Virus record (IMG/VR): IMGVR_UViG_3300013102_000006
Span: 19,869 to 83,868 of that record
From: a virus
Lineage: Duplodnaviria > Heunggongvirae > Uroviricota > Caudoviricetes
Length of the DNA stretch: 64,000 nt
Reading direction: 5' to 3' (one strand)
In this document: piece by piece, positions 1 through 64,000 of the stretch
Position numbering within the stretch: the first letter of the stretch is position 1
Layout of the letters: each line of letters starts with the position of its first letter
Made by a program: the position numbers and the translations under genes
The notes under the pieces: model-generated
Seen by the model: only the letters and a program-made list of their open reading frames with translations
Told to the model about the DNA's origin: nothing
Databases searched by the model: none

Positions 1-343
1 CAGAAGACGACATTGTGCTACTGCTACCCGCTTGCCCTGCTGTTTGCACAAATGGAGTGGTTGCGTTTATACCAGTATATATTACGTACGCTACAGATGT
101 AGTATTCGTGAATGTAGGTACTGTATCACCTCCGACTGCATACTTGTAGACAAGGCGCTCAGCGCTTCCTCCCGTTGCTTCTGTACCTGAGGTGATTGAT
201 GTATATCCTGATGGCGTACTCGGTACCGTAGTACCTGCGCTATTCATAAGATTAAGAACAATTAAATCACCTGCTACCCATGTTCCTGTAAACGTTACCG
301 ATCCAGCGGCACCGTTGCCTGATGTTTGTCGACTTATTGCCAT
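1..343 (-). CDS. Partial CDS (N-terminal part; gene continues beyond the window's left edge), probable structural/tail-fiber-like protein
   Basis: Minus-strand ATG at 341-343 opens a frame running off the left edge (MAISRQTSGNGAAGSVTFTGTW...); Gly/Ser/Thr-rich like the neighbouring fiber genes; not in the ORF track because no stop lies in the window. Confidence 0.3.
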   Translation of the reverse strand, partial: MAISRQTSGNGAAGSVTFTGTWVAGDLIVLNLMNSAGTTVPSTPSGYTSITSGTEATGGSAERLVYKYAVGGDTVPTFTNTTSVAYVIYTGINATTPFVQTAGQAGSSSTMSSS

Positions 344-349
344 ACTAGC

Positions 350-1342
350 CTACTTATAGAAGAAGTTAACATCACATGTCGCTCCTGTCGAACCTGTTCG
401 AGTCGTGGTACAAGCAAAACTAATTGCCGTACCGAATGCGATACCTTTATCCCAGTGTACTGTCACACCCCCAGAAGCCGGTATACCGATAGACATCGTA
501 GGAGCAGTCGTACCAAGTGTGACTGATCCAGAAGCAACGTTGAATATTTGTACATACGCTACTGCTGCTGTGGTGTTAAATAAGTGGTACCCATACAGCT
601 GCCCTGCTGAAGCCTTGATAGCTGTTGCGGTAGCGCCTACAGAACCCGTGACGATGCTCAGGCCACCTGAGGTTACTGGAGTGTCTACGACTGCATTAGT
701 TGTGCCTGGTGTTGTTTGGTCAATTCCAACCTTACCTACTAACGCAGACCCAGCTACCAGTGCTGGTAGACGCGTTACGTCGACATCGAGACCGTTGGTA
801 GTATCACTACGTAACCTATCCCAGGTTGTACCGTTGTACCCCATAAGGAACGACTGGTTCTGGTCTAGGTCAGTCTCGTTAGAATACGCGTCAGCCGCAC
901 GCTGAGATGCGGCGCGGACAGCATCCCTATTGAGAATAGTCTGTAGACGGAATGAAGTCTGTAACGTACCACCGTTTGTATAGACGATACGGAAATATCG
1001 TGCTTGTCGAGGAACTGAGAAGGTCTTACCAGTTGTTGCAGGGATTGTGTATGTATCGGTTATATCCCAGTTTGAGTTGTCTGATGACTGTTGGATAGAA
1101 AGACCGTCTGTTGCCGAAGCGTGCGAAGCGATGACCGAGATGCGCAGCTCGTTATACGCTAGGACGTCTTCTGATGTACCTGTAAATACTCCAGCAGCAG
1201 CTAGCACTGAAGTAGTTGAGTTATTTGTAGATACCACTCCAGGTTCACCGACCGGAAGGGCGCTCTGGTCAGACGCTATTACTACAGGAGCGCTATTGGC
1301 CATAGTAGCCTGGCCGTTTGCATTGTTAGGATTATATGACAT
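350..1342 (-). CDS. Putative tail fiber / receptor-binding structural protein
   Basis: 330 aa, Thr/Ser/Gly/Asn-rich, directly downstream of two tail fiber genes in the same operon; no catalytic motif. Confidence 0.4.
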   Translation of the reverse strand: MSYNPNNANGQATMANSAPVVIASDQSALPVGEPGVVSTNNSTTSVLAAAGVFTGTSEDVLAYNELRISVIASHASATDGLSIQQSSDNSNWDITDTYTIPATTGKTFSVPRQARYFRIVYTNGGTLQTSFRLQTILNRDAVRAASQRAADAYSNETDLDQNQSFLMGYNGTTWDRLRSDTTNGLDVDVTRLPALVAGSALVGKVGIDQTTPGTTNAVVDTPVTSGGLSIVTGSVGATATAIKASAGQLYGYHLFNTTAAVAYVQIFNVASGSVTLGTTAPTMSIGIPASGGVTVHWDKGIAFGTAISFACTTTRTGSTGATCDVNFFYK

Positions 1343-1343
1343 T

Positions 1344-3896
1344 CTATACTATTCTCCAGTTAGAACCATCTGAAACTATGTCAAGTGATGTGTTCGGGGT
1401 TAAAGTTACGGTCGTACTTCCGTCGATTGTTTGCGAGGAAGTCGTAGAGATTGTTTTGTTCGTTGAGTGGATGTTTTTGATTGTGTACATATTGGTGTTA
1501 GATACTGCTGTAGGTAGAGTAGGAGCACCACCAGAGTTAACAAACACGACATAATCTGTAGCAGCGGTTGCTCCGATCGTTACAGAGGTGGTGATAGTTG
1601 ATATATTTCGTGTAATACCAGAACCGCCCGAGCCGTTAGACGCAGCAGTCACACGACCTTTAGCGTCAACAGTAATGTTTGCATTCGTAAATGAACCGAC
1701 ATTTGAGTTAACAGTAGCAAGCGTAGTAGCGTTGGTATTATTTGCAGAGCCGTTGAATGAGCTACCTGTGCTTGTCACGTCACCTGTTAGTGTACCAATC
1801 GTACGGCTAGTTGTTAGGGTTGCTGCTGAACCTGTAGTATTCTGATTAAATGTTGGAAATGTGTTAGTTCCAGATGTCAGGTCCTTATTTGTAAGCGCCT
1901 GTGTTGATGTATCGCCAACGAGGGTAACGCTACTGGAGCCTGGAAGGCTATAAGTTCTGCTTACTCCAGATACACCACTAAGTGCGAAGTTTGCGGTGTT
2001 TGTAGTATCGGTGTCTTTTGTGATAGTAAGACTACCAGATTTAAGTGTAGCGTTATTTGTTGTATCTATAGTTTTATTGGTAATGGTTTGAGTATCCGAT
2101 GTACCAACGACCGTTCCAGATGGAGCTGTTTTAGTTGCCCAAGTATCAAGGTCGGCATCCCATGCTTGAACGTTTGTGCCAATAACGAGCCCAAGAGTTG
2201 TTCTCACCTGAGCTGGAGTTCTACTAGCCCATGCTGAAGCTACTGAGACTATGAAGTTATCAGTTGTAGGAGTAAGTCCAGCGATTGTTGCGAGATCTGA
2301 GTCATATGCTTGTACATCTGTACCTATTACAAGACCTAGGTTTGTTCTAGCGCCCGATGCTGTACTTGCGCCCGTACCACCATCCGCTACAGCTACATCT
2401 GTGCCAGCAGGGTGATATACCGTGCTCGAGGTGTCTACATAGTTCTTGGTAGCGGCATCTTGGGCACTTGAAGGGTCCGCCATATCGGTAATCTTGAATG
2501 CGCGCATGTCAAGGTGGTCATTGTAGAATGTAGCCACGTTGTTTTGAGTGGTTCCATCACTTACATAGATGTCGTATGCGCCATTGCTCGTAACAAGTTG
2601 CATACCGTACTTGCTGAATATACGTCCTGGAGATGTTGAACCAAATGGGGCATCAAGACCTGCAAGAGCTGCAGATGGAGTTACTGAGTTAGCGGCAACA
2701 CCAAAACCAGTAGTGAAGATTTTGTTACCACCAATTGTGCTTTGGTCGCTTGTAAGGTCTACGTGACCATATCGAGAGTTTGTAGAGAGACTTGTATTAG
2801 CTGTTGCTGGCGTACCAAGTATGCTCACTTCAAGCCAAGTGTTACTATCGCCAGTAGCGCTCTCATGTAAGGCGTAGCGCGCTTTATTGGTTGCTTCTGT
2901 TATTGTCTTTACACTACTGAATAAGTTACCACTAGAAGCGTGTCCGCCTGATGCACCTTCAAGAAGGATTTCATCATAAGTGTTAGTAGTAGTTTGTGAG
3001 TTATTCTTAACTACCAGATTATTCCATATATTGTCTGCGCTCTGGTAACAATAGATACCGTGATAGCCGTTGTTTTCTACTACAAGGTTAGTAAATACTT
3101 GTCTATCTTGTTTGTATATGTTTACACCATATTGTCCGTTGTTTGTGGACGAACAGTTTGCGAATTGGTTAGCTTCAGAAAGCCAAGCAGATACGTCAGC
3201 ATTTGCAGCATTGAAAGCGATACCATATTGGTCGTTGCCATCGAAATGACAGTTAACAAAGTGGTTATACTTCGAACCTGTGCCACTTACTTCACCAGGT
3301 GATACAAGAAGGCCGTGCAATAGGTTAGCGTCTCCATAAAGACTGCCGAATTTAGAGCCTACACATTGTTCGACTTCGAATCCATGGTAATTGTTGTCTG
3401 TCGAGTAGCAGTTCTCAATTGTCGCAGCTGAGGCGTTATAAGCATGTATACCAACACCAGTGGTGCTTTTAACTACAACGTTTCGTACAGTTATTGTACC
3501 TGTACCAGTTACGTAGATACCGTATTGTGTATGTGTGTAGCTTCCAGGAGAGCCGCCTTGGTTAGTTCTGTTACCATCAACAACGAGTTCTTCAATGGTC
3601 ACATTGTCGTAGTCCTCAGACTTAATGATGTTATCGTCTGTTGTAGAGCTTGCGACTAGCTTAAGGACGGTTCCGCCACCAGCGCCCCTGAAGGTTATGT
3701 TATCTTTGACTTGAATGCCTGTGTTAACTATGTATGTGCCAGCAGGAAGATATACTACAGCGCCACCTGCAGCGTATGCAGCGTCTATTGTAGCTTGGAT
3801 GGCAGAGGTATCATTAGTAGAACCGTCACCTTTGGCTCCATAAGCCGTGACGTTATAAGCATCTTGTACTGTTATTGGCGAGAGGCGTTTAACCAT
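1344..3896 (-). CDS. Tailspike / tail fiber with pectate-lyase-like right-handed beta-helix (probable polysaccharide depolymerase)
   Basis: 850 aa; N-terminus [40 protein letters not shown] is typical of pectate-lyase-3 / tailspike beta-helix proteins; repeated Asn/Gly rungs ([18 protein letters not shown]..., [15 protein letters not shown]...); contains the tail-fiber motif [15 protein letters not shown] shared with the next gene. Confidence 0.6.
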
Positions 3897-3909
3897 CTAA
3901 GCCTCCTTA

Positions 3910-5109
3910 TTATCCTATGATGACGACTTTGTATGCGTTTGAAGCAGGAGCAACTGCGAAGGTGAATGTGGTTACAGTTGTAGAAGTGTTAACAACGTCA
4001 CATTCTACTACAGCATTTGTTGATGCATCTCTTACTTGTGATAGGACATCTTGGTTCCCAAGGTTGTGTGTTACCGCGATTGATGTAGATGAACCATTAC
4101 CGATTGTTGCTGCATACTTAAGTGGGAAGTTTACAAGGCCAGAAGGAGTGACTGCTTTTGCTGTGTTGCTTCGAGCTTCAGTTTCAGCTTGAGTTGCAAG
4201 TTGTACCTTACCAGCAGTGCTTGTTGAGGCGTTTGGAACTGTACCACCGTTAATTTGTGTCCATACGGTTGCTGTTGTGCCAATTGTTACTGATTCTACC
4301 GTTTGAGTCCATGCAGTATCAGCGTTTGCCGTACCTGCAGTGACGTATACAGTAGCGCCGTTAAGTTCTGTGCCTGAGTTAGCGTCTGATGCTCGAGTAG
4401 GAGCGCCTGATGCGTTTACAGTGTAAATACCGTTCTCAGAGCCAGTAGTTTGGTCTTTGATTAAGATTCTATCACCAGTTGCAAGTGTTACACCATCAAC
4501 GGTTGAACCATTTGCGTATGCAGATGCTAATGTACCGTTAGTTGTGGTTGCAGCACGTACTGCTTGCTTCCAAGAGAGTCCTTGAACAGCGTTATCTACG
4601 TATGCTTTGGTTGCAGCATCTTGCGCGCTTGTTGGGTCGGCAAGGCTTGTAAGCTTATGAGAGTTTATAGAGTAGTCAGCAGTAGCGGCACCAACGTCGT
4701 TAAGAGTAGCGTTACTGAATCCACCAGCACCATCACCCTTAAGAGCAGATGTACCAGATGTAGCTGGAGCATAGTCTGTACCTGATGTGGCAGTACCCAA
4801 TACCCCAGAAGTCAACTTAGCAAGACCTGTACCAGTTGCTCGCTTAATTGTCTTACCACCAGTACCAGAGAACACGGCTACTTCGCCATCTACTGATGTT
4901 GATGTGTTTGAAGATACGTCACCAGTCGCAGTGCTTGTACCCATGTAGTCCCAAGTGGAACCGTTGTAAACACCAAACTTTCCTAATGTGGTGTCGTAGT
5001 ACTCTTGACCAGTTACAGGGCTTGAAGGAGCGGATGCAAGGTTTTGAATACGTGCATTGCGAAGTTCATTCTGTGCAAGGTCTATATCGACTAAAAATTT
5101 CTTTGCCAT
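3910..5109 (-). CDS. Tail fiber protein
   Basis: 399 aa; N-terminus MAKKFLVDIDLAQNELRNARIQNLASAPSSPVTGQEYYDTTLGKFGVYNGSTWDY is a classic phage tail-fiber anchor; carries the motif [17 protein letters not shown]. Confidence 0.65.
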   Translation of the reverse strand: MAKKFLVDIDLAQNELRNARIQNLASAPSSPVTGQEYYDTTLGKFGVYNGSTWDYMGTSTATGDVSSNTSTSVDGEVAVFSGTGGKTIKRATGTGLAKLTSGVLGTATSGTDYAPATSGTSALKGDGAGGFSNATLNDVGAATADYSINSHKLTSLADPTSAQDAATKAYVDNAVQGLSWKQAVRAATTTNGTLASAYANGSTVDGVTLATGDRILIKDQTTGSENGIYTVNASGAPTRASDANSGTELNGATVYVTAGTANADTAWTQTVESVTIGTTATVWTQINGGTVPNASTSTAGKVQLATQAETEARSNTAKAVTPSGLVNFPLKYAATIGNGSSTSIAVTHNLGNQDVLSQVRDASTNAVVECDVVNTSTTVTTFTFAVAPASNAYKVVIIG

Positions 5110-5139
5110 TTTTGTTTTCCTTTTATTCTATTATACCAA

Positions 5140-5562
5140 TTATGAGCAGGTCACTATTCCTGAGAACGGTGCTGAGAACGTTACGGATAATTGGTTTATG
5201 CTTGCATGTACAATGCTTCCCTCAACCTCATCGCCAGAAGAGTCGTGGATTGTGACTGCTGGATACTTGTTAAGGTTATGGTTTACTGTTACAGAACTCG
5301 ATACGGTGAATGGTTGTTCAAAGTACTTATCTGTAGCATCGAACACGTGCCATGCAGTACCATCGACAGTCCTTGTGAGCACATCTCCAGGGTTTCCACC
5401 CTCTGGGACACCTACACCTTGAGGCCCCTGTGGACCAGGTAGGCCTCTCTTTGATGAGCCGAGTACGTTTATTTTTCTTTTTACACTTTTAATAGTCACC
5501 TTATTGGTGATTCTTTTTACAGTAAAGGACTTCTTCCTTCTATTAATCGTGATTTTATACAC
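5140..5562 (-). CDS. Small structural protein with short collagen-like repeat
   Basis: 140 aa; GLPGPQGPQGVGVPEGGNPGD Gly-X-Y tract; lies between the tail fibers and the portal gene. Confidence 0.4.
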   Translation of the reverse strand: MYKITINRRKKSFTVKRITNKVTIKSVKRKINVLGSSKRGLPGPQGPQGVGVPEGGNPGDVLTRTVDGTAWHVFDATDKYFEQPFTVSSSVTVNHNLNKYPAVTIHDSSGDEVEGSIVHASINQLSVTFSAPFSGIVTCS

Positions 5563-5900
5563 TAGCTAACTCCGCTTGGGCCACCATCACAGATGATAAG
5601 CTTAGGAAAGTCGCAGTCTCCATCGCAATCGTCAGGGTCTGGTAACTTATCAGTAACGCCATCTGAGTAATTGATGGTAATCATATAGTCGTATGTGTCT
5701 ATAGGAATGTTTGTGTCATTAGTGAATATAGTTGCTTGAGCTTTTCCGTCTACTATTGTGAATGTTTCAAACTCATCGATGTATATAGTACCGTCCTTGA
5801 AAGCTTGGAATTGAACGCTCTCAGCGGATACATCGTCAGCAACAATAGGGAATTCGAGTGTAGCTCCTTGTCGTATCGACATGTTATCAAATGAATCCAT
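5562..5900 (-). CDS. Hypothetical protein (structural module)
   Basis: 112 aa ORF, abuts the neighbouring genes. Confidence 0.35.
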   Translation of the reverse strand: MDSFDNMSIRQGATLEFPIVADDVSAESVQFQAFKDGTIYIDEFETFTIVDGKAQATIFTNDTNIPIDTYDYMITINYSDGVTDKLPDPDDCDGDCDFPKLIICDGGPSGVS

Positions 5901-5903
5901 GAG

Positions 5904-6143
5904 TTACTCCTTAATCTTTCTTTCTTCGTGTTGTACTTTTACGCCAGTAGACAGCTTAGCCTGGCTATCAACTTCAAAGTCGAATAGTCTATGGCAGCTG
6001 CGGCATCGAGCACGTCCGCTAGAGCCAGCTCGTACTTCTACGCATATACGGTTGCATCTGTATAGCTTTCCATCTTTTTGAGATAGTTTCTCAGATGGGC
6101 AACGTATTTCAAATAGGAAACTTGTATTATCAGATAGAGCCAT
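5904..6143 (-). CDS. Hypothetical small Cys-rich protein
   Basis: 79 aa; CxxC...CxxC pattern (CPSEK...CNRIC...CRSCHRLF). Confidence 0.3.
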   Translation of the reverse strand: MALSDNTSFLFEIRCPSEKLSQKDGKLYRCNRICVEVRAGSSGRARCRSCHRLFDFEVDSQAKLSTGVKVQHEERKIKE

Positions 6144-6345
6144 CGTATTCCTTTAGCCCTCTCGTCTTATCGAGTTTACCGTATGTCTTATTAACTCTTC
6201 CCTTGTCAATGCCAAGTATAATAGGCTTCTCATCGTCTTCAGCATTACGAGCTTCTTCTCTGAGCAGTTTTGCAAGTTCATCTAGCTCCTCATCGCTCAT
6301 GGTGTAGTGAGGATTGTCGGCAAGTTTCTTTACGTTCTTATTCAT
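6130..6345 (-). CDS. Hypothetical protein
   Basis: 71 aa ORF immediately downstream of the portal gene. Confidence 0.3.
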   Translation of the reverse strand: MNKNVKKLADNPHYTMSDEELDELAKLLREEARNAEDDEKPIILGIDKGRVNKTYGKLDKTRGLKEYDGSI

Positions 6346-6355
6346 AGAATCTCCT

Positions 6356-9300
6356 CTAGTTTTTTATAACCAATACATATTCACAGTTACAGTTTGGGTG
6401 TACGTTTCCTGCACTGATTGACTCCCAGTTAATAGGGAGATGTTTCACCTTCTTAGCGCCATTGTCTGAAGTCTCTGTCACAGATAGGATTGAGCCTAGG
6501 TCTGCAAAGTTCTTCATAAATGGAATAGGTGGCATATCAATTAGTAGCTTACAATAAGCACAAGGTGTACCAGTTCGGCTACGTAGCTGTTTGTAAGCCT
6601 GTGGCATAAGACCGCTACTGTTTAGGAATTGTCTGTCTGCTTCAAACTGTGATTGGTTAAATACCCGAGCTGCTTCAGTTCTAGCGATGGTAGTAGCTCG
6701 GTTCTTAGATATTTCTGGGTACTTCTTACGGATAGAGTTAGAGATGCTCGTACGTCCTTCGCCCTGTAGAGCAAGCTTCTGAGCCTCTTTGTACATATCA
6801 GTGTCATCGAACTTACCAGAAAGTACAGCTACTTCTATTTGAGACTGTGTAGGGTTATCAGGAAGGACATCAAGCACTGACTTTTTACCAGCTGCCGCAG
6901 CTGCAGTCACAAGAAGTATGAGTTCGGTGATGATTGCTGCACCATAAGCGATAGTGGCTGCGGTAAGTATATCTTCCATGACCGTAGCAACATGAGATAT
7001 TGATGCTTTTTGAGCCATTTGTTCGATATAGTCCTGTGCCTCAGAAGTCATTTCGTAAGTTCCAACGACTCCATATTCAGCAGAGCGTTGAGCAAGTAGC
7101 TGACGGCCGAATATTGGGTAGAGATTAATGTAGAACACGTTTAGTAACGCGTCTACTTCTTGTTCAAACTTCTTTTGTTGGGCTTTTGTTAGTGGTGCAC
7201 CATTGTCTGTAAGATAACCTAGATTCTGGTTGTTAGCGGCTGCTTCAACCATTTCACGTTCGATTATCTCAAACCCGTCGCGCAATTTGTTTTGCTGAGC
7301 CTTGATAATATCGCGTGTAGCGTCGTCTAAGGCGTTCTCAGCGACGATAAGTCCAGTAGGCGATACTGAGTAGTGTTCATGTCCGATAGAGCTTAGAGAC
7401 GATTCTACAGCGTTGTCAGATTTCTTTGCTTCTTCTTTTCTGTCACCGTAGTTTATGCCTACAGCATCGACAGTCTTACCAGCGTATTCTTTATTGAGTG
7501 TAGACACCCAGTTATTGACATTCGCAGTCTTTTTAACGTATGCAAGTGTCATATGTGGCATGTATTCACTGAAGGTATTAACATGTGGCAATAGTGTAAG
7601 CCGTTCATGGCCATCCACTAGTTCAGAGGTCTTTTCAAGGTGAGCTACGACTGCATAAGAGTCAGGAGTGTCAAAGTACCCAACATGGTTAATCTTTACA
7701 GAGTTTACATTCCACCCTTTTAGAAGTGCGTCAACCTTGTTCTTCCAAGTGTTGCCGTTTTCTAGAAGACCATATAGAAGTGTCACATGAGGAACTGTCT
7801 CTGCAGGTACTGCGCCTTGGTCCCACTTAGGATTAGCGAATAGTTCGTCTTCGTGACCTTGCATGTGCTCCATCACCTTCATAGGCTTAAGATCGAGCAT
7901 AATACAACCAAGGTTATCGGTATCTATCTCCATGTCGTCATATAGCTCAGGAAAGTCGCGTGATGATATCTGGTTAGCTATCTTTATGGAATTGCCAACG
8001 ACTGGCTTAATGCCAGGAATCGCTGTAGATTGAGTTAGAAACTTAGTAGTACTGACAGAGTTGTTACTCGTATCTGGAGTTGGCGATGTTACGTCTTCAG
8101 GAACCGCGCCATCTTCTTCCCGAGCAGTAACAGCATCGGTATTCTGATTATCTGAAGGTGTATCTGGAGTTGGAGGATTAGGGTCGTTATTTTGGTCATC
8201 GATAGGTTCACCAAGCTCCTCCCAAGTAATCTCACCTGATGCAAAGGCAAATGACTTTTGTCTGTCATAACCAGCGTCAATAAGTTGCTGAGCAAGCTTC
8301 ACTTCAGCTGTTCGGATTTCTACATCCTTAAGCTCTGCATCGCGGTCTTTCTCTACTGGAGAGTCAACAACAATCTCGAACTCGTTTTGTTCCCACTCCT
8401 TGTACCATTTACGATAGTCAAGGTTAAGCGCATCAGCAATGTCTTCAGCACGTGGGATGATGGCGTCGACAGTAAAGTTAGCGTCCTGTACTTCTGAAGT
8501 ATCTCGAGTCGTGCCTGATTCCTCAATACCTGCAGTAGTCTTTGACATAGCTGCAACGGCAAGAAGAATGTCCCGTTGAATAGCGTTGATTTTATCAAGA
8601 GCCGCCTTATCAAGGTCAATTTGCATATCTTGCCAGTTAATGACACCAGAGCCATTACCAAAGATAGGCTCACCCTTTTGGTGCCCTATGATACGTGCTT
8701 TGAAGTTCTCAAACTTCTGCGGATCAAGCTCTACGTCAGTGGTTACGATACCAGGGGCTGATATGTTTCCATTAATGGTTTGGCGTGTATAGTCGCTAGC
8801 TTGTCGTAGTGTGAACTGAGACTCTCTAGCGGCGTCCATCATTGAGTATGACTGGTCCTTGTTGAAAGGATTCAACATTCTAATTTCAATGATTTGTTCA
8901 GGAGCCCATTCTCGGTAGAATCCATTATGAGACTCTACATACCCACCGACTTCACCTGTGGTTTCATTGATGACGCGTCGGACTTCATATGGGTTGATAA
9001 GCACGAACTGTTGAACTGCTCCAACAGCGACTTCACCATCTTTTGTTATACGAGAGTTACGTACGGTACCAAGATAGTAAACACCTTTAAGGTCTAGGTA
9101 TGTAGATATTTCATACCAGAATTGCTTCTTTGTGTATTCCTTAGAGCGTTTGATTACCGTTAGATAAGGGTGAACTATTTCCTGGTCTTTTTTCTGGTAC
9201 TGCTCGGTGGTTTTCTTTGATGCTTCGGTTTCAATGAAGCGTCGGCCAAGAACAGAGGTTCTATTGGCACGTTTAGTAATGACTGCGTATCCGTAGTCCT

Positions 9301-9466
9301 TGTACAAATTCTCATCTGACATCTTAACATCAGACCAGTTTTGCATCAATGGTTTTTCTCCGTTGCCGAATCGGAGGAATCTGTTAGCTTCGGAGACAGG
9401 TAGACTATTTTCGGTCTTGTTTGTCAGAGCTTGGACGGCAAGTTTGATTCTTTTTGGAAAGTCCAT
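6356..9466 (-). CDS. Portal protein fused to a LigT-like 2H phosphoesterase domain and a C-terminal Mu-F-like head morphogenesis (minor capsid) domain
   Basis: 1036 aa. Residues about 1-420 look like a portal. Residues about 515-680 carry two H-x-T-x motifs 78 aa apart (VPHVTLLYGLL and MPHMTLAYV), the signature of 2H/LigT phosphoesterases. The C-terminal 190 aa carry Mu-F/SPP1-gp7 family features (TIARTEAARVFNQSQF...CAYCKLL...HPNCNCEY). Confidence 0.75.
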   Translation of the reverse strand: MDFPKRIKLAVQALTNKTENSLPVSEANRFLRFGNGEKPLMQNWSDVKMSDENLYKDYGYAVITKRANRTSVLGRRFIETEASKKTTEQYQKKDQEIVHPYLTVIKRSKEYTKKQFWYEISTYLDLKGVYYLGTVRNSRITKDGEVAVGAVQQFVLINPYEVRRVINETTGEVGGYVESHNGFYREWAPEQIIEIRMLNPFNKDQSYSMMDAARESQFTLRQASDYTRQTINGNISAPGIVTTDVELDPQKFENFKARIIGHQKGEPIFGNGSGVINWQDMQIDLDKAALDKINAIQRDILLAVAAMSKTTAGIEESGTTRDTSEVQDANFTVDAIIPRAEDIADALNLDYRKWYKEWEQNEFEIVVDSPVEKDRDAELKDVEIRTAEVKLAQQLIDAGYDRQKSFAFASGEITWEELGEPIDDQNNDPNPPTPDTPSDNQNTDAVTAREEDGAVPEDVTSPTPDTSNNSVSTTKFLTQSTAIPGIKPVVGNSIKIANQISSRDFPELYDDMEIDTDNLGCIMLDLKPMKVMEHMQGHEDELFANPKWDQGAVPAETVPHVTLLYGLLENGNTWKNKVDALLKGWNVNSVKINHVGYFDTPDSYAVVAHLEKTSELVDGHERLTLLPHVNTFSEYMPHMTLAYVKKTANVNNWVSTLNKEYAGKTVDAVGINYGDRKEEAKKSDNAVESSLSSIGHEHYSVSPTGLIVAENALDDATRDIIKAQQNKLRDGFEIIEREMVEAAANNQNLGYLTDNGAPLTKAQQKKFEQEVDALLNVFYINLYPIFGRQLLAQRSAEYGVVGTYEMTSEAQDYIEQMAQKASISHVATVMEDILTAATIAYGAAIITELILLVTAAAAAGKKSVLDVLPDNPTQSQIEVAVLSGKFDDTDMYKEAQKLALQGEGRTSISNSIRKKYPEISKNRATTIARTEAARVFNQSQFEADRQFLNSSGLMPQAYKQLRSRTGTPCAYCKLLIDMPPIPFMKNFADLGSILSVTETSDNGAKKVKHLPINWESISAGNVHPNCNCEYVLVIKN

Positions 9467-9508
9467 TAATTACGCCGTAATTTGTTTTATATTCTGTATT
9501 CATTATAC

Positions 9509-9543
9509 TAAAAAGCCACCTTGTCAAAGGTGACTTCTTTTTT
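9509..9543. terminator. Rho-independent terminator (bidirectional) upstream of the portal gene
   Basis: GCCACCTT-gtca-AAGGTGAC hairpin (one mismatch) flanked by an A-run on the left and TTCTTTTTTT on the right. Confidence 0.5.
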
Positions 9544-9712
9544 ACAATGAAAACTATTATTCTATGAGTCCTATCGATATGTATACAACGACCGTCCCAA
9601 CGAGTATAAGAGCAAACTTTACATATGGCATATTATCTTCATTAATATTCGACCTTATATAGCGTATCATCAATAGTAGTTGTTGAACCATGTATGGTAA
9701 TTGCATATTTAT

Positions 9713-10015
9713 CTACTTATACAAGACTATACCGTGATAATCTATCTTCTTTAATTTTCTTATCCTTGTGCCGTGTTTGCATATAGCCCCGTCTAGATAT
9801 CGGTATTTCGTGGCGCATATATCGTAGCAATAGATGCTACTAAAAGAATTCTCTTTCTGTACATGATACCTCTCTCGCGAGTTTATATCTGGCACATCCC
9901 AGTATCCCATCTTCCTGATAGCAGCTTCGTCTAGCATCTTTGTTTTAGTACTGATATCGCGAATTAAGCCATTAGCCGCTACGTGTAACTTATCTATAAA
10001 GAATGGTAAAATCAT
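9713..10015 (-). CDS. Hypothetical protein, member of the MxxPFF N-terminal-motif paralog family
   Basis: 100 aa; N-terminus MILPFFIDKL; last of four tandem ORFs with a related N-terminus. Confidence 0.35.
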   Translation of the reverse strand: MILPFFIDKLHVAANGLIRDISTKTKMLDEAAIRKMGYWDVPDINSRERYHVQKENSFSSIYCYDICATKYRYLDGAICKHGTRIRKLKKIDYHGIVLYK

Positions 10016-10209
10016 AGCCCGAACACCACCATTAAAACGACCATTATTACAGGGGGGATAATAAAGATTATGTTGCCAGTGAACACCGATAGCGCGACGA
10101 GCGATAATGCAGATACCACCCCGATCGTCACTATGATACCGAATACTGAATCGGTAGATATCCTGGATACTGCCTTCAGGAATGTGGTCATAAAATAAGG
10201 CTTAATCAT
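10012..10209 (-). CDS. Hypothetical membrane protein, MxxPFF paralog family
   Basis: 65 aa; N-terminus MIKPYFMTTFLKAV; strongly hydrophobic C-terminal half. Confidence 0.35.
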   Translation of the reverse strand: MIKPYFMTTFLKAVSRISTDSVFGIIVTIGVVSALSLVALSVFTGNIIFIIPPVIMVVLMVVFGL

Positions 10210-10442
10210 AATCTCACTCCTTTCTTATTACCATAACAGTTAACCTGCCTAAACTGGTAGTAGCATTTACTCTCACCAGATGAGGCGGTTATTGTGAATC
10301 TAACCACCGATATAAATTCAATGATTATAACGATGACTGAGATAATCATTATCGTATAAAAGAGTACATCGTTCGCTGACATTTTATTAAATAGCACTGA
10401 CACTGATTTCACAACTCTACCTACAAAATAAGGTAACATCAT
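10206..10442 (-). CDS. Hypothetical membrane protein, MxxPFF paralog family
   Basis: 78 aa; N-terminus MMLPYFVGRVVKSV; hydrophobic segment IMIISVIVIIIEFI. Confidence 0.35.
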   Translation of the reverse strand: MMLPYFVGRVVKSVSVLFNKMSANDVLFYTIMIISVIVIIIEFISVVRFTITASSGESKCYYQFRQVNCYGNKKGVRL

Positions 10443-10804
10443 AATATACTCCCGTGTTTACATACTTCCCATGCCCTGCCATGATGGTCAGTCCACAGAT
10501 ATCTGGATTCACAATTAGATCTTACACATATTGAGACATTGTTCACACCGAGCATCGCCATGGACCTGTCGCTAATAGGTTCAAGCCCACACACTGAGAT
10601 TGTCTCTCCTGGGGCGATATCCATAGGTGTTGCAAAACCATAGCTTGATGGATGGTTAACTGTGGGTACATGAGTCTGAGCAGTCCTAATGTCTCCTGTG
10701 CGAGAAAATAGTAAGGTAGTACGCTGGCCATCATCAGATATCTTAATGAAGCGCTTCTCTTTGAATAGCTTACATAGCTCACTAATGAAGAACGGTACTA
10801 CCAT
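10439..10804 (-). CDS. Hypothetical protein, MxxPFF paralog family
   Basis: 121 aa; N-terminus MVVPFFISELCKLF; start/stop overlaps with its neighbours suggest translational coupling. Confidence 0.35.
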   Translation of the reverse strand: MVVPFFISELCKLFKEKRFIKISDDGQRTTLLFSRTGDIRTAQTHVPTVNHPSSYGFATPMDIAPGETISVCGLEPISDRSMAMLGVNNVSICVRSNCESRYLWTDHHGRAWEVCKHGSIL

Positions 10805-10812
10805 ACAATATC

Positions 10813-11184
10813 CTAAAGCCTAATCTTCTTACCGTCTTTAAAGTCTCGTACTCGCTCAACGATATCATTAAGGGCAAAGTACTTAGGATTACCTAGGTAG
10901 CTAATTGCTCCGTAGATAAGGCCGATACCAACACCCACAGGTACAAGAGCCCAGAAGCTAATGTAGTCTTTAAGGAACCATGCTGCAGTGAATAGCACTA
11001 GCGCAGTAAACAGTTCATTGAGGCCTTTAACGACGTATTGACGTACAAAGATACCCCAGAGTTCGCTTGCAGCAACGCCAAGGCCTTTAGCTAGTGAGTC
11101 AATAATCTTCTTAGCCTCTAGCCCAACCTTCTCGAGCTTATCTACACTGCTCTCTTCGTTGTTGTCCACAGTTTTAGTGACCAT
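10813..11184 (-). CDS. Hypothetical membrane protein
   Basis: 123 aa with two hydrophobic helices. Confidence 0.35.
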   Translation of the reverse strand: MVTKTVDNNEESSVDKLEKVGLEAKKIIDSLAKGLGVAASELWGIFVRQYVVKGLNELFTALVLFTAAWFLKDYISFWALVPVGVGIGLIYGAISYLGNPKYFALNDIVERVRDFKDGKKIRL

Positions 11185-11384
11185 TACTTCTCCTTTAGCG
11201 ATTCTTTAAGTTTGGTAAGATTATAGATACCGTTGTCGCAGTATTCTTCTACAATCTCTCTGAAGTCAGTATTACCTGATCCGTTTCCTTCAAGCACGTT
11301 GCATATGGCAAGTACTATCTGACCAGCATAATTTGCTTCATCGTCAGACATTTTCTCCTCACCTATTTCTTTCACCCAGCTCAT
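11184..11384 (-). CDS. Hypothetical protein
   Basis: 66 aa ORF in the minus-strand array. Confidence 0.3.
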   Translation of the reverse strand: MSWVKEIGEEKMSDDEANYAGQIVLAICNVLEGNGSGNTDFREIVEEYCDNGIYNLTKLKESLKEK

Positions 11385-11569
11385 GATTTACCATTGTTCT
11401 TATTAGCATAGAGGCTGATTGCTTTCTCGGCGTCTTCTTTACTAATAGCGTTATATACTGATATCACCTCATCAGGTAGGTTAGAAATTTGCACTTCCAG
11501 ACCTATTTTACTCTCGTGATACTCATGCGTACCATCTTTAAAGAAGATTACGGTGAATACCTTACTCAT
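11381..11569 (-). CDS. Hypothetical protein
   Basis: 62 aa ORF in the minus-strand array. Confidence 0.3.
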   Translation of the reverse strand: MSKVFTVIFFKDGTHEYHESKIGLEVQISNLPDEVISVYNAISKEDAEKAISLYANKNNGKS

Positions 11570-11810
11570 CTTTAGCTTCAGGCATCTTTAGTTTATAATG
11601 CTCAGCAATACGATTAGCCCACGCCTCATCACCAGTCTCGCTCTTAACAGCATCACGAGCTCCGTTTTCATATTCTACTAGCTCTGTGAACATGTATAGA
11701 GTTTTAGCATCGCGATCACTCCATTTAGAGATGAGCGTGCGCACGGTGGTTGTTTCTGCATTACTACTCATACTATTCTTCCTCCTTGCTCTGACCCTTT
11801 TTGTCAACAA
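11562..11810 (-). CDS. Hypothetical protein
   Basis: 82 aa ORF. Confidence 0.3.
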   Translation of the reverse strand: MLTKRVRARRKNSMSSNAETTTVRTLISKWSDRDAKTLYMFTELVEYENGARDAVKSETGDEAWANRIAEHYKLKMPEAKDE

Positions 11811-11967
11811 CTAGAGCACCTGCGATAGCTGTTAGAATCATGGTCTTAGCCTGTTCGTTGTCTGTCAAGAAGTATCCAAGTGCTGCACCAATAAGCGCTC
11901 CCTTGTTCTCCTTGACAATCTTAGGAATGTTTTCCTTAATACTGTTGCCTACTTTTTCTAAATCCAT
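11773..11967 (-). CDS. Hypothetical small membrane protein
   Basis: 64 aa; hydrophobic stretch GALIGAALGYFL...ILTAIAGALVV. Confidence 0.3.
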   Translation of the reverse strand: MDLEKVGNSIKENIPKIVKENKGALIGAALGYFLTDNEQAKTMILTAIAGALVVDKKGQSKEEE

Positions 11968-12448
11968 ATTACCCTCTCTTATTTGATGTGAAGTTATGGG
12001 CTAGCGAATTCACTCAGGAAAGGAGCAAATCAAGGAACTCGCTAGTCGTAATAGTGTGAGGTAGGGATTCCCGCTATTCCACCCTACATGACTGGTATTT
12101 CTCAGATTTCGTCTGGACCACTGAGAAAGTCCTTTGCTACCATAGCCGAGTCCAGCGTCTACTTTCAGATGACTAGGTGTTCCGTCTAATCATCAACGTC
12201 TATTTCGCCACTCACACTTCGTAGATATTCACTTTCGGTGCAAGTCTCACTCCGTAAACCAGTGCCTCTTGCATTGGATGGCTTTAAGTACTTGAAAGCT
12301 ATATCTACATTCGACAACACAAAGACTAATGTTCGCAGTAGGGAATCAAACCCAGCCCACACACTACCAGAGGCTACTCTCTCACGATTAAGCTGAATCT
12401 TTATGTTGCCATAACTTCACACCAGATTGTTAAAATGCTTCTATTTCG

Positions 12449-12477
12449 ATTGTAAATGATATTTATCGACGAGTCAA
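12449..12477 (-). promoter_or_regulatory. Sigma-70/SigA-type promoter (minus strand): -35 TTGACT, 17-nt spacer, -10 TACAAT
   Basis: Plus-strand attgta (12449-54) and agtcaa (12472-77); member of a repeated promoter family; fires leftward into the ORF-free region 11968-12440. Confidence 0.5.
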
Positions 12478-12480
12478 TAC

Positions 12481-12696
12481 CTAGAATGGCATATCCTCAT
12501 CGTCTGGGTCTTCAGGAAGTTCTACTTGCTTCCATATATACTCAGTTTGTTCAACATTCCAATCCTTATACCATATCCTGCCCTTATCATCTACGAGTCT
12601 GTCACCAACACCGACTTGTAGGTCGCCTGGCATAACCTGTACTACTTTAATCTTTGCCATCGTCTGTTTCCTAACCCTTAAAGAACTTTCCGTCAC
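12481..12696 (-). CDS. Hypothetical protein
   Basis: 71 aa ORF. Confidence 0.3.
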   Translation of the reverse strand: MTESSLRVRKQTMAKIKVVQVMPGDLQVGVGDRLVDDKGRIWYKDWNVEQTEYIWKQVELPEDPDDEDMPF

Positions 12697-12889
12697 CAGT
12701 TCTTCTATTTATACAGTCTGCACCTTGTTGCCTGGTATAATACCATGCATCGCCATATTGTTGCCTACACTTTTCATCCCTGCCTTGCTGTATGTGTATA
12801 CAAAATATTACTACTAACAATAGTAAGATAGTGAGGGTTGCTGCCATTGCAAGTATGCTAATTAATTCTTTATGCTCTATACTAGTCAT
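12671..12889 (-). CDS. Hypothetical membrane protein
   Basis: 72 aa with a hydrophobic core. Confidence 0.3.
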   Translation of the reverse strand: MTSIEHKELISILAMAATLTILLLLVVIFCIHIQQGRDEKCRQQYGDAWYYTRQQGADCINRRTGDGKFFKG

Positions 12890-13000
12890 ATTAAATCCCC
12901 ATCAGGAAATCTGTGATATCGCCTAATGCTTCTTCTGGGCTGATATCATTAGTAATTAGTCCATCTCTTAGCTCTTCAATCTCTGTAATTAAGTCGTCCA

Positions 13001-13243
13001 TCACACTCTCTCCCAGTTCTCGTTTAACATTTCAATATTATCGTATGGAACATTTATTCTAAAGACATTGAATGGTACAAAGATAACCATATCGCCCCAG
13101 TATGGCAGCACCTCAGCAAAATACACCTTGCCATGTCGATAGCCGCAGCTACCGTCTCTGCCGATAAACCTATACCTACTTATCATTAATATCCCTCTTT
13201 GACTCGTCAATAAGCCTTCTGATAGTAACAACTGTCTCGTCAA
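13001..13243 (-). CDS. Hypothetical protein
   Basis: 80 aa ORF; overlaps the upstream ORF by 68 nt. Confidence 0.25.
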   Translation of the reverse strand: MTRQLLLSEGLLTSQRGILMISRYRFIGRDGSCGYRHGKVYFAEVLPYWGDMVIFVPFNVFRINVPYDNIEMLNENWERV

Positions 13244-13511
13244 GAAGATGCTGAATCGTCATATTTACATAGGTAGGAATAAATTTTATGAGCGTCAGAT
13301 CGAGATCACTGTAATACATATAGCCGTTATCTTTAGAGCATATGGCCTCTACCCATCCATCTACTTCTTGCTGTATATATGATTCATCTAGATTCATTAG
13401 GTATGGCATCAGCCTACCCCTGATGATCTTCTTTACATCATCCTTGTCGTCAGTCAAGAAAGCATCACCATCATTTATGTCTCTCACAACGTAGTCTGGC
13501 AACTCATCCAT
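13176..13511 (-). CDS. Hypothetical protein
   Basis: 111 aa ORF. Confidence 0.3.
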   Translation of the reverse strand: MDELPDYVVRDINDGDAFLTDDKDDVKKIIRGRLMPYLMNLDESYIQQEVDGWVEAICSKDNGYMYYSDLDLTLIKFIPTYVNMTIQHLLDETVVTIRRLIDESKRDINDK

Positions 13512-13513
13512 AT

Positions 13514-13846
13514 CTATGCTTTTTCCTTAGTGATATCAACAAGATTGTCTAATGCCTGGTCTGCAATGGTATTCATCCTCATATACCCTGGGATACCAAG
13601 ACCGAATACCCACCTATCTTCTTGTTCAGAGTCGATTTCGTTCTCTTTTTTATACAATTGATTGATGGACACATCTTTCATGCCGCTCATATCAAGCCAT
13701 TTCTGTACCATCTTAATAGCATTCGCTTCAGTCACTGGCTTATATACAGTAGCACGGTACTTACTATTATAGTTTTCGATAAATGAGCCGCTCTTTGTGA
13801 ATACTACCTGTCGGTTCTTCATACCTATCCTTCGCATTTCCCACAA
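13514..13846 (-). CDS. Hypothetical protein
   Basis: 110 aa ORF. Confidence 0.3.
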   Translation of the reverse strand: MWEMRRIGMKNRQVVFTKSGSFIENYNSKYRATVYKPVTEANAIKMVQKWLDMSGMKDVSINQLYKKENEIDSEQEDRWVFGLGIPGYMRMNTIADQALDNLVDITKEKA

Positions 13847-14110
13847 GAACAGTCTTGCAGTTCATTGTTGTCATCGTAGTAGCTTGGACATTTATACTGT
13901 TCGGTTTCCTGTGTATCCATGTGAGTGCTCCTTATTGCCTTATGTACTTATAATAGACTATACATTTTCTATTTGCAATAGAAACTTTCTAAAGTTTTCC
14001 ACAAAGAAAAAGACCTCCGATAAATCAGAAGTCCTTTAACAAATAAGTAATTTCTAAATACTAACTGGGGCGCTATCGAGTCCAGTTGATTGTCCTTCGC
14101 TATTGTCCAT

Positions 14111-14662
14111 TTACTCTCCTTTCTGTGATTGCTCAGAAACTGGCTTTATACCGAGGTTTTTGAAGTTAATGAGCGCCGTTTGAGGGCTCATCCCACCGAG
14201 CTCAGTAGGGTCTTGAGCATACCTGGCAACGGCATTAAAACACTCGCGAATATAATCCTCATCTATCCGTGCTTCCAAGGCTATGCGTTTGTCACGAGAT
14301 TTTATAAACCCGTATAAGCCATCGTCATTTCCAAAACGCTTTCGCCAAGCAATGTCATCCATATTCATCACTACTTGCACGTCCTGGCAGAAATCTAGTA
14401 GCTCCTCGTCCTCTCCACCGACCACTTTGATGTCTTCCTTAAGCGGGTTTTCACGAGATTGCGAGAACTCTAGCATTTTCTCTATGGTATACACAAAGTG
14501 CGCTGGCTCGCGGGCGCTATAAAGCTTAAGAACAGGGTCGGACATAACGAACTCGGTAGCTTCAACCAACAAACGTAGGTCATCAAGGTTTTTATTTGCA
14601 AGGGGATGCTCAATTTGAGACGCCCCTTTTTCCTCTTTATTAGGTGTGTCTAAATTACTCAT
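14111..14662 (-). CDS. Hypothetical protein
   Basis: 183 aa ORF. Confidence 0.35.
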   Translation of the reverse strand: MSNLDTPNKEEKGASQIEHPLANKNLDDLRLLVEATEFVMSDPVLKLYSAREPAHFVYTIEKMLEFSQSRENPLKEDIKVVGGEDEELLDFCQDVQVVMNMDDIAWRKRFGNDDGLYGFIKSRDKRIALEARIDEDYIRECFNAVARYAQDPTELGGMSPQTALINFKNLGIKPVSEQSQKGE

Positions 14663-15044
14663 TTTGGCCCCACTTTTCTAACATCTCGTCGAAATTATCA
14701 TCAAAGTTGTAGTTCTTCATCTTTGGATCGCGACTGCGCTTCAAGCGTTCTTTACACGCTCTAATAATCTCAGGAGATACAGGTATACCCGTGATGGTCG
14801 AGGTGTTAGATACATAATCTAAGCTAAGCTCCTCAGCCATCCACTCGTTATAGAGCCTCACGCAGTCAATCACAGCGTTGTATTCAATCTCGCCATTTTT
14901 AATAGATAGGATAAGTGGCTTTCGGAAGACAAACATAATATTTACGTCAGTTTGGTATTCGTCTGTGATGTCTTGGGTGGTACGAAGTTCTTTTATACTT
15001 GTTGCTTTAAACATCAGTTCCTTATTCACGTCATTAACTCCCAT
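14655..15044 (-). CDS. Hypothetical protein
   Basis: 129 aa ORF. Confidence 0.35.
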   Translation of the reverse strand: MGVNDVNKELMFKATSIKELRTTQDITDEYQTDVNIMFVFRKPLILSIKNGEIEYNAVIDCVRLYNEWMAEELSLDYVSNTSTITGIPVSPEIIRACKERLKRSRDPKMKNYNFDDNFDEMLEKWGQNE

Positions 15045-15060
15045 AAGATTTGATTAGGCA

Positions 15061-15270
15061 TCACTTAATGCTCTCTGGATTAGCGAAATGCAAGTCGTTA
15101 TGCCTGATAATAGATTTATCATCCGCGTCGATATATTCATCACAATAATGACACTTCCTCTTTGGTTTAGGATCGTCCAAATGGGATCGCCAGCAATTCG
15201 GCAAGCACGTACTTCTGTCATCTGAATGTGCTCGATTCATATCTTCCTGTATTGGTGTGAGATTACTCAT
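15061..15270 (-). CDS. Hypothetical Cys/His-rich protein
   Basis: 69 aa; CLPNC...CHYCDEYID zinc-ribbon-like. Confidence 0.3.
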   Translation of the reverse strand: MSNLTPIQEDMNRAHSDDRSTCLPNCWRSHLDDPKPKRKCHYCDEYIDADDKSIIRHNDLHFANPESIK

Positions 15271-15327
15271 CGCTCATCTTCTCCGACCTTAATTAAGCTA
15301 TATATACGAGTCATCTCGAGGTTATAT

Positions 15328-15678
15328 TCAATGGTTGTCATTATTCTTCTCCTGTGTGAGAGTAGCTAAACGTCGATCAACTTTGTGCATGAGCGGACCA
15401 CTTATGTAACCTTGCAATTTGGCGCGTTCTAATTCATCAATACGAGCTTTCTTCACTTCAGATACTATGAGAGCCTTAATACCTTCCAATAGATACTGTT
15501 CGTTGACTCTGTCGTGTTCTCTACCATATATCCCGTCAATGGATCCTAGTTGCGACTGTAAATCGGTATGTTTATCATTTACTTTACAGATGTAGTATGG
15601 CCTGTCGTTGATAAGCTCTATAACCCTGTCGTCTACGGTCTTCTCTACATTAGATTCTTTACTCATAACTTCACCCAT
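15328..15678 (-). CDS. Hypothetical protein
   Basis: 116 aa ORF. Confidence 0.3.
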   Translation of the reverse strand: MGEVMSKESNVEKTVDDRVIELINDRPYYICKVNDKHTDLQSQLGSIDGIYGREHDRVNEQYLLEGIKALIVSEVKKARIDELERAKLQGYISGPLMHKVDRRLATLTQEKNNDNH

Positions 15679-15902
15679 TCATAGTCTCTAGTGGATGCGT
15701 CCCATACACGCTCATACCCGTCGGGTTCAGAGAATGGACTACATGGCCGCTTATAGCATGCATGCATTTTGCCTTTTCCATTATGGTATGTGACTTTTCT
15801 CTCGCCTTTCTTAAATTCATATCCGCATGTATCACAGGTGTATTTGTATGATGCAGGAACCCGAACCTGTACAACTTTATATGCAGTCACTTCTTTACTC
15901 AT
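15663..15902 (-). CDS. Hypothetical zinc-finger protein
   Basis: 79 aa; CDTCGYEF...HACYKRPC. Confidence 0.3.
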   Translation of the reverse strand: MSKEVTAYKVVQVRVPASYKYTCDTCGYEFKKGERKVTYHNGKGKMHACYKRPCSPFSEPDGYERVWDASTRDYEWVKL

Positions 15903-16161
15903 AGTCTTTTCTCACTTCCTCGATAGTAGCCACTAACACCGCTCTCTCTGGCTTTTCGCTATAAACCTTTTTTGCATATTCGTCGGCGACGCATAAACTA
16001 TCAAATGATTTATCTTTTACCTTATCTAATACTGATTGTACTGCCGAGTTGACAAGCTTCATAATCTGCTTAGATGCGCTGCCTTGCCACATACCGGCAT
16101 GGTCATAGTCAATTAGCAGAATATGTATCTGTTCCCGTAATTCATCTTGCTGCTTGCTCAT
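15895..16161 (-). CDS. Hypothetical protein
   Basis: 88 aa ORF. Confidence 0.3.
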   Translation of the reverse strand: MSKQQDELREQIHILLIDYDHAGMWQGSASKQIMKLVNSAVQSVLDKVKDKSFDSLCVADEYAKKVYSEKPERAVLVATIEEVRKDYE

Positions 16162-16559
16162 GCGGGGTTCCTCACCACTTCACAATCGTGGTTAATAACC
16201 ATGCAGCCTAGTTCGCCATTCACTTCACATGCTTCTTCGCGTTCAGGACAATAGTTAGTCCAATTAATGCAAGCCTGGCATGGCGGATCGATGTGACACG
16301 AACAATCAGGTGAGCCAAACCCTACGTTTGTTGCCATAGAGTCATATCGACCACTGAGCATTTTCTTTACTTCAGCGGTGTTTCCAAACTTATTGAGCAA
16401 TAGGATAAGACGTTTTGTCTCGAGCATTCCATCAGAAGCATCAATATTACGCCTTGCGCGACCAAGACGCACGATTATCTCGTGAACCGTATCTTCCCAT
16501 GACTGGGTATTCTTATAGACGTTGTCTTCAGTTAGCTCGGTATCTAACATGCTACTCAT
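16158..16559 (-). CDS. Hypothetical Cys-rich protein
   Basis: 133 aa; C-terminal cluster CSCHIDPPCQACINWTNYCPEREEACEVNGELGCMVINHDCE. Confidence 0.3.
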   Translation of the reverse strand: MSSMLDTELTEDNVYKNTQSWEDTVHEIIVRLGRARRNIDASDGMLETKRLILLLNKFGNTAEVKKMLSGRYDSMATNVGFGSPDCSCHIDPPCQACINWTNYCPEREEACEVNGELGCMVINHDCEVVRNPA

Positions 16560-16795
16560 TTCAATGCCTGCGACTTATAATGGTTTACAAAGTCGTTGCT
16601 ACATTTAGCTGGTATCTCAGACACTCTGTAGGCATCATACATACGGCAACCTTTATCGTTCCACTCCTTTTCGGCAGTTGCTTGTTTGTCTGCTATCATA
16701 AACGGCATATAGGCTATCGTAGCTAACACTAGTAAAGCCAAGAATGTGTACAATACCTTATCAAATGTAGTAGATTTTCCTTCTATTGTTGTCAT
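16556..16795 (-). CDS. Hypothetical membrane protein
   Basis: 79 aa; TM helix LYTFLALLVLATIAYMPFMI. Confidence 0.3.
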   Translation of the reverse strand: MTTIEGKSTTFDKVLYTFLALLVLATIAYMPFMIADKQATAEKEWNDKGCRMYDAYRVSEIPAKCSNDFVNHYKSQALK

Positions 16796-17109
16796 TTCAA
16801 TGCCTCTAGTTCTTTCTTTAGGTGAGCGATACGTTCACTTAGTCTAAATGGGTCTCCATCTAACTGCGTCCAAAGTGTGACATCGTCCTCCATTAGTCCG
16901 AATACTCCCGATAGTTCACGGATAGCTTCCTGGAGAGAGTAAGCTTTGATGAGCCTGAATAGCTCTTGTCGTCCCTCTTCTTTGATTGACGTATAGTTGA
17001 CAACTGAACCTGCTTGCCATTCACTGAGAGCAATCAGCATTGTCTGTGTTATATCTTCAATCTTTTGTCTTAGCTCTTCATCGCCTTGTTGAGGTTTGTT
17101 GTTAGGCAT
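16792..17109 (-). CDS. Hypothetical protein
   Basis: 105 aa ORF. Confidence 0.3.
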   Translation of the reverse strand: MPNNKPQQGDEELRQKIEDITQTMLIALSEWQAGSVVNYTSIKEEGRQELFRLIKAYSLQEAIRELSGVFGLMEDDVTLWTQLDGDPFRLSERIAHLKKELEALK

Positions 17110-17111
17110 TA

Positions 17112-17297
17112 CTAATCCTCCGCCTCATAAGCTTGCTCGAGCCAGTAAGCTGACCATCCAAGCTCCTCTAGGTGGCGAACCATCTTAGATGCTTGCTCAG
17201 AAGTGTCGTATGCTGCACTACGACCCTCCAGTCTATCGGGGCTAGTGGCGTAGACCATGTAGACAGTTATGAACTTACCTTTATACTCTTCGACCAT
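17112..17297 (-). CDS. Hypothetical protein
   Basis: 61 aa ORF. Confidence 0.25.
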   Translation of the reverse strand: MVEEYKGKFITVYMVYATSPDRLEGRSAAYDTSEQASKMVRHLEELGWSAYWLEQAYEAED

Positions 17298-17302
17298 ATC
17301 CC

Positions 17303-17605
17303 TTACTCCTTCTCTAGCTTTAAATTGTATTTGGAGGCACGGAGACGCTGCTCTTTACGAAGGCTATTGTAATAGGACTGCGTAAGATCGACGCCTGGAT
17401 AGCCTTGAGGGCGTATATAGCTTGTCACTTCTCCATCTGGACCAATTATTTCCCTAACCATCGCTTCAATGGCGGCTTTAGCTTTGTCTACATTAAATGT
17501 TTCGGTAGAGTATTCGTTATCTCCGTCCCAGCCCCAGTCTTGTTCTCTACAGCTCTCGAAAATATCTTCAATGCTTTGTGGTTCGTTCATAGCTTCTTTA
17601 ATCAC
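17303..17605 (-). CDS. Hypothetical protein
   Basis: 100 aa ORF. Confidence 0.3.
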   Translation of the reverse strand: MIKEAMNEPQSIEDIFESCREQDWGWDGDNEYSTETFNVDKAKAAIEAMVREIIGPDGEVTSYIRPQGYPGVDLTQSYYNSLRKEQRLRASKYNLKLEKE

Positions 17606-17740
17606 AGTGTCTTACCTCGTCGTTATCTACGAACATATATATAGCCTTACATGTGTTGCAAACACCAGTCCACCCAAATTCACTGCCACCGTATATCAGA
17701 TGAGCTGTACATCCACATTCATCACAACGTATTGTATGGT

Positions 17741-18160
17741 TCATAGCTTTATACCTGCATCATCAAGAGCTAGTACAAGTTTTAGGAGGGCCTTGAGAGG
17801 GGTGTCAGAGCGCCCTCCCAGCCCAGTACGACGGGCAATTGATGCCATACCATAGCGGAAATCCCAGCTGTATTCTGTAGCCGACATCGTCAGTAAGTTC
17901 CTATCAATCTCATAGGGTAGCTTACTTAATATATAGTCAGTGGTATAAATAGGAAACATCTGCTCACCAGTTTTATCCTTTGGTCCGAAGTATCTCTTGA
18001 CACGCCAAGTTCTATCATGCTTATCGCGTGGACTAAAGTTAGTGTAATACTCGTGAGATTCCGTCATAGGATACCACCAGTGATTTCTAAGATACACTTC
18101 CTTACATAGCTCGAATAGTTCATTATCCATTGTTCTTATTCCTTGCTTGATTTCCAGCAA
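17741..18160 (-). CDS. Hypothetical protein
   Basis: 139 aa ORF. Confidence 0.3.
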   Translation of the reverse strand: MLEIKQGIRTMDNELFELCKEVYLRNHWWYPMTESHEYYTNFSPRDKHDRTWRVKRYFGPKDKTGEQMFPIYTTDYILSKLPYEIDRNLLTMSATEYSWDFRYGMASIARRTGLGGRSDTPLKALLKLVLALDDAGIKL

Positions 18161-18387
18161 TTGCTAAGATAATATTCGTGTGTCTTTTCGAGAACCTCAG
18201 CGATGTTACCGCTATACTCAGTTGTGAATCCTGAAAATTGAGCAATCCATAATGATTTGCGACCAATGGCTTGCATAGTAAGAGTTATTTCACGGAATAC
18301 TCCATCGTAGTCGAGAAAGCGAGTGCTAAGTACATGGAAGTTTTCACCGTGGTGTTCTTCAAACGTTAGTGTTTTGTAATTAAACAT
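18136..18387 (-). CDS. Hypothetical protein
   Basis: 83 aa ORF. Confidence 0.3.
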   Translation of the reverse strand: MFNYKTLTFEEHHGENFHVLSTRFLDYDGVFREITLTMQAIGRKSLWIAQFSGFTTEYSGNIAEVLEKTHEYYLSNCWKSSKE

Positions 18388-18403
18388 ATTTCTTACTCAT
18401 CAA

Positions 18404-18592
18404 TTACTTAATATCGCATTCATACCAGCGGTGACCTTGTGAGTTGCCGATAACTTCGCAGTTGGAGTTCATATAGCCATGTGCTACACTTGCTTGAATT
18501 ACCACACATAGCTGAAGTGATAGGATAACCACGATGTATAGTATAAATGCAACACCCAGTGCCTGTAGAACTGATTTAACGTTTTCGCTCAT
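18404..18592 (-). CDS. Hypothetical small membrane protein
   Basis: 62 aa; TM helix ALGVAFILYIVVILSLQLCVVI; preceded by the promoter at 18626-18653. Confidence 0.3.
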   Translation of the reverse strand: MSENVKSVLQALGVAFILYIVVILSLQLCVVIQASVAHGYMNSNCEVIGNSQGHRWYECDIK

Positions 18593-18625
18593 GGATTTTA
18601 TCCTTTCGTTAACTGCTTATATTTC

Positions 18626-18653
18626 TATTGTAAATGAATATTAAGCAATGTCA
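18626..18653 (-). promoter_or_regulatory. SigA-type promoter (minus strand): -35 TTGACA, 16-nt spacer, -10 TACAAT
   Basis: Plus-strand attgta 18626-31 and tgtcaa 18648-53; extended -35 TGTTGACA. Confidence 0.5.
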
Positions 18654-18661
18654 ACAATATT

Positions 18662-18901
18662 CTAGGAGATTATCTCCCAGTTATCCACAAAGTAATCGAA
18701 AGGTATGGTTCTGGTGCTGAACCTATTCAATGAATCGTAACCAGATACACAAACGTATGCCTCTTTCTCTGAGTCACCGAGATTACCATAGCCAGTGATT
18801 GCCCACTCATTGGCTTTACCAATCCTCCTTACACGCCTGCCAAGTGAGATCACGCGTATCATTCGTATACCTTTTGAATATTGGCGATTTTTGTAAGCCA
18901 A
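18662..18901 (-). CDS. Hypothetical protein
   Basis: 79 aa ORF. Confidence 0.3.
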   Translation of the reverse strand: MAYKNRQYSKGIRMIRVISLGRRVRRIGKANEWAITGYGNLGDSEKEAYVCVSGYDSLNRFSTRTIPFDYFVDNWEIIS

Positions 18902-19560
18902 GCATAGTCTGCACGAGCAAAGTAATTGGTATGGTCTTTTAGAATGAAGGTACCATACTTCTGTTGGTCTGTTCGAAGCTCTGGGTCAACATCTTTATTC
19001 AATAGCATCATATGCATCTCAAGTACGCCCTTATTCTGCAGTTCTTTCTGGCGGAAGTTGCTCCTTGCGAGCATTTGGATAGAGTTACGCTCCCAGTCTC
19101 GTTGTCGCCATAGAAATACATTCTGCCATTCGTCTTCAGGTACATTAAATGCTCGAGCATCGAACATGGCAAGATTGACTTTATCATCCATAACCTTACA
19201 TGTCTGCCAAAAATCATTGAAATGCGCTGTAAACATACTTGCAGTAATAGATACGAGCTTATTTATCTCATAATCGTACCAAGCTTCTGTATCAAGCGTA
19301 TCGTAGTCAGTGAGCAGGAAGCTTGCCTCATCAGACTGAACATAAGCCAATTGGAAGCCCTGCATATGCTTAGATGTTTCTCGAGCAGCATATACCATAG
19401 CATCCATAACTGAGCTATCAAATGGCTTATCACAGTTCTTTGTGAACGTATGAAAAGCTTTACCATCTACTCGTATAACTACTGGCGTACGACGCGTTAG
19501 AAGGTGCTTAGGGACAGCCTCATAGCGTTTTACGCGGTCACCCAGTGTGTCTTTATTCAT
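18859..19560 (-). CDS. Thg1-like protein (tRNA-His guanylyltransferase family; 3'-5' nucleotidyltransferase for tRNA 5'-end repair)
   Basis: 233 aa; VVIRVDGKAFHTF matches the Thg1 motif VVVRLDGRNFHRF; AYVQSDEASFLL matches AYGQSDEYSF with the catalytic acidic residues; length fits Thg1-like proteins. Confidence 0.7.
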   Translation of the reverse strand: MNKDTLGDRVKRYEAVPKHLLTRRTPVVIRVDGKAFHTFTKNCDKPFDSSVMDAMVYAARETSKHMQGFQLAYVQSDEASFLLTDYDTLDTEAWYDYEINKLVSITASMFTAHFNDFWQTCKVMDDKVNLAMFDARAFNVPEDEWQNVFLWRQRDWERNSIQMLARSNFRQKELQNKGVLEMHMMLLNKDVDPELRTDQQKYGTFILKDHTNYFARADYAWLTKIANIQKVYE

Positions 19561-19856
19561 TATGCTGCGTCTCCTAACGATGCTTCCATTACTGCTCGTA
19601 TTGCCATATTATGTGATACTATGGCTAATCTCATTTCTTCAAGAGATGGCTTCTCTGGTATTTCTCTAGTGGCGTGGATGTCATTATGTTGTTGTCGGCA
19701 CATCCGTTGCTTGTTTTCAGGAAGCTCCCTAAATTGTTTTTCGATATGAGTTCGATATCTATTCTTTGGATAAAACTCATGATGAACGTCTTCAAAGCAG
19801 CCTACAGTATCGCGTAATCTACACTCTACTTCAGGACCACATTTGCGTTCACTCAT
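19560..19856 (-). CDS. Hypothetical protein
   Basis: 98 aa ORF. Confidence 0.3.
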   Translation of the reverse strand: MSERKCGPEVECRLRDTVGCFEDVHHEFYPKNRYRTHIEKQFRELPENKQRMCRQQHNDIHATREIPEKPSLEEMRLAIVSHNMAIRAVMEASLGDAA

Positions 19857-20118
19857 CGACTTTGTCTGCCTTTATTGCGTTCTTAATGTTCACAAGAATT
19901 TCATATACCTTTTGTGGTTCTTCTCTTATAACATTTGCGATATCCTGGTCGCTCATAGTCCCACCATCTTCGAAGCTAAACTCGCCATATAGATAATCTG
20001 TTAGATATCCTGGAACATCATCTGGATCAATACCGTGCCATTCATCGTTCACTTGTTCAAACATTACAAATCTCCCAAGTAAATCATTTCTTCGTCCCAT
20101 GCCCCAAGAATTTGCCAA
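19849..20118 (-). CDS. Hypothetical protein
   Basis: 89 aa ORF. Confidence 0.3.
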   Translation of the reverse strand: MANSWGMGRRNDLLGRFVMFEQVNDEWHGIDPDDVPGYLTDYLYGEFSFEDGGTMSDQDIANVIREEPQKVYEILVNIKNAIKADKVDE

Positions 20119-20801
20119 AAGAAACCAAATGGAGATTGTGCGAGAAGAATAGGGTCGCGTCGTCGGTCTTTCTCGCCAAAATCTTTCTTATCGGCTATAA
20201 CGTAGAAGATAGGTTCCTTGCTACATAATGCTAGACACATTTCTTTATACCTCTGCATAGCTTCAACCGCTTCATCTGGCATATCAGGAATAAATTCACT
20301 GGCATTCTTGAAGCGAAGATTGTCATGAGCCTTTACTATGTCATTGATCCGTGCAGTACTTGTGTGAGGATATTCTTCAACTACATCAACGAACTCCTCA
20401 ATACGTAGACGGTTACCAAGACGTTCAATCATTGACTCAATCTCGAGCTTTCCGTACTTATTACCCATGTGGTCACCAATCATAAGCTTAAGCTTCTTCT
20501 TAAGAGTTTGTTGCTCTTTTGTAATATATTCAAGCCCCACTTTTATCTCAAAGTGATGGTCTTGTAAAGTATCAAGATTATACAGCTCTTTAGGAGTAAT
20601 ATCTTTTGATTTTTTTACTGACTTCTTACTGACTACTGAATCGCTCCCTGATATAGCGTCTGATATTGTCACATAACTGCTGTATGCATCAGTGCTAGCG
20701 CCGCCATGCTGTTGGAAGTCGTAAAGGTGTGTTTTCCACATCTTATCGCTGTCAGTGAAACCCATCTTCTTTTCGAACAGTTTCTTACCAAATAATCTCA
20801 T
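20064..20801 (-). CDS. Hypothetical protein
   Basis: 245 aa ORF, no motif recognised. Confidence 0.35.
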   Translation of the reverse strand: MRLFGKKLFEKKMGFTDSDKMWKTHLYDFQQHGGASTDAYSSYVTISDAISGSDSVVSKKSVKKSKDITPKELYNLDTLQDHHFEIKVGLEYITKEQQTLKKKLKLMIGDHMGNKYGKLEIESMIERLGNRLRIEEFVDVVEEYPHTSTARINDIVKAHDNLRFKNASEFIPDMPDEAVEAMQRYKEMCLALCSKEPIFYVIADKKDFGEKDRRRDPILLAQSPFGFFWQILGAWDEEMIYLGDL

Positions 20802-20943
20802 ATAATCCCCTAAAAGTTGTTTCTATTTACAATAATAACTCATTAAGATGGTAAAAGCAATACCGTAATCAATGCAATCATAAGAATGACTAGAAAAAGC
20901 CATCCTCTATCCGTCATGTCGTTTTTAACTTGTTTACCCACTG

Positions 20944-21156
20944 TTAGTCCTCGAATGGCCATTTGTTTTGTTTGAAGTCTTCTATAGCGAAGTATGAACC
21001 ACCTCCACCTACCGCTGTCAGAATGAGTGACTTTATGATATCTACAAAACTGTCAGCATGTATTAAGATTACTACGCCTACATTTACAGTTCTGAAGCAG
21101 AAGTATATCAATACTACCGCAATCAATCTTTTCAAGAATGTCTTTAATTTACTCAT
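20944..21156 (-). CDS. Hypothetical membrane protein
   Basis: 70 aa with two hydrophobic helices. Confidence 0.3.
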   Translation of the reverse strand: MSKLKTFLKRLIAVVLIYFCFRTVNVGVVILIHADSFVDIIKSLILTAVGGGGSYFAIEDFKQNKWPFED

Positions 21157-21158
21157 GC

Positions 21159-21386
21159 TTATCCTTTATCAAGTGTTATTTCCCCATTGGCGACCATCTT
21201 ATCGAAATCACTCATTCCGCCTCTGTGAAATATCTTGTTATTCGGTGTGTAATTGGTATCAATATATGATTTTATATAATCGTATATGTCCTGTTCAGTA
21301 GGAACGACAATTGTATCGTACCAGCATTCATGGCTATCAGCATCGCACAGACCAAGCGCATGCAATAGCCAGTCATCTTCATTCAT
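21159..21386 (-). CDS. Hypothetical protein
   Basis: 75 aa ORF. Confidence 0.3.
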   Translation of the reverse strand: MNEDDWLLHALGLCDADSHECWYDTIVVPTEQDIYDYIKSYIDTNYTPNNKIFHRGGMSDFDKMVANGEITLDKG

Positions 21387-21718
21387 AGAGACAACTCCCC
21401 AATCAGCCTTCCATCCTTTGTGTAATAGAATGAAGTGCTCCCCATCGGATGCTCACGGCTTCCATCGCCTTTTTCAACGGTAACTTTCACTACTGTAATA
21501 ATCTCCATCTTAGGAGCATATGGGTTGAACACTGGTTCAATTATTTTAGCTCGACGTGCTACCTCAAACGGGTCATTGTTTGGGTTATATTCTGGTTTGC
21601 TCACTTTTAAAAATCCTTTCAAATACTGCCTGAATGACATTGGTAGTAACAGCATTGCCACACATTTTATATCGTTGTGTATCGCTAATATCCACCATCT
21701 TTGTCCCGCCGCATTCAT
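21383..21718 (-). CDS. Hypothetical protein
   Basis: 111 aa ORF; overlaps the 5' end of the methyltransferase ORF as annotated, so the real methyltransferase start may be an internal Met. Confidence 0.25.
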   Translation of the reverse strand: MNAAGQRWWILAIHNDIKCVAMLLLPMSFRQYLKGFLKVSKPEYNPNNDPFEVARRAKIIEPVFNPYAPKMEIITVVKVTVEKGDGSREHPMGSTSFYYTKDGRLIGELSL

Positions 21719-22775
21719 GAGCTATATCATCATTTTCATCCATATCGAATTGTTCGATACATACATTACAAGACAAGTTCACATCACAACCTTGCATAGT
21801 CCAGTAGTCTGGTAACCCCTGCAGACGTTCACACTCTAGTGGTGTAAGGCGACGTATTCTGACGTCATCGGTCAAAGTATACTGTTGCATACCTGTGTCT
21901 AGTGTCTGCGCAACATCACTCACGCGTCCACGTCTAGTCTTACTGTTCCGTGCTGTGAGATTTATAGAGTTTCCAGGAGTTGCTTCAGCATAACCTTTGC
22001 TAGTTGCCTCTGATATTTTAACAACTGGCTGACCGCTGCCATCTTGACGAGCTCGGGCTGGTAACGTAGGAACTACCCCGGACTTCGACGCTCTAAATCC
22101 ATTACTGTCGCTATATGTACGATATGTACCTACTTCGGGTTGTTCTTCACCATTGACAGTATTTTCTTCTGCTTTTCCAATGATAGGAAATACTTCGGGT
22201 CGGGATGTTCCTCTAAGATGTCCGACAATGATAACCCTTTCACGGTTTTGTGGGACGCCGAAATCCTTGCTGTTAAGCACCTGCCACTGAACGTCGTACC
22301 CCAATTCATATAAGGTAGAGATGATTGTTTTAAAGGTTCTTCCCCCGTCGTGACTGAGAAGTCCTTTGACGTTCTCAAATACGAAAAGACGTGGTTGTTT
22401 TTCCCTGAGAATCCGTGCAAGGTCAAAAAAGAGCGTACCTCTCGTATCAGAAAAACCTCCCCGTTTACCTGCGATACTAAATGCCTGACAAGGGAAGCCA
22501 CCGATGAGGCAGTCAAAGCTGGGTAGCTCTTTTGCGTTGATTTTTGTGATGTCGCCATAGTTTTTGACTCCTTTGAAGTGATATTTATAGACTCTGTCGG
22601 CCCATTTATCAATCTCTGAGTAACCAACACATACTGGAACTGTGATGCGCTCCAACTGGTTGGTATTGTCATCGCTATTGGACTCGTTCTTATTTCGCGA
22701 CGAGAATTCCTCAAAAGCATTTCGTATTCCAACTTCAAATCCTCCTATGCCGCTAAATGTACTGAAATATCTCAT
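21585..22775 (-). CDS. DNA (cytosine-5)-methyltransferase
   Basis: 396 aa; motif I FSGIGGF, motif IV GFPCQAFS (catalytic Cys in PCQ), motif VI VFENVKGLLS, motif VIII VPQNRERVIIVG. Confidence 0.8.
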   Translation of the reverse strand: MRYFSTFSGIGGFEVGIRNAFEEFSSRNKNESNSDDNTNQLERITVPVCVGYSEIDKWADRVYKYHFKGVKNYGDITKINAKELPSFDCLIGGFPCQAFSIAGKRGGFSDTRGTLFFDLARILREKQPRLFVFENVKGLLSHDGGRTFKTIISTLYELGYDVQWQVLNSKDFGVPQNRERVIIVGHLRGTSRPEVFPIIGKAEENTVNGEEQPEVGTYRTYSDSNGFRASKSGVVPTLPARARQDGSGQPVVKISEATSKGYAEATPGNSINLTARNSKTRRGRVSDVAQTLDTGMQQYTLTDDVRIRRLTPLECERLQGLPDYWTMQGCDVNLSCNVCIEQFDMDENDDIAHECGGTKMVDISDTQRYKMCGNAVTTNVIQAVFERIFKSEQTRI

Positions 22776-23092
22776 TGATTGCTATTGCGCTTTCTTTCAT
22801 CATCAATAGCCTCAATAGCATCTACCTGATGAATAATTGTCTCGCCCTCTTGAATTAATTCTTCTTCGAGCCTATCTAGGCATGAAGATATTGCTTCATG
22901 TTTGTTCGCTAGAAAATCTTTCATAAGCTTACTGGCGAACTCTTCAACTCTGTTATTCCATGGTCCGCCATCGGCACTCCTACGGCCACGTGCAATAGCC
23001 TCTCCATCTTGAAAAACAGAAGCCAGTGTGTAATAAACTCTTTCGCGCAGCTCTGCATCTTCTATAATAACCTTAGGCATATGTCCCTCCAT
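22772..23092 (-). CDS. Hypothetical protein
   Basis: 106 aa ORF. Confidence 0.3.
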   Translation of the reverse strand: MEGHMPKVIIEDAELRERVYYTLASVFQDGEAIARGRRSADGGPWNNRVEEFASKLMKDFLANKHEAISSCLDRLEEELIQEGETIIHQVDAIEAIDDERKRNSNQ

Positions 23093-23137
23093 TCGCTATC
23101 CTACATTGTGCACAGTTTGGTAATCCGCAATCAAACA

Positions 23138-23404
23138 TCACAGCTCCTCATCACCTATAGTCTCAACTACTTGCCATAGTTGTGCCCGACGTTCGTTATT
23201 ACTGACGTCTCTAACACCATCATTTCTCATAATCATAAGTGCACCGTGGTCATTCTCTTTAGCGCGCATGTCTGTCATCTCATCAATCCTATGCTTAACA
23301 ATAAACGACATGAGCTCCCTCTTAACAAGTTTAGGGAGATAGGTATATTCGAAGATTGCATCAATGTCTTTTTCTAGATTATCGAGCTTTGGCGTCTTAG
23401 GCAT
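23138..23404 (-). CDS. Hypothetical protein
   Basis: 88 aa ORF. Confidence 0.3.
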   Translation of the reverse strand: MPKTPKLDNLEKDIDAIFEYTYLPKLVKRELMSFIVKHRIDEMTDMRAKENDHGALMIMRNDGVRDVSNNERRAQLWQVVETIGDEEL

Positions 23405-23948
23405 TCTTACGCTCCAATAATTCAGGATTCTGAAACTTATTTCCGATTACTTCGACAATGTAGTAACCGTACTCATCGTTACCATAACCTTTGGCATGGT
23501 TTATTGCTTTCATAGCATAGCTTATGCATCCACCGCATCCATCAACAAACGGCCAGAACCCAGTTCCATCTTCATCTCTACGTACTAGTATCGGACGTCC
23601 TTGCTCACTTTTATCACCAGACTTGATGTTCATGCCAGATATATCACTTGTGTGGACATAATAAACCTGCACAACATCATCTTCATATATTTCCTTGTGG
23701 TTAACATCCTCTAAACCGATATATTGCATAACTTTTAGGGCATCGGGCGCATGAGTTTCATGAAGTAAATACTCATTCAGAATCGACGCCCACTCTCCCA
23801 TTACCATGATCTCGCCAAATAAACTAAAGCCACCGGTTTTCCCTATATCGTAACCTAGTAGCCATTTTTTTGCCTCGTCATCCCATGCCCTGAACTTTAT
23901 CTCGCTCATGTCAGTCACCACCCACACTTTCTGGAACTGGGAACTCAT
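23397..23948 (-). CDS. Hypothetical protein
   Basis: 183 aa ORF. Confidence 0.35.
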   Translation of the reverse strand: MSSQFQKVWVVTDMSEIKFRAWDDEAKKWLLGYDIGKTGGFSLFGEIMVMGEWASILNEYLLHETHAPDALKVMQYIGLEDVNHKEIYEDDVVQVYYVHTSDISGMNIKSGDKSEQGRPILVRRDEDGTGFWPFVDGCGGCISYAMKAINHAKGYGNDEYGYYIVEVIGNKFQNPELLERKNA

Positions 23949-24177
23949 CCCACATTATTTCATCAAACGGTACTTCTATATTTAATAAAGATAGGGCTTC
24001 AAATGGACACTTCTCAACGAGATGTATAGCCCATTCGATAGCCCTAAGCTCATCAATGTCGTATCCAGAGCGCTCTATATCGTTTCTGGTTTTTATTCTT
24101 TCTTTAAGAAAATCAGCTCTACGATTTAACGCAGCTAATCTGCCTTGTAGCTTCTTCATAGTGCTTTTCTTAGCCAT
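23911..24177 (-). CDS. Hypothetical protein
   Basis: 88 aa ORF. Confidence 0.3.
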   Translation of the reverse strand: MAKKSTMKKLQGRLAALNRRADFLKERIKTRNDIERSGYDIDELRAIEWAIHLVEKCPFEALSLLNIEVPFDEIMWDEFPVPESVGGD

Positions 24178-24214
24178 AATCCTAGTATACAGGTTATGGT
24201 TTTATTTGTAAAGA

Positions 24215-24469
24215 CTAAATATTCAGATCTTCTAGCCCGCCAAACTTAGGGATTATATCTTCTAAGTCTTCATCGAAGTTCATCTCAAGGACGCTATTAA
24301 GGCAGTAATATAGGCTATCCTTCTCACCTACTAACCCAAGCTTTGCCAAAGCATGACCATTAAATTTTCCAGCAACTGCAACGAGTGCTAGAACTTCTTT
24401 AAGGTTCATTGTAACGGTAACTTCTTCAATATCTTCCTTGTCGTCGTAACTTACAGCTCGTAGTTTCAT
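24215..24469 (-). CDS. Hypothetical protein
   Basis: 84 aa ORF. Confidence 0.3.
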   Translation of the reverse strand: MKLRAVSYDDKEDIEEVTVTMNLKEVLALVAVAGKFNGHALAKLGLVGEKDSLYYCLNSVLEMNFDEDLEDIIPKFGGLEDLNI

Positions 24470-24471
24470 TA

Positions 24472-24993
24472 TTAAACTTCTCCAAACTCTACAACTTTGC
24501 CACCGTATGTCTTTGCATAGTTCTGAGCACGTTTTTCGCTGCTATATGCACGGATATGTCGACGCCTCCAACCTGGACCTCGTTGGAAGTCACCATCTAG
24601 AACTACCACATACAATTTCATGCCATCAGTAGATGATTTCTTCTGTTCATACTCTTTATCGGCTTTAGGAATAGATGAATCAAGCATTTCACTTAGATTC
24701 GCACCGCCATTGTAGTAGTAGGCATGAATTTTATAATCGGTATCATTTAGACGTTCAGCTTCATTTACATCACCGTAGTCATCTGACTCATCAGGAGCGC
24801 CAGAAACATCAAAGATAGCACCGTTTACTATTGCATAGTCTTCATGGTCAATGTAATGAACGCCTCTTTCATCAACTTCGCACCATTTCGGGTCAATTTT
24901 GCCGTCTGCAACGAGCTTGTCAAAGACTTCTTTTGCATTTTCTTTGGTAGATAGTCGCTTAACTATGCCCCTGTTTCTTTGCATTTCACTCAT
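24472..24993 (-). CDS. Hypothetical protein
   Basis: 173 aa ORF. Confidence 0.35.
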   Translation of the reverse strand: MSEMQRNRGIVKRLSTKENAKEVFDKLVADGKIDPKWCEVDERGVHYIDHEDYAIVNGAIFDVSGAPDESDDYGDVNEAERLNDTDYKIHAYYYNGGANLSEMLDSSIPKADKEYEQKKSSTDGMKLYVVVLDGDFQRGPGWRRRHIRAYSSEKRAQNYAKTYGGKVVEFGEV

Positions 24994-25196
24994 TATAACC
25001 CCTTCCTCTTGAGGATGTCATGCACCCAGTTATATGCTTCTTCGTATGTATTGAAGCTCTTACGACGATTGTAATATTCTTCTGTATTGTAATTATGTGC
25101 AGTAATCGCCCCAGTATATGGCTTAGTGCTATAACCTTCTGGCTTGTATGTCACAGACCACTCGAATACCTGCAGTTTACCGACCATCTTGCTCAT
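24993..25196 (-). CDS. Hypothetical protein
   Basis: 67 aa ORF. Confidence 0.3.
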   Translation of the reverse strand: MSKMVGKLQVFEWSVTYKPEGYSTKPYTGAITAHNYNTEEYYNRRKSFNTYEEAYNWVHDILKRKGL

Positions 25197-25444
25197 TATC
25201 GTCCTGCTTCCTTTGCAGTCAATACGCGCGCTGACTTAGTGTCAGTATCAAATTCGAGTGTGACGTATTCACCATACTCGAACCATTCATCGACTATATT
25301 CTTATACCTATCTTTCCTGACCTCTCGTAGAGCATCTTGCTCGTCTAGGGGTAGGTCGTTGTCGGCTAGCTCTCTATTAATGTGCTCTTCAAGTGCGTCA
25401 CATACTGCATCTGGGTCTTTAAGTGTCACTAGAATCTTTGCCAT
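25196..25444 (-). CDS. Hypothetical protein
   Basis: 82 aa ORF. Confidence 0.3.
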   Translation of the reverse strand: MAKILVTLKDPDAVCDALEEHINRELADNDLPLDEQDALREVRKDRYKNIVDEWFEYGEYVTLEFDTDTKSARVLTAKEAGR

Positions 25445-26778
25445 TATTCGCTCTCCAAAATTTTATCTGATAATTCGTTAATAATAAATGTCTGAAATTC
25501 TCGAGTATTATCGCTATAACCAGACTTCTTGTGAAGCAGCTCTTCAAGGAGTAGCACAGTTTTGTCTCGGCGACTCCAGTTAATGCTGTGATCGCAGAGA
25601 ACAATCAGATTTTCTTCTGAATCAAATTTACCAAGAATATCATCATCTTTAAACTTACCTAGCTTAATATTCTCAAATGGGAAGGTGAATCCAGCCTTAC
25701 TGAGCCTTTCATACACTTCTTTGTAGTCGCTGTCTGGTTCTCCAGTGAGCCTATATGCATTCTTAGATGTAGAACCTGCTATATCAAGCTCATCTCCGAA
25801 CTGTTCCTTGAGTAACTTAATCATCTTTGATGGAAGTCCTATGGTCTTCGCAGTGACGCCATAGAACCCAGTCAGGTCAATCGGTACAATCCTCTTTTTC
25901 TTTAGCTGATTTAACCACTCATCACTGAATCTTCCTTTTGTGACAGCATCATAGTTGTATCCAAAAAAGTCGCTGGTCATAATGTACGACCATGTAGTGT
26001 CATTATACTCAATGTTCTTATATTCTTTCCAACTGTCAATGAACTTCTTAATCACATTCTTGTTGGTGCTGAACATTAAGGCCTCGCCAATCATCTGTTG
26101 AGCCTTCCAAGACTCGCGCATTACTCGGCTCTCATTTATCTCGATGTCAGTAAAATCGTAATCAAATAGTGACTTTGCAGATTTGATCTCTCCAACTCGA
26201 ATACCTCGCCTAAAGAATACTGGATACTCGATAAGTCGCTTAGAGAATATCTTGTATGACCTTTTCCTATCAAATGAACCTGTGAGTGATGTCTCATCAA
26301 CTACAGGACGCTTAAAGCTGAAGTAGTCTTGCCAGTTCTTTGTAACATCCCCGAGCTTATCGCTCATCTCGATATAGATTTTCGTCGCACCTTTATCAGG
26401 TGACATATCAGATACTAGCTCCATTGAGCCGCCTTCGTCTATGGTATTGCTATAGATTTCTCGAATAGCGAACCACGGCTCCCAATCTGGACCAGCTTGC
26501 GTTGTTAGTGATGTCTTCTCCCCATCAACAGTGATAACATCAAAGGTAGCACCACTGAAGTTCTGTTGAATAAGACCGAATTTAACTTCTTTTTTACCAG
26601 CGTATACTTTGAAATCGATTCCTTCGCGTAGCATAAGCGCTGTGGCATACTTTAGACCGCTTCCAAAGAACCCAATCTTATCAGTTGCGTCTCGTTTACT
26701 AGATGCGCCGAGGAGCTTAAATGCATTGAGGTCAATCTCACCCTTGTTTGCAAACTCCATATACATTTGGTTACTCAT
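25444..26778 (-). CDS. Hypothetical 444-aa protein, possibly nucleotide-binding
   Basis: Largest early-region ORF; Gly-rich segment DKIGFFGSGLKYATALML faintly resembles a GHKL G2-box; no firm assignment. Confidence 0.35.
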   Translation of the reverse strand: MSNQMYMEFANKGEIDLNAFKLLGASSKRDATDKIGFFGSGLKYATALMLREGIDFKVYAGKKEVKFGLIQQNFSGATFDVITVDGEKTSLTTQAGPDWEPWFAIREIYSNTIDEGGSMELVSDMSPDKGATKIYIEMSDKLGDVTKNWQDYFSFKRPVVDETSLTGSFDRKRSYKIFSKRLIEYPVFFRRGIRVGEIKSAKSLFDYDFTDIEINESRVMRESWKAQQMIGEALMFSTNKNVIKKFIDSWKEYKNIEYNDTTWSYIMTSDFFGYNYDAVTKGRFSDEWLNQLKKKRIVPIDLTGFYGVTAKTIGLPSKMIKLLKEQFGDELDIAGSTSKNAYRLTGEPDSDYKEVYERLSKAGFTFPFENIKLGKFKDDDILGKFDSEENLIVLCDHSINWSRRDKTVLLLEELLHKKSGYSDNTREFQTFIINELSDKILESE

Positions 26779-27202
26779 TTAGATACTCCGTTACTTTCTT
26801 TGCTATTTGCTTAGTGATACCCTTCTTCCATTCAGTTTTGAATAGAGGTTGGTCTTTATAGAAATCTGATTCGTCGTCTAGAATTGCATATTTAGTTATT
26901 TCTGGATGCTCCTTTATATAAGCTTTTACTTCATCACCTCTAGATTTATCGGGAATGTTCGGTGTTTTACCATAAATGTCTGGGTACACAGCACTTTTGA
27001 TTTGCTTCATGCCTTCTGGATGGTTTCTCCACGATGATGAAATAACCAGCACGCATCCCGTGTCAAGGATTATCTTTCCTACCGTAAATGCCATCTGTGG
27101 GTCTATTCCAAGGCTAGTGCCTATCTTCTTTTTAAGGTATTGCCTAACGAGAGATTCTTCGCTGTTACAAACGCCATCAATGTCTAAGAAAAGCGCCTTC
27201 AT
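26771..27202 (-). CDS. HAD-superfamily phosphatase (small, 5'-nucleotidase-like)
   Basis: 143 aa; N-terminal MKALFLDIDGVCN is the HAD DxDG motif I; a downstream ILDDESDF acidic motif. Confidence 0.5.
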   Translation of the reverse strand: MKALFLDIDGVCNSEESLVRQYLKKKIGTSLGIDPQMAFTVGKIILDTGCVLVISSSWRNHPEGMKQIKSAVYPDIYGKTPNIPDKSRGDEVKAYIKEHPEITKYAILDDESDFYKDQPLFKTEWKKGITKQIAKKVTEYLNE

Positions 27203-27204
27203 AT

Positions 27205-27495
27205 TTAATTATTAATCATCTTCCCGAGCTTTTCTATAATCTCCTGTTCACCCTTAGTTGGGTTATCACCAGCAACTTCTCGTAATAATGTGTAGGCATA
27301 GAATTGTTTAACAGCAGATTTACTTGTCGGAATGGGTGCTTTTGTATCAGTAATGAATAGCTTCATTGTTCGCTCATTATCCTGCGAACTTGTCTCAAGC
27401 TTAAGGTTGTTCCCATGCTTAACAAATACTCTTCCCTTCCCACTTGACGTGTGATCGATTACCTCGAATCTTGTCACTTTTGTTAGTTCTAGCAT
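27205..27495 (-). CDS. Hypothetical protein
   Basis: 96 aa ORF. Confidence 0.3.
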   Translation of the reverse strand: MLELTKVTRFEVIDHTSSGKGRVFVKHGNNLKLETSSQDNERTMKLFITDTKAPIPTSKSAVKQFYAYTLLREVAGDNPTKGEQEIIEKLGKMINN

Positions 27496-27806
27496 ATTTT
27501 GCCCTCTCTTAGTAATTTACTTACCTGCTTGTTATCAAACTGCTGACTCATACTTCTATACTTTGCATTTTGGTATACACCATCGATGTTAATCACGTTA
27601 TATCGCATACGAGGCGTCCATATGTCTACTATTATTACGCCAGTTATGACTCTCGCCTGGTATTCGTTCATCCACGCTATTTCATAATCGTTTTGCGTGC
27701 ACAATCGTTCTAAAGCTGCTTTGTTCTGGTCGTGATACGTTACTTTCTTCCTCGTCATCGAGTTCAAGCTCCTCCTGATTACGCTTGATGTACTGCTTAG
27801 CTGCAT
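27489..27806 (-). CDS. Hypothetical protein (start uncertain)
   Basis: 105 aa ORF overlapping the upstream ORF by 125 nt; the true start is probably an internal Met (MNEYQ..., near 27671). Confidence 0.25.
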   Translation of the reverse strand: MQLSSTSSVIRRSLNSMTRKKVTYHDQNKAALERLCTQNDYEIAWMNEYQARVITGVIIVDIWTPRMRYNVINIDGVYQNAKYRSMSQQFDNKQVSKLLREGKIC

Positions 27807-27939
27807 ATTTAGAAGCCTGTTTAGTCCTTACCCCGCCACGCCATGTGTCATATACTACATGGATAATTCTCATACCGTCGTCACTCATTTCGACCATTTC
27901 TCGATATTCGTACCTTAGTCGTTTTGTCATATTAGTCAT
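27682..27939 (-). CDS. Hypothetical protein
   Basis: 85 aa ORF. Confidence 0.3.
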   Translation of the reverse strand: MTNMTKRLRYEYREMVEMSDDGMRIIHVVYDTWRGGVRTKQASKYAAKQYIKRNQEELELDDEEESNVSRPEQSSFRTIVHAKRL

Positions 27940-28279
27940 TCCTAATTTCTACTAACTTGCCAGTTGATGTCTCGAATTTATAGAATGTCGGATGGTGCTT
28001 TTTCTTAGTACTTAAGGTGAAATAGTCTTTATCCATACGAACTGTGCCTCGCAACGACTTTACATCAGGCTTTACCTGTGAGGCTACGATTTCACTGAGC
28101 ATTATGAGATCGCTTTCTTTCTCTTTATCGGTATCACATACCTTCACGGTTACACGAGTTGGTGTAATTGTAAATCTAGAGTTCGTATTACCATTATCCA
28201 TTACCACTTCATGCGTTCGCTCTACCATCTTAGGTTCATAACAATCGCATTCGCTGTGATCTACTAAGCATTTACTCAT
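27932..28279 (-). CDS. Hypothetical protein
   Basis: 115 aa ORF. Confidence 0.3.
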   Translation of the reverse strand: MSKCLVDHSECDCYEPKMVERTHEVVMDNGNTNSRFTITPTRVTVKVCDTDKEKESDLIMLSEIVASQVKPDVKSLRGTVRMDKDYFTLSTKKKHHPTFYKFETSTGKLVEIRND

Positions 28280-28514
28280 TCCACGCTACTCCAAAATAGG
28301 CTTGGTACTGTCCAGGAGTCATTCCCGTGAGCTGCATACAAGCTTCATCAATAGTCATTTCGGTTGGCGTCTTAGTCTTCACTTCAATAACTTGCTCTTG
28401 ATTAACAGGAACCATTTTAAAAGCTGGCTCTTTACCGTGGATTTTTGCTAGAATTCTATTCGTGTGAGATATAAACTTCTCTTGTGTTGGATATTCGATA
28501 TTGATTGATGTCAT
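28272..28514 (-). CDS. Hypothetical protein
   Basis: 80 aa ORF; first gene after the promoter at 28547-28574. Confidence 0.3.
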   Translation of the reverse strand: MTSINIEYPTQEKFISHTNRILAKIHGKEPAFKMVPVNQEQVIEVKTKTPTEMTIDEACMQLTGMTPGQYQAYFGVAWNE

Positions 28515-28546
28515 ATGCGTTCCTTTCGTTCCTGTCTTATATTTCT

Positions 28547-28574
28547 ATTGTAAATGTAAATTATATAAAGTCAA
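28547..28574 (-). promoter_or_regulatory. SigA-type promoter (minus strand): -35 TTGACT, 16-nt spacer, -10 TACAAT
   Basis: Plus-strand attgta 28547-52 and agtcaa 28569-74; extended motif aactgTTGAC. Confidence 0.5.
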
Positions 28575-28785
28575 CAGTTTTTTATAAAAAGTCCCAAAAA
28601 GATTGGTTTTTCTCTAGTTGCTTAGCGATTTTACGCACCAAGCTTAATACTTCATCTTTCTTATGAAGAGAAGTTCCCTGAGGAATTCTTACTATAACCA
28701 CATCGTCATCTTCTATGTGAGGAACTAGCGACTTAATCCGTTTATATTTACTCATGTTTTCATTGTAAAGATAAATTGAAAAAAG

Positions 28786-28817
28786 TCAAATAAAAAGCAC
28801 TCCATTGGTGTGGGAGT
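28786..28817 (-). terminator. Rho-independent terminator downstream of terL (minus strand)
   Basis: GCACTCC-(9 nt)-GGAGTGC hairpin; a plus-strand A-run (aaataaaaa) gives a U-tract on the minus-strand RNA. Confidence 0.5.
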
Positions 28818-28951
28818 GCCTTCTATGTTCTAGTTCAGATACGCAACCCGTAACGGGGCCATTCTCTGCTTTCAGTAGGTTTAGGGAGGTTCTTATGTTA
28901 CTTCCTCTGCCTACACTATTATAATAGCACAAGCAGTATAAAAAGTCAATA

Positions 28952-30334
28952 CTAAAAGCTAATTCTGTCCTGGTTTTTAGATGAATCTGACTGGTCGGCC
29001 CCATTAGCTACCCAGTTAGCGATTGCTAATGAGTCAGACTTGTCTGGAGATATACCAAGCTCTTTTTTCACCTCTGACTTCTGACAAACGACTTCTTTCT
29101 CGTCCTTTATGTCTGTAGTGTGCGCAAAAAGCTGCCTTTGCAGAGTGTTGTCGTCATATTTCTCATCGTCCCTATATAATACCTTCAGGTCACCATTATC
29201 CATGCTGTACCGTAGACCGAGATATATCTCATTCCTCGACTTATTTGTAGCATGATAGATAGTCGGATACCATCCGCGTTCACGTAGCCTGTCACGCATT
29301 CCTACACCGATACCATTCTCTTCTATCGCTATTCTACTAGCATACTTTGCGCTGAACCCATGCTGCTGAGCAAACTTAATGAGTTCATTGGTGTATAGTG
29401 TCGACATTGGTCGTTCATCTTCCTTTGTGACATTATTTCGATCGAACTCGAGCTCTGGTATCTTCAGTTCTTTCTGCGCTACCATTACACCATTATCAAT
29501 AATCGTGGCCACTGTCGTGTCAGTACCAGCGTCTGAAGGGTCTACGCCTATATACTTGTTGAATGTTTCACTTGCTTCAGGAAGATTATATATCTGCGAC
29601 TTCTCCCATAGGTAAGAAGTAATAAGCGAATGGTCTTCATCTGAATAATTCCAGTTGTTCTTTAGGTATCGCTCTACCCACCATTTTTGTTTTCTGAATA
29701 GAGCGGCAATATCGTTCTTATCCTGCCATGAATCCTCTATAGTGTACTCAATCACCATAACATTAGGAGGAAGAGTATTTTTCTTCCATTTGTCATAATA
29801 TCGTCGCTTAGACCAACCGTTATTAGGGTTCATCGTTATGATGTTGATGCTAGGTTGGCCATTTTCATTAGCACGACCTTTACGAGATAGAATCATATCA
29901 AATGAATCTTCTTCAAGCTCATTTGCCTCATCTATAAGGTTTCCTGTAGCGTCGACACCCTTAACTTTCATTTGGTCTTTGTCTTTCGACCTATCGGCTT
30001 CTGAGAATGTTATAATCGAGCCGTTATGAGAGAACCTAATCTCTAAGGCCATATCATGCCAAGTCCAGTCCTTATTCTCAATAAGGTTCATCTGGCCAAG
30101 TGTCTTTTTAAACGTACGAATAAGTGTCTTCCTGGAGACTGTATTATTCTTACGCCAAGCAAACCAGCGTGTTTCTGGGAATTTATAGCATATAGAGGCA
30201 ATTATATGAGAAGCCACTACAGTTTTACCTGTACCGACTGCGCCAATTAATATAATCTCATCAACTTCTGGCTGATTATTGATTAAATCAATTGTCTGTG
30301 TCTGTTTCGGCTTCAGTTGAAGTTGCTGTGTCAT
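28952..30334 (-). CDS. terL: Terminase large subunit
   Basis: 460 aa; Walker A LIGAVGTGKT, Walker B NLIDEANELEED, C-terminal RNaseH-like nuclease region (IGVDPSDAGTDTTVATIID). Confidence 0.8.
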   Translation of the reverse strand: MTQQLQLKPKQTQTIDLINNQPEVDEIILIGAVGTGKTVVASHIIASICYKFPETRWFAWRKNNTVSRKTLIRTFKKTLGQMNLIENKDWTWHDMALEIRFSHNGSIITFSEADRSKDKDQMKVKGVDATGNLIDEANELEEDSFDMILSRKGRANENGQPSINIITMNPNNGWSKRRYYDKWKKNTLPPNVMVIEYTIEDSWQDKNDIAALFRKQKWWVERYLKNNWNYSDEDHSLITSYLWEKSQIYNLPEASETFNKYIGVDPSDAGTDTTVATIIDNGVMVAQKELKIPELEFDRNNVTKEDERPMSTLYTNELIKFAQQHGFSAKYASRIAIEENGIGVGMRDRLRERGWYPTIYHATNKSRNEIYLGLRYSMDNGDLKVLYRDDEKYDDNTLQRQLFAHTTDIKDEKEVVCQKSEVKKELGISPDKSDSLAIANWVANGADQSDSSKNQDRISF

Positions 30335-30704
30335 TTCTCGATTTAATCTCGCTGATTATGACAGGGGCAGTTGTAAGACGCTCGCCATCTGATGTTATGT
30401 CGACTTTATCGCCCCATCCAGTCTTACGAAGCCATTCAGCTGCTCCCTTTTCGCCTTTCATTGCCTGAATCATCATAGCTATAACAATTGCATTCGCACC
30501 GTTGCGTGATGGCATATATTCGTAGTATGCTGGCTTGTTTTTTGATATCTTATCAAGCAAGTCCTCGTCAGCTAGAAGCTCTCGTACTACTGTCGACCAG
30601 TTTACCGAGCCTTTTGGTCTGCCTTTTCGATTTATGCGTGAGTCGCCCTTTTCGAAGGGCTTTAAATTAGCTAATCTTTGTTGTCTTCTTTGTTCTTCAT
30701 CCAT
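30288..30704 (-). CDS. Putative terminase small subunit / DNA-binding protein
   Basis: 138 aa immediately upstream of terL with a basic HTH-like N-terminus (INRKGRPKGSVNWSTVVRELL); assignment by position and motif only. Confidence 0.35.
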   Translation of the reverse strand: MDEEQRRQQRLANLKPFEKGDSRINRKGRPKGSVNWSTVVRELLADEDLLDKISKNKPAYYEYMPSRNGANAIVIAMMIQAMKGEKGAAEWLRKTGWGDKVDITSDGERLTTAPVIISEIKSRNDTATSTEAETDTDN

Positions 30705-30715
30705 GTTTGTATTCT

Positions 30716-31207
30716 CTATCGATTTGATGTCTTGACTTTATAGCCTCTACCATCGAGTTCGCTAAATAATGATTCGAGCTCCTCAGCTGATTCAAGTTCT
30801 ACAGTAAGTTTCATCACCTGTTCAGACGAGTCTTCGCCCGTTAAGTTCTTTAGTAGGTCTACACCCCATGAATCGAGTTCTAAGAATTCATATTCATTAG
30901 GCAACGTGTCCCAGTCCCATTCACCGCCGCTCACATTGTCTTTTATGATAAACTCTCGCTGTTTTTCTTCGCTCCAGTCAACTACACGAACTGGTACTTC
31001 TTTCCAACCAGCTTCCTTCATAGCCTTGAACCGCATGTTACCACCGAGAATCATATGGTCGGCGTTAACCACCACTTCTCTAACTTCTGCCATTTCTGGG
31101 AAGTCTTTCATAGACTGAACAAGTTTTTTGAATTTGTCGTCTTTAATAATCCTTGGATTATTAGGATTTTCTTTAATAAGGTCAATTGATAATTTTTGTG
31201 TTTGCAT
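30716..31207 (-). CDS. ParB N-terminal domain (ParB/Srx-like nuclease) protein
   Basis: 163 aa; IKENPNNPR and ILGGNMRFKA (GGxxR) ParB-box motifs. Confidence 0.55.
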   Translation of the reverse strand: MQTQKLSIDLIKENPNNPRIIKDDKFKKLVQSMKDFPEMAEVREVVVNADHMILGGNMRFKAMKEAGWKEVPVRVVDWSEEKQREFIIKDNVSGGEWDWDTLPNEYEFLELDSWGVDLLKNLTGEDSSEQVMKLTVELESAEELESLFSELDGRGYKVKTSNR

Positions 31208-31230
31208 GTTATTATCTCTGTTATTATTAT

Positions 31231-31268
31231 AACAAAACAGCCATTACCGTTGTTATCACAGTAATGGC
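31231..31268 (-). terminator. Rho-independent terminator (minus strand)
   Basis: GCCATTAC-(13 nt)-GTAATGGC perfect 8-bp hairpin; plus-strand aacaaaaca gives a U-rich tract on the minus RNA. Confidence 0.45.
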
Positions 31269-31299
31269 CGATTTATTGTCACAGTTAGTGACTATTTAT

Positions 31300-31608
31300 C
31301 TATCTATTCCATTTTTCGTATGCATCATTTAGGAACATTCCTAGTGTTGAGAACGACACCACGAGCACTAATGCGGCGCATAAAGGTGGAAAGACAATCA
31401 TAAGTGTTACAAGTGCTAAGGCAATCCATATTGATAGACACTGGAAGCAGTAAAACCCCTCTCTAATGCCTCCGTCCTTGTAATCCATTTGGTCTACACG
31501 TTCGCGCAGCTTCTGGAATATAGCCCAAGGCCCAGTCTCTTCCTGGAGCATATGTGTCAGTCTCCAGACCGACACAATACTCATCAATATAAAGATTACG
31601 AACAACAT
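31300..31608 (-). CDS. Hypothetical membrane protein
   Basis: 102 aa, three hydrophobic helices. Confidence 0.35.
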   Translation of the reverse strand: MLFVIFILMSIVSVWRLTHMLQEETGPWAIFQKLRERVDQMDYKDGGIREGFYCFQCLSIWIALALVTLMIVFPPLCAALVLVVSFSTLGMFLNDAYEKWNR

Positions 31609-31610
31609 TA

Positions 31611-32387
31611 TTACTTTAATGGAATACTTAGTATGCTACTGCTACCAGATACGGTAGTAGGAAGAACACCATTCCACTTGTCTAGAGCCTTGCTCTGGTT
31701 TTCGATTTCTTTTAAGTGTAGGTAGTTGTCAGTAAGGGTTTGTGCTTGAACTTCTTGTGCTTGTGCGTCTAGACGGGCTTGGTCAAGATTAAACTGTGCA
31801 CGTTCGGCGTTTTGTTGAGCAACCTGTCGGCTCTCGATAGCTTTAGTGAACTCTGCTGAGAAGTTCAGGTCAGTGATACTCACGTTTTCTACAGTAATAC
31901 CACGAGCACCTAATCGGTCAACAAGTGCGACCTTTACTTCGCTTTCAACCTGCGCACGCTTCGCGATTAGGTCGACAGCGTTGTACTTAGCGGAATTAGA
32001 TTTAAATGCTGACTGAATCGCTGGAGTGATAAGTGTATCTTTATATCCTACACCAACAGTCTTGTGTATATCAGATACTTTACCGCGCTCTAGGTGATAG
32101 TTAACGACTACAGTTGAACTCACATCCTGTAGGTCGGCTGTAGCCGCAGCTGCAGTCTGACTTTCCTTCTGGGTCTTAATATCATATTCTGTCACGTTAT
32201 TAGCGCCCCAAGGTGCTACCCAGGCAAAGCCTTCTGATAGTTCGCGCCCAGTAACTTTACCATAACTCGTAACAACACCAATCTTACCTGTACCTACAGA
32301 TCGCATTGAGCTGAAGAAAGTAATCACTCCCAATAGTACTAAGATTGATATCAGTGTAACACTTACATACTTGCGTGTACGGTTCAT
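31611..32387 (-). CDS. SPFH/band-7 (prohibitin/HflC-like) domain protein
   Basis: 258 aa; N-terminal TM helix, then an SPFH-like core and a coiled-coil region rich in Q/A repeats. Confidence 0.5.
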   Translation of the reverse strand: MNRTRKYVSVTLISILVLLGVITFFSSMRSVGTGKIGVVTSYGKVTGRELSEGFAWVAPWGANNVTEYDIKTQKESQTAAAATADLQDVSSTVVVNYHLERGKVSDIHKTVGVGYKDTLITPAIQSAFKSNSAKYNAVDLIAKRAQVESEVKVALVDRLGARGITVENVSITDLNFSAEFTKAIESRQVAQQNAERAQFNLDQARLDAQAQEVQAQTLTDNYLHLKEIENQSKALDKWNGVLPTTVSGSSSILSIPLK

Positions 32388-32524
32388 TTATTTATTCTTC
32401 CTTTTACGTTGGCGCTCGGCCATTTCTTGATTCTTAATATCTCCGCGTACAGTGAATAATACAACCACCGTACAAATACACAAAACTATTGCACAAATTA
32501 GTAATCCAGCAGCCATATTCTATC

Positions 32525-32923
32525 CTAGAAAGGGATTTCTGACAAGTCAAGCGGCTTATCAATAGAGTTATCTGGAGCAACTACATCGCGAGATGATGAA
32601 TCTGGAGCTGATGAGTCTTTAGCATCTAGTAATGTTACGTCGTAAGCCACAACAACTACCTTAGATTGCTTCTTACCGTCCTTTTCCCAAGTCTGTTGGT
32701 CAAGTCTTCCTTGAATAAGGACCTTAGAGCCCTTCTTTGTATATTTACCTAATACATCTGCGACCTTTTCCCAGGCGCTGACTTCAAAGAATGCAGTTTG
32801 GTCCTGGCCTTTGTCTACGGCTATACTTGCGCTAGCTACAGACTTACCCGATGAAGTAGCCTTAACTTCTACATCTCGTGTTAGTCGACCCAATAGAATT
32901 ACTTGGTTCACACTTTTGCCCAT
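32525..32923 (-). CDS. ssb: Single-stranded DNA-binding protein
   Basis: 132 aa; OB-fold N-terminus MGKSVNQVILLGRLTRDVEV...; acidic C-terminal tail ending DLSEIPF (SSB DxxIPF tail). Confidence 0.7.
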   Translation of the reverse strand: MGKSVNQVILLGRLTRDVEVKATSSGKSVASASIAVDKGQDQTAFFEVSAWEKVADVLGKYTKKGSKVLIQGRLDQQTWEKDGKKQSKVVVVAYDVTLLDAKDSSAPDSSSRDVVAPDNSIDKPLDLSEIPF

Positions 32924-33291
32924 TATTCTTGCTCCTCTTCTTGTAGTTTCTTTAACTTTTCTAGTTGTTCTTCGTGATATTCAATGGTCTTTTGAATATT
33001 TGCGATACTAAATTTGTGATAGTCTTTCTGTATCTCAACTTCATCAAGTCCATTCTCAAGACGATAATTCATCTTCTCTACAAGCTCTTTACCTGTTCGT
33101 GCTACAAATATCATTGGAGCTGAAGCTTCGTTGATAGGAGTGATACGAACTGCAAAATTAACTTGTCCTGGCATCGTTGAATCGAGTACAGCCTGAATGG
33201 TGTAATCAAGGTCATTTCGTTTGACCTTTTTCTTGATTTTCATCACAAGTTTTTCAGCTTCTAGTAGACTCTTCTTTGTCTTGTCTTCCAT
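32923..33291 (-). CDS. Hypothetical protein
   Basis: 122 aa ORF, coiled-coil-like. Confidence 0.3.
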   Translation of the reverse strand: MEDKTKKSLLEAEKLVMKIKKKVKRNDLDYTIQAVLDSTMPGQVNFAVRITPINEASAPMIFVARTGKELVEKMNYRLENGLDEVEIQKDYHKFSIANIQKTIEYHEEQLEKLKKLQEEEQE

Positions 33292-33474
33292 ATATATTAC
33301 CTTACTTCTTTCGTTTATTCAAGTAGTTTTTCTTTGCAATCTTTTTTCGCTTTGACTTTTTAGGTAAGTTATCATCAGTTGCCTCAATCTGCACCTTGCG
33401 ACGCCGATATTGTCTGTTATTGACGATTATTCCGCCTTCGTTATCAAAGCCAAGTAGGCCACTTCCCATCACCA

Positions 33475-33717
33475 TTATTTCTTACCAAACGCGTTTAAAA
33501 ACGCAGTGCTTATTGCTATTACAAATGCGATGGCAATCGCCAAGGCTACTGGTGTCCATAGAGGTGCAGTAATCCACCACCAAGACCAATGAACAACATC
33601 AGTAGTTAGATTGCCTCCAGGATTAAGCTTCAATACGAATAGAACAAGGAACAACCATCCTAGAAGACCCATATTATTTGTTATATTACTTGTGCTTTTA
33701 TTAAAATTATTAGCCAT
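33475..33717 (-). CDS. Hypothetical membrane protein
   Basis: 80 aa, two TM helices. Confidence 0.3.
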   Translation of the reverse strand: MANNFNKSTSNITNNMGLLGWLFLVLFVLKLNPGGNLTTDVVHWSWWWITAPLWTPVALAIAIAFVIAISTAFLNAFGKK

Positions 33718-33725
33718 ATATGCTC

Positions 33726-34172
33726 CTATCTATCAATTTCTAGAGAAAACTTTATGAAGTCTTTGTATAAATTGAATGAACTAAATGTAAGTTTCACGTT
33801 GTCATTGTCCTTATCGAGAATCTGACTTGATAACGCGGTGATTGTGTGTGGGTCGATTTCATTTACGCCCTCGTCCACAATCATATTTGCAGAGAAACCT
33901 CGTTGGTCGAGGTATGTTTCAATGTTTCTAATATGTTCTTCATTACGAGCTTCAAGAACGATAATAGTCTTATGCGGACTCGTAGCCCATAATGACTGCA
34001 TATGCTGGCTAGATTGCATACCTGCGAACATAGCAGCGTGTGAAGCTTGTGCTGCAGCTTTACCTACCGACATACCGAGTGACTTATTGAGAAATATGTA
34101 TACTACAGGATTTTCCCGTTTTTCTACAACTTCTCCTATTTCGACTGGCTTATTATCGTCGCGCTTTGCCAT
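33726..34172 (-). CDS. PTH2-family peptidyl-tRNA hydrolase-like protein
   Basis: 148 aa; VGKAAAQASHAA matches the PTH2 signature GK(x)AAQ(x)(x)HA. Confidence 0.5.
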   Translation of the reverse strand: MAKRDDNKPVEIGEVVEKRENPVVYIFLNKSLGMSVGKAAAQASHAAMFAGMQSSQHMQSLWATSPHKTIIVLEARNEEHIRNIETYLDQRGFSANMIVDEGVNEIDPHTITALSSQILDKDNDNVKLTFSSFNLYKDFIKFSLEIDR

Positions 34173-34347
34173 AATAATCTTTTCCCATTACATAAGACTC
34201 GACAGCTTTATAAATCGATTCGTTATCTTCAGATGTCGACGAAAATATTCTGTCCATAGTCTTTGACTTGTACCGAAGAATTGCAGTCACACCATACTCA
34301 TTTCGTACGATTACTACAGATTCTGGCATTTCTCTTTTAAAAATCAT
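34153..34347 (-). CDS. Hypothetical protein
   Basis: 64 aa ORF. Confidence 0.25.
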   Translation of the reverse strand: MIFKREMPESVVIVRNEYGVTAILRYKSKTMDRIFSSTSEDNESIYKAVESYVMGKDYYGKARR

Positions 34348-35239
34348 AATAAGGGTCTCCTAATTGCATTACTGGTAAGCCAAGTTCGTCTCTCCACATT
34401 CTACAGACTGATGGTCGATCATCGAATATAGCGAGTACATTGTATTTTCCCTTTATGTACTTCTCATACATTTCTCGCTTTACAACGGTATCTTTGACTT
34501 GATTTCCACTGGCATCAGTATGGTCAGAGCGGCGCATGTGTAATTCTTTATAAGCGATATCATTTCGGTCTAGCCAATCTTCAGTCTCAGGTCGGCATAT
34601 CTCATCCCTACCGCTAAATAGTATTATCTCTGCTCGTTCAGTCTCAGCGATAGCATCAATCATAAATGCTACACTTGGGTCTGCCTCGTCTTCACCAACA
34701 AACTTCCAGGCATATGCAGCTTTATCACCAAATCTCTTCCTAGTTGTCATATGCGCTAGCGTTCCATCTATATCTGAGATAACGACATACGGAAGGTTCT
34801 CGTCATATTCAGGAGCGTCTATTGGCTTTTTAACAAATTGATGATACATATCACGTATTACTCGTTCGCCAACTGACCTAGAGCGTTTCAAATCACGCCT
34901 TACGCATTCCTCGATAGGAACCTTAAGGAATGAATCATTTACTTCAAATTCAGCTCCGAACTCATCGGCCATCTTTTTGAGAGACTTCTCATGCACTGGG
35001 TTAAGATTTGTGTCATCAACTACGACGCTCTTGTTGTGTTCTAGTGCCGCGCGAATCATAGCATCTCTTGTCCACAATACTTGCTTTTCATGTTTGCGCT
35101 TATAATGTTCACCAAAGAGCATCTCTCGGATGTCATCTTTATTTACTCGGTAGTACCCACTCTCAGAAAGCGTACGAGCGTACGTACTCTTACCAGATGC
35201 TGGTAGACCCTTTGTCATAATCAGCTTTAATTTTGCCAT
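34337..35239 (-). CDS. pnk: Polynucleotide kinase-phosphatase (T4 Pnk-like: 5'-kinase plus 3'-phosphatase)
   Basis: 300 aa; N-terminal P-loop MTKGLPASGKSTYARTL (kinase); C-terminal HAD phosphatase motif VVISDIDGTLA. Confidence 0.75.
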   Translation of the reverse strand: MAKLKLIMTKGLPASGKSTYARTLSESGYYRVNKDDIREMLFGEHYKRKHEKQVLWTRDAMIRAALEHNKSVVVDDTNLNPVHEKSLKKMADEFGAEFEVNDSFLKVPIEECVRRDLKRSRSVGERVIRDMYHQFVKKPIDAPEYDENLPYVVISDIDGTLAHMTTRKRFGDKAAYAWKFVGEDEADPSVAFMIDAIAETERAEIILFSGRDEICRPETEDWLDRNDIAYKELHMRRSDHTDASGNQVKDTVVKREMYEKYIKGKYNVLAIFDDRPSVCRMWRDELGLPVMQLGDPYYDF

Positions 35240-35240
35240 T

Positions 35241-36164
35241 TTATCGTTCCGTATCAGCTACTGATAGACTGTTATTCAATATGTCGTGATATATTTGAAT
35301 AAACTTCCTATTACACAGCCCTTTTAGTTTTTTAAAGTTAAGAGCAGGTACTTTTTTAACTATTTCCCATATCTCTTCTGTAATGAGGTCGTGGTAGCAA
35401 GTGCCAGCAATTTGGCTGGTGTGCTTCATATTAAGTCGTTCTTCAGTCTGCGACTGCAGCTTTTGAATGATTTTTTCTACACGAGCGACTGTACAGTATT
35501 TGTTAACAACATACATTTCCCAGTATGTTTCTGAGTGCTTATTATTACCACCAAACACAATAGCATTTGATTCCTTGAACTTTTCATGGACAACCTTTGC
35601 ATATACGTGGTCACCAAATTTGTTCACAAAGTTCGCAGCCTTAAGTACTACACCCTCACCTGCAGGTGCAATAGCAGATTTACCTACGAATTCTTTAATC
35701 TCATCAAGCGTAAGTTTACCTTCAGCAAATACGTGAGGATATTCGAGTCCTAGAAATTCTGCTTCGGCTTTTACATCTTCCTGAGGTAGCCACCTATCAT
35801 TAGCTCTGTCGTAAATATCAAACAGATAGATTTTCTCATAGGCTGCATCTGGATATGTAATGGTGTGCTTCACAAGCCATTCGCCATAAAGAATATGGTC
35901 AGGATTTCGGCTAAAGTACATAGCGAGACTTAAGTTATTTTGAACAGCCTCTTGAAAACCTCTAAAAGATTCATCTTCAGGTAGCATTCTGGTACGAGTA
36001 CCGCAACGAATCTTACCATCAAGCTGAAATATAGAGATGTTCGCGCCATCTACTTTTTCTTGAACTATTAGTTCTTCATCTAAGATACCATCGGTCTCTT
36101 CTTTTCCGAGTCGATGTATTTTTTCGTATTTTCTGTATTCCACTTCATTTTCCCCTATATACAT
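35241..36164 (-). CDS. RNA ligase (Rnl2-like ATP-dependent nucleotidyltransferase)
   Basis: 307 aa; motif I QEKVDGANI (KxDG), motif IV GEGVVLK, motif V YAKVVHEKFK; adjacent to pnk as in T4 tRNA repair. Confidence 0.65.
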   Translation of the reverse strand: MYIGENEVEYRKYEKIHRLGKEETDGILDEELIVQEKVDGANISIFQLDGKIRCGTRTRMLPEDESFRGFQEAVQNNLSLAMYFSRNPDHILYGEWLVKHTITYPDAAYEKIYLFDIYDRANDRWLPQEDVKAEAEFLGLEYPHVFAEGKLTLDEIKEFVGKSAIAPAGEGVVLKAANFVNKFGDHVYAKVVHEKFKESNAIVFGGNNKHSETYWEMYVVNKYCTVARVEKIIQKLQSQTEERLNMKHTSQIAGTCYHDLITEEIWEIVKKVPALNFKKLKGLCNRKFIQIYHDILNNSLSVADTER

Positions 36165-36967
36165 TATCTCTTATTGAGCTTATGCTTGTCAATAGGTAGA
36201 ACCTCCCAAAATGAATCATTTTTCTTTACAATAGTAGTTTCAACTGTTGACTCGTCAGGTATGAGTATTTCACGCTGATTTTTAAGTTGCTGATTGAAAT
36301 GTTTACATACAACTGAATAATCAACCATATTAGTATAGCCATTCTGACGTAGTTCTAATCCCATAGAGATATCTGGTCCAAGAGATTGATATGTATGGAA
36401 GACGTGGTTCTTGTATATGTTCGCATCAATCAGTGCGCAGTAGAATCCTCCCGCATCGATGTTTTCTATGCCTGAATCCTTATAGGGAATAGATGTAGTA
36501 CTTGTCGGGTTATAGATATCATTGAACCTCCACCCACCGATATATGGAATTCCCCACCTACCGAGCTCGACACCCTCAGCGTATACACACCCTGGAGTAT
36601 TTCTAAATATGTTCATAAGCTTAGTAAGGGCGTTTCTAGGGACAATTGTGTCATCTTCAGTAAGGAATACGTAATCAGCTATACCCACTCTGCTCTTTGC
36701 AAAATTATGGATAGCAGTAATCCTCTTACGTCGTGCGAGCCAATCGAATCTTTTTACTGGCTTAGTCTCAGGATACTTTACAGTTAAACGTTCGTTAAAC
36801 TTTGTGTCCTGAATCATGTTTCTGACTTTAACGTACAGTTTATTATCACCGTCAACGATACATAGTAAATTAGTATATGTAGGATCGCAGTCTATAAGCT
36901 CGAGCGCTGATATTACATCAGTAAGATATTCTTCTCTCGAGACAGTTAATATTATAGTAATAGTCAT
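36164..36967 (-). CDS. Glycosyltransferase, GT-A fold (family-2-like)
   Basis: 267 aa; N-terminal Rossmann-like start (TITIILTVSRE), DxD-like FLTEDDTIV. Confidence 0.5.
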   Translation of the reverse strand: MTITIILTVSREEYLTDVISALELIDCDPTYTNLLCIVDGDNKLYVKVRNMIQDTKFNERLTVKYPETKPVKRFDWLARRKRITAIHNFAKSRVGIADYVFLTEDDTIVPRNALTKLMNIFRNTPGCVYAEGVELGRWGIPYIGGWRFNDIYNPTSTTSIPYKDSGIENIDAGGFYCALIDANIYKNHVFHTYQSLGPDISMGLELRQNGYTNMVDYSVVCKHFNQQLKNQREILIPDESTVETTIVKKNDSFWEVLPIDKHKLNKR

Positions 36968-37608
36968 AAGTTAACCTTATTAAATTGCTTTCCATCAATA
37001 ATCTCGAGTGCTGTGTAATCTCCAATTGGTGTACCATCTCGTTCTGTTGAAAACGAATCAATACACCATACATTTGGTTCAACTTCCCAGCATGTCTCAC
37101 TTGGAGTGTGACCAAATACTTGGTTAGGTAGATATTGTCTCCTTGATGAATAGTTTGGACTATTAGGGCGCGCCCATAGTGGACTTCCGTCGGTCCATAA
37201 ATCATCGCTATTGCCGCTTATCCATTCCTCTGTATATCCGGCATGCGAGTATGTTATCCCATCTTCAAAAACCGAAATAGGTAAATTTCGCACCCACTCC
37301 TTAAGACTCTTATTCTCTGGCGTATTCAGTAATGCTTGAGTCATGCCATTATAGCCACTTGATAGAACATCTAGGCTATTTACATAGCTATAGTCATGAT
37401 TACCCGTTAAGAATATAAACTTCTCTTTATTAGAATTATGCATGTTCTTTATTCTTTTCCAGGCATTCACACTCTCAATAGGACTTGAGTCCCAATCATC
37501 TGAATAATCGCCAATGAATATAACCTTGTCGTATCTACTTGCTAATTCTTCTACTTTATCAAGTATCCACATCTTAGTGTGAATGTCACCTATGGCAAGT
37601 ATTTTCAT
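36964..37608 (-). CDS. Calcineurin-like metallophosphoesterase
   Basis: 214 aa; MKILAIGDIHTK (GDxH), GDYSDDWD (GDxxDRG-like), GNHD motifs. Confidence 0.65.
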   Translation of the reverse strand: MKILAIGDIHTKMWILDKVEELASRYDKVIFIGDYSDDWDSSPIESVNAWKRIKNMHNSNKEKFIFLTGNHDYSYVNSLDVLSSGYNGMTQALLNTPENKSLKEWVRNLPISVFEDGITYSHAGYTEEWISGNSDDLWTDGSPLWARPNSPNYSSRRQYLPNQVFGHTPSETCWEVEPNVWCIDSFSTERDGTPIGDYTALEIIDGKQFNKVNL

Positions 37609-37609
37609 T

Positions 37610-38653
37610 TTAGTCTCCTAGGACTTCTTTATATTTATTAACTAGCGATTCTCTACTGAAGTTATCATCAGCTATCTTACCTGCGGCGAATTTTTCAACA
37701 AGCAAATCGCTATCTGACATTTCACATATCTCATCTATCTTGTCTGCAATAGCTTGTGCATCAGCCTCATATATGTCAATCATAGTACGAGTCATAAAAT
37801 CGCCTATTTTATGTGCTGGTATCAGCCACTTGCTAGGAAGTAGATCGCGATTCGGTTCAATGTCAGTCATAATGACTGGAAGACCAGCGGCAAGTGACTC
37901 ATTCATGGGCAGACATAGGCCACCATATCGGCGAGGCATAATCACAGCATCAAAATCATAGTACAAAGCTTCGTTATTCTCTGGATTGCCATTATCATAT
38001 ACAATCCTAGGGTCCATCAATGTCTCGTCTGGAGCACCTTGGCTCTTTATTACAATCTCGAAGTCTGAATTAGTGAGCTGTATGGCCTTTAGGAGCGTCT
38101 CTGTGCCATTTCTATCGTGGATAGCCTTAGCGCCCTGAATATGTAGGAAACGTCGCTTAGAAGCCCTCTGAGCATTCCTGAGACGTGCTTCCTTGAATCG
38201 TTCTGTGTCAATTGGCGGCCTAAGAATAACTGGCTTAACTTTTAACACATTCTCTACTTCTTCTACACCCCATGATGAAGGAGATATAAGCTTGGTGGGC
38301 ATGGGTAGCCTCTTATCGTGAAGATAATCAAGGAACTCGTAGTTATATTGTATGAATGTCTTAATACCACGATGCTTTGCTGCTGCTATTATCTCATACC
38401 CATATGGTATCTCGCAAGTTAGTAGGGTGTCTATACCAGCTAATAGCCAGTTCTTCTCCCTTGAACTAGGGAACCCATGCGAAATCATTTGTACTGGAAA
38501 GTCTTTGTACCATTCTGGGAATTGTTCATTCTCATGCTTGAATGGGCGTGAATCAATAATAAGTATTTTACTAGGCTTAAGCATCTCAGCCAGTTCCCGA
38601 GTCTGGTTCCCGAGCCCTGTTTTATCCATACGTACAATCATTCCTAATATCAT
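37610..38653 (-). CDS. Glycosyltransferase, GT-B fold (group-1-like)
   Basis: 347 aa; the C-terminal half has a GT1-like pattern (E...AAG.P.I.T). Confidence 0.45.
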   Translation of the reverse strand: MILGMIVRMDKTGLGNQTRELAEMLKPSKILIIDSRPFKHENEQFPEWYKDFPVQMISHGFPSSREKNWLLAGIDTLLTCEIPYGYEIIAAAKHRGIKTFIQYNYEFLDYLHDKRLPMPTKLISPSSWGVEEVENVLKVKPVILRPPIDTERFKEARLRNAQRASKRRFLHIQGAKAIHDRNGTETLLKAIQLTNSDFEIVIKSQGAPDETLMDPRIVYDNGNPENNEALYYDFDAVIMPRRYGGLCLPMNESLAAGLPVIMTDIEPNRDLLPSKWLIPAHKIGDFMTRTMIDIYEADAQAIADKIDEICEMSDSDLLVEKFAAGKIADDNFSRESLVNKYKEVLGD

Positions 38654-40312
38654 TTAAAATACCTGTTTATTATCATATTTTTCTTCACCAGATCGTCCAT
38701 CTAGATGGTACGAGCGTGGTTTTTTATCATGGGGGATATATATGTACATCTTCCATTTATCCCAACTGCCATTTTGCCCATCATTTGCGATAGGATAGTA
38801 CACCTTATCTTCTATAAAGCATATCGATTTATCAGTGAAGTAATCATCGATTATTTTTCTATAGGTGTCAGATCTGACGATGTGAGGTTGCTGACTCCAC
38901 TGCGAGGTGGCTATATATTGTGCATTATCGGCCGCCAAATCGTGTTCATGGTGCATTAGATATTCATGCTCAACAGGAATAGTTTCCTTATTATAAAGAC
39001 GAACTATATTAGACTTACCGCTAGAAATAAGATTTGTTATGTTGTCCCACTCTATTTTTCTGTCTTCATATAAAGGTGAATCACCCTCGACATATATAAC
39101 GCTTTCAGTACGGACATACTTCAGCGCCTCGCGCATCATCTTTACTTGATGAGAATGAGTCATGAAGAACAAAGGTAGAACATTTTTGTATTCTGTATTT
39201 ATTTTCCATAACATCTTCTTGACAAACTCTTGATAGTCGTCAAACCTATCCTTTTGCTCGCTTCTTACGCCATCGAAGGTAATTATTATTTCTGATTCGG
39301 GTAGATGTTCTCTAACTGACTTAATTGTTGTTTCTAGAATGGACGTGTCTGGATGAGATTTCCATGGACTAACTGGTATAATGACCGTTATCTTGTCCTT
39401 GAGTGTATCTACATGAGCTGGCATATCTGCTAATGCACGTATATCGTCAGTAAGATTGTATATGTACTGTCGCTTTTGTTTCATCCACCAAGCAAACACA
39501 TTGTTTGAATGAAGATTGAATCGTTTCAACGATTTATCAATACTTCCAGCTATTTCTCTACCACTTATCGTAGGGAACGGTGCATCAGGAAATATCCTCT
39601 TCCAATATCCGTTTGAATCGTAATCAACAGCTGGAGATGTATCATCAGCTATAGGAATGCATCCGAATTCCAATGCCTCATATAATCTAAAGCTATCTGG
39701 AGAAACTATGCCTGAAGGACAAGGTACAACTTTCGCTGAAGCCATATGCTTGTAGTATTCTTCTGATGGCATCCCTTGAGTAAAACCTTTAGTCTCGAAT
39801 ATTTGTATACTCTTAGTAGGATTATCCTCGGCATACTTGTGGAGCCGCCTAAATATAGTATTGCGTCGCTTATGGGTGTTCTGACCGCTAATAAACACGT
39901 CTTCTGGCTTCGACAGATATTCTTGTTGGTATTGCTTTCTAAACTTCTTGGAAAAAGCATAGCCGACACCAAAGTACCGAGCATTCTTATACTCTACCTT
40001 AGCCCTTGGAGTCTGAATCCAGAATCTTATGTTAGGGTGGTCAATCTTCTCAATATCGAATAGATTCTCTTCATCAGACACTACGATGAGAAGCACCCAG
40101 CTGTATTTCTTCAGCTTGTCATTTATTTCCTGGGCATCATTGCTTGCCCCAGGAACAACGGCAACTACACCATCACCAGTTGCTTCCTGGAATGAATCAA
40201 CAATATTAAAATCCAATTTTCCAACTGGATTCCACATATCATCAAACATGTCTTGTAACATGAAGTGGTCTAATGGAATTGGTTTAAGCCATACAACATC
40301 AATCATCGTCAA
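38654..40312 (-). CDS. Two-domain glycosyltransferase
   Basis: 552 aa; the second half carries a GT2-like KITVIIPVSPWKSHPD...ITFDG. Confidence 0.45.
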   Translation of the reverse strand: MTMIDVVWLKPIPLDHFMLQDMFDDMWNPVGKLDFNIVDSFQEATGDGVVAVVPGASNDAQEINDKLKKYSWVLLIVVSDEENLFDIEKIDHPNIRFWIQTPRAKVEYKNARYFGVGYAFSKKFRKQYQQEYLSKPEDVFISGQNTHKRRNTIFRRLHKYAEDNPTKSIQIFETKGFTQGMPSEEYYKHMASAKVVPCPSGIVSPDSFRLYEALEFGCIPIADDTSPAVDYDSNGYWKRIFPDAPFPTISGREIAGSIDKSLKRFNLHSNNVFAWWMKQKRQYIYNLTDDIRALADMPAHVDTLKDKITVIIPVSPWKSHPDTSILETTIKSVREHLPESEIIITFDGVRSEQKDRFDDYQEFVKKMLWKINTEYKNVLPLFFMTHSHQVKMMREALKYVRTESVIYVEGDSPLYEDRKIEWDNITNLISSGKSNIVRLYNKETIPVEHEYLMHHEHDLAADNAQYIATSQWSQQPHIVRSDTYRKIIDDYFTDKSICFIEDKVYYPIANDGQNGSWDKWKMYIYIPHDKKPRSYHLDGRSGEEKYDNKQVF

Positions 40313-40468
40313 CTTCCATTTCTACAACGTCAGCATAAAAGTAAGGTCCTTCTCGCTGTGCAAGTGCAAGTTGCTCCTGATAATACGCGTCAGCTTTTTC
40401 TTCAGTACTGAATACTTTTTCTGGGTAATGATCTTCAATATCATTAGCAGTATAAACCCATACTTTCA

Positions 40469-41413
40469 TTATTTACTAACCACCGTATCTAGAATCTCTT
40501 GCCACCTCTGTGTATAGGTATGCTTAGATTTTGTAAGTTCTTGACCAGCAAGCCTTATTTTTTCGCGCTCATCATCGTGCTCGAGGTAATAGTCAATCTT
40601 TTCTCTCAAATCCTGCAGGTCGCCATGCTTATAGTACACAACGTGGACACCGTCAATATAATCTGGTGCGAACCCTTCAATCTTTGGGTATATAACAAAT
40701 GCTCCACGGCCAGTCGCTTCAAAGAACCTATCGCTCGAATAGTACGGATAATTGAACCCAATATTGAGTGTATCGCCAACTAATATCTTAGAGCTCGCAT
40801 ACAGGTCATTAAGGTCACTACCGCGTATTATTCCTCTACCATCTCCGCCCCAGTGCTCGAATCTGTCACCGTATGTATTATGAAGAAAATCAATGAGCTG
40901 TGGTCTAAATGGCCATTCTTGATGATATCCCTTGCTGCCAGTGAATATTACGTCTTTAGCTAAGTCATCTCTTTTTGTACCAAGATAGCATTCAGGGGCG
41001 TACACGCCAGCCATAAGGTAGTGCCCTTTAGTCTGAGTGTTCTCATTTAGCCAGTCAGCCATTAGCTTATCAACTGTAAAGAAATGCTCTACCTTGAAGT
41101 ATTCAGAGTTTTCGTATTCTTCCCATCGTTTAAGGCCCATGTACAAATCGAGGTGATAGCCAAGTGTCACGATACCCCTTCGTTTCATATCATTAAGAAC
41201 TCGAGTCATAGAGTAGGTGCCTCTATTCACAAATCCGTGGCTATGAATCCATATGAACACGTCGCATCTTCGCGAATGGAAGACTACTTGGTCTGTTCTA
41301 ACTGTATTCTCTTGAAGCCTGGTAACTGTATGTCCCATTGACTCAAGAGTCTTAGCATGATGGTTCTCGGAAGTATAATCAACCGAGAAATTTCCATACA
41401 TCAATATACGCAT
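40469..41413 (-). CDS. Glycosyltransferase (CgeB / GT1-like C-terminal domain)
   Basis: 314 aa; C-terminal YKHGDLQDLREKIDYYLEHDDEREKIRLAGQE is typical of CgeB-like GT-B enzymes. Confidence 0.45.
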   Translation of the reverse strand: MRILMYGNFSVDYTSENHHAKTLESMGHTVTRLQENTVRTDQVVFHSRRCDVFIWIHSHGFVNRGTYSMTRVLNDMKRRGIVTLGYHLDLYMGLKRWEEYENSEYFKVEHFFTVDKLMADWLNENTQTKGHYLMAGVYAPECYLGTKRDDLAKDVIFTGSKGYHQEWPFRPQLIDFLHNTYGDRFEHWGGDGRGIIRGSDLNDLYASSKILVGDTLNIGFNYPYYSSDRFFEATGRGAFVIYPKIEGFAPDYIDGVHVVYYKHGDLQDLREKIDYYLEHDDEREKIRLAGQELTKSKHTYTQRWQEILDTVVSK

Positions 41414-42853
41414 TTATAGCTCTATATCGTTAATTTTTTTGATAAGAGCTTTCTTATCAGTTTCGACCATCTTCATAATGTCGAAAGTCTTTTCTGACCA
41501 GCCAGCTAGAGTCGCAACTCTAGATTCAGGGAAGGCTAATTGCCCATATCCATTAATATCCCATGAGTAAATGAATGGATTTGCATCGTACTTCTTCTTG
41601 TATCGCTCTAAGTCAGCACCTGGATGATAGTACTCAGTCCATGTTTGCATGTCTGAGATGATTACAATTCGGTCATACGCCTTATCAGCTTCTTTGAATA
41701 CCGCATTAATATTTGTACCATGCCCAACGTATCCCTTGCCACCTGTCCAACTTTGGTTAAGGCTGTCTAGCCACTTCATAAGTGTAAGTGTAGAGTCATT
41801 CTTGTTGAATGAAAGATATTCAGCATCGTCACCGAAGTGCATAAGGTCAGCACCAGAGCTTCGTGCAAGAGCTAGGCCAAACATCGCTGCCTTACCAAAT
41901 GCAGACTTTGTGCCACTACCCATTGAACCTGAGTGGTCAATCACAACAAGTGTCTTTCCATCGAACCTAGGAACGTTTGAGAATGATATATCAAGAGCAT
42001 CCGATAAACCAGATAGCACCTTAGAACTTCTCGAGTTATTTTGTAGCTCGTCGTAAGCTGTAAGGAATCGGAATGGCAGCAGAAGTGACTTCTTAATTCG
42101 TGATTCTGTTGTAAGCAATTTAATCGCTGCATCTACTACTTCATCGTCTGTTTCTTCAATAATGTTTCGAAGGTTTCTGACAAGTGCCATGTAACCTATC
42201 TTTCCAGACTTAACAAGCTCACCCCATGCCTCAGCCTTACTGCTGCTATCACCAGATTGGCCAGCTTGCGAAATCTTTGCTTCAAATGTATCGGTATTAC
42301 GTAGCTCGTCTCTAACAAGCTTACCTAACTGCTCGGTGTGCTGTGGGTGCATAAGGTTAACGACGTCTACAAGCTTAACAGACTTACCCGATGCACGATA
42401 TTTAGCCAACTGATAAGCATCGAAGCGTGTAAGCGCTTTTGCGAATCCTTTACGCATTGCGTGACTTTGCTTACCGCCATTTTCCTTAACATATGAAAGA
42501 ATTTCAAGCATGTCGTCAGGTCGGTATGCGATGGAATCAAAGTACTCTTTTAGCCATTCTTCGCCTCTAACATTCATGGCAATCCATCCAGCAACAACGT
42601 GTGACACTGAACGCATACCGAATTCTGTTCGTGCGAATATTGATGCCTTAGCGGCGAATTGTGGATCTACCTTTGCTACAAGCTCTTCTATGCGCGTTTG
42701 GCGCTTTGCACCAGATTCATAGAACCTATCTTCAAGGAATGAAGTTAATAGCGCTGAGACTAATTCTAGTTCAGGCGTCATAGTAAATGCCTCGCCACCA
42801 GCAAGGTTAATTGTCTTGTTTTTTGTTGTCACTGATTTGTTGAATTTACTCAT
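41414..42853 (-). CDS. rsr: Ro60-like (TROVE domain) protein with C-terminal von Willebrand A domain (Rsr ortholog)
   Basis: 479 aa; N-terminus TKNKTINLAGGEAFTMTPELELVSALLTSFLEDRFYESG follows the Ro60/Rsr pattern N-x-(A/D)GG-x-A(F/W)...L..FL.(L/F)G(S/A)EGG(T)(Y/F)Y; C-terminal vWA MIDAS motif LVVIDHSGSMGSG. Confidence 0.6.
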   Translation of the reverse strand: MSKFNKSVTTKNKTINLAGGEAFTMTPELELVSALLTSFLEDRFYESGAKRQTRIEELVAKVDPQFAAKASIFARTEFGMRSVSHVVAGWIAMNVRGEEWLKEYFDSIAYRPDDMLEILSYVKENGGKQSHAMRKGFAKALTRFDAYQLAKYRASGKSVKLVDVVNLMHPQHTEQLGKLVRDELRNTDTFEAKISQAGQSGDSSSKAEAWGELVKSGKIGYMALVRNLRNIIEETDDEVVDAAIKLLTTESRIKKSLLLPFRFLTAYDELQNNSRSSKVLSGLSDALDISFSNVPRFDGKTLVVIDHSGSMGSGTKSAFGKAAMFGLALARSSGADLMHFGDDAEYLSFNKNDSTLTLMKWLDSLNQSWTGGKGYVGHGTNINAVFKEADKAYDRIVIISDMQTWTEYYHPGADLERYKKKYDANPFIYSWDINGYGQLAFPESRVATLAGWSEKTFDIMKMVETDKKALIKKINDIEL

Positions 42854-42889
42854 CAGGATATTCCCTTTTGTTTATACTTTTCTGGAATA

Positions 42890-43200
42890 AGCGGGGATAA
42901 ATTTGCGAGGGTGATTTTTCGTGCTCTACCACTAAGCTATCTCCCCAGATGGCGGGAAGAGGAGGAATCGAACCTCCGTCACGTCGTTAACAGCGAAGTA
43001 ACCCTCACGGTCGTCACCCGCTTATTTCAAAAAACTATCAAGATGGCTCAGGGAAAAAGCAAGCAGAGGTATAAACCCTTTCGGGTCTCGACTGGGATTG
43101 AACCAGCAACATTTTCTGATTAAGAGAAATGATCTACCATTGATCTACGAAGTAACTCTACTAATCGTCACCTAAGCCATCTATACTGTAAAGGTTCTAT
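42890..43200 (-). ncRNA. Candidate tRNA-like non-coding RNAs (Y-RNA/YrlA-like?) in the 5' region of rsr
   Basis: Three minus-strand tRNA-like modules (full descriptions in the finding for 41414-43200): 42890-42956, 42941-43030 and 43075-43175. Hexamer cgaagtaac repeated at 42994 and 43146. Confidence 0.3.
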
Positions 43201-43255
43201 AATCCATTATACTGCATATGGTTGCATCATGTCAACAATAATGACAAGTTTTATT

Positions 43256-43774
43256 TTACAAACTTAATAAATACTCTTCAAATGCTGGATTGCATAAGCA
43301 CGCCGCAGAACGTGACTTTCGAATTATATCAATCGCTTCTTTTGCCGTTTTACCATCAAGCATAAGAACTCGAGCAGCAATAAGACTAGATCTATTAAGA
43401 CCAGCCTGGCAATGGATAAATGTATTACCATCTTTCCAGCATTTATACGCCCATTGAGCAATTTCATCTATCTGGTCAAACTCTTGCCCAGTGCTATCAT
43501 ACATACGGACGTAGAGCTCGCTACGTACATTATGAGCAATCTTATAGCGCTCCCAAGGATATAAACTTACAACATGGTTGATAAAGTGGGGTAGCATTAG
43601 ACCGTCTTGGCACCCACCTTGATATAAACCAGGGACAATTTCGCTCATGAACGGCACATCAAAAGGTGTGTTTCCATGATATGCAATGCCAGACATTCGA
43701 ACAAGTGTCGGGTCTTTAGATGCCTTAACATTTGTCTGTAACGTTATTTTCGTAGGGTCATGGTCGGTACTCAC
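43256..43774 (-). CDS. Cys-X5-Arg phosphatase (dual-specificity / protein-tyrosine-phosphatase fold; possibly an RNA or polynucleotide phosphatase)
   Basis: 172 aa; active-site signature IHCQAGLNRSS (HCx5R). Confidence 0.55.
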   Translation of the reverse strand: MSTDHDPTKITLQTNVKASKDPTLVRMSGIAYHGNTPFDVPFMSEIVPGLYQGGCQDGLMLPHFINHVVSLYPWERYKIAHNVRSELYVRMYDSTGQEFDQIDEIAQWAYKCWKDGNTFIHCQAGLNRSSLIAARVLMLDGKTAKEAIDIIRKSRSAACLCNPAFEEYLLSL

Positions 43775-44102
43775 ACTCGACTCCTTCTAGATTAGGTTTT
43801 CTGGCGCTTTCGCCATATATCTCACACTGCGAACTAAGTGCTACCACTTCAGTTATACTGCTAAATCTTGGTGGCTCTGAGTTAAGTATAGTTTCCTTAA
43901 ACTCTTTGAATGGCTGTCTATTCTGCAGAGCATACACACTATACGATGAATATTGAAAATCGCCATTTGACACGACGATATTCTCATCTTTTATATAGAA
44001 TGTTACTCGTCCTCGTTTAATTACTATCATTCGCATAATCTTCCAAAAATACACGAATAGAATCATAATTAAAGCTACTATTATAGAATAGTTGCTGTAC
44101 AA
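43758..44102 (-). CDS. Hypothetical membrane-anchored protein
   Basis: 114 aa; N-terminal TM helix. Confidence 0.3.
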   Translation of the reverse strand: MYSNYSIIVALIMILFVYFWKIMRMIVIKRGRVTFYIKDENIVVSNGDFQYSSYSVYALQNRQPFKEFKETILNSEPPRFSSITEVVALSSQCEIYGESARKPNLEGVECEYRP

Positions 44103-44517
44103 CGAAGTCTCCGTCCTTCATAACGAATACTATAGCTTTTCGACTGGTACCGTTATATATAAGGCCAGTTCTCGATGGCAAAAGATAACTACTGAATATT
44201 TTGCTATTCTTTGGTTTTGTCCCACCGTTGTTATAATAATCCTGAATCTGATGAATCGTTTGGTTAGTAACATAAGTCACATTTGTTCCATCAAATCCAG
44301 AATCACCGACTTCTTTTATGTCGTTAACGGTCTGTACAAATAAAAGTATATTATCTTTACTTGTATCGTAATCTTCTTTGTTGAATCTATGAGATTCATT
44401 TGTTTCTATATCATATACGACAATATCGGTCGCTCTAAATGGTGGCGACTCAATAGCCTTCATATCTTGATAACTGTTTGGTTTCTTTTTAGCACATGCT
44501 GCACAAGCCATGTCCAC
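44017..44517 (-). CDS. Hypothetical protein
   Basis: 166 aa ORF; preceded by the promoter at 44533-44561. Confidence 0.3.
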   Translation of the reverse strand: MDMACAACAKKKPNSYQDMKAIESPPFRATDIVVYDIETNESHRFNKEDYDTSKDNILLFVQTVNDIKEVGDSGFDGTNVTYVTNQTIHQIQDYYNNGGTKPKNSKIFSSYLLPSRTGLIYNGTSRKAIVFVMKDGDFVVQQLFYNSSFNYDSIRVFLEDYANDSN

Positions 44518-44532
44518 CTCCTATTTGTTTTT

Positions 44533-44561
44533 ATTGTAAAGCATAAAGCTTATGGTGTCAA
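44533..44561 (-). promoter_or_regulatory. SigA-type promoter (minus strand): -35 TTGACA, 17-nt spacer, -10 TACAAT
   Basis: Plus-strand attgta 44533-38 and tgtcaa 44556-61; extended aactgTTGACA. Confidence 0.5.
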
Positions 44562-44774
44562 CAGTTCTGCTGTGTGAGTATAATCCTTCTTATAGGGATC
44601 ATACTGCTCAAGCATGTCGTGAAACACCTCAACCTTTTTCTTGCCGCTCTCCTCAACTTTATAGAGAAAGTCTATATAATCTGTTGCATGAATAGCGATG
44701 TGCTGATATTCTGCTTTGTCAGATTTATTCTTACGTGGTCGACCCACCTTAGATGGATTTGATTTAACTGTCAT
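44550..44774 (-). CDS. Hypothetical protein
   Basis: 74 aa ORF. Confidence 0.3.
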   Translation of the reverse strand: MTVKSNPSKVGRPRKNKSDKAEYQHIAIHATDYIDFLYKVEESGKKKVEVFHDMLEQYDPYKKDYTHTAELLTP

Positions 44775-44838
44775 AAATACTCCGTTTTAGATATTATCCA
44801 CCCTCATCGGAGCATTATAATTTAATTGTTAATTAAAA

Positions 44839-45072
44839 TCAAGACACGGTCTTCTTCTTTTTAGCTTTCATCTTCTTTTCGTCAAAAGTTCTTTGACTGG
44901 TAAGTTGGAGCCCATGCTTAGTTGAAAACTTCGATTTACACTTTGGGCATCGTTCGTGATGAACACCTCGAGTAAACTTAAACCATTCCTCATGAATGTC
45001 ACAATAACCGACAAGAGCATTTCTCTCTTCTGGTGTAGTGCTGTCCATCTCGTCAGTTGTAGGTACTGTCAT
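44839..45072 (-). CDS. Hypothetical zinc-ribbon protein
   Basis: 77 aa; CDIHEEW...CPKCKSKF. Confidence 0.3.
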   Translation of the reverse strand: MTVPTTDEMDSTTPEERNALVGYCDIHEEWFKFTRGVHHERCPKCKSKFSTKHGLQLTSQRTFDEKKMKAKKKKTVS

Positions 45073-46022
45073 TATTTTAGCAAATGTTTAGTTCTATCAT
45101 TTGAGAATTTAAGACGCTCGCAGATACCAATCAATAATTCCTTACGGACTACTTCATGTTTAGGATACTTCAACTGTCCCTTAGACTCAGTCTCAGTAAA
45201 TGGATAACCGATGTTATTGAATAATTTATTCCATCTATCGTCGAGCGTATCTCCGTCGCTGATACCGAATTCGAAATCTCCCTCTACCCATGCATCTTGC
45301 CATGCAAGCCATACTTCAGGAATCATGTACTTCATGACATCTGTGTTAACAAGAATTGCTATACCAGATAATGGGCTTTTACCCATAAGAAGCTTATCAA
45401 GTTCGGCAATCCATCGCTCCTTACTTACTCGAGTAATTTCACTTGCGTGCTGTCTCATTACTCCAATAAAGTTGGGGTCTACTTCAAAACCAAGTTGTGA
45501 TGCAAATCTTGCCGCACGTAGCATACGAAGAGGGTCTTCGATAATACGGTCTTTACCCATTCCTACTGCTTTAATCTTCTTAGCAAGAATATCTAAGCGG
45601 CCCCCATGTGGATCAAAGTATTCATCATCTTTCAGAACAATAGAATTTATAGTGAAGTCGCGTCGTGATAGATCAAGCATAAGGTCATCAGTGAAGTCTA
45701 CTTCTGGTTTTCTTGATTTACCATCGTACTTATCTGTTCGGTACGTGGTTACCTCGACATAGACATATTCTACATTACCAGAATCATCTAGAATAGGTAG
45801 CTTGAATCCTATCGTTCCAAATCTCTTACCGATTGAGTATGCTTTTCTGCCAGCATCTTGAATATTCTTCTCGATTTCATCGGGAGTTAGAGACGTACAG
45901 TAGTCCCAGTCTTTTGGTTCGCGCCCAAGAATAATGTCCCTTACTGAGCCACCTACAAGGTTAACTGGAGCATCACCAAAGATGTTCTTTATTTCGGTCT
46001 GTAGCTTTTTAGCTTTTTCCAT
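45072..46022 (-). CDS. tRNA nucleotidyltransferase (CCA-adding enzyme / poly(A) polymerase head domain)
   Basis: 316 aa; NLVGGSVRDIILGREPKDWDY is the GG(S/A)VRD...D.D signature of class-II CCA/poly(A) nucleotidyltransferases; no C-terminal HD domain. Confidence 0.7.
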   Translation of the reverse strand: MEKAKKLQTEIKNIFGDAPVNLVGGSVRDIILGREPKDWDYCTSLTPDEIEKNIQDAGRKAYSIGKRFGTIGFKLPILDDSGNVEYVYVEVTTYRTDKYDGKSRKPEVDFTDDLMLDLSRRDFTINSIVLKDDEYFDPHGGRLDILAKKIKAVGMGKDRIIEDPLRMLRAARFASQLGFEVDPNFIGVMRQHASEITRVSKERWIAELDKLLMGKSPLSGIAILVNTDVMKYMIPEVWLAWQDAWVEGDFEFGISDGDTLDDRWNKLFNNIGYPFTETESKGQLKYPKHEVVRKELLIGICERLKFSNDRTKHLLK

Positions 46023-46064
46023 ATCTTTATAATAAACCGATTATGTTTAGTTTGCAATGATAAT

Positions 46065-46331
46065 TTATATTACCGACTTGTCGTCATGTGGAAAAACTAG
46101 CTTGCTCTTTTTGTCACCAGATTCCTCTAGTTCCTTAACAGCATGAGCCATCTCTTTTGTCATTTGGCGTGCAACAGCGCGTAAACGAGCTGTAGGGCCA
46201 TGTTTAGGCAGACTTTCTCCAAGTTCACTTGCAAAACTCTGCAGTAGCGATAGCTCATTTACATTCATGCACATCAATGCTACTTTTCTACCATGTCCCT
46301 GATTTGATTCTTCAATATTTAAAAGTCTCAT
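46065..46331 (-). CDS. Hypothetical protein
   Basis: 88 aa ORF. Confidence 0.3.
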   Translation of the reverse strand: MRLLNIEESNQGHGRKVALMCMNVNELSLLQSFASELGESLPKHGPTARLRAVARQMTKEMAHAVKELEESGDKKSKLVFPHDDKSVI

Positions 46332-47266
46332 CGCTTCCCCTTAATATTTCTTACGTATCGTCCCTTAATCTTTTCTCCGTACCCACCGTCGTTCCTGAGA
46401 GCGAGCAGTCTATCAATAAGAGCAAGATCTGATTCTTTAATATCTAATTGCTCTGATTTAGATCGAGCAGGTGGCTTTCCAGCCTCGAACCATGTCCAGC
46501 CACCGTCGATATGATCTCTCAATATCCTAGTGAAGTTGTCAGGCTCCTCATCTGAATTGTATACTCTCATCCATGCAATCACTTTTACTGGTGTTTCGCG
46601 CTTTCGAAGTTTATTTTCATAACGTCTTCGATACCAGCCATCACTTTCCTCGGTGTATTCTTCCATCGTGTCCCAAACTTCACCGAGGCATACATCTTTT
46701 TGAGTTAATGTTGAGTAAACGCCGCCTATTTCCCATTTAGAAGTCTTTTTTGCTTTCTTCATGTCAGCCTTTAGCTTCATGTCCGCGACTGCTTCTTTGT
46801 AAGCGTCCATTCCTTCATGGATAAATCCTGGCTGTCCAGCTTTCCTAACAAACATAACCTTTTCTTTGATTATGCCTTTGGATATATTGCTGTTCCTGAT
46901 TAAATCTACGAGAAGTGCATCATTGACGCCTATGACAAATTTAATTCCGTCCTTCTCAACTTCACATGCTAGAAATGATAAGCGACCGCCTTGAGATGAT
47001 CCATCTGCAGACTCAAGAATACGTACAGTGAAACCGCCGTTGTCGAATGTGTGAACTTCTGGTTCATAGGTTTTCGTGTATTCACGCTTTTCACGATCCC
47101 ATTCACTCTCGCGCGCCCAATCTTTCGCTTGTGTAAGTGCTCTCTTGTCGCCATGTTCGACTACGTAGCCATCAAAGATGCGACCATAAGGCTTATTGTC
47201 AACTGGAGAAGTCTTAACAGCGACATCGATTTTATCCATCATCTTCCAGCTGTGATAGGTCTTCAT
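46328..47266 (-). CDS. Hypothetical protein
   Basis: 312 aa ORF co-transcribed with two nucleotidyltransferases; no motif recognised. Confidence 0.35.
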   Translation of the reverse strand: MKTYHSWKMMDKIDVAVKTSPVDNKPYGRIFDGYVVEHGDKRALTQAKDWARESEWDREKREYTKTYEPEVHTFDNGGFTVRILESADGSSQGGRLSFLACEVEKDGIKFVIGVNDALLVDLIRNSNISKGIIKEKVMFVRKAGQPGFIHEGMDAYKEAVADMKLKADMKKAKKTSKWEIGGVYSTLTQKDVCLGEVWDTMEEYTEESDGWYRRRYENKLRKRETPVKVIAWMRVYNSDEEPDNFTRILRDHIDGGWTWFEAGKPPARSKSEQLDIKESDLALIDRLLALRNDGGYGEKIKGRYVRNIKGKR

Positions 47267-47931
47267 TAGTTTCCCCTCCTGATCTTTAGAAGGATCTTAT
47301 TAATCGCTTCTTTGTCTGGTTCATCTGGGAGAACACTGTTAATTGCTTTCATCTCTGCATCTAATTCGGTAAACCTATCTATTATTTGCTGTGGCGATAG
47401 CTCTCCGAATGCAAATATCTCTTTACGCTGTTCTGGGGTGACACGAACGGTTATATCTCCTGTCTCAAGCAGCTCTTTACCCTGAATCATAAGACGTAGC
47501 AGGTGTCTCGAGTGTTTTGCATATCGTTTATTTTTACCATTGCCATATTTTCCATCCTTAGCATTTAATTTCTTCGCTTGGCTCATGGCATATCCGCCAT
47601 ATGACAAGGAAGCCTTTTTACTAAGAAATATATGCCTATTATCGACAAGCATCTTTCCATGCTTGGTAAGCTCTAGATACCCGTCTAAGAAAAGCATCTC
47701 TAGAATAGTAGGGTTACACTTCATGGCAAGCTTCATGAATTTCTCTACTTCATGATAGCACCAGTCTGGGTCTTTATTGTCATATGTTTCTTTATGCTTT
47801 TCTAGGCTCAAGACATCAGTAGTTTTTGCGACAAATATACCTTTTATATCTGTATCCGAGTCAGCATGGTCAAGACCATATGCCTTTGACCCAGTTATTC
47901 CCTCAAGAATTATATTGTCTGGTTTTTTCAC
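47266..47931 (-). CDS. Pol-beta-superfamily (minimal) nucleotidyltransferase
   Basis: 221 aa; GITGSKAYGLDHADSDTDIKGIF matches the GS-x9-13-D-x-D nucleotidyltransferase motif. Confidence 0.55.
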   Translation of the reverse strand: MKKPDNIILEGITGSKAYGLDHADSDTDIKGIFVAKTTDVLSLEKHKETYDNKDPDWCYHEVEKFMKLAMKCNPTILEMLFLDGYLELTKHGKMLVDNRHIFLSKKASLSYGGYAMSQAKKLNAKDGKYGNGKNKRYAKHSRHLLRLMIQGKELLETGDITVRVTPEQRKEIFAFGELSPQQIIDRFTELDAEMKAINSVLPDEPDKEAINKILLKIRRGN

Positions 47932-48395
47932 GATACCACTCCGTTTTCATGAAAGTTTTCATATATAAAATCTCTAAGACCCGCTAAAGAAGTAATTACT
48001 ATCTCTGTTCTATCTATACGAGCCCTCAATTGCCTTATTGGATAGTCATTTCTATATCTAAATTCATCTATCTCCCTGCCTATTTTAGCAATTAGAGAAT
48101 CAACATATCTAGATTTATCAATGTATTGAACAGAATCATACGTAGATATTGGAAGGGTCATTCTATGTACATCACCGAAGTTTGATTCAAATACTATTTC
48201 AAGACGGCTATATAAGTCATCAATAGTTGATGAACCTACATTCTCAAACTCTGGCCTCGTAGAACTAGAGCGAGACGATACAACTTCTCCAATGCCAAAC
48301 TTTTCGGCTACAAGGCCTTCAGCAATCTTTTTTGCGTCACCACTAAGGCTACTAAGCTTCGTCGTCTTCAGTTCTTGTGGTAGCTGGTAACTCAC
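47928..48395 (-). CDS. Hypothetical protein
   Basis: 155 aa ORF. Confidence 0.3.
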   Translation of the reverse strand: MSYQLPQELKTTKLSSLSGDAKKIAEGLVAEKFGIGEVVSSRSSSTRPEFENVGSSTIDDLYSRLEIVFESNFGDVHRMTLPISTYDSVQYIDKSRYVDSLIAKIGREIDEFRYRNDYPIRQLRARIDRTEIVITSLAGLRDFIYENFHENGVVS

Positions 48396-48912
48396 TTATA
48401 CTCTTCCCGATTCCATTAGCAACTTGTTTAGCAATTTCTGCAGTTGCTTCGCCATTATGAGATGCTGCAGCAAGAGCGGCGATTTGTGCCATCATTCTTC
48501 GGTCATCTGCTGAATGTTCAAGACCTTTACGTACGCCATCAGCAACACCGTCAGCGTAACCTTCTTTATACCCCATATCTTTAGCAATGGTCGACTTCTT
48601 TTCGAGCTTTTCAATTTCGCTCTGATATTGGTTTTGATGTTTCTCTTTTGCATCGAGTAGCTTCTCGCGCTCCTCAATCTCAAGTTCTTTGACTTTCAAC
48701 TCAGAAATTCTTTCACTTCGAGCAGACAGTGCTTTGTTGTCTTCTTCGAGACTCCCGATGCGCATGTTAGCTTTACTAAGTTCGCTCTTTAGCTTATTGA
48801 TTTCAAGCTTTTTATCAGCCTTTAGTTTGTCAAGTGCTTTTTCAGCAATCTCGACATCTTTTTTATTCTTAAAAATGTCCATTACAAGAATCCCCCTATT
48901 AGTTACATTCAT
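48352..48912 (-). CDS. Hypothetical coiled-coil protein
   Basis: 186 aa, Glu/Lys-rich heptad-like repeats. Confidence 0.3.
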   Translation of the reverse strand: MNVTNRGILVMDIFKNKKDVEIAEKALDKLKADKKLEINKLKSELSKANMRIGSLEEDNKALSARSERISELKVKELEIEEREKLLDAKEKHQNQYQSEIEKLEKKSTIAKDMGYKEGYADGVADGVRKGLEHSADDRRMMAQIAALAAASHNGEATAEIAKQVANGIGKSISELPATTRTEDDEA

Positions 48913-48948
48913 AATAGCATAAGGATTATCGATATGTCAAATATAATT

Positions 48949-48989
48949 ACAAAAAGAAAAAGCCCAATCGCAGTAGGGCTTTTTCTTCT
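48949..48989. terminator. Rho-independent terminator (bidirectional)
   Basis: AGCCC-(10 nt)-GGGCT hairpin flanked by AAAAAGAAAA and TTTTCTTCT. Confidence 0.45.
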
Positions 48990-49085
48990 AACATAAACCC
49001 ACAATTTTTTGAATAGAAGTTGTGAGAAACTATTTGGGATGGCACCCTAGATGTAGGACAAACATCTGCTAGTATAGTATCGCAC

Positions 49086-49472
49086 TTATGAAATGCTGTC
49101 AATAGATTCGAGCGTTATTTCTGCTCTTGGATTTTCTTTATCTATTTTAGCATCGATAGTGCTGATTCTTAGATGCTGCCATGAGTCGTCTTCGAGTATG
49201 CCTGCACGCATTAATGCATCCTGGATACTAGTAAGCATATTGTCAAGATCTCGACGCCTATTGTCTTTGACATAGAACATAATCGATATTTCTTGCCTAC
49301 CAACGAGAGGCTCCTTTATTCTGTATTTTAGAAGCTGGATACTTGCAAAGTTCTGCCATGTCTTCACATTACTGCTTGACATAATAAATGGCTTACCAGT
49401 AGCTTTGTTATAAGCAATCTGTTTAGAGTTCTTCTGGGCAGGTGTTTGGCCAAGTATCACAATTTCTAACAT
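49086..49472 (-). CDS. rusA: RusA-like Holliday-junction resolvase
   Basis: 128 aa; NRRRDLDNMLTSIQDAL matches the RusA catalytic Asp cluster. Confidence 0.55.
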   Translation of the reverse strand: MLEIVILGQTPAQKNSKQIAYNKATGKPFIMSSSNVKTWQNFASIQLLKYRIKEPLVGRQEISIMFYVKDNRRRDLDNMLTSIQDALMRAGILEDDSWQHLRISTIDAKIDKENPRAEITLESIDSIS

Positions 49473-49481
49473 ATCAATATT

Positions 49482-49682
49482 CTACTGGCAACCTTCACAT
49501 CCAAGTGCATCCATAGGGTCAATTGGAGCTGAACCAGGATTAGATTTATTGAATGATGTAGCGTTTTCCATCATAGCTCTATTAATCGCTTCAAGCTTTT
49601 CTTCTAGTGTCATATTACTAGCATCAAGGATAGAATTAGCCTTATCTAAAGTGTCTTTTTGTATGTCCTGTAGTGTTGCCAT
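49482..49682 (-). CDS. Hypothetical protein
   Basis: 66 aa ORF. Confidence 0.3.
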   Translation of the reverse strand: MATLQDIQKDTLDKANSILDASNMTLEEKLEAINRAMMENATSFNKSNPGSAPIDPMDALGCEGCQ

Positions 49683-49716
49683 AGAGTTCCTTTTTATTTA
49701 AAATGTCTATGTTCAA

Positions 49717-50661
49717 TTATACAGAAATAGCCATTGCCTTAAGCTCGTCTATCGTTTTACTTTTCATCGATTTCATTTCATTAGGAGCTATCTTTCTCTG
49801 CCGTACAAGATTGAGAATCAGCTTGTTTTTTTCTGCATCCTCGGGACTCATTTTCGGCTTGTCATCAACTGGAATTGGTGATGGTCTACGTTCTGACGGT
49901 GGGACTGTACTGTATTCTGTTTTTACATATTTCTTTGAAGTCTTCGCCTTCTCATATTGCCTACTCAGGTTAAAGAAGTGTTTACGAAGTTTTGCAACTG
50001 ATTTTATTTGGTCTTTCCAATCGAAGTCATCGTTTGGCTGATATGCTGTATAGAGCCAACGTAATACATCTTGTATGAATTGATACTCGTATTTGTCTAT
50101 ACGGTGCAACTTGTTCATTTCCATGTAATCCTTGTCGGTAGCCTTTCTATCGGCTAATGTTCTGTGATTTGGAAATAATTTAGAAACTACATCGAACAAC
50201 GCGTCTACAAGCTTAACATCATCATTGGTATATTTTTTATCCTCTTTTTGGCTTGTTGACATAGTATGGTTTATATCTGTGTTTATATTTGGTATAGGTG
50301 TGACATTTTTGGTAACTCCATTTACCATTTTTGACAAATGGATTTCCCCATTTTGACAAATGGCAGTATACCACTTAGTGCGATCATATTTCTTCTTATT
50401 AAACTCGCCAGACAAAATAAGCCCATTCTCTTCAAGAGTAATGAGCATCCTAGTAATCTTCCTTGCAGTCCAGAAAGGAAATAGTTCAGCGAAAGCCCTG
50501 GCCGAGTTATACGTCCAGTATCTTCCTTCAAAGTAGTTACGGTTGTTAGCTTTGTTCTGTTCCGTCCAATAACTAATATTTTTATGGAGTACAGCGCATT
50601 CTACACCTACTTTCATGGCTATATCAGTATCAAACCCTAAACTACCGCCATTAACGGACAT
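49717..50661 (-). CDS. Putative replication / DNA-binding protein (winged-helix)
   Basis: 314 aa; first gene of the leftward operon from the divergent promoter region; helix-turn-helix-like segment; function inferred from position. Confidence 0.3.
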   Translation of the reverse strand: MSVNGGSLGFDTDIAMKVGVECAVLHKNISYWTEQNKANNRNYFEGRYWTYNSARAFAELFPFWTARKITRMLITLEENGLILSGEFNKKKYDRTKWYTAICQNGEIHLSKMVNGVTKNVTPIPNINTDINHTMSTSQKEDKKYTNDDVKLVDALFDVVSKLFPNHRTLADRKATDKDYMEMNKLHRIDKYEYQFIQDVLRWLYTAYQPNDDFDWKDQIKSVAKLRKHFFNLSRQYEKAKTSKKYVKTEYSTVPPSERRPSPIPVDDKPKMSPEDAEKNKLILNLVRQRKIAPNEMKSMKSKTIDELKAMAISV

Positions 50662-50748
50662 AATTAGGCCACCTATTCTAAACCAAAGATCTACCCTCTT
50701 GGTTTGCTATTCATTATAAATTGTAACACAAACATAATCAAGATGTAT

Positions 50749-50776
50749 TTTGTAACAAAAATCATTGACTTGTCAA
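50749..50776 (-). promoter_or_regulatory. SigA-type promoter (minus strand): -35 TTGACA, 16-nt spacer, -10 TACAAA; divergent from the plus promoter
   Basis: Plus-strand tttgta 50749-54 and tgtcaa 50771-76; extended cgtgTTGACAag. Confidence 0.45.
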
Positions 50777-50795
50777 CACGCTTGTGCTATTATAA
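50765..50795 (+). promoter_or_regulatory. SigA-type promoter (plus strand): -35 TTGACT, 17-nt spacer, -10 TATTAT/TATAAT
   Basis: ttgact 50765-70 ... tattataat 50788-96; followed by the RBS GGGGAG and the ATG at 50837. Confidence 0.45.
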
Positions 50796-50836
50796 TTGTA
50801 GACAAGCCGCTTATGGCTATAACTTAGGGGAGATCA

Positions 50837-51622
50837 ATGGAAGAACGAAAAGCAAGAGTGCTTTTTTATGACCTTGAAGTATCGCGAGATATTGTAGAAG
50901 GGTATGGCAACAAATGGGAATTTAAAGTTGTTAAATGGGTGCGGCATCAAGAGCTTATGTGCTATTCCTACAAGTGGATGGGTGATGAATCACCTACATT
51001 TGTATACCGTCATCAATTTACTAATATGAAGCAATTCCTGAAATCATTAAGAGATTTGATGCATGAGGCTGACATTACTGTCGCGCATAATGGTAAAAAG
51101 TTTGACGATAAAATGGCAAGTCGTTTCTTTATTAAGAATAATGTTGACTTACCATCTCCATCATTCAGTATTGACACGCTTCAAGTTGCTCGATCAAAGT
51201 TTAAATTTCCTGGTAATTCTCTGAATGATCTCGCTGAATATCTCGAACTCGGGCAAAAAGAATCGATTACCTATAGAGACCTTGAGGATGATTTCATGTC
51301 TAAGAATCCAAAAGAGGAAACTATCAGACTTATGGCGACGTATAACAATATGGATGTTGAGTTGCTTGAAAAGCTCTATTACAAACTACGTCCAGCAATC
51401 GCAAATCACCCTAATATGGCCCGATTAATGAATGTGCACGATGCGTGTCCACAGTGTGGAGCTGGAGAAGAGCATATTGGACGCGAGAAATACAGATACA
51501 CTAAGATGGGCGTATTTATGCAATACAAATGTAAATTGTGTAAAAAATACTTCCAGTCTGCACGACCAGTTGAACGTGTCGATGATGTTCGTCCAAGTTT
51601 CAGAAATATCGCTGGTAATTAG
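50837..51622 (+). CDS. DEDDh 3'-5' exonuclease with C-terminal zinc ribbon
   Basis: 261 aa; Exo I FYDLEVS (D-x-E), Exo II VAHNGKKFDDKM, C-terminal CPQCG...CKLCKKYF. Confidence 0.5.
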   Translation: MEERKARVLFYDLEVSRDIVEGYGNKWEFKVVKWVRHQELMCYSYKWMGDESPTFVYRHQFTNMKQFLKSLRDLMHEADITVAHNGKKFDDKMASRFFIKNNVDLPSPSFSIDTLQVARSKFKFPGNSLNDLAEYLELGQKESITYRDLEDDFMSKNPKEETIRLMATYNNMDVELLEKLYYKLRPAIANHPNMARLMNVHDACPQCGAGEEHIGREKYRYTKMGVFMQYKCKLCKKYFQSARPVERVDDVRPSFRNIAGN

Positions 51623-52071
51623 CGGACCATATCAATAAATAGCCTGGTGCTATCATTAATCTCTTCTTGCGAAGCTTTTCGAAATGGAAATATTAATTCG
51701 CCTTTTATACTTTGGGCCTCTCCGTTTACTCTTACTACTACTTCATATGTTGAATAACCGCCTAGCTTGCATACAGGAATCGATAAAGAAACTTCCGATG
51801 CTGACTCGCCGTAGAAGGTCATATTACAATTTGTACAAACGCAGGTGATTATTCTATAAACACTCGCATCTTCTGTTTGTGAATATTTATAAAACGGGTA
51901 TATGAACTTACGCATTTTATTATGTTCGAGTCCATATCTTCCATGACACCACAAAAGGGAGTCTGGATGAAGGACTCCCTTATATTTATTTTCTATGCCA
52001 AGAATAGCAGTTAGAGCACCAGTATTTGTCTGTGTGGTATTGGTATTCTTCAATTGGTAATACTTTTCCAT
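51619..52071 (-). CDS. Hypothetical protein
   Basis: 150 aa ORF; overlaps the next ORF by 86 nt. Confidence 0.3.
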   Translation of the reverse strand: MEKYYQLKNTNTTQTNTGALTAILGIENKYKGVLHPDSLLWCHGRYGLEHNKMRKFIYPFYKYSQTEDASVYRIITCVCTNCNMTFYGESASEVSLSIPVCKLGGYSTYEVVVRVNGEAQSIKGELIFPFRKASQEEINDSTRLFIDMVR

Positions 52072-52411
52072 TAGACTTTACTTGAATTGACTGATAGCCT
52101 TTATTTTGCTGGTCTATCCACAGGTGTAATGGATATATTCTTGACCTACTCATCTTTGTATATTTTTGTTTTGAACATTCATGGCATTTTATGATGATGT
52201 AGTAGTCAACATACCGCCATCTCTCATCACTCCAATATTTCTGTTGATAGCTATGCCATTCATGGTGCTTACCAACTTTTCCTCGGCACCACTTGTTTGT
52301 ATTTTTCTTTGAAGACCTTTTTACAGTCTTCTCTTCAATTGCTGGCTGTTGGTACTTTTTATATAGGCCATAACTATGATAGCCTGAGTGGTCTCTTTTT
52401 AGTTGAGCCAT
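51986..52411 (-). CDS. Hypothetical Cys/His-rich protein
   Basis: 141 aa; CHECSKQKY...CSNCYSWH. Confidence 0.3.
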   Translation of the reverse strand: MAQLKRDHSGYHSYGLYKKYQQPAIEEKTVKRSSKKNTNKWCRGKVGKHHEWHSYQQKYWSDERWRYVDYYIIIKCHECSKQKYTKMSRSRIYPLHLWIDQQNKGYQSIQVKSNGKVLPIEEYQYHTDKYWCSNCYSWHRK

Positions 52412-52443
52412 TATATTCCTATTCTGTACGATTATGTGCGTAC

Positions 52444-52815
52444 TTACGTCATAGGATATTTTGACTCAAAGTCTCTGATTACTTTTTTAGCAGCAGCATA
52501 GAAATTTGACTCAAGTTCGGTTGGCTGTGCACCCTCACGTTGTAGTGGGTGTGGCTCACCAACCTCTTCTGTTTGCCTTTCTACTGCTTTCTCTATAGTC
52601 TTAGGAGTGTTGAAGCGTTTATTAACTGCCGCAGCGACATCCTGAAGCATTTCTTTTGTCATTGATAGTGTACGAGCAAATAACATTGCAGCATCGACTC
52701 CATCTTTAGTAAAGACATACCGATTGTTTGGCTGTCCTTTATAATTTTCTATAATTTCGATAGTGTAAGCTGGAAGTAACTCGCTAAGGTAAGCTTTTGC
52801 TTCTTGTACATTCAT
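52444..52815 (-). CDS. Hypothetical protein
   Basis: 123 aa ORF. Confidence 0.35.
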   Translation of the reverse strand: MNVQEAKAYLSELLPAYTIEIIENYKGQPNNRYVFTKDGVDAAMLFARTLSMTKEMLQDVAAAVNKRFNTPKTIEKAVERQTEEVGEPHPLQREGAQPTELESNFYAAAKKVIRDFESKYPMT

Positions 52816-53326
52816 TACACTATACCCCCTTGATTAAATAATATGCAATTCCAACCATTTATAGAGCTAGTGAGGCTACTATATTTGGAGGGGGAGATTT
52901 GGATAACTTGTATAACATGTATTATGCTACACGATACCATACCGACTATATCCCGCATTTTCTCCCCCATCTCTCTTGTTGCTATCTACGTAACGAGCAA
53001 GTGTATATAAGTTGCGGTCTGGCCATATGGACTGTTTATATTATACCACTGTAGAGCTTATGCTTGCAATAGTATACAAACAAAAAGAGCTACTTGAGCT
53101 CTATCTTGTCGAATCCGCGTATACGGTTCTTATGCCTAAGTCTCTTAGGCGTTCTAGGCATACACCTGAACAGTCTCAAATTGCATCGCGCCAACTATGC
53201 GAGCGACTAGTCGCTTAGTTGAATCCACGCTCTTAGTGATTGCGTCTAATACTATTATAACATATTTATTTTACTATTGACTACATAAATACTCATAAGA
53301 GTAGATAGAAATACAAAATAAAATAA

Positions 53327-53352
53327 CCACTCCGAAAGGGGCGGTATTTTTT
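53327..53352 (+). terminator. Putative Rho-independent terminator (plus strand)
   Basis: CCaCTCC-GAAA-GGGGcGG hairpin with a GNRA tetraloop followed by TATTTTTT. Confidence 0.35.
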
Positions 53353-53424
53353 AATTAGTCTGGCTATACTCCATCTGGAATATGAGTTCCCATAAGAATA
53401 TCTCCTTATATATATTGTATCAAA

Positions 53425-53510
53425 TGGCGGAAGACTGTGGACTCGAACCACATGCCTTTCAGCACACACATCTTAGCAGGATGGTCTAGCACCTCGCTAG
53501 TTAGTCTTCC
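53425..53510 (-). tRNA. tRNA-Ser(GCU), type II, CCA encoded (hand fold)
   Basis: Plus-strand TGG+acceptor+GGACTCGAACC T-arm; 86 nt; anticodon loop CUGCUAA. Confidence 0.55.
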
Positions 53511-53513
53511 AAA

Positions 53514-53588
53514 TGGTTCGGGTGCTAGGGTTCGAACCTAGATTATATGGGTCAAAGCCATACGTCCTACCAATTAGACGACTCCCGA
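53514..53588 (-). tRNA. tRNA-Gln(UUG) (hand fold)
   Basis: CTAGG-GTTCGAA-CCTAG T-arm; anticodon loop CUUUGAC; one A:A mismatch in the acceptor stem. Confidence 0.55.
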
Positions 53589-53612
53589 CTATATGCTCAT
53601 TTATGAACAAAG

Positions 53613-53683
53613 CTCCAGTAACAGGGCTCAAACCTGTGATACTTGGTTAACAGCCAAGCGTATTATCACTATACTATACTGGA
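53613..53683 (-). tRNA. tRNA-Asn(GUU); 3' CCA not encoded
   Basis: Acceptor TCCAGTA/TACTGGA, D stem GTAT/ATAC, anticodon loop CUGUUAA, T-arm ACAGG-TTTGAGC-CCTGT; the 3' sequence after the discriminator is C-T-T, not CCA. Confidence 0.5.
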
Positions 53684-53698
53684 GCACTACTCATAAAA

Positions 53699-53773
53699 TG
53701 GTCCCGACAGCGATATTCGAAATCGCCCTAACACCGTGACAGGGTATCGTGCTAGCCACTACACTATGCCGGG
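53699..53773 (-). tRNA. tRNA-Asp(GUC)
   Basis: GCGAT-ATTCGAA-ATCGC T-arm, anticodon loop CUGUCAC, CCA encoded. Confidence 0.6.
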
Positions 53774-53875
53774 ATGATTGTTAATGTATTTTCTTGGGGT
53801 GACCGACGAGACTCGCGCTCGCTTTCTCTTCCTTCACAGGGAAGTGTCTCGACTACTTCGACCTCGGCCTCCACA

Positions 53876-53964
53876 TGGAGGAGAGTGAGGGATTCGAACC
53901 CTCGGTGGATTTTACCCACTTCGGTTTTCAAGACCGACCGATTAAACCACTCTCGCAACTCTCC
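53876..53964 (-). tRNA. tRNA-Ser(UGA), type II
   Basis: 89 nt, acceptor GGAGAGT/ACTCTCC, anticodon loop CUUGAAA, long variable arm. Confidence 0.55.
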
Positions 53965-53980
53965 ATCTTTGTAATGTGCT

Positions 53981-54069
53981 TGGTCGTCCTAGATGGACTC
54001 GAACCATCACGAGATTCTATTCCCAATAGATTTTAAGTCTATCGCGGCTACCTATTACGCCATAGGACG
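53981..54069 (-). tRNA. tRNA-Leu(UAA), type II
   Basis: 89 nt, acceptor CGTCCTA/TAGGACG, anticodon loop CUUAAAA. Confidence 0.55.
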
Positions 54070-54077
54070 TTATTACT

Positions 54078-54165
54078 TGGTACAGGAGGCGGGACTCGAA
54101 CCCGCACGCCCCTTAGGGCAACAGCTTCTAAAGCTGCCGAGACTACCAAATTCCTCCACTCCTGC
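54078..54165 (-). tRNA. tRNA-Leu(UAG), type II
   Basis: 88 nt, GCGGG-ACTCGAA-CCCGC T-arm, anticodon loop UUUAGAA. Confidence 0.55.
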
Positions 54166-54176
54166 AAATTTTTAAA

Positions 54177-54254
54177 TGGTACCCACCGAAGGATTCGAAC
54201 CTTCATTCACCACATTTTGAGTGTGGCCGATATGCCAAATTCTCGTAGGCGGGC
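54177..54254 (-). tRNA. tRNA with apparent CAA anticodon but a short (5-nt) variable region, atypical
   Basis: 78 nt; GAAGG-ATTCGAA-CCTTC T-arm; anticodon stem CCACA/TGTGG with loop CUCAAAA; a Leu anticodon on a type-I-length body; needs tRNAscan confirmation. Confidence 0.4.
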
Positions 54255-54267
54255 ATATATTAATGCT

Positions 54268-54343
54268 TTGGAGCTCCGTGGCAGAATCGAACTGCCGTAA
54301 TCCGCTTTGCACGCGGGCGCGTAAGCCTCTCCGCCAACGGAGC
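54268..54343 (-). tRNA. tRNA-Cys(GCA)
   Basis: Acceptor GCTCCGT/ACGGAGC, GGCAG-AATCGAA-CTGCC T-arm, anticodon loop GUGCAAA. Confidence 0.55.
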
Positions 54344-54356
54344 ATGTTATCAATCA

Positions 54357-54442
54357 TGGTACCAGTTGAGGGAATCGCACCCACTCGGCCCGAAGGACTT
54401 GTTTTACAGACAAGCTCGTCTACTTTATCGAACTAAACCGGC
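54357..54442 (-). tRNA. tRNA-Tyr(GUA), type II (tentative)
   Basis: 86 nt; acceptor with two G:U pairs; anticodon stem-loop CTTGT-CUGUAAA-ACAAG; T-stem has one mismatch. Confidence 0.45.
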
Positions 54443-54446
54443 TTTA

Positions 54447-54521
54447 TGGTGGCACCCCTCAGACTCGAACTGAGAACCCCAACGGCTTCAACGTTGTGCT
54501 CTACCATTGAGCTAGAGTGCC
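54447..54521 (-). tRNA. tRNA-Phe(GAA)
   Basis: CTCAG-ACTCGAA-CTGAG T-arm, anticodon loop UUGAAGC. Confidence 0.6.
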
Positions 54522-54671
54522 AGAGCAAGGGTTCGCGACGAATAATCATTTATATCCCTTAATCTATTCCGTCTTACGCCAGTTTCTAGGCGAATATTCT
54601 TACCTACAAAACAGCTACGTTGCCGCTAGTTTCTATTATAAACAAAAATTATGTTAATGTACAGTATTATT

Positions 54672-54749
54672 TGGTCGGGGCTGAGAGAATCGAACTCTCC
54701 TGAATGTCTCGGCTCCAGACCGAGCGGCACGCCTTGCGCCCGAACCCCG
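54672..54749 (-). tRNA. tRNA-Pro(UGG)? with unusual C33
   Basis: GAGAG-AATCGAA-CTCTC T-arm; anticodon stem CTCGG/CCGAG with loop UCUGGAG (position 33 = C); 3-bp D stem and 8-nt variable region. Confidence 0.4.
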
Positions 54750-54779
54750 ATACTTAATATGTAATGTGAACCGATAGTT

Positions 54780-54853
54780 TGGCAGGGCGACCAGGACTTG
54801 AACCTAGAACGACGGTTTTGGAGACCGATATGATACCGTTTCACCATCACCCT
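54780..54853 (-). tRNA. tRNA-Trp(CCA)
   Basis: CCAGG-ACTTGAA-CCTAG T-arm, anticodon loop CUCCAAA. Confidence 0.5.
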
Positions 54854-55300
54854 GTATTGGTGGAGATAGCGGGCACCGCCCCCGCGTCCAAACTTACAAT
54901 GTAAGCTGTCAAAATCATAATGTTATCCCCACATGGAGTTAGTTTTTGTACAGAACCTTCCTAAACTGGCGCTAGCCGCTCGCTACCCATCACGGTTTAT
55001 TAGAGTCTGGTAGGGTCACTTACAGCCCTACTGTCCACCTACGCGGGTGGTGCTATCTACCGTGCCAAAGCCTCGTCCGCTAGCATCTTTTGTTAAAGAA
55101 AATGCACCTAAGATGTTATCTTGGTGCTTTGAGAATGTGTCTATAAAACTATGTTTATGAATTATACTCGTTAGCACCAACTGAAAAATAATCGGGTGTT
55201 AATGACCAGTGATTACAATTGAGCTGTTGCTGAGAAGTATTTGCCTTCATATATTAATTATACCACACTACGCATGGATATATCAATACTATTTTGCAGT

Positions 55301-55334
55301 AAAAAGAAAAAATCCCAATTAAGGGACTTTTTCC
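55301..55334. terminator. Weak bidirectional terminator-like hairpin
   Basis: TCCC-aattaa-GGGA hairpin flanked by AAAAAGAAAAAA and CTTTTTCC. Confidence 0.3.
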
Positions 55335-55547
55335 TCAACCCACTTCGATTATCTCAATCTAGAGAGGGAGATAATCTATAATTAGTATATATAATACTTA
55401 TGCTATGGTCAATACTTTTAGCAACCTGTATTTTGCTTTCACTCTATCTTTAGAGTTTCCTGTGCGTTTATGCGGCTTACACAATCCACATGATCGATTC
55501 GCCTTATAGTTAAGCTTTCTCTTGTAATTACTCATTGTCAATATATT

Positions 55548-55624
55548 TGGTCGTCCTGGACGGATTCGAACCGACGAATACTGCCGTGAAAGGGCAGCGC
55601 CTTAAGCCACTTGGCGACAGGACG
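55548..55624 (-). tRNA. tRNA-Glu(UUC)
   Basis: Acceptor CGTCCTG/CAGGACG, GGATTCGAACC T-arm, anticodon loop CUUUCAC. Confidence 0.55.
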
Positions 55625-55628
55625 ATAT

Positions 55629-55705
55629 TGGTGGGCTTGGAAGGTCTCGAACCTTCGACACCCTGCTTAAGAGGCAGGTGCTCTAACCAACTGAGCTACA
55701 AACCC
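55629..55705 (-). tRNA. tRNA-Lys(CUU)
   Basis: GAAGG-TCTCGAA-CCTTC T-arm, anticodon loop CUCUUAA. Confidence 0.55.
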
Positions 55706-55713
55706 TTGATTTG

Positions 55714-55743
55714 TTGACAATCTGCATTTATAATATATACATA
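55714..55743 (+). promoter_or_regulatory. Putative SigA-type promoter (plus strand) for the small gene inside the tRNA cluster
   Basis: tgTTGACAa at 55712-20 (same extended -35 as the minus-strand family), A/T-rich -10 region (TATAAT/TACATA, spacing ambiguous), then the strong RBS AGGGGGA before the ATG at 55763. Confidence 0.4.
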
Positions 55744-55762
55744 AGCACCATAGGGGGATAAT

Positions 55763-56008
55763 ATGGATAAAGACGCGGTTACACGTCACTATTTTGAAGT
55801 ACGTGGATGTAAGATTAAACGTACCTATACTAAACGTAAAGAAGCAAAAGAAGCTGCTAGAACCATGAATCGTATAAATGATTCTGGAAGAGTGCGAGTT
55901 TACTCATGCGAATTCTGTGGTCATTACCATATTGGCCATATGCGTATACCTTATGAAGATCGTAAAGAAAATGAACGGATTGCTAATATTTTAAAGAACG
56001 CTACTTAG
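55763..56008 (+). CDS. Small zinc-finger protein encoded antisense-embedded in the tRNA cluster
   Basis: 81 aa; strong RBS; CEFCGHYHIGH zinc-binding motif; basic (KRTYTKRKEAKEAAR). Confidence 0.5.
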   Translation: MDKDAVTRHYFEVRGCKIKRTYTKRKEAKEAARTMNRINDSGRVRVYSCEFCGHYHIGHMRIPYEDRKENERIANILKNAT

Positions 56009-56010
56009 TT

Positions 56011-56087
56011 TGGTGGAGCATGTCGGATTCGAACCGACGACTTTCAACTTGCAAAGCTGACACTCTGACCAACTGAGTTAATGCCCC
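56011..56087 (-). tRNA. tRNA-Ala(UGC)
   Basis: GTCGG-ATTCGAA-CCGAC T-arm, D-arm ACTC-AGTTGGTCA-GAGT, anticodon loop UUUGCAA. Confidence 0.6.
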
Positions 56088-56095
56088 ATATTTAT

Positions 56096-56172
56096 TGGTA
56101 CGCCCATTAGGATTCGAACCTAAATCCATCAAGTTAGAAGCCTGATACTCTATCCAATTGAGCTATAGACGC
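56096..56172 (-). tRNA. tRNA-Arg(UCU)
   Basis: TTAGG-ATTCGAA-CCTAA T-arm, anticodon loop CUUCUAA. Confidence 0.55.
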
Positions 56173-56184
56173 ATAGTCTTATTT

Positions 56185-56261
56185 TGGTCACACATCAGAG
56201 ATTCGAACTCTGACCCTTTGCTTGGAAGGCAAACATGCTAGCCATTAAACACCAATGTGTG
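56185..56261 (-). tRNA. tRNA-Gly(UCC)
   Basis: Perfect acceptor CACACAT/ATGTGTG, CAGAG-ATTCGAA-CTCTG T-arm, anticodon loop CUUCCAA. Confidence 0.6.
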
Positions 56262-56363
56262 ATGGACGGTTTATGATTAAATCCTCATATTGCCGACAAA
56301 AAGGTGTGGTGAAGCGTGGAACTAAGCTCTACGCCCTATTTCAACCCGCATATAGCTAGGGTT

Positions 56364-56440
56364 TGGAGCCGCGTTTCGGATTCGAACCGAAGACCTGCTG
56401 TTTACAAAACAGCTGCTCTAACCAGCTGAGCTAACGCGGC
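56364..56440 (-). tRNA. tRNA-Thr(UGU)
   Basis: Perfect acceptor GCCGCGT/ACGCGGC, canonical D-arm GCTC-AGCTGGTTA-GAGC, anticodon loop UUUGUAA. Confidence 0.65.
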
Positions 56441-56454
56441 GTAAATTTATATAC

Positions 56455-56531
56455 TGGTACACCCTGTAGGACTCGAACCTACAAACCTTTACGTTCGAAG
56501 CGTAACGCTCTATCCAATTGAGCTAAGGGTG
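56455..56531 (-). tRNA. tRNA-Arg(UCG) (tentative)
   Basis: GTAGG-ACTCGAA-CCTAC T-arm, anticodon loop CUUCGAA; the 5' end overlaps the 3' end of the HNH ORF by about 22 nt. Confidence 0.5.
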
Positions 56532-56935
56532 CGTCTATTCTTAGTTCGTAATCTGTGACAGTTTGAACAAACTATATCGCATTTTTGAATCTCTTCAACC
56601 ACCTTATCAAAAGAATAAGAACCCTGATTGAACTGTGAAAGGTTCATAAGTTTCTTTTCCCCTGGGACATGATCAAAATCTATACAGACTGCATCATAAT
56701 ATATACCGCAGTCATGACACGGATTCTCTTCCTTTATCTGTGAAAGCATAGCATGTATAATACTGTCATAATCATGAGCCTTATCTATATAATATTTTCT
56801 ATTATTTTGATAATGATTATTGCTATACATCTTTTGACATGCATTACAGTAAGATTGTCTCCTACCTTTGCGTTTATTTCTCCAGTTGAAGTCTTCGAAG
56901 CTTTTCTCTATATTGCATTTTGTACATGTCTTCAT
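56510..56935 (-). CDS. HNH homing endonuclease inserted between tRNA genes
   Basis: The ORF track gives 56510..57052, but its first 39 codons overlap the tRNA at 56980-57066, so the likely start is Met40 (MKTCTKCN..., nt 56935). Zinc-finger N-terminus (CTKCN...CNAC) and HNH core DFDHVPGEKK...CSNCHRLRT. Confidence 0.55.
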   Translation of the reverse strand: MKTCTKCNIEKSFEDFNWRNKRKGRRQSYCNACQKMYSNNHYQNNRKYYIDKAHDYDSIIHAMLSQIKEENPCHDCGIYYDAVCIDFDHVPGEKKLMNLSQFNQGSYSFDKVVEEIQKCDIVCSNCHRLRTKNRRTLSSIG

Positions 56936-56979
56936 CTTACGATTATAGCACACAAAGTACTTCGAAGTTTTAAAGAGCT

Positions 56980-57066
56980 TGGTTGCACGGGTAGGATTCG
57001 AACCTACGTACCTTTTGGGGAAAGAGCTTATGAGACTCCCGAGAATGACCACTTCTCAACCGCGCA
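56980..57066 (-). tRNA. tRNA, 87 nt with a long variable arm and apparent CAU anticodon (atypical; Met/Ile2-like anticodon on a type-II body)
   Basis: GTAGG-ATTCGAA-CCTAC T-arm, acceptor TGCGCGG/CCGTGCA, 3-bp D stem, anticodon loop CUCAUAA, 15-nt variable region. Confidence 0.4.
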
Positions 57067-57158
57067 TTACCTGATAAATGCTCTACTCACAGACTTGGGA
57101 AGCCAACTCCTATTATCGTCACTGTGAAGCACACTGATAGATTATAGAACATTTAATT

Positions 57159-57235
57159 TGGTCGACGATGAGGGGCTCGAACCCCCGACCCTCTCGGTGT
57201 AAACGAGATGCTCTAGCCAACTGAGCTAATCGTCG
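57159..57235 (-). tRNA. tRNA-Val(UAC)
   Basis: Perfect acceptor CGACGAT/ATCGTCG, canonical D-arm GCTC-AGTTGGCTA-GAGC, anticodon loop UUUACAC. Confidence 0.6.
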
Positions 57236-57261
57236 ATATTTGGGTGTATTGTTGCTACTAA

Positions 57262-57340
57262 CGCAGCTAGTGGGATTTGAACCCACGGTCTGAGAGGTTA
57301 TGCCTCCCTGTTTTACTTTTAAACTATAGCACGTCACAAT
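57262..57340 (-). pseudogene. Degenerate tRNA-like element (canonical T-arm; no convincing acceptor or anticodon arm; no CCA)
   Basis: GTGGG-ATTTGAA-CCCAC T-arm, but the upstream sequence gives only a 5-nt 'anticodon' loop (GGAGG-CAUAA-CCUCU) and the acceptor strands do not pair. Confidence 0.3.
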
Positions 57341-57399
57341 ACACTTTTCTGGTATACCTTACTTGTAGACAAATCACGATTATATTTATCTACAAACTC

Positions 57400-57475
57400 T
57401 GGTCGGGGAGGAAGGAGTTGAACCTTCTACCAAAGTGTTATGAGCACTCTGCTCTAACCGATGAGCTACTCCCCG
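57400..57475 (-). tRNA. tRNA-Met(CAU) (initiator versus elongator versus Ile2 not resolved)
   Basis: Perfect acceptor CGGGGAG/CTCCCCG, GAAGG-AGTTGAA-CCTTC T-arm, anticodon loop CUCAUAA. Confidence 0.55.
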
Positions 57476-57514
57476 ATATATTTATTATAATCAAAGCATT
57501 AGCCCTTTGTCAAT

Positions 57515-57590
57515 TGGTCGGGAGGGCAGGATTTGAACCTGCGGCCAGCGATGTATCGGATCGCCACTCTAGCCACTGAGTTACCTCCCG
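57515..57590 (-). tRNA. tRNA-Ile(GAU) (tentative; C at position 33)
   Basis: Perfect acceptor CGGGAGG/CCTCCCG, GCAGG-ATTTGAA-CCTGC T-arm, anticodon stem GCGAT/ATCGC with loop CCGAUAC. Confidence 0.5.
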
Positions 57591-57598
57591 TAATTATT

Positions 57599-57673
57599 TG
57601 GTGGGCTGGGCGAGACTCGAACTCGCGACAATCTGGTTAAAAGCCAGTTACTCTACCATCTGAGCTACCAACC
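57599..57673 (-). tRNA. tRNA-Lys(UUU)
   Basis: GCGAG-ACTCGAA-CTCGC T-arm, D-arm GCTC-AGATGGTA-GAGT, anticodon loop CUUUUAA. Confidence 0.55.
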
Positions 57674-57690
57674 CATAAACAGTCGGTATT

Positions 57691-57712
57691 AAAAAAGGAG
57701 CTTGCTAGCTCC
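57691..57712 (-). terminator. Hairpin plus U-tract on the minus-strand RNA, 19 nt upstream of the first tRNA (terminator/insulator or processing signal)
   Basis: GGAGCT-tgct-AGCTCC perfect 6-bp hairpin; plus-strand AAAAAA gives UUUUUU after the hairpin on the minus RNA. Confidence 0.35.
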
Positions 57713-57941
57713 TACGGGTAGAAATATTGCTGCGTCTGTTATGAATTATAGATTGTGAAAGTACGTTTCGAAATGGCACCGCCCTTGGCGTCCGTTTTCA
57801 TGCGTTCAATTGTCACAACTGTGTTTTTCATAACTAATACTATTATAGCACACTACATCGACATAAATCAACTAAATGTATTTACAATAAAAATCAATAT
57901 GATACTATGAGCTAGTGATACGTAGAAAGTATAAAAAGTAC

Positions 57942-57970
57942 TTGCGTTTTTCAGAATTAGTATTTACAAT
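57942..57970 (+). promoter_or_regulatory. SigA-type promoter (plus strand): -35 TTGCGT, 17-nt spacer, -10 TACAAT
   Basis: ttgcgt 57942-47 ... tacaat 57965-70; RBS AAAGGAACAAGGA before the ATG at 58009. Confidence 0.45.
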
Positions 57971-58008
57971 GAAAATGTAAAGCAAGAGCAGTAAGAAAGG
58001 AACAAGGA

Positions 58009-58236
58009 ATGACGACTGCGCAAAAGATACGCAAAGCAAGGGAGCTTGTCCAGAATGAAGAAGATGGAAGCATCTACCTGCAGAGCGTATGCACAGTGAA
58101 AGAGCTGAAGGAGGCTTTGGCAAAAACTAAGAGTAAAGAAGCCAAAGAAACAATCCAAGACGCAATCACTATTAGGGAATACAACAATTTAATGAAGAGG
58201 AAAGAGTCAAATGTTGCGCTACAAACAAATCTTTAG
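58009..58236 (+). CDS. Hypothetical protein
   Basis: 75 aa, first gene of the plus-strand operon. Confidence 0.35.
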   Translation: MTTAQKIRKARELVQNEEDGSIYLQSVCTVKELKEALAKTKSKEAKETIQDAITIREYNNLMKRKESNVALQTNL

Positions 58237-58405
58237 TAATTTAATTGGTATCAACAAGTCGCCATCGAATAAAGATAAGATTCTCGCACTTGAGAATGAT
58301 GGCATGATTGATATGATGCATCACCAGTTCAAACGGTACTCATCTATAACACATTTCACAAAGCCTCACCTTGTCTGGGTAAGCTGGTTGCAAAGGTAGA
58401 TAGAC

Positions 58406-58690
58406 ATGGTGGGCGAGAATAGGGGAAGTAGGGGTAAAACGTACGCTGACTATCTAAGACAGGGTACAAAGGTTAATAAGGCATATATTATGCCAAAAGG
58501 CGCAAGGCCTCCTCAACGTAAATCAGTATTCGGTGGTTTCGAGGATGAGCCCGTTACGCCTAGTTATAAATCAAAGACGATTGAACAGCATATCAAATTA
58601 GCTGAATATCGCGAAAGGATGCTTAATAAAGATATAAGAAGGGAAGTGCTGCGTGAGATACAACGTGATAGCGGATTGGCTGAAACGTGA
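58406..58690 (+). CDS. Hypothetical protein
   Basis: 94 aa ORF. Confidence 0.3.
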   Translation: MVGENRGSRGKTYADYLRQGTKVNKAYIMPKGARPPQRKSVFGGFEDEPVTPSYKSKTIEQHIKLAEYRERMLNKDIRREVLREIQRDSGLAET

Positions 58691-58982
58691 TATGATTAGC
58701 GACTCGATGCTTATAGAATCAAACCTAACTAATGAAGAACTTCAGTTTCTTACTGAGCATACGTTAAGCCAGATTCAAAGGGATGACCCTAAGCTACTAC
58801 GAGAGTTATTCGAAGCAAAATAATATACAGAGAAGCGGGGGTTATATGTCTCAGGATGATGGGGTTATTGTTGATACAGCTGACGGCGAGATGGAAATCT
58901 CTACCAATGAGTGTTATGACTGACGCTTGAATTTTTCGTAATAATTATTTATAATTAAAACATAAGCATTTAGGAGGGATAA

Positions 58983-59426
58983 ATGACTGATACGAAGAAA
59001 ATCATTAAAGATATAGAGGTAGACTCTATCAAGCTTGCCAAGAAGGAAGCAAAACTTTTAAGGCTACAGGAAGAACTTAATGCTAACCCGTCATACAAGA
59101 AGTTCATGGAATTGAAGAGCAGTTTCGATTCCCAATATGCGCTGTTTAGGGAAACAGTCACTAGCGAGATGAAGCGGCTCAAAGAACAGTTTGGCGTCGC
59201 CACAATTGAGGGTGAGTTTGGTAAAATCACATATGTACAACCTAAATCAAAGATTGTAGTGGTTGATGAAGATGAGGTTCCAGATGACATGAAAAGTCTC
59301 ACTCCAGATCTCACGGCTATTAGTAATGCATACGAGCTTCTTAATGTACTACCTCCAGGAGTTGAATTGAAGGCTTCAAAACCATACGTAAAGATTACAA
59401 GTTCAACTACTAAGGAGAAGAAATAA
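58983..59426 (+). CDS. Hypothetical coiled-coil protein
   Basis: 147 aa; RBS AGGAGGGA; ATG overlaps the previous gene's stop region. Confidence 0.35.
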   Translation: MTDTKKIIKDIEVDSIKLAKKEAKLLRLQEELNANPSYKKFMELKSSFDSQYALFRETVTSEMKRLKEQFGVATIEGEFGKITYVQPKSKIVVVDEDEVPDDMKSLTPDLTAISNAYELLNVLPPGVELKASKPYVKITSSTTKEKK

Positions 59427-59977
59427 TGTCAAAAGACTCTCACAAAACCCTACTCAGCCAGCTTAAGGACCCATTTGACCCAAAGCTTGTTAAATGGACG
59501 ACCAAGGGTGGTAAGTCTCCTAACCCATTAGCATACATTGATGCTCGGGACGTTATGAAGCGTCTAGACGATGTTATGGGAGTTGGCAATTACCAGACGA
59601 AGTACGTACCAGTTGATGGTGGATTCATTTGCGAATTATCACTGCTTATTGACGGTAACTGGATTACTCGTTCTGATGGTGCCAGCAACACTAAGATTGA
59701 GCCAGTTAAGGGCGGCATTTCTGATGCACTCAAGCGTGCAGCAAATGCTTGGGGTATCGGACGATATCTATACTACATGCCAAAATGGGCTAATGGTGAT
59801 AACGTTCATCAGTGGCCTAAATGGGCTCTTCCTAATAATGATTTAGAGAACTGGGAAGACATAGCTGAGCTTGAGGCAGATGCAGAAAGCGGCATGGACA
59901 ACTATCAATATGACGAAGCTGATCAGACAAGCGAATCAAAGAAAGCTGCAATCGTTGCGGCTAACAAGAAAAAATAA
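59426..59977 (+). CDS. Rad52/Sak-family single-strand annealing protein
   Basis: 183 aa; ...GGISDALKRAANAWGIGRYLYYMP is the Rad52/22 signature (GIGRYLY); RBS AAGGAGAAGAAATA. Confidence 0.6.
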   Translation: MSKDSHKTLLSQLKDPFDPKLVKWTTKGGKSPNPLAYIDARDVMKRLDDVMGVGNYQTKYVPVDGGFICELSLLIDGNWITRSDGASNTKIEPVKGGISDALKRAANAWGIGRYLYYMPKWANGDNVHQWPKWALPNNDLENWEDIAELEADAESGMDNYQYDEADQTSESKKAAIVAANKKK

Positions 59978-60522
59978 TGTCTGTATCCTACTACGACGAT
60001 ATTGAACAGGGAACAGAGGAGTGGAAAGACCGCAGGGACTTACACCTCACTGGAACTGACGCTAAAACCCTGATTAAGGGAATTGCCGTAGAGGAGATTC
60101 TTAAACAAAAGAAGAAGGCTCGGTCATTCACTGGAAACAGCGCGACCGAAAGAGGGCATAGGCTTGAACCTGAGGCGATAGAGCTTCTTGAAGCTATCAA
60201 GGATGTATCTGTACACCATACTGGGTTTATAACCAATGATAAATATCCTATCGTTGGTTATAGCCCAGATGGGCTGATAGGTGATGATGCACTCGTTGAG
60301 TGTAAGGCCTTTGCTAAAGATAGGCACCTGGAAAATAGCAAACATATAGAAGTTGCAATCATGGCTCAGATACAATGGGGGTTATTTGTGTCTGAGCGCT
60401 CATGGGCGTATTTGGTTCTATATAATCCAGACTTAGACCCAGAAAAAGCTATTTTCATTATAAAAGTTGAACGTAATGAGTTGCTGATGAAACGATTTGA
60501 GTCGTTAATCAACAGGAGATAG
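59977..60522 (+). CDS. YqaJ-like (lambda-exonuclease fold, PD-(D/E)xK) recombination exonuclease
   Basis: 181 aa; N-terminal QGTEEW...R..HLTGTDAKT and SPDGLIGDDALVECKAF (D...ExK); paired with the annealing protein. Confidence 0.55.
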   Translation: MSVSYYDDIEQGTEEWKDRRDLHLTGTDAKTLIKGIAVEEILKQKKKARSFTGNSATERGHRLEPEAIELLEAIKDVSVHHTGFITNDKYPIVGYSPDGLIGDDALVECKAFAKDRHLENSKHIEVAIMAQIQWGLFVSERSWAYLVLYNPDLDPEKAIFIIKVERNELLMKRFESLINRR

Positions 60523-60525
60523 TTT

Positions 60526-61080
60526 ATGGTAACTAAAAATGAAGAAAAGGAAAATCTATATGAGTCTAGCGACTCTGACATCAAATTTGAAGGAACTCCC
60601 ATACCGAATAACGGTGATGGACGCGGTCGCAGCTTTAGGGGTAGCATTTGGGCTCTTCCTCCTGATGGATTCAGTATTTACCGACGGACGATTAACGATA
60701 AACTTTCTGATGTGGTTTATAGGGTACTAGGATTTTTCAAGAAAGGTATTGACTTTTTGCGACTTTTCGTTTACAATCTTTATCATAACCATAAGCGTTA
60801 TGAAAGGAAAAGTAACATGAGCAAAAAAGATATCAAGTCTGCAGAAGACACCAATAATAAATCAAGCCGCATGGCATTCGACTGGTCATCAGTTGGCCGT
60901 GGTATAATGGGATTAGGACGTTTACTGCTGGTTTTGTCAATTGCAATGTCATCATACATTGTGTTGAAAGAACACCGCGGTGACATCGTTCCAGTATTGA
61001 TTATTGTGCCAATGACATTCTATGCATTTATCATTCTTGCAATGGTATTTGCAAAATCCACTAGAAAGGGAGAACAATAG
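60526..61080 (+). CDS. Hypothetical membrane protein
   Basis: 184 aa, two C-terminal TM helices. Confidence 0.35.
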   Translation: MVTKNEEKENLYESSDSDIKFEGTPIPNNGDGRGRSFRGSIWALPPDGFSIYRRTINDKLSDVVYRVLGFFKKGIDFLRLFVYNLYHNHKRYERKSNMSKKDIKSAEDTNNKSSRMAFDWSSVGRGIMGLGRLLLVLSIAMSSYIVLKEHRGDIVPVLIIVPMTFYAFIILAMVFAKSTRKGEQ

Positions 61081-61135
61081 CCCTCTCAACAGTTATTAGT
61101 AGATAGAAATATCAAACCTAATCTGGGGCTGGCTA

Positions 61136-61705
61136 ATGAGTAATAAACTCGTAAACTTCCTATCAGCTGTAATTGCATTAGCATTCACTGCTATAGGAAC
61201 AAACTATATCTTACAAGATAATAGTAGCGAATTAAGAATCATTGATAGCAAAACTAAGAAGCTAGATTCTAAATACGGAACACTTAGTAAGATAGAGACT
61301 AAATCTAATATAGAGAATGTCTCAAACGAAGTCGTCAGTGCTCCTGTGGGCGCCTACACGGCCAAGGTTAATAGTGTCAGTAGCAATAGTTCAATAACTG
61401 GTAATAAACAACAGTGGCTCTCAGAATCTGGAATACCAGAATCAGATTGGCAATATGTTGATTATATCATTACCAGGGAGTCACATTGGGATCCTTGTGC
61501 ATACAATCCAGGACAATCTGACTGCTCAGCAAATCCTACGACGGCTTGCGGGCTAGCTCAATCGCTACCTTGTGGCAAACAAAGTAAATATGGTAACTGG
61601 AATGACCCAGTAGCAAACCTTAAGTGGCAGTATGACTACGTTAGGGGCGCATATGGCGGATATGCTCAAGCATACGCTTACTGGCAAGTTCATGGTAATT
61701 ATTAG
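61136..61705 (+). CDS. Secreted lysozyme-like / lytic-transglycosylase-like protein
   Basis: 189 aa; signal peptide MSNKLVNFLSAVIALAFTAIGTNY; C-terminal IITRESHWDP...ACGLAQ resembles the SLT (E-S...GLxQ) catalytic region. Confidence 0.45.
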   Translation: MSNKLVNFLSAVIALAFTAIGTNYILQDNSSELRIIDSKTKKLDSKYGTLSKIETKSNIENVSNEVVSAPVGAYTAKVNSVSSNSSITGNKQQWLSESGIPESDWQYVDYIITRESHWDPCAYNPGQSDCSANPTTACGLAQSLPCGKQSKYGNWNDPVANLKWQYDYVRGAYGGYAQAYAYWQVHGNY

Positions 61706-61750
61706 ACATCCTAACTATTGTTAGGGTGTCTTTTCTTTTAGGAGGATAAT

Positions 61751-62479
61751 ATGAATATTAGAAGAAGTGCGAAGAAGATTAAACAGCGTTTTAGACCCTT
61801 GCGGTCGGCAAAAATAATACTACGCAAGAAGAAAAACCAACGTCGACTACTGTTCGGGATTGGCGTTGTTACGATTATCATTCTACTAGCGTTTCTCGTG
61901 CAGGGGATAAATAAACAGAACTCCCTTAGGCAAGAAATACTCAAGAACCAAACCGAGCTCAAAAACACTCAAAAACAGATTGTGGAGCTAAAAAATGATG
62001 TCAACAAAAAGCAAAAAGCACTTGAGGCGAATGATAAAACAATTAAAGAAAACGCAGAAAAGCAGAGCGAGCTTGAAAAGAAAATTGATGAGCTTAATAA
62101 ACAAATAACTAATCTTAAGTCAGCCTATGGTGGGTATGGTGGAGCGGAATCGGTAGGAAGCACGACATATACTGCTGGTAATAGCTACACTCCTGGTAAC
62201 TGTACATGGGGTGTAAAGAACTGGAGACCAAGTGTACCTAACTTCTGGGGGAATGCTAACCAATGGGATGATAGCGCTCGAGCGTCTGGTATCGCAGTAG
62301 ACTCTAACCCAGTAATCGGAGCAGTAGCTCAGACTGATGCTGGATGGGCTGGACATGTCGCACTCGTTATAGCTGTGTCTGGAAGCGATGTAACCATCAA
62401 AGAAATGAACTATGGCGGTCTATACAACGTCAACGAACGAACTGTGGACTCAAGCGAATTCGTTTATATACACGTATAA
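61751..62479 (+). CDS. PcsB-like peptidoglycan hydrolase: N-terminal TM/signal anchor, coiled coil, C-terminal CHAP domain
   Basis: 242 aa; strong RBS TAGGAGGATAAT; TM helix LLFGIGVVTIIILLAFLV; long coiled coil; CHAP Cys/His GNCTWGVKNWRP ... WAGHVALVIAV. Confidence 0.6.
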   Translation: MNIRRSAKKIKQRFRPLRSAKIILRKKKNQRRLLFGIGVVTIIILLAFLVQGINKQNSLRQEILKNQTELKNTQKQIVELKNDVNKKQKALEANDKTIKENAEKQSELEKKIDELNKQITNLKSAYGGYGGAESVGSTTYTAGNSYTPGNCTWGVKNWRPSVPNFWGNANQWDDSARASGIAVDSNPVIGAVAQTDAGWAGHVALVIAVSGSDVTIKEMNYGGLYNVNERTVDSSEFVYIHV

Positions 62480-62573
62480 GCCTCTGTATGGCGCTTTAGC
62501 ACTAGAGTAATAAAAATATAGCCTCCTGGGGGTGAGGAGGCTATATTAGTGCTTAAAAGGGCTTAGGAGGCAT

Positions 62574-62810
62574 TTACAAGGCGTTCATTAGCGCCTTAGA
62601 GTCCCATCCTACACAAATTAGCTCTTCTTTTCCGTCAATTGTCTTTGTGACTACAGGAACGGTTGTTTTACCGCTCATTTCAAATATACGATCACGCACT
62701 TCGGGGTGCTCATCTAGATTGACTTCATCATAAGATTGCCCTTTAAGCGCAAAAAACTTTTTCACCATTTTGCAATATGCACAGGTAGTGGTCGAATATA
62801 CTTTAAACAT
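62574..62810 (-). CDS. Glutaredoxin / NrdH-like redoxin
   Basis: 78 aa; N-terminal MFKVYSTTTCAYCKMVKKF (CxxC) and TVPVV motif. Confidence 0.55.
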   Translation of the reverse strand: MFKVYSTTTCAYCKMVKKFFALKGQSYDEVNLDEHPEVRDRIFEMSGKTTVPVVTKTIDGKEELICVGWDSKALMNAL

Positions 62811-63076
62811 TACTGTATCTTTTTTCGCGTGAACAGATTTATGACTGCTAACAAAACTGCTGAACCAAGAATGGCTACTAGGAACGAGCTGAAGTTGAAA
62901 GTCGACAGGTCTGCCTTTATACCCAATAATGGTGCGAACAGCCAGTTTGAGATACTGGCACCTAGAACACCTACGATGATATTCCAGAATATGCCCATCT
63001 GTTCATTTTTATTTACAATAACGCTCGCTACCCAGCCTACTAGGCCGCCAACGATTAGAACTATCAATAGTTGCAT
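62810..63076 (-). CDS. GlsB/YeaQ/YmgE-family small membrane protein
   Basis: 88 aa; three TM segments with Gly-zipper-like LIVGGLVGWVASVIV, IIVGVLGASISNWL. Confidence 0.45.
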   Translation of the reverse strand: MQLLIVLIVGGLVGWVASVIVNKNEQMGIFWNIIVGVLGASISNWLFAPLLGIKADLSTFNFSSFLVAILGSAVLLAVINLFTRKKIQ

Positions 63077-63098
63077 TTAGTTCTCCTTTGATTAATTT

Positions 63099-63305
63099 TT
63101 AGAATGGGAGAATTCCCTGTGAGGAACTTGTCTTGTCCTCGTGAATGGCCTTGTCTATAGCTCTAAGTATGTACAATATAGGCACACCGTATGCGCCTGC
63201 CAGTGATGGGTCGTTTGTGATAGCCAATATGAGAGCTCCTGGGAGGGAGAATATTGCTAGACGAGCTATTTCTTTTACTAATGCAGTTATAGATGGTTTG
63301 TCCAT
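63099..63305 (-). CDS. Hypothetical small membrane protein
   Basis: 68 aa. Confidence 0.3.
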   Translation of the reverse strand: MDKPSITALVKEIARLAIFSLPGALILAITNDPSLAGAYGVPILYILRAIDKAIHEDKTSSSQGILPF

Positions 63306-63306
63306 A

Positions 63307-63690
63307 TTATTTACCTTTTTTAAATAATGCCTTTAGAAGTTCGATATATGGGGACCAATAGAATGACGTGATAGTCAGTACAAGTACAAATAAAGCGAGT
63401 GACCCAGATATTACCGATATATTATGAAGAACGAGTGGTACTTTCGCTCCCAGTGACTGTATATACATGGCCATAATAGAAGGAACGCACAGTATTGCTG
63501 CGCTACCAAACCCTGCTAACAAAGCGAATCTTTTTCTTTTAAGCCACATGCGAGTATCAGACCTCCCTAAGAACCATTGCACAAATGCCGCTGGTGCGAT
63601 TATAAACATCAGCATAAATACGGATAATATTCTTATCACTACCCCTACTACTGAATATATATTACCGTCCATTGATTTTTTCCTTTCCAC
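63307..63690 (-). CDS. Hypothetical membrane protein (holin-like topology)
   Basis: 127 aa, three TM helices. Confidence 0.3.
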   Translation of the reverse strand: MERKKSMDGNIYSVVGVVIRILSVFMLMFIIAPAAFVQWFLGRSDTRMWLKRKRFALLAGFGSAAILCVPSIMAMYIQSLGAKVPLVLHNISVISGSLALFVLVLTITSFYWSPYIELLKALFKKGK

Positions 63691-63868
63691 CGCTGACTAT
63701 GAACAGTGTAAGAGCTACATCTTCCTCATCGAGGAATTTATTTACATCTCTTACGGCTTTTGTGGTCTCCCTAGCTTCGTTAACGAGCTTCGTTTTAATT
63801 GCTGTCACTTCTTTCTTCGCCATATCTCGCCTATCTTGGCGCTTTTTTTTACTGCCAAACCAGAACAT
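63662..63868 (-). CDS. Hypothetical basic protein
   Basis: 68 aa; RBS AGGAGAG upstream of the ATG at 63868. Confidence 0.3.
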   Translation of the reverse strand: MFWFGSKKKRQDRRDMAKKEVTAIKTKLVNEARETTKAVRDVNKFLDEEDVALTLFIVSGGKEKINGR

Positions 63869-64000
63869 TACTTGTCTCTCCTAGAGCGTTGTAGCTCATC
63901 AAGGATACGTTCCATAAATCCCTTAGATTCAGTAAGAGCTGGAGTGATAGTACCAGATAGTTCCTTGATATCCTTAATGTGATTGTCAACTTCCTGCTTG
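63869..64000 (-). CDS. Partial CDS (C-terminal 43 codons; gene starts beyond the right edge)
   Basis: Minus-strand frame ...KQEVDNHIKDIKELSGTITPALTESKGFMERILDELQRSRRDK* with stop at 63869-63871. Confidence 0.3.

Follow-up and report, generated by a model that had tools for sequence, protein, structure and literature searches.

To our knowledge, the phage enzymes characterized so far as destroyers of immune messengers (Acb1, Apyc1, Acb5 and PDE-9) are all free proteins made after infection starts, and we know of no experimental demonstration to date of a signal-degrading counter-defense enzyme that is delivered together with the genome. Iyer et al. (2017, PMC5512222; 2022, PMC9503650) reported phage "polyvalent proteins" in which a 2H domain is joined to a Mu-F or a portal domain, and hypothesized that these 2H domains are packaged in the head and injected, and that they degrade 2'-5' or cyclic (oligo)nucleotide defense signals or act as RNases; both papers are purely computational. 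Mu-F domains are defined by their context, as part of the portal ORF or of the gene that directly follows it (PMC5576092). SPP1 gp7 reaches the capsid interior via the portal, and toxin delivery by Mu-F fusions has the status of a proposal (PMC6316719). Activity on cGAMP has been shown for an avian poxvirus phosphodiesterase (Nomburg et al. 2024, PMC11410667). In actinobacteriophages, "Portal and MuF-like fusion protein" is a recognized and routine annotation for portal-MuF fusions. Both the type of fusion treated here and its proposed anti-immune role were thus already described computationally in 2017 and 2022, and the novelty suggested by the initial annotation of our locus, which knew of no described portal-2H-MuF architecture, is not supported.

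The window analyzed here is the whole 64,000-nt stretch of DNA from a virus of the class Caudoviricetes. It holds, exactly as proposed in the initial annotation, one ORF that encodes a portal domain, a 2H domain and a Mu-F domain in a single protein (Table 1). This single ORF is not an assembly artifact, because a 1036-aa product with identical sequence is present in two independent assemblies (ENA ERZ27252506 and Logan SRR7975684) and the uninterrupted portal-2H-MuF architecture is kept in many diverged relatives, down to 35-36% identity; a misassembly, or the frameshift between separate genes that the initial annotation had allowed for, is thereby ruled out. The portal-2H-MuF fusion is real and is common among related metagenomic phages, and database searches returned 424 relatives of the protein. 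In the full-length model, three segments are folded (aa 59-420, 500-677 and 704-1036), and pLDDT is below 50 between them. A sequence-profile search of the PDB with the full-length family alignment gave no match at E ≤0.01. In one relative (L034), the ORF is broken in the linker in a manner that resembles a 1-nt indel.

Table 1. Features of the portal-2H-MuF protein and their positions in the window
Feature	Position (nt)	Strand	Basis or remark
Polyvalent head protein (portal, linker, 2H, linker, Mu-F)	6356..9466	minus	Complete ORF, ATG start, 1036 aa + stop
Portal module, aa 1-422 (folded core ~aa 59-420)	8201..9466	minus	Pfam, PHROG, full-length model
Linker 1, aa 423-499 (77 residues), disordered	7970..8200	minus	pLDDT <50
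2H phosphoesterase cassette, aa 500-677	7436..7969	minus	Folded domain; about 180-195 aa
First catalytic motif H560-V-T-L (HxTx)	7778..7789	minus	PHVTLLYG starts at aa 559
Second catalytic motif H638-M-T-L (HxTx)	7544..7555	minus	PHMTLAY starts at aa 637; within conserved SEYxPHxTLAY
Linker 2, aa 678-703, disordered, charged	7358..7435	minus	pLDDT <50; poorly conserved
Mu-F (SPP1 gp7-like head morphogenesis) module, aa 704-1036	6359..7357	minus	PHROG, family Pfam matches, folded in model
Mu-F signature TIARTEAARVFN, aa 926-937	6656..6691	minus	Aligned to 'LTARTEGHRV' of SPP1 gp7
C-terminal Cys/His cluster, C969-x-x-C972 + H1023-x-N-C1026-x-C1028	6383..6562	minus	CAYCK at aa 969, HPNCNCEY at aa 1023

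The N-terminal module clearly exceeds the 39.1-bit cutoff of Phage_portal (PF04860), with 66.2 bits over aa 77-378 (E 3.8e-18). This Pfam family is also matched by 34 of the 36 family members, and the PHROG portal match reaches E 1.8e-22. The genes behind the portal ORF encode head-decoration-like, tail-spike, tail-terminator and tape-measure proteins, which places the ORF in a structural/packaging module; a putative terminase gene, with a weak ResIII match only, lies ~20 kb away. Linker 1 is rich in Asp, Pro, Thr, Ser and Asn (D/E/P/S/T/N/Q/G residues together make up 73%) and is only ~23% identical to the corresponding segment of the relatives. In three of these relatives (L055, L057 and L059), the portal and X-MuF parts are split at this linker into separate genes, and the Mu-F gene starts 2-4 nt past the portal stop codon.

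The C-terminal Mu-F domain reported in the initial annotation is supported by PHROG 2468 ("head morphogenesis"; aa 761-946, E 6.7e-8) and by PF04233, which is matched by 27 of the 36 family members at E ≤0.01 (best E 1.3e-7); the 1036-aa protein itself scores 17.8 bits with this model, below the cutoff of 29.6. Direct hhalign comparison with SPP1 gp6 and gp7 gave no significant match, and only the Mu-F signature G.G..I...IARTE..RV was aligned, to gp7 residues 160-195 (E 0.067). The fusion to a portal corresponds to the genomic context of the Mu-F family, whose members are fused to the portal or encoded immediately downstream. All 36 aligned family sequences share R923, A928 and R934 as well as C969, C972, H1023, N1025, C1026 and C1028, and the pattern H[PV]NCxCxYxL is specific enough to retrieve 87 IMG/VR relatives. 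Judged from its sequence, the C-terminal cluster of Cys and His residues probably binds a metal. The conserved motif NH[IV]EDEHD or GHEH that follows the cassette was considered as a possible cleavage site, but it is not specific to the cassette: relatives that lack 2H carry it too, and it belongs to the N-terminus of Mu-F.

Between the portal and Mu-F modules lies the 2H cassette. The initial annotation had recognized a 2H phosphoesterase from two HxTx motifs 78 residues apart, within nt 7427-7924 (aa 515-680), and this range agrees with the folded domain, which we place at aa 500-677 (nt 7436-7969). The two motifs do not lie outside a 2H fold, an outcome for which the initial annotation had made provision; the domain is bilobed and alpha+beta, as 2H proteins are. 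With PF13563 (2_5_RNA_ligase2), the whole protein reaches 33 bits and the isolated domain 36.5 bits, both above the cutoff of 27. The similarity of the protein to the portal and 2H families far exceeds what chance would give. Both catalytic histidines, H560 and H638, are invariant among 30 family members, in which the Thr of the first motif is at least 90% conserved, and 82/82 standalone and 60/61 fused members of the clade (142/143 together) have two or more HxT/S motifs. The segment is a genuine 2H fold with intact predicted catalytic motifs. At the level of its sequence, moreover, the cassette is under strong purifying selection and is conserved as much as the portal: the mean identity to relatives is 64% in 2H and 63% in the portal, and it drops to 49% in Mu-F and to 23-32% in the linkers.

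Within the 2H superfamily, the similarity to the Acb1 family (PF23474) straddles the cutoff of 27: the whole protein stays below it with 24.1 bits, and the isolated domain passes it with 28.2 bits. Of 30 relatives, 29 match this family at E ≤0.01, but PF13563 scores higher in every case. With LigT_PEase (PF02834), the isolated domain scores 16.7 bits, under the cutoff of 23.3, and 12 of 30 relatives match at E ≤0.01. The structure is not closer to Acb1 than to other 2H families. Nor is the cassette a small standalone protein with a C-terminal lid, as is typical of Acb1; it is embedded in a 1036-aa protein, the extra element that is conserved in it (F-P-x-[ILV]-Y) lies at the N-terminal end, and its C-terminus passes directly into an unconserved acidic linker. 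A PDB search with the 2H profile returned weak matches, every one of them a 2H protein, and the nearest solved structure is a viral cGAMP phosphodiesterase. These comparisons bear on the first option of Iyer et al. 2017, an injected or capsid-associated RNase, which here would be a Usb1-like 3'-5' exoribonuclease or an endonuclease acting on host RNAs, e.g., crRNAs or U-tailed RNAs. The identity of the cassette to Usb1 is only 10%, the penguinpox cGAMP phosphodiesterase is clearly the better structural match and no RNA-binding module accompanies the domain, which argue against an RNase; we consider it quite improbable.

Comparison of the relatives reveals, at the level of domain composition, that the 2H module is an accessory cassette that is gained or lost as a discrete unit. 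Two relatives (P0014 and P0015) are 66-67% identical to the protein overall, and 73% in the portal core, yet lack exactly the 2H module, which is present in 62 of the best 120 relatives and in 14 of ~78 IMG/VR loci. Other relatives carry Zeta toxin, ADPrib_exo_Tox or ART-PolyVal domains on the same head-protein scaffold, in place of the cassette or beside it. The protein can therefore be counted among the polyvalent proteins, which have at least two domains, are encoded among head-packaging genes and vary in composition between orthologues. Could the cassette then be a catalytically dead spacer or an assembly element? Two 2H groups were inactive on the panel of Doherty et al., and a degenerate domain is thus conceivable in principle. 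However, the catalytic His are invariant, the Thr/Ser are conserved, the domain is as conserved as the portal, and close relatives assemble the same scaffold in the absence of the cassette, so that 2H is not structurally required; we regard a structural filler as very improbable indeed.

The 2H clade extends well beyond this scaffold and comprises 3,424 representative clusters at E ≤1e-3. Its members also occur as 2H-MuF proteins that lack a portal and as standalone proteins of ~190 aa; among the best 150 representatives, 89 are standalone, 25 are 2H-MuF and at least 16 are portal-2H(-MuF). When 50,697 phage records were searched by megablast and tblastn with the whole ORF and with the Mu-F part, no portal or Mu-F relative was found, and standalone 2H genes were the only matches. 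Single-protein scans of IMG/VR yielded only 3-4 close relatives on other contigs, with flanks of 10 kb.

The genome carries an unusually rich RNA-repair set, consisting of an RNA ligase, PNKP, a CCA-adding enzyme and Thg1. With the tRNA-repair genes of the window in view, the initial annotation had offered the processing of the 2',3'-cyclic phosphate ends left by host anticodon nucleases as an alternative. Spelled out, the packaged 2H domain would in this reading be a LigT/CPDase-like 2',3'-cyclic phosphodiesterase that opens these tRNA ends and works together with the four enzymes. The rich repair set is indeed there, but a part for 2H in it has become less likely, because the PNKP kinase/phosphatase, with its HAD phosphatase domain, immediately adjoins the RNA ligase, and T4-type healing and sealing needs PNKP alone. 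The product of a 2H CPDase would, furthermore, still bear a 2'-phosphate, for whose removal Tpt1/KptA is needed, and no such gene was detected among the 40 window genes scanned with Pfam; the window also contains no second 2H gene that we could find. The ligase and PNKP genes lie 25 kb from the cassette, which sits inside a structural gene, and in the 2H-bearing IMG/VR relatives no repair gene occurs within 10 kb of the portal except Thg1 in one locus (L004). The presence of ART and Zeta-toxin effector domains on the scaffold of relatives also speaks against RNA-end healing, as does the closest cultured standalone homologue, which has no ligase nearby. Taken together, we consider a healing enzyme unlikely, although the rich repair set leaves some probability to an RNA-related role.

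We propose instead, with a confidence that falls a little short of even, that the 2H cassette is a capsid-internal phosphodiesterase effector against nucleotide immune signals, for which Acb1 and the cGAMP phosphodiesterase of avian poxviruses offer parallels. In the single polypeptide, the portal subunit is covalently extended, via the 77-residue disordered linker, by the 2H cassette and then by the Mu-F module. Portal C-termini point into the capsid interior in established portal structures, and every assembled virion would thus carry up to twelve intact 2H copies just inside the DNA exit channel. The cassette may then serve as an early-acting effector. As a phosphodiesterase that needs no metal, it would cleave nucleotide second messengers of the host at, or even before, the onset of phage gene expression; candidate substrates are the cyclic di- or tri-nucleotides or the 2'-5'-linked oligonucleotides with which CBASS, type III CRISPR or similar defenses signal. 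The domain could be released by cleavage of the linkers and exit with the DNA or, alternatively, act in the producing cell before assembly. The capsid-interior location, the mode of release or exit and the identity of the substrate are thus what we infer from the architecture and the fold. A packaged, Acb1-like phosphodiesterase role is mildly favored in our analysis because the nearest solved structure is a viral cGAMP phosphodiesterase.

Delivery of the 2H domain would require cleavage, because portal subunits are built firmly into the capsid. Neither a prohead protease nor a major capsid protein was found by PHROGs, Pfam and PDB sequence searches in ~20 neighboring structural genes, including 10 kb beyond the window, and no conserved cleavage motif for the release of 2H was recognized in the protein. 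The failure to find either a protease or a cleavage site favors an enzyme that is not delivered and works only in the producing cell, where unassembled late copies would degrade immune signals and the fusion would guarantee co-expression. Immune signals are often triggered by late structural proteins. Reportedly, Vinga et al. in 2006 did not detect co-ejection of SPP1 gp7 with the DNA in vitro, which points the same way, and the predominance of standalone proteins in the clade (89 of the best 150 representatives), located in non-structural regions, indicates that virion association is not required for function. Nevertheless, the cassette consistently accompanies Mu-F, with or without a portal, it shares its scaffold with ART and Zeta domains, for which T4 Alt sets the paradigm of packaging and injection, and the flexible linkers on both sides suit a releasable cargo. 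We therefore assign a low probability to an activity confined to the producing cell. As for delivery itself, a pre-armed virion, in which twelve portal-tethered, cGAMP-PDE-like copies are cut free at the linkers, enter with the first DNA and blunt signaling before transcription, is possible but doubtful.

If the proposal is true, a signal-degrading enzyme at the portal vertex would act earlier than the free phage enzymes, and virion cargo would extend to counter-signaling enzymes, beside toxins and ADP-ribosyltransferases. If the pre-armed virion holds, no group of prokaryotic viruses would have a closer relative of the cGAMP phosphodiesterase of avian poxviruses than this large phage 2H clade. 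The family is well defined, highly conserved and abundant, with established boundaries (aa 500-677), catalytic residues (H560/H638) and natural cassette-less controls. Proteins of cultured actinophages may stand in experimentally, and the published prediction thereby becomes directly testable.

Among the known systems, the polyvalent proteins of Iyer et al. resemble our locus in the class of architecture, in the hypothesis attached to it and in the ART and Zeta-toxin domains of relatives; the RNA ligase and PNKP set of this genome is contrary to a generalization made in their work. The Mu-F polymorphic toxins (Jamet et al. 2017, PMC5576092) and T4 Alt likewise couple an effector to a portal-associated head protein; the muf gene of the toxins is immediately downstream of or fused to the portal, and relatives of our protein also bear a C-terminal ART or Zeta domain after Mu-F. 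However, Mu-F toxins carry the effector C-terminally, whereas here it is N-terminal to Mu-F, between portal and Mu-F; they belong to small temperate siphoviruses, whereas this genome looks like that of a large lytic-type phage with a tRNA array; and the phosphodiesterase is a candidate for counter-defense, not a toxin.

Long 2H-like head proteins of cultured actinophages were retrieved from BFVD, for example, the 1050-aa "capsid morphogenesis protein" of Microbacterium phage OneinaGillian and the 883-aa "putative structural protein" of Gordonia phage GMA2; these matches are weak (E 3e-4 to 8e-4, 15-17% identity), and tblastn revealed no sequence similarity of the actinophage proteins to this portal or Mu-F. 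Mass spectrometry has been published for phage GMA2, and its 883-aa 2H-like protein is a lead only, tied to no detected peptide. The closest cultured relatives of the cassette are the standalone 2H proteins of Microbacterium and Rhodococcus phages (for example, Magritte gp236, annotated as "3'-5' RNA ligase", and cluster "phosphoesterase" genes), with 42% identity over 165 aa (E 7e-30) and BFVD TM values of 0.74-0.84. They have the N-terminal element and both motifs in common with the cassette but are free proteins of ~190 aa; their genes lie in non-structural regions, and neither a portal or Mu-F gene nor an RNA ligase gene is close to them.

Further close systems are Acb1 (T4 gp57B and FBB1 Acb1; PDB 7T26, 7T27) and PDE-9 of Burkholderia phage BCSR5 (PDB 9Q2Y, 9Q2G). 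The penguinpox/pigeonpox cGAMP phosphodiesterase (PDB 9BKQ, 9CIW; PMC11410667) is 14-16% identical to the cassette and differs from it in being a standalone protein of ~200 aa from a eukaryotic virus, whose histidines, H72 and H167, are 95 residues apart compared with 78 in the cassette.

The ORF listing returns a single ATG-start frame for the portal-2H-MuF protein, and every motif quoted in the initial annotation lies within it. Among them are the two 2H motifs, in which 78 residues separate the catalytic H560 from H638. In Pfam, the 1036-aa protein passes the Phage_portal threshold over aa 77-378 (E 3.8e-18) and matches 2_5_RNA_ligase2, a 2H family, over aa 557-671 (33 bits; cutoff 27); the Acb1 model scores slightly below its cutoff (24.1 bits; cutoff 27) and Phage_Mu_F is weak (17.8 bits; cutoff 29.6). 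Independently, PHROGs assigns portal, an 'RNA ligase'-annotated family over the 2H region, and 'head morphogenesis'. These module matches confirm the original observation and exclude a chance pair of motifs. At the family level, PF04233 is matched by 27 of 36 members, and on that basis the protein is counted with Mu-F as well as with the portal family and the 2H superfamily; it also has the properties by which polyvalent proteins were defined in print. The frameshift that might have split the ORF is not seen: the frame is intact, and the identical 1036-aa product occurs in an 84.8-kb ENA contig and in a Logan assembly made independently from a different run. With the diverged relatives described below, this marks the fusion as genuine and old.

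Features of the portal-2H-MuF protein and its genomic surroundings (window coordinates unless stated otherwise)
Feature	Location	Strand	Remarks
Portal-2H-MuF ORF	6356-9466	-	1036 codons
PHVTLLYG	from residue 559 of 1036-aa ORF		2H motif 1; H560
PHMTLAY	from residue 637 of 1036-aa ORF		2H motif 2; H638
TIARTEAARVFN	residue 926 of 1036-aa ORF
CAYCK	residue 969 of 1036-aa ORF
HPNCNCEY	residue 1023 of 1036-aa ORF
850-aa tail-spike-like protein	1344-3896	-	pectate-lyase/beta-helix
399-aa protein	3910-5109	-	'head decoration' and virion structural PHROGs
849-aa protein	L091 13017-15566	+	~3 kb past window start, position expected for head genes
Sole candidate large terminase, 460 aa	28952-30334	-	weak ResIII helicase/ATPase match
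RNA repair/maturation set	18859-19560, 26771-27202, 33726-38653, 41414-42853, 45072-47931	all -	unusually rich
PNKP (kinase + HAD phosphatase)	34337-35239	-	directly adjoins RNA ligase
RNA ligase	35241-36164	-	directly adjoins PNKP
Glycosyltransferase-like run	36164-41413	-	between RNA-ligase cluster and Ro60 gene
Ro60/TROVE-vWA gene	41414-42853	-
Partial tRNA-like Rfam match	43088-43150	-	42.8 bits, model positions 5-66; no ARAGORN call
tRNA array, 24 genes	53514-57674	-	~4.2 kb; together all 20 amino acids
Dcm-type C5 cytosine methyltransferase	21585-22775	-
SPFH/Band 7 membrane protein	31611-32387	-
Dual-specificity phosphatase	43256-43774	-

A full-length AlphaFold model, built from a 36-sequence alignment, is folded over aa 59-420, 500-677 and 704-1036, and the pLDDT falls below 50 in the two segments between these regions, linker 1 (aa 423-499) and linker 2 (aa 678-703). 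Both linkers are of low complexity (D/E/P/S/T/N/Q/G make up 73% and 58%, respectively), and their mean identity to relatives is low (23% and 32%), as against 64% for the 2H module, hereafter the cassette, 63% for the portal and 49% for Mu-F. Because the cassette is as conserved as the portal while the linkers vary, these comparisons indicate a working domain under purifying selection, held on flexible tethers.

When aa 500-690 were modeled from 30 family sequences, the structure was confident (mean pLDDT 89.2, pTM 0.82), and its significant Foldseek matches among solved structures were 2H enzymes without exception, so that the proposed 2H fold is borne out by the model. Penguinpox cGAMP phosphodiesterase ranked first (E 1.4e-7), followed by a Burkholderia phage PDE, plant CPDase, Usb1 and Acb1, with LigT lower. 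The isolated domain exceeds the Pfam thresholds for PF13563 (36.5 bits) and Acb1 PF23474 (28.2 bits), the latter model being matched by 29 of 30 relatives, and falls below that for LigT_PEase. We would not classify it as Acb1, given the marginal Pfam score, a structure to which Acb1 is no nearer than LigT, and a form that is neither standalone nor C-terminally lidded. Both catalytic histidines are invariant in the 30 family sequences, and in the wider 2H clade all 82 standalone members and 60 of the 61 fused ones carry two or more HxT/S motifs; that a domain conserved in this manner serves as an inactive spacer is highly improbable. Also common to the clade are a third near-invariant histidine (LLPH, aa 629), which like E556 is clade-specific, and an N-terminal F-P-x-[ILV]-Y element (within aa 500-519) ahead of the first strand. 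In published structures, an N-terminal lid shuts over the substrate in the poxvirus PDE and phage PDE-9, and the lid of Acb1 is C-terminal; by analogy, the F-P-x-[ILV]-Y element may serve as a substrate lid. Tested groups of phage 2H PDEs range from broad activity to none across 18 messengers, and with variation this wide the fold alone cannot give the substrate specificity of such an enzyme.

A search of 5.8 billion proteins found 424 relatives of the 1036-aa protein, including some on contigs of 80-110 kb. When the query modules were mapped onto the best 120 of these, 62 had the uninterrupted order portal, 2H, Mu-F, and about half, ~750-790 aa long, had no insert. Among 80 loci from an IMG/VR scan, 14 carry the cassette, including a clade of just 35-36% identity that retains the same order in one ORF; several members of this clade come from samples numbered 7000000xxx. 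The relatives P0014 and P0015, which are 66-67% identical to the query overall and 73% in the portal core, are missing precisely the stretch that runs from 'NQISSRDFP' to 'INYGD'; in them, linker 1 continues without a break into LSSIGxxHxSxSPxGLI, the conserved beginning of the Mu-F module. The cassette has therefore come or gone since these close relatives diverged, and portal and Mu-F function can do without it. Other relatives carry a longer scaffold, with the arrangements portal-2H-MuF-Zeta toxin (P0025), portal-2H-MuF-ADP-ribosyltransferase (P0048, P0129), portal-MuF-ART-PolyVal (P0116) and portal-2H-ART-PolyVal (P0057). In P0061 (1260 aa), the 2H domain follows the Mu-F module (aa 860-1020) rather than preceding it, which means that the cassette can sit on either side of Mu-F. 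At three IMG/VR loci (L055, L057 and L059), portal and X-MuF are encoded by two genes, the ATG of the second lying 2-4 nt after the stop of the first, which places the fusion point within linker 1. The portals there end in ...QVS or ...TVS, and the junctions (L055 11360-11375, L057 9415-9428, L059 7150-7165) share the motif 'CAGGTAAGYTA(A)nATG', an arrangement that suggests translational coupling of the two genes.

When 1.84 billion representatives were searched with a cassette profile, 3,424 of them matched at E up to 1e-3, the top-scoring matches being fused forms throughout. The best 150 of these comprised 89 standalone proteins no longer than 260 aa, 25 2H-MuF proteins, 16 portal-2H proteins with or without a recognizable Mu-F, and 20 long proteins with an N-terminal region of ~440 aa unmatched by the portal profile. 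The nearest cultured relatives of the cassette are standalone 2H proteins of ~190 aa from Microbacterium and Rhodococcus phages (42% identity), whose genes sit outside the structural regions and have no RNA ligase in their vicinity.

The absence of an RNA ligase from those neighborhoods bears on the possibility that the enzyme heals tRNA 2',3'-cyclic phosphate ends. The RNA-repair gene set cited for that role in the initial annotation is indeed present: besides the adjoining PNKP and RNA ligase genes, the window encodes RlaP, a CCA-adding enzyme, Thg1, a Ro60/TROVE-vWA protein and PTH2, as well as a HAD_SAK_2 domain protein and a Metallophos phosphoesterase. No second 2H gene was found in the window, and a Pfam scan of 40 window genes gave no Tpt1/KptA. 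Repair in this phage, for its part, has no need of a 2H enzyme, and we consider the healing role unlikely. An extra tRNA-like Rfam match (57266-57330), not called by ARAGORN, accompanies the tRNA array. The partial match at 43088-43150 lies in the intergenic gap 42854-43255, immediately upstream of the Ro60/TROVE-vWA gene, and is a possible tRNA-like module from a YrlA-type Y RNA partnering the phage Ro60 orthologue. The glycosyltransferase-like run comprises two GT1-type genes, a 552-aa protein with weak GT47/RXYLT1 matches and an unannotated 267-aa gene; the methyltransferase, SPFH/Band 7 and phosphatase genes are among early or middle genes.

Downstream of the portal gene are small genes, then head-decoration-like and tail-spike genes, and past the window start tail-terminator and tape-measure genes. 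This order of portal, small ORFs, decoration/fibre and tail spike is unusual, and the candidate terminase is ~20 kb from the portal with dozens of small ORFs between, an atypical separation of packaging genes. No prohead protease or major capsid protein was recognized among the neighboring structural genes searched, including those past the window start. The 849-aa protein of locus L091 is proline-rich in its central stretch, and searches of Pfam, PHROGs and PDB sequences gave no match for it; it is possibly a capsid, scaffold or protease protein that has diverged or been fused.

The initial annotation knew of no described portal-2H-MuF architecture; 2H domains in polyvalent proteins, fused to Mu-F or portal domains, have in fact been in print since 2017 (Iyer et al., PMC5512222). 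According to the same paper, such domains were never observed there with RNA ligases, and they were proposed to be Usb1-like RNases or degraders of 2'-5' oligoadenylate/cyclic-nucleotide defence signals. The former activity seems quite improbable here, the closest match being a cGAMP phosphodiesterase. Iyer et al. (2022; PMC9503650) took the fusions to suggest head packaging and injection against SMODS, cyclic-mononucleotide and CRISPR signaling. Mu-F proteins bearing C-terminal toxins are well documented (PMC5576092), 'portal and MuF-like fusion protein' is in standard use as an annotation in actinophages, and in BFVD weak 2H-like matches are seen for long proteins annotated as capsid morphogenesis or structural in cultured actinophages. 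Candidates for cultured phages with 2H in a Mu-F-type protein are Microbacterium phage OneinaGillian and the Gordonia phages MelBins, Tardus and GMA2. Both the architecture class and the counter-signaling hypothesis are already published; the experimental literature on viral 2H PDEs contained no mention that we found of portal or Mu-F fusions, and the published role thus remains a prediction. What is new is a large uncultured lineage whose portal and Mu-F parts have no sequence-detectable relatives among deposited phages, in which the cassette is common, sharply delimited and strongly conserved, and is predicted to be structurally closest to the poxvirus enzyme.

In established portal structures, the C-terminus lies within the capsid. 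SPP1 gp7 enters the capsid interior by binding the portal (PMC6316719), and together these precedents imply that the C-terminal 2H-MuF extension should sit in the head. Interpretation as a packaged phosphodiesterase is reasonable, and an effector directed against host-defence nucleotide second messengers is the most likely role, which we favor tentatively because its closest match among solved structures is a cGAMP phosphodiesterase, relatives across the family match the Acb1 model, the scaffold of relatives also bears ART and Zeta toxin effector domains, and repair in this phage calls for no 2H enzyme. Its significance would be greater if the enzyme entered cells with the DNA and blunted nucleotide signaling. 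Because a portal subunit is unable to leave the capsid, delivery would depend on cleavage in a linker, of which we found no sign, no prohead protease being recognizable nearby. Vinga et al. reportedly observed in 2006 that SPP1 gp7 is not co-ejected in vitro. Delivery of toxins fused to Mu-F is itself still termed 'proposed' (PMC6316719). The lack of a cleavage signal and the gp7 observation would suit an enzyme that acts in the producing cell only, without delivery; the toxin-bearing scaffolds of relatives speak for a packaged effector, and we consider confinement to the producing cell rather improbable. The 2H-MuF extension should be present inside the head in up to twelve copies, in contrast to the free gp7 of SPP1, of which there are one or two (PMC5576092).

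What the first reader, a model, noticed from the sequence alone, without database searches (positions are those of the whole stretch)
11968..12480. ORF-free region of about 510 bp, GC-richer and structured, fired into by a consensus promoter; candidate large ncRNA
In an otherwise tightly packed gene array there is a stretch with no ORF of 60 aa or more on either strand, and the longest minus-strand ORF I could find is about 20 codons. Its GC content is visibly higher than its surroundings. A perfect member of the phage promoter family (TTGACT-17-TACAAT, 12449-12477) points into it. Internal long-range complementarity is visible (for example CTAGCGA ... TCGCTAG at 12003-12050; GGGAATCAAACCC at 12339-12351). 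I could not match it to group I/II intron, RNase P or tmRNA consensus by eye.
Basis: seen in the sequence. Interest (0 to 1): 0.6.

Follow-up and report, generated by a model that had tools for sequence, protein, structure and literature searches.

The report
New large structured phage RNA
The gene-free stretch encodes a roughly 440-460-nucleotide, elaborately folded non-coding RNA that is conserved in a small clade of uncultured ~84-kb phages, matches no catalogued RNA family, and has no known function.

Summary
The ORF-free gap is real, and it is the only gap of 400 nt or more outside the tRNA cluster. It holds an RNA gene on the window's minus strand.

- **Transcription:** a promoter of the phage's own family (12477-12449) fires into it.
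- **Fold:** a 16-19-bp terminal helix (12424-12409 with 11999-11984) closes a multi-domain fold.
- **Conservation:** six other phage contigs, found through portal homologues, carry the same element at the same position. A more distant contig carries only its ~225-nt core.
- **Covariation:** across these, 57 hand-registered base pairs are 97% paired. Twenty-five show compensatory changes; slid controls are 31-45% paired.
- **Strand:** G-U pairs mark the gene-sense strand (26 G-U on it, 1 on the antisense).
- **Coding:** no ORF is conserved.
- **Known families:** nothing in Rfam 15 matches, in the window or in relatives. Motif scans of one representative genome per species found no copy.

The family is modular: optional domains and neighbouring long-helix-closed modules come and go.

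Function is not shown. I favour an autonomous, stable RNA released from the head of the virion-gene transcript, acting through its invariant helix and about 50 conserved core nucleotides. A cis-acting leader is the main rival.

The phage also encodes Ro60, two Y-like RNAs and an RNA-repair gene set, so a Ro60 link is worth testing.

The parts
12449..12477 (-). Promoter TTGACT-17-TACAAT. The likely transcription start is near 12442 (inferred from spacing).
   Evidence: Consensus scan. The same promoter family sits directly upstream of the element in L004, L005, L006/7, L009, L010 and L011.
11981..12442 (-). The whole structured RNA, about 460 nt from the inferred start to the end of the 3' arm of P1. 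No terminator follows it. The next gene's ribosome-binding site (11980-11972) and ATG (11967) come directly after.
12427..12437 (-). Conserved single-stranded leader (C)AUUUUAACAA just before P1; ACAUUAACAA in relatives.
   Evidence: Sequence comparison of 7 loci.
12409..12424 (-). P1, 5' strand: UGGUGUGAAGUUAUGG. It is almost invariant across the clade.
   Evidence: Inverted repeat I1. 16 pairs are 100% paired in 7 sequences, with one compensatory U-A to A-U change and G-C/G-U changes.
11984..11999 (-). P1, 3' strand: CCAUAACUUCACAUCA.
12315..12408 (-). P2 (12408-12399 with 12324-12315), enclosing a variable domain. That domain holds the hairpin GGG-UUUGAUU-CCC (12351-12339).
   Evidence: 8 counted pairs are 100% paired, 3 with compensatory change. 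The inner domain is shared only with L005.
12221..12308 (-). P3 (GUAGAUAU 12308-12301 with AUAUCUAC 12228-12221) and its inner domain.
   Evidence: Present in the minimum-free-energy fold. Equivalent helices with different sequence occur in L004, L005 and L010, read by eye; they were not counted formally.
12054..12217 (-). Conserved core module. It contains Pa (12217-12211 / 12060-12054) and Pb (12210-12206 / 12157-12153). The near-repeat joining strands are GAAAUAGACGU (12206-12196) and GAAAGUAGA (12166-12158). It also contains the variable hairpin Pc (12195-12168) and Pd1 (12142-12138 / 12097-12093). Pd2 is 12128-12121 / 12105-12098. A possible pseudoknot pairs CUGGAC (12155-12150) with GUCCAG (12118-12113). 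Pe is 12087-12082 / 12066-12061, with the conserved loop UGG..AGCGGGAAU.
   Evidence: Covariance model R1 recovers non-seed members L007, L011 and L032 (E 1e-13 to 2.5e-7). Pa, Pb and Pe covary. The core stands alone in L032, closed by a 19-bp helix read by eye (fold z = -6.45). The pseudoknot rests on only two sequences, window and L009, read by eye.
12001..12045 (-). P9 hairpin (CUAGCGA 12045-12039 with UCGCUAG 12007-12001), next to the 3' strand of P1.
   Evidence: Inverted repeat I2. All 7 pairs show compensatory change across 7 sequences. The registers were chosen by hand.

Best explanation
Window 12442-11981 (minus strand) is the gene for a previously uncatalogued, large, modular structured RNA of a clade of uncultured ~84-kb phages.

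Shown:
- A host-type promoter of the phage's own family points into it.
- The sequence folds into a long terminal helix (P1). P1 closes a junction carrying P2, P3, a conserved ~165-nt core (Pa, Pb, Pc, Pd, Pe) and P9.
- These helices are kept by compensatory changes in relatives.
- No protein-coding frame is conserved.

Inferred:
- The RNA is made as the first ~460 nt of the transcript that continues into the small-gene, portal and virion genes.
- It is an autonomous, stable RNA rather than a switch for the next gene. It is probably released by a double-strand-specific endonuclease (RNase III type) cutting the 16-19-bp P1.
- It acts through two surfaces that are nearly invariant in sequence, not only in pairing. 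One is the P1 duplex. The other is about 50 mostly unpaired core nucleotides: UGGCGRAAUAGMCGU, GAAAGUARACGCU and GUAGGGUG..AGCGGRAAUCCCUAC. These would be binding platforms for a protein or for other RNA copies.
- On this view it is a scaffold or ornate RNA in the manner of ROOL/GOLLD or of Y RNAs.
For: **Gap and promoter.**

**Conserved position.** The element lies about 2 kb upstream of the portal gene in 6 other distinct contigs whose portal proteins are only 61-89% identical. DNA similarity is confined to islands of 77-97% identity.

**Covariation.**
- Curated helices: 57 pairs are 97.2% paired and 25 pairs show change on both sides. None of 500 shuffles reached the observed values. Slid controls were 31-45% paired.
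- An alignment made independently by a covariance model gives 7 of 18 pairs with compensatory change and 92.8% paired.

**Strand.** The sense strand has 26 G-U pairs and 11 non-pairs. The antisense strand has 1 G-U and 36 non-pairs.

**No coding signal.** No ORF is conserved.

**Autonomy.**
- The core occurs alone in L032, closed by its own 19-bp helix (fold z = -6.45).
- In L010 the typical core is absent from the P1-bounded element; only a degenerate core-like stretch lies downstream of the 3' arm.
- About 280-330 nt of other non-coding sequence separates the 3' strand of P1 from the next gene in L007 and L011, and about 440 nt in L010.
- Module H in relatives is likewise closed by a long, sequence-conserved helix.

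**Not a known family.** There is no Rfam match in the window or in relatives.
Against: - No expression data exist. Transcript ends, processing and stability are all inferred.
- No terminator follows the RNA in the window. The 3' strand of P1 ends 3 nt before the next gene's ribosome-binding site. That layout equally fits a 5' leader.
- There are only 7-8 distinct sequences and several are closely related, so compensatory changes are few independent events. Helices Pd2 and P9 were registered by hand, which inflates their counts.
- P1 is nearly invariant, so it carries little covariation: 1 compensatory pair out of 16.
- RNase III cleavage and a binding partner are conjecture.
- Several relatives (L012, L100, L102) lack the RNA, so it is dispensable for the phage type.
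Confidence: 0.55

Rival explanations
1. It is a cis-acting 5' leader of the virion-gene operon. The structured RNA stays attached to the mRNA. It controls downstream expression, for example by processive antitermination like HK022 put RNA, by mRNA stabilisation through a 5' structure, or by ligand or protein sensing.
For: The promoter is immediately upstream and no terminator lies between the RNA and the next gene. The 3' strand of P1 ends 3-25 nt before the next gene's ribosome-binding site in the window, L004, L005 and L009. The slot is always at the head of the gene run leading to the portal.
Against: - Spacing to the next gene is not kept. About 280-440 nt of other non-coding modules intervene in L007, L011 and L010.
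- The core is detached from the P1 element in L010 and stands alone in L032.
- Closing helices of 16-19 bp are too stable for a switching P1.
- No alternative terminator/antiterminator pairing was seen.
- Relatives with the same downstream genes lack the RNA (L102, L012).
Confidence: 0.25
2. It is a giant Y-RNA-like partner of the phage's own Ro60 protein. The conserved P1 duplex, whose 5' strand reads GGUGUGAAG, would be the Ro60 site. The inner modules would tether effectors or substrates for the phage's RNA repair and quality-control enzymes.
For: - The phage encodes a TROVE/Ro60 protein (41414-42853) and an RNA-repair gene set.
- Y RNAs are defined by a long stem formed by the 5' and 3' ends that carries the Ro60 site, plus variable modules (PMC4201824).
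- By eye, the P1 5' strand GGUGUGAAG matches 7 of 9 positions of the vertebrate GGUCCGA(AG) site. The first seven bases are quoted in PMC4201824; the last two are from my own recollection of human Y1 RNA. P1 also resembles GGUGACGA in the two Y-like RNAs next to Ro60.
- Ro60 homologues lie on contigs of exactly the same length as those of L010 and L011.
Against: - The RNA lies 29 kb from the Ro60 gene, whereas reported Y RNAs lie within 4 kb (PMC4201824).
- Two ordinary Y-like RNAs already sit next to Ro60.
- P1 lacks the bulge of the classical site and does not match the bacterial motif GNCGAAN0-1G exactly.
- At ~450 nt it is far larger than the 80-130 nt of Y RNAs.
- No tRNA-like domain was detected.
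Confidence: 0.1
3. It is a DNA-level element, such as a replication origin, a packaging site, or a miniature inverted-repeat mobile element bounded by the 19-bp inverted repeat.
For: Terminal inverted repeats with conserved sequence flank variable inner content. In four relatives a third copy of the arm sequence lies in the promoter spacer.
Against: - G-U asymmetry is strong: 26 against 1.
- Seven nested internal helices covary.
- There are no iterons or tandem repeats and no target-site duplication.
- There is only one copy per genome.
- Motif scans found no copy in one representative genome per species.
Confidence: 0.04
4. It holds unrecognised small protein genes or a decayed gene.
For: A 58-codon GTG ORF lies on the sense strand and a 52-codon ORF on the antisense strand.
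Against: The sense ORF is cut to 28 codons in the closest relative. No ORF is shared across the family in frame or start, and cross-hits reflect only nucleotide islands. Gene callers left the gap empty, apart from one 76-aa opposite-strand call in L006 that is not repeated in the equivalent L007 record.
Confidence: 0.03

Closest known systems
ROOL and GOLLD RNAs (large 'ornate' RNAs of phages and prophages)
   Same: All are large, multi-domain, covariation-supported RNAs encoded by phages, with no known protein partner or function. GOLLD has a conserved part and a variable part (PMC12286853), as this RNA has a conserved core and optional domains.
   Different: No match to either Rfam model, in the window or in relatives. 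It is not next to the tRNA island, which lies about 41 kb away. At about 440-780 nt it is closed by a long, sequence-invariant terminal helix. Oligomerisation is untested.
Y RNAs / YrlA (Ro60-associated RNAs)
   Same: The 5' and 3' ends form a long stem with conserved sequence, and the interior is modular and variable. The phage encodes Ro60.
   Different: It is 3-6 times larger and lies 29 kb from the Ro60 gene instead of within 4 kb. It has no tRNA-like domain, no bulged site and no exact GNCGAA motif. Genuine Y-like RNAs are present elsewhere, at about 42885-43181.
RNase III-processed structures in phage polycistronic transcripts (e.g. T7 early RNA) and rRNA precursors
   Same: Long duplexes bracket a functional RNA inside a longer transcript. 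This comparison rests on established knowledge and is an inference here.
   Different: Cleavage was not tested. P1 is conserved in sequence far beyond what RNase III needs.
HK022 put RNA and other antitermination leaders
   Same: A promoter-proximal structured RNA sits at the head of a long phage operon.
   Different: It is about six times larger. Its spacing to downstream genes is not fixed, and the core also occurs as a stand-alone unit.

Membership tests
Any Rfam 15 family (including GOLLD, ROOL, OLE, HEARO, raiA, RNase P, tmRNA, 6S, group I/II introns, T-box, Y RNA, phi29 pRNA) | Match to the family's covariance model | tested here: not met
   No relevant hit at E<=10 in window 11000-13500, in the gaps of L011 and L004, or in the L032 core. 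Nothing reached gathering score in the whole window except tRNAs, nor in 7 relatives.
GOLLD / ROOL | Encoded in phages or prophages, often beside tRNA islands (PMC12286853) | tested here: inconclusive
   It is phage-encoded, but the tRNA cluster is at 53.5-57.7 kb, about 41 kb away. No tRNA lies within 10 kb in relatives.
GOLLD / ROOL | RNA-only homo-oligomeric cage | not testable with these tools
   This needs cryo-EM or native gels of the transcribed RNA.
Y RNA / YrlA | Long stem formed by pairing of the 5' and 3' ends | tested here: met
   P1 has 16 contiguous pairs, kept in 7 sequences.
Y RNA / YrlA | Encoded within about 4 kb of Ro60 on the same strand (PMC4201824) | tested here: not met
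   The strand is the same, but the RNA is at 12.0-12.4 kb and the Ro60 gene at 41.4-42.9 kb.
Y RNA / YrlA | 5' motif GNCGAAN0-1G, or GGUCCGA with a bulge | tested here: inconclusive
   P1 reads GGUGUGAAG. That is 7 of 9 positions of GGUCCGAAG, with no bulge and no exact GNCGAA. The comparison was made by eye.
Y RNA / YrlA | tRNA-like domain; length 80-130 nt | tested here: not met
   No tRNA-model hit in the region at E<=10 and no ARAGORN call. The length is about 440-460 nt.
Bacterial RNase P RNA (considered for the plus strand because of GAGAAAGUCC at 12126-12135) | Covariance-model match; P4 pseudoknot formed by conserved regions CR-I and CR-V; correct strand | tested here: not met
   There is no Rfam hit on either strand. 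The string lies inside the covarying hairpin Pd2 of the opposite strand. G-U asymmetry excludes the plus strand.
Riboswitch or cis-regulatory leader | Fixed link between the conserved fold and a downstream expression platform (terminator or ribosome-binding site) | tested here: not met
   Distance to the next gene ranges from 3 nt to about 440 nt, with unrelated modules in between. No terminator-like site was found.
Miniature inverted-repeat transposable element | Terminal inverted repeats plus target-site duplication, multiple copies, no strand preference | tested here: not met
   There is a single copy, no flanking duplication, and strong strand asymmetry of wobble pairs.

The most novel reading that the evidence does not exclude
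The RNA would be the founding member of a new class of phage RNA scaffolds, with two possible forms:
- A giant Y-RNA-like adaptor whose invariant P1 duplex docks the phage's Ro60. Its swappable inner modules would present or recruit substrates for the phage's RNA-repair enzymes (PNKP, RNA ligase, Thg1, CCA-adding enzyme).
- A self-assembling or catalytic RNA built around the conserved core.

The whole slot would be an 'island' of helix-bounded RNA cassettes that phages exchange.
Probability: 0.12. Interest if true: 0.85.

Novelty: new variant of a known kind. Interest (0 to 1): 0.66.

Why it matters
Large, elaborately folded bacterial and phage RNAs are rare. Those studied (OLE, GOLLD, ROOL) turned out to form unexpected assemblies (PMC12286853). 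This family adds a well-supported new example with three unusual properties:
- a closing helix and core that are conserved in sequence, not only in pairing;
- a modular, cassette-like make-up;
- a home in phages that also carry Ro60, Y-like RNAs, 24 tRNAs and a full RNA heal-and-seal set.

Together these give concrete, testable hypotheses about RNA-based functions during infection. They also give a covariance model with which more members can be collected.

Tried and rejected
**Database searches that found nothing**
- Nucleotide searches of INPHARED phages with the region and with 12 kb around it found nothing, in both near and distant modes. The portal protein hit only the RNA-ligase domain of actinophage proteins.
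- A single-protein portal scan of IMG/VR found nothing.
- Scans with the Pe motif gave mostly chance hits in GC-rich coding DNA, in metagenomes and in genomes. Only L014/L022 and L016/L032 were real.
- Scans for the P1 arm and the J1 motif in IMG/VR added nothing new.

**Identities considered and dropped**
- *tRNA or tmRNA (including permuted tmRNA).* This was suggested by GGGUUUGAUUCCC. ARAGORN and Rfam found nothing, and the hairpin is shared only with L005.
- *RNase P RNA on the plus strand.* This was suggested by GAGAAAGUCC..CCAUAG. There is no model hit, it is the wrong strand, and the string is part of hairpin Pd2.
- *T-box.* AGGGUGG..GCGGG resembles the T-box sequence. There is no model hit, and UGGN becomes UGAC in L009 and L011.
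- *Group I intron.* An AGAUAUAG string resembles the S element. There is no model hit and no split host gene.
- *Retron-like ncRNA.* No reverse transcriptase is encoded nearby.

**Other checks**
- More distant portal relatives (46% identity or less) have no homologous RNA, and their gaps differ.
- Antisense targets of the conserved loops within the window were no more frequent than chance.
- Neighbouring small proteins have no informative family hits.
- MAFFT misaligned the variable middle of the core. I therefore used hand-registered helix segments and a covariance-model alignment.

Full report
**Observation**

The window is a phage genome fragment. Genes run almost entirely on the minus strand, and 24 tRNA genes lie at 53.5-57.7 kb. 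Between the stop of a 59-aa gene (12481) and the start of a 64-aa gene (11967) there is no ORF of 60 aa or more on either strand. This is the only such gap of 400 nt or more outside the tRNA cluster.

A promoter-like site, TTGACT-17-TACAAT, lies at 12477-12449 on the minus strand and points into the gap. It belongs to a repeated family, TTGACT..TTTACAAT, whose four window copies all lie on the gene-sense strand.

GC content is only slightly raised: 0.427 against a window mean of 0.411, the 70th percentile. The dominant feature was missed: a 19-nt inverted repeat joining 12427-12409 to 11999-11981, so the two ends of the putative transcript pair. The minus-strand fold has z = -3.1, and the plus strand is similar. 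Single-sequence folding therefore does not decide the strand.

**Is it a known RNA?**

No Rfam 15 family matches window 11000-13500 even at E<=10. The whole window gives only tRNA hits at gathering score. ARAGORN finds no tRNA or tmRNA in the gap. The region, and 12 kb around it, has no nucleotide relative among 50,697 deposited phage genomes.

**Relatives**

Exact-protein look-ups showed that the window equals an 84.8-kb metagenome contig. A second contig is identical over the region, so neither is informative.

The portal protein is fused to a 2H-phosphoesterase ('2'-5' RNA ligase') domain. It has many metagenomic homologues. I fetched contigs for homologues of 49-89% identity.

Six distinct relatives keep a gene-free gap of about 0.57-1.1 kb at the same place, about 2 kb upstream of the portal gene. 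They are L004, L005, L006/7/8, L009, L010 and L011. Each has the same promoter family at the upstream edge of the gap. BLAST shows similarity only in islands of 77-97% identity:
- the promoter;
- ACAUUAACAAyyUGGUGUGAAGUUAUGGC;
- GUGAGUGGCGAAAUAGACGU;
- CAUGUAGGGUGG..AGCGGGAAUCCCUACCUCAC;
- CCAUAACUUCACAUCAAU.

A scan of public collections with the hairpin motif found one further, more distant locus (L016 = L032). It carries only the central core. All 21 hits in one-genome-per-species bacterial and archaeal assemblies were chance matches.

**Structure and covariation**

Reading the seven full sequences side by side gives this architecture, in window minus-strand coordinates:

| Helix | 5' strand | 3' strand | Note |
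|---|---|---|---|
| P1 | 12424-12409 | 11999-11984 | terminal helix |
| P2 | 12408-12399 | 12324-12315 | encloses a variable domain |
| P3 | 12308-12301 | 12228-12221 | |
| Pa | 12217-12211 | 12060-12054 | closes the core |
| Pb | 12210-12206 | 12157-12153 | core |
| Pc | 12195-12168 | | variable hairpin, core |
| Pd1 | 12142-12138 | 12097-12093 | core |
| Pd2 | 12128-12121 | 12105-12098 | core |
| Pe | 12087-12082 | 12066-12061 | core |
| P9 | 12045-12039 | 12007-12001 | |

Because MAFFT misaligned the variable parts, I joined the helix strands of each sequence with fixed linkers and counted pairs. Results:
- 57 pairs are 97.2% paired.
- 25 pairs have changes on both sides.
- None of 500 shuffles reached any of the observed measures.
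- Partners slid by 1-3 columns are 31-45% paired.

Caveats: I chose the registers of Pd2 and P9 by hand; the sequences are related; P1 is almost invariant, with 1 compensatory pair.

As a less hand-tuned check, I built a covariance model from four sequences with only Pa, Pb and Pe annotated. It recovered the three members left out: L007 at 1e-13, L011 at 1e-9 and L032 at 2.5e-7. It found nothing in 17 more distant loci. On its alignment, 7 of 18 pairs show compensatory change.

The wobble pairs decide the strand. There are 26 G-U pairs and 11 non-pairs on the gene-sense strand, against 1 G-U and 36 non-pairs on the other.

No ORF is conserved. The 58-codon sense ORF of the window is cut to 28 codons in its closest relative.

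**Modularity**

The window carries the shortest version. Other members differ as follows:
- L005, L007, L009 and L011 expand Pc.
- L007, L009 and L011 insert a ~170-nt module between the core and P9.
- L004 has about 500 nt between the promoter and P1. This includes 'module H', closed by its own 9+13-bp helix. Module H occurs alone in L101, L102 and L103.
- L010 and L011 share a further ~190-nt module after P1.
- In L010 the P1-bounded element lacks the typical core. Only a degenerate form lies downstream.
- In L032 the core stands alone, closed by a 19-bp helix read by eye, with fold z = -6.45.
- L012, L100 and L102 lack the RNA.

The region therefore behaves as a slot holding helix-bounded RNA cassettes.

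**How it probably works**

Shown: a promoter-driven locus on the gene-sense strand, with a conserved covarying fold and no coding signal.

Inferred: no terminator follows it, and the next gene's ribosome-binding site starts 3 nt after P1. The RNA is therefore first made as the 5' part of the transcript that runs on toward the portal gene.

Three observations argue that it is an autonomous RNA rather than a switch:
- The spacing to the next gene is not conserved.
- The core exists as a stand-alone unit.
- The closing helices are long and stable.

The near-invariance of the P1 sequence and of about 50 unpaired core nucleotides points to recognition by a partner, across phages whose portal proteins are only ~61-65% identical. 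The two near-identical joining strands, GAAAUAGAC and GAAAGUAGAC, probably form a symmetric non-canonical internal loop. That reading rests on my own knowledge of loop-E-like motifs and was not tested.

I propose release by an RNase III-type cut in P1, followed by action as a scaffold or ornate RNA. The main rival is a cis-acting leader.

**Context noticed late**

The phage encodes the following:
- a TROVE/Ro60 protein (41414-42853);
- PNKP;
- an RNA ligase;
- a Thg1-like enzyme;
- a CCA-adding or poly(A) polymerase;
- RlaP.

Directly upstream of the Ro60 gene lie two Y-RNA-like RNAs with tRNA-like arms. This is the arrangement described for bacterial and phage YrlA RNAs (PMC4201824).

The large RNA shares the Y-RNA design of a conserved terminal stem plus modules. 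By eye, its 5' stem strand GGUGUGAAG resembles the Ro60-contacted GGUCCGA(AG). But it is 29 kb away, far larger, unbulged, and lacks a tRNA-like domain. I therefore keep a Ro60 link as a minority hypothesis that can be tested.

Ro60 homologues occur on contigs of the same lengths as those of L010 and L011. That is consistent with the hypothesis but does not discriminate.

**Comparison and novelty**

In kind, it is closest to ROOL and GOLLD. These are large ornate phage RNAs of unknown function, one with conserved and variable halves (PMC12286853). It fails their models and is not at a tRNA island. It is a new family, rare in current data: 7-8 distinct sequences, all from metagenomes.

Noticed in passing
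window 41414-42853 (minus) and 42885-43233 (minus): A Ro60/TROVE protein gene is preceded by promoter TTGACA-N18-TATAAT (43233-43204). Two Y-RNA-like RNAs follow, at about 43181-43030 and 43025-42885. Both have long terminal stems containing GGUGACGA and tRNA-like T and D arms. One gives a partial Rfam tRNA hit at 43088-43150 (42.8 bits) that ARAGORN does not call. The fold z-score is -5.0. It looks like a phage YrlA-type Ro60/Y RNA module.
   Followed up: partly
window 18859-19560, 34337-36164, 36964-37608, 45072-46022, 47266-47931: The window holds a dense RNA-repair and tRNA-maintenance gene set: a Thg1-like enzyme, PNKP (kinase-phosphatase), an RNA ligase, a metallophosphoesterase, a CCA-adding or poly(A) polymerase, and RlaP. 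These sit alongside 24 tRNA genes.
   Followed up: partly
window 6356-9466 (minus): The 1036-aa portal protein is fused to a 2H-phosphoesterase ('2'-5' RNA ligase', faint Acb1-like) domain and a head-morphogenesis (MuF/gp7-like) domain. The fusion is conserved in many metagenomic homologues.
   Followed up: partly
L004 2240-2476; L101 5578-5690; L102 6812-6968; L103 1261-1417; related ends in L007 1290-1590: 'Module H' is a second non-coding module in the same slot of relatives. It is closed by a long conserved helix, UUGAGCGUAGUAGUGCUGGUAGUAA ... UUGCUACUAGCACCAUACGCUCAA, and has a variable interior. It is absent from the window.
   Followed up: partly
L011 ~8500-8680 and L010 ~8700-8870: A further conserved non-coding module of ~190 nt lies after the 3' arm of P1: ..GGGGAAACCAyACCUUUGCAAAGGCGGCG..CCGAACAGCUCCCC... 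It has no Rfam match.
   Followed up: no
L004 13609-14843; L006 18550-19127; L010 16967-17601; L011 18886-19563; also L100, L101, L102: A second conserved gene-free region with its own promoter of the same family lies upstream of the ~720-835-aa virion gene. Its last ~130 nt are conserved even in relatives that lack the large RNA. The equivalent region lies outside the window.
   Followed up: partly
L006 7587-7615, L009 7502-7531, L010 7764-7792, L011 7569-7597: In these relatives the spacer of the ncRNA promoter contains TTCACACCA (L010 and L011 carry one-base variants). This matches the 3' arm of P1 and is the complement of the 5' arm, so an inverted repeat brackets the -10 element and the transcription start. 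It is absent from the window's promoter.
   Followed up: no
window 57266-57330 (minus): A weak Rfam tRNA hit (39.5 bits, model positions 4-67) inside the tRNA cluster is not called by ARAGORN. It may be a degenerate or tRNA-like element.
   Followed up: no
window 12126-12148 (plus): The plus-strand string GAGAAAGTCCTTTGCTACCATAG resembles conserved region CR-I of RNase P RNA by eye. It is the complement of hairpin Pd2/Pd1 of the minus-strand RNA, and no RNase P model matches.
   Followed up: yes
L045 8760-8880: A distant relative has, upstream of its portal gene, a gap with repeated TATATAGCGTG units. These are iteron-like and unrelated to the RNA.
   Followed up: no
window 17854-17864 (minus): GGATTTCCGCT could pair over 11 positions, including one G-U, with the conserved Pe loop AGCGGGAAUCC. 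The number of such matches is within chance expectation.
   Followed up: no

What the first reader, a model, noticed from the sequence alone, without database searches (positions are those of the whole stretch)
18859..19560. Thg1-like 3'-5' nucleotidyltransferase in a phage, with no recognisable tRNA-His in the 26-tRNA cluster
The 233-aa protein carries the two Thg1 signatures (VVIRVDGKAFHTF and AYVQSDEASF with the catalytic SDE). Thg1-like proteins add G-1 to tRNA-His or repair truncated tRNA 5' ends by reverse (3'-5') polymerisation. They are rare in viruses. The hand-folded tRNA cluster contains no GUG-anticodon tRNA, so the enzyme may act on host tRNA-His or serve general 5'-end repair. 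Together with Pnkp, Rnl2, CCA-adding enzyme and PTH2 this gives the phage machinery for both tRNA ends.
Basis: partly seen in the sequence, partly recalled or inferred. Interest (0 to 1): 0.7.

Follow-up and report, generated by a model that had tools for sequence, protein, structure and literature searches.

The report
Phage Thg1-like tRNA repair enzyme

Summary
The 233-aa ORF at 18859-19560(-) belongs to the Thg1 family (Pfam PF04446 E=1e-32; PHROG 4717 E=4e-81). It is the bacterial Thg1-like (TLP) type: Bacillus thuringiensis TLP 4KGK scores E=1e-46, eukaryotic Thg1 at best 5e-13, and the catalytic residues are invariant. All named partner genes exist (Pnkp, RNA ligase, CCA-adding enzyme, PTH2), plus RlaP, two phosphoesterases and a Ro60/TROVE protein.

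The claim of no tRNA-His is wrong. A non-canonical tRNA-His(GUG) lies at 53795-53872(-). It has an encoded G-1 opposite C73, an encoded CCA, an A2xA71 mismatch and a T-loop without U55. ARAGORN misses it and Rfam scores it 33.8 bits. It sits in the syntenic tRNA-His slot of related phages, and diverged copies show compensatory changes in six pairs.

Thg1-like genes occur in 164 GenBank phage records, and published comparative genomics already places them in phage RNA-repair toolkits. This is a new member of a known kind.

One curiosity: all 8 G-1/C73-type tRNA-His genes in this clade carry one acceptor-stem irregularity, against about 4% of the other tRNAs. A link to the enzyme is unproven.

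The parts
18859..19560 (-). Thg1-like protein (TLP), 233 aa, 3'-5' nucleotidyltransferase; catalytic D32, S76-D77-E78
   Evidence: ORF; Pfam PF04446 E=1.1e-32; PHROG 4717 E=4.1e-81; PDB 4KGK BtTLP E=1e-46; catalytic residues invariant in 13 orthologs
53795..53872 (-). Non-canonical tRNA-His(GUG): encoded G-1 (53872), C73 (53798), CCA, A2xA71 mismatch, T-loop CGCGAGU (G55 in place of U55)
   Evidence: Rfam RF00005 33.8 bits; same slot as canonical tRNA-His in relatives; four diverged copies give 95% paired cells and 6 compensatory pairs
53425..57674 (-). tRNA array: 24 ARAGORN tRNAs plus tRNA-His plus a type-II tRNA-Ser(GCU) at 53425-53510. All 20 amino acids are covered only if the His gene is counted
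33726..34172 (-). Peptidyl-tRNA hydrolase PTH2
   Evidence: Pfam PF01981 E=1.8e-16
34337..35239 (-). Polynucleotide kinase-phosphatase (Pnkp)
   Evidence: Pfam HAD_PNKP E=3e-33 plus a P-loop kinase domain
35241..36164 (-). RNA ligase (PF09414, Rnl2-like nucleotidyltransferase domain)
   Evidence: Pfam E=1.9e-25; weak NCBIfam Rnl2 hit
36964..37608 (-). Calcineurin-like metallophosphoesterase
   Evidence: Pfam PF00149 E=6.6e-12
41414..42853 (-). Ro60/TROVE plus vWA RNA-binding protein
   Evidence: Pfam TROVE E=1.1e-22
45072..46022 (-). CCA-adding-type tRNA nucleotidyltransferase
   Evidence: Pfam PolyA_pol and its RNA-binding domain; NCBIfam CCA tRNA nucleotidyltransferase E=7e-63, below the equivalog cut-off
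47266..47931 (-). RlaP, RNA-repair-pathway Pol-beta-family nucleotidyltransferase
   Evidence: Pfam PF10127 E=1.3e-24

Best explanation
ORF 18859-19560(-) encodes an active bacterial-type Thg1-like protein (TLP), a reverse (3'-to-5') RNA polymerase. By analogy with BtTLP and MaTLP, it would activate a tRNA 5'-phosphate with ATP or GTP and then add nucleotides that pair with the 3' strand of the acceptor stem. In this phage it is one tool of a conserved tRNA-maintenance kit: 26 tRNAs, a CCA-adding enzyme, RlaP, Pnkp, an RNA ligase, phosphoesterases, PTH2 and Ro60. Its most likely job is tRNA 5'-end quality control. That means rebuilding 5'-truncated phage or host tRNAs and, by C73-templated addition, restoring G-1 on tRNA-His, including the phage's own non-canonical tRNA-His. 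Shown here: family membership, intact and conserved catalytic residues, TLP-type rather than eukaryotic-type sequence, the repair module, and the tRNA-His with G-1:C73. Inferred: the enzymatic activity, the substrates and the biological trigger (host nuclease damage or mis-processing).
For: Family and subtype: Pfam E=1.1e-32; BtTLP 4KGK E=1e-46 versus eukaryotic Thg1 at 5e-13 to 5e-10; the segment aligned to the eukaryotic HINNLYN motif reads ERNSIQM, like BtTLP's SKNSISM. Catalytic D32, S76, D77, E78, R30 and H37 are invariant in 13 orthologs sharing 40-80% identity. BtTLP prefers 5'-truncated tRNAs 5-160-fold, is not restricted to tRNA-His, and adds G-1 opposite C73 about 50-fold better than opposite A73 (PMC3061083; PMC3701042). 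MaTLP has both an anticodon-independent repair mode and a His-anticodon G-1 mode (PMC4820378). The window's tRNA-His has C73, the templating base. The RNA-repair module is present in the window and conserved in related phages. The nearest GenBank homolog, in Mycobacterium phage Bombitas, lies three genes from a polynucleotide kinase. The gene also occurs in a phage with no detectable tRNA-His (Variovorax phage V45v66), which argues for a role broader than maturing a phage tRNA-His. Published comparative genomics reached the same reading (PMC7824862).
Against: No activity, substrate or expression data exist for any phage TLP in the literature I could search. The TLP gene lies about 15 kb from the Pnkp/ligase block and about 34 kb from the tRNA array, so there is no operon-level link in the window. 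Neighbourhoods in three other phage lineages are uninformative. No host nuclease that truncates tRNA 5' ends is identified here. G-1 is already encoded in this phage's tRNA-His, so G-1 addition would be a back-up and not a requirement.
Confidence: 0.62

Rival explanations
1. Dedicated tRNA-His maturation enzyme. The TLP exists chiefly to put G-1 on tRNA-His (the phage's own or the host's), so that HisRS can charge it during infection.
For: All five phages of this clade inferred to carry the TLP, where I could see the His slot, encode a tRNA-His with C73, the template for G-1. BtTLP adds G-1 opposite C73 as efficiently as yeast Thg1 does. The TLP-positive Bacillus phage PHZU0001 encodes a tRNA-His with no G at -1 and would need post-transcriptional G-1. 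Most GenBank annotations use this name.
Against: G is already encoded at -1 in 8 of 8 G-1/C73-type genes, versus 2 of 138 other tRNAs, so RNase P can supply G-1 as in bacteria. The PHZU0001 tRNA-His has A73, a poor template for BtTLP-type enzymes. T4-like phages, which do not appear among the TLP hits, also lack an encoded G-1. The Variovorax phage has the TLP but no tRNA-His. The eukaryote-type HINNLYN motif is absent.
Confidence: 0.17
2. tRNA 5'-editing, as in amoebozoan mitochondria. The mismatched 5' nucleotides of the phage tRNA-His would be removed and re-synthesised by the TLP against the invariant 3' strand (...UCAC-C), turning A2 into U2 in this phage.
For: Every G-1/C73-type tRNA-His in the clade has one acceptor-stem irregularity (A2xA71 in 4 genes, U1xC72 in 2, a bulged C after position 3, and A5xG68), opposite a 3' strand invariant at positions 69-73. 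Only about 6 of 138 other tRNAs have any mismatch (Fisher p about 1e-6 on 5 designs). By comparison with the perfectly paired T4-like tRNA-His, which has the same 3' strand, the deviating base is on the 5' strand. TLPs carry out exactly this repair in Dictyostelium mitochondria (PMC5041481, abstract listed; my own knowledge for the details).
Against: The irregularities are conserved within lineages (A2 in four copies that differ by about 20% elsewhere). That suggests the mismatch itself is selected and is not erased. Two of them (the bulge after position 3, and 5:68) lie beyond the first three positions handled by known editing. The conserved encoded G-1 would be pointless if the 5' end were removed. 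No nuclease for the removal step is identified. No other tRNA in the array needs editing.
Confidence: 0.1
3. The protein acts on something other than tRNA 5' ends (for example tmRNA, a Y-like RNA, or another RNA or DNA end), or it is a drifting passenger gene without a role.
For: The window encodes other structured RNAs (a tmRNA-like gene; a Y-RNA-like element near a Ro60 gene). One Dictyostelium TLP has non-tRNA substrates (my own knowledge).
Against: Catalytic and N-terminal motifs are invariant across 40-80% identical orthologs. The gene sits on many phage-sized contigs of 83-100 kb, so it is under purifying selection. All biochemically studied bacterial and archaeal TLPs act on tRNAs.
Confidence: 0.06

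Closest known systems
Bacillus thuringiensis Thg1-like protein BtTLP (PDB 4KGK/4KGM)
   Same: Alignable over residues 4-209 at E=1e-46. It has the same catalytic D/SDE residues and the same non-eukaryotic version of the segment that aligns to HINNLYN. The expected chemistry is the same: ATP/GTP activation of the 5' end followed by Watson-Crick templated 3'-5' addition.
   Different: The window's protein is phage-encoded and set in a virus with its own tRNA array and RNA-repair genes. Its C-terminal 25 residues are not aligned. Its activity is untested.
Phage 'tRNA-His guanylyltransferase' family (PHROG 4717), e.g. Mycobacterium phage Bombitas gp113, the Bacillus Bastille-like phages, and jumbo phages surveyed by Iyer et al. 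2021
   Same: Same protein family (PHROG E=4e-81; up to 57.6% identity). It shows the same sporadic association with Pnkp, RNA ligase, CCA-adding enzyme and PTH2.
   Different: The window's phage has no close DNA relative in GenBank phages. It belongs to an uncultured clade of roughly 84-100 kb, known only from metagenome contigs.
Eukaryotic Thg1 (human 3OTB, Candida 3WBZ)
   Same: Same fold family and the same catalytic carboxylates.
   Different: Much weaker similarity (E=5e-13 to 5e-10). The HINNLYN motif is absent. Eukaryotic Thg1 adds a non-templated G-1 opposite A73 through anticodon recognition, whereas the phage tRNA-His has C73.
Mitochondrial tRNA 5'-editing by TLPs in Dictyostelium and Acanthamoeba
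   Same: A TLP co-occurs with tRNA genes that carry mismatches at the 5' end of the acceptor stem.
   Different: Here only tRNA-His is affected, with one irregularity per gene, and not always within positions 1-3. The irregularities are conserved rather than drifting. Editing has not been demonstrated.
Phage T4 Pnkp/Rnl tRNA repair pathway
   Same: A phage-encoded kit that heals tRNAs broken by host nucleases. Pnkp and an RNA ligase are adjacent in the window.
   Different: T4 repairs anticodon-loop breaks and has no TLP. Here the kit is extended to both acceptor-stem ends (TLP for the 5' end, CCA-adding enzyme for the 3' end), plus RlaP, PTH2 and Ro60.

Membership tests
Thg1/TLP superfamily (Pfam PF04446) | Profile match above the curated cut-off over the whole catalytic domain | tested here: met
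   113.1 bits vs 29.2, profile positions 2-130 of 130
Thg1/TLP superfamily (Pfam PF04446) | Metal-binding carboxylates equivalent to human Thg1 D29 and D76, plus E77 | tested here: met
   D32, D77 and E78 align to these residues (numbering) and are invariant in 13 orthologs
Thg1/TLP superfamily (Pfam PF04446) | 3'-5' nucleotidyl transfer activity | not testable with these tools
   Requires a biochemical assay
Bacterial/archaeal Thg1-like proteins (repair-type TLP) | Closer in sequence to characterised TLPs than to eukaryotic Thg1 | tested here: met
   BtTLP E=1e-46; Candida and human Thg1 5e-13 and 5e-10
Bacterial/archaeal Thg1-like proteins (repair-type TLP) | Kinetic preference for templated addition to 5'-truncated tRNAs | not testable with these tools
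   Known for BtTLP and MaTLP only
Eukaryotic-type Thg1 (non-templated G-1 adder) | HINNLYN motif (its status as a signature of the eukaryotic enzymes is my own knowledge) | tested here: not met
   The aligned segment is ERNSIQM, where Candida Thg1 has HINNLYN
Bacterial-type tRNA-His | GUG anticodon in a 7-nt loop on a 5-bp stem | tested here: met
   Loop CUGUGAA is invariant in four copies; four of five stem pairs covary
Bacterial-type tRNA-His | Genome-encoded G-1 opposite C73 | tested here: met
   G at 53872 and C at 53798. G is at -1 in 8 of 8 such genes versus 2 of 138 other tRNAs
Bacterial-type tRNA-His | Canonical cloverleaf with a U54-U55-C56 T-loop and a fully paired acceptor stem | tested here: not met
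   The cloverleaf helices are supported, but the T-loop is CGCGAGU (G55) and A2xA71 is unpaired in all four copies. ARAGORN does not call it
Mitochondrial-type tRNA 5'-editing system | tRNA genes with mismatches in acceptor pairs 1-3 that are corrected in the mature RNA | tested here: inconclusive
   Mismatches exist only in tRNA-His, at positions 1 and 2, as a bulge after position 3, or at position 5.
Phage RNA-repair module | Pnkp with an RNA ligase, plus end-restoring nucleotidyltransferases and PTH2 | tested here: met
   Pnkp and ligase are adjacent; CCA-adding enzyme, RlaP and PTH2 are present. The same set occurs in relatives

The most novel reading that the evidence does not exclude
In this uncultured phage clade the tRNA-His genes form a distinct non-canonical family: G55 T-loop, an encoded G-1:C73, an invariant 3' acceptor strand, and one conserved irregularity in the acceptor stem that in most designs is attributable to the 5' strand. 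This tRNA-His could be a dedicated client of the phage TLP, either as a substrate for templated 5'-end correction or as a tRNA whose weakened stem makes RNase P processing error-prone and TLP repair necessary. That would be the first tRNA 5'-editing or repair circuit tied to a specific tRNA in a virus or in any bacterial system.
Probability: 0.12. Interest if true: 0.7.

Novelty: new member of a known kind. Interest (0 to 1): 0.3.

Why it matters
As submitted, the finding is ordinary. Thg1-like genes are a catalogued, sporadic component of phage RNA-repair toolkits, and the supposed paradox of an enzyme without its tRNA comes from limited tRNA detection. Two points have some value. First, standard tRNA finders missed 6 of the 10 tRNA-His genes I found in this clade, so tRNA-gene counts and 'missing amino acid' statements for phages can be wrong. 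Second, the physiological role of bacterial-type TLPs is still open. This clade pairs a conserved TLP with tRNA-His genes that always carry an acceptor-stem defect, which gives a concrete, testable substrate hypothesis.

Tried and rejected
1. Exact-pattern scans for the odd tRNA-His (anticodon arm, T-arm) and for the conserved tRNA-Ser(GCU) 3' end found nothing in IMG/VR or JGI metagenomes, or only chance hits in GC-rich coding DNA.
2. A regex search for PTH2 (DAG.T) found nothing. Pfam later located PTH2.
3. Gene neighbourhoods of the TLP in Bacillus, Aeromonas and Vibrio phages were mostly hypothetical proteins and uninformative.
4. BLAST with E. coli tRNA-His to locate tRNA-His in TLP-positive GenBank phages returned mainly T4-like phages. 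I used these only as controls.
5. I first inferred that L031's phage lacks the TLP because no listed hit had its contig length. I withdrew this after one search showed that the listed lengths describe only cluster representatives.
6. The MAFFT alignment of all seven G-1/C73-type genes (A2) misregistered the 5' strands, so I used a covariance model instead.
7. That model found nothing in distant phage genomes under default filters, not even canonical tRNAs, so it says nothing about them.
8. NCBIfam has no model matching the TLP.
9. The single-sequence fold of the tRNA-His was no better than shuffles (z=0.02), so the case rests on comparative evidence.
10. I did not run structure prediction, because the match to a solved TLP is already strong.

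Full report
OBSERVATION. Both quoted motifs are present, at residues 27-39 and 75-81. The ORF matches Pfam Thg1 (PF04446) at E=1.1e-32, 113 bits against a curated cut-off of 29.2, across the whole profile. It matches PHROG 4717, 'tRNA-His guanylyltransferase', at E=4.1e-81 over nearly its full length. The window is part of an 84,780-bp metagenome contig (ENA ERZ27252506), and a near-identical copy exists in an SRA assembly.

WHICH KIND OF THG1. Among solved structures, the best match by far is the Bacillus thuringiensis Thg1-like protein 4KGK/4KGM (E=1e-46, residues 4-209). Candida and human Thg1 score 5e-13 and 5e-10. D32 aligns to human D29, and S76-D77-E78 align to S75-D76-E77. R30, H37 and K45 also align to their counterparts. 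Where Candida Thg1 has HINNLYN, this protein has ERNSIQM and BtTLP has SKNSISM. In 13 orthologs sharing 40-80% identity, D32, S76, D77, E78, R30, H37 and an N-terminal GDR.K.YE motif are invariant. This is an intact, selected, bacterial-type TLP. It is not a eukaryote-type G-1 adder.

THE MISSING tRNA-His IS NOT MISSING. ARAGORN reports 24 tRNAs and no His. The Rfam tRNA model finds two further elements in the array. The one at 53798-53871(-) scores 33.8 bits (gathering score 29) and has anticodon loop CUGUGAA, i.e. GUG. Read with its flanks, it is G(-1)-GAGGCCG...CGGUCAC-C73-CCA. That is the bacterial tRNA-His layout, with an encoded G-1 opposite C73 and an encoded CCA like its neighbours, plus an A2xA71 mismatch and a T-loop CGCGAGU that lacks U54-U55. 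A third missed gene at 53425-53510(-) is a type-II tRNA-Ser(GCU). Its near-identical homolog in a related contig is called tRNA-Ser(gct) by ARAGORN. With these two genes the array holds 26 tRNAs and covers all 20 amino acids. Without the His gene, histidine alone would be missing.

IS THE ODD tRNA-His REAL? I reached related phages through a conserved exonuclease gene beside the array. In L031, L033, L036 and L040, ARAGORN calls a tRNA-His(GUG) directly downstream of tRNA-Ser(UGA), the slot occupied by the window's element. Copies of the window-type gene occur in L035 (96% identical), L037 (81%) and L038, and ARAGORN missed all of them. On these four sequences the cloverleaf has 95.2% of cells paired, against 37-50% when the partners are slid. 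Six pairs change on both sides: D-stem 11:24, four of the five anticodon-stem pairs, and T-stem 52:62. The only unpaired position is A2xA71, in all four sequences. G-1, C73, CCA and the anticodon loop are invariant. A covariance model built from them found another copy in L032 at 70 bits. Rfam found a further non-canonical tRNA-His in L041. The gene is real.

CONTEXT. So do RlaP (47266-47931), a metallophosphoesterase, a dual-specificity phosphatase and a Ro60/TROVE protein. The same module recurs in the relatives. The TLP itself lies about 15 kb from the Pnkp-ligase block, among small early-type ORFs.

WHAT IS KNOWN. Homologs occur in 164 of 50,697 GenBank phage records, in Bacillus, Prevotella (Lak), Caulobacter, Mycobacterium, Aeromonas and Vibrio phages among others. 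Many are annotated as tRNA-His guanylyltransferase, and the best identity is 57.6%. Iyer et al. 2021 describe Thg1 as a sporadic 5'-end-restoring member of jumbo-phage RNA-repair systems, alongside the CCA-adding enzyme, PTH2, ligases, PNK and TROVE (PMC7824862). In the temperate Mycobacterium phage Bombitas the gene lies three genes from a polynucleotide kinase. I found no biochemical study of a phage TLP. For BtTLP, Rao et al. showed three things: templated G-1 addition opposite C73 about 50-fold better than opposite A73, a 5-160-fold preference for 5'-truncated tRNAs, and activity on tRNAs other than His (PMC3061083). Kimura et al. showed that an archaeal TLP has two modes: an anticodon-independent repair mode that reads the acceptor stem and the elbow, and a His-anticodon mode for G-1 addition (PMC4820378).

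DOES THE tRNA-His DESIGN POINT TO THE ENZYME? This link is an inference, not a direct observation. With the window that makes five TLP-positive phages, and all five have a G-1/C73 tRNA-His. Each of the eight G-1/C73-type genes carries exactly one acceptor-stem irregularity: A2xA71 (four genes), U1xC72 (two), a bulged C after position 3 (one), and A5xG68 (one). These lie opposite a 3' strand that is invariant at positions 69-73. Among 138 other tRNAs in the same arrays, only about six have any mismatch, and at most one (probably an ARAGORN misregistration) has one in pairs 1-3. Fisher p is about 1e-6 counting five designs. G at -1 occurs in 8 of 8 of these genes, against 2 of 138. This pattern is real and specific to His, but its link to the TLP is weak, for five reasons. 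The mismatches are conserved within lineages. Two lie beyond positions 1-3. Two relatives of unknown TLP status (L031, L036) have a different tRNA-His with C1:G72, A73 and A at -1. An unrelated TLP-positive Bacillus phage has a perfectly paired tRNA-His with A73 and no G-1, and a TLP-positive Variovorax phage has no tRNA-His by ARAGORN genome-wide or by Rfam within its main tRNA cluster. Finally, T4-like phages, which are not among the TLP hits, have a perfectly paired tRNA-His with the same 3' strand and C73 but U at -1.

VERDICT. The enzyme is a bona fide bacterial-type TLP in a phage RNA-repair setting, which makes it a new member of a known kind. The most likely function is template-dependent tRNA 5'-end quality control, with C73-templated G-1 restoration on tRNA-His as one task (confidence about 0.6). 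A dedicated G-1 maturation role (about 0.17) and a mitochondria-like 5'-editing role for the irregular tRNA-His (about 0.1) remain possible. The premise that made the finding look paradoxical is refuted.

Noticed in passing
window 41414-42853(-) and 57236-57375(-): A Ro60/TROVE-vWA protein is encoded in the repair module. Inside the tRNA array there is a tRNA-like element (Rfam tRNA 39.5 bits, model positions 4-67 only, odd anticodon loop GCAUAAC, no CCA). Its distal flanks form a 9-bp closing stem (GUGUAUUGU/ACAAUACAC), and its fold z-score is -2.9. It may be a Y-RNA-like (YrlA-type) partner of Ro60. No blastn homolog was found in the related loci.
   Followed up: partly
window 54856-55260(-): A tmRNA-like gene lies next to tRNA-Trp, ending ...GGACGCGGGGGCGGUGCCCGCUAUCUCCACCA with a non-canonical T-loop. 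ARAGORN does not call it, and it gets only sub-threshold Rfam hits to permuted/alpha tmRNA models (29.5 and 25.1 bits). Homologous stretches exist in L040, L041, L036 and L031. L031 and L033 also have a standard tmRNA called by Rfam elsewhere.
   Followed up: partly
window 53425-53510(-): A type-II tRNA-Ser(GCU) with an extra nucleotide before the D-stem. ARAGORN and the Rfam tRNA model both miss it (33.1 bits to the tRNA-Sec model). A near-identical gene in L032 is called tRNA-Ser(gct).
   Followed up: yes
window 56980-57066(-); L031 18449-18533(-): An 85-87-nt tRNA with a CAU anticodon and a long variable arm, a type-II architecture that is unusual for Met/Ile2. It is conserved in at least one relative.
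   Followed up: no
L031 13050-13124(-); L036 9000-9074(-); PX023499.1 143006-143079: A second design of phage tRNA-His: C1:G72, discriminator A73, and A or C at -1, so no encoded G-1 and no C73. It is unclear how such a tRNA is charged by a bacterial HisRS. The Bacillus phage carrying it has a Thg1-like gene; the TLP status of L031 and L036 is unknown.
   Followed up: partly
L050-L053 (phages RB18, PEi20, PsgM02F, Proteus ABTNLPp2): T4-like phage tRNA-His genes have C73 and a perfect 7-bp stem (GUGGCCG/CGGUCAC) but U at -1, so G-1 is not encoded there either. Their 3' strand is identical to that of the window's tRNA-His.
   Followed up: partly
L035 about 10455-10600(-): Directly upstream of tRNA-His there is a tRNA-like gene (GGACACG...CGUGGCC-G-CCA, with an A3xG70 mismatch). 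It has a roughly 70-nt insertion between the anticodon arm and the T-arm, which could be an intron or an expanded variable region.
   Followed up: no
window 6356-9466(-): A 1036-aa protein whose precomputed Pfam hits are Phage_portal plus a weak 2',5' RNA ligase (PF13563) hit. That would be an unusual fusion if real.
   Followed up: no
window about 56540-56930(-): A protein-coding ORF sits inside the tRNA array, between tRNA-Arg(UCG) and the CAU tRNA. It is Cys-rich with an HNH-like motif by eye, so it is probably a homing endonuclease. I did not run it against profiles.
   Followed up: no
window 19560-19856(-): A 98-aa ORF whose stop overlaps the TLP start codon (ATGA). It has no Pfam hit. 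The equivalent interval in the near-identical contig L006 has no called gene.
   Followed up: no
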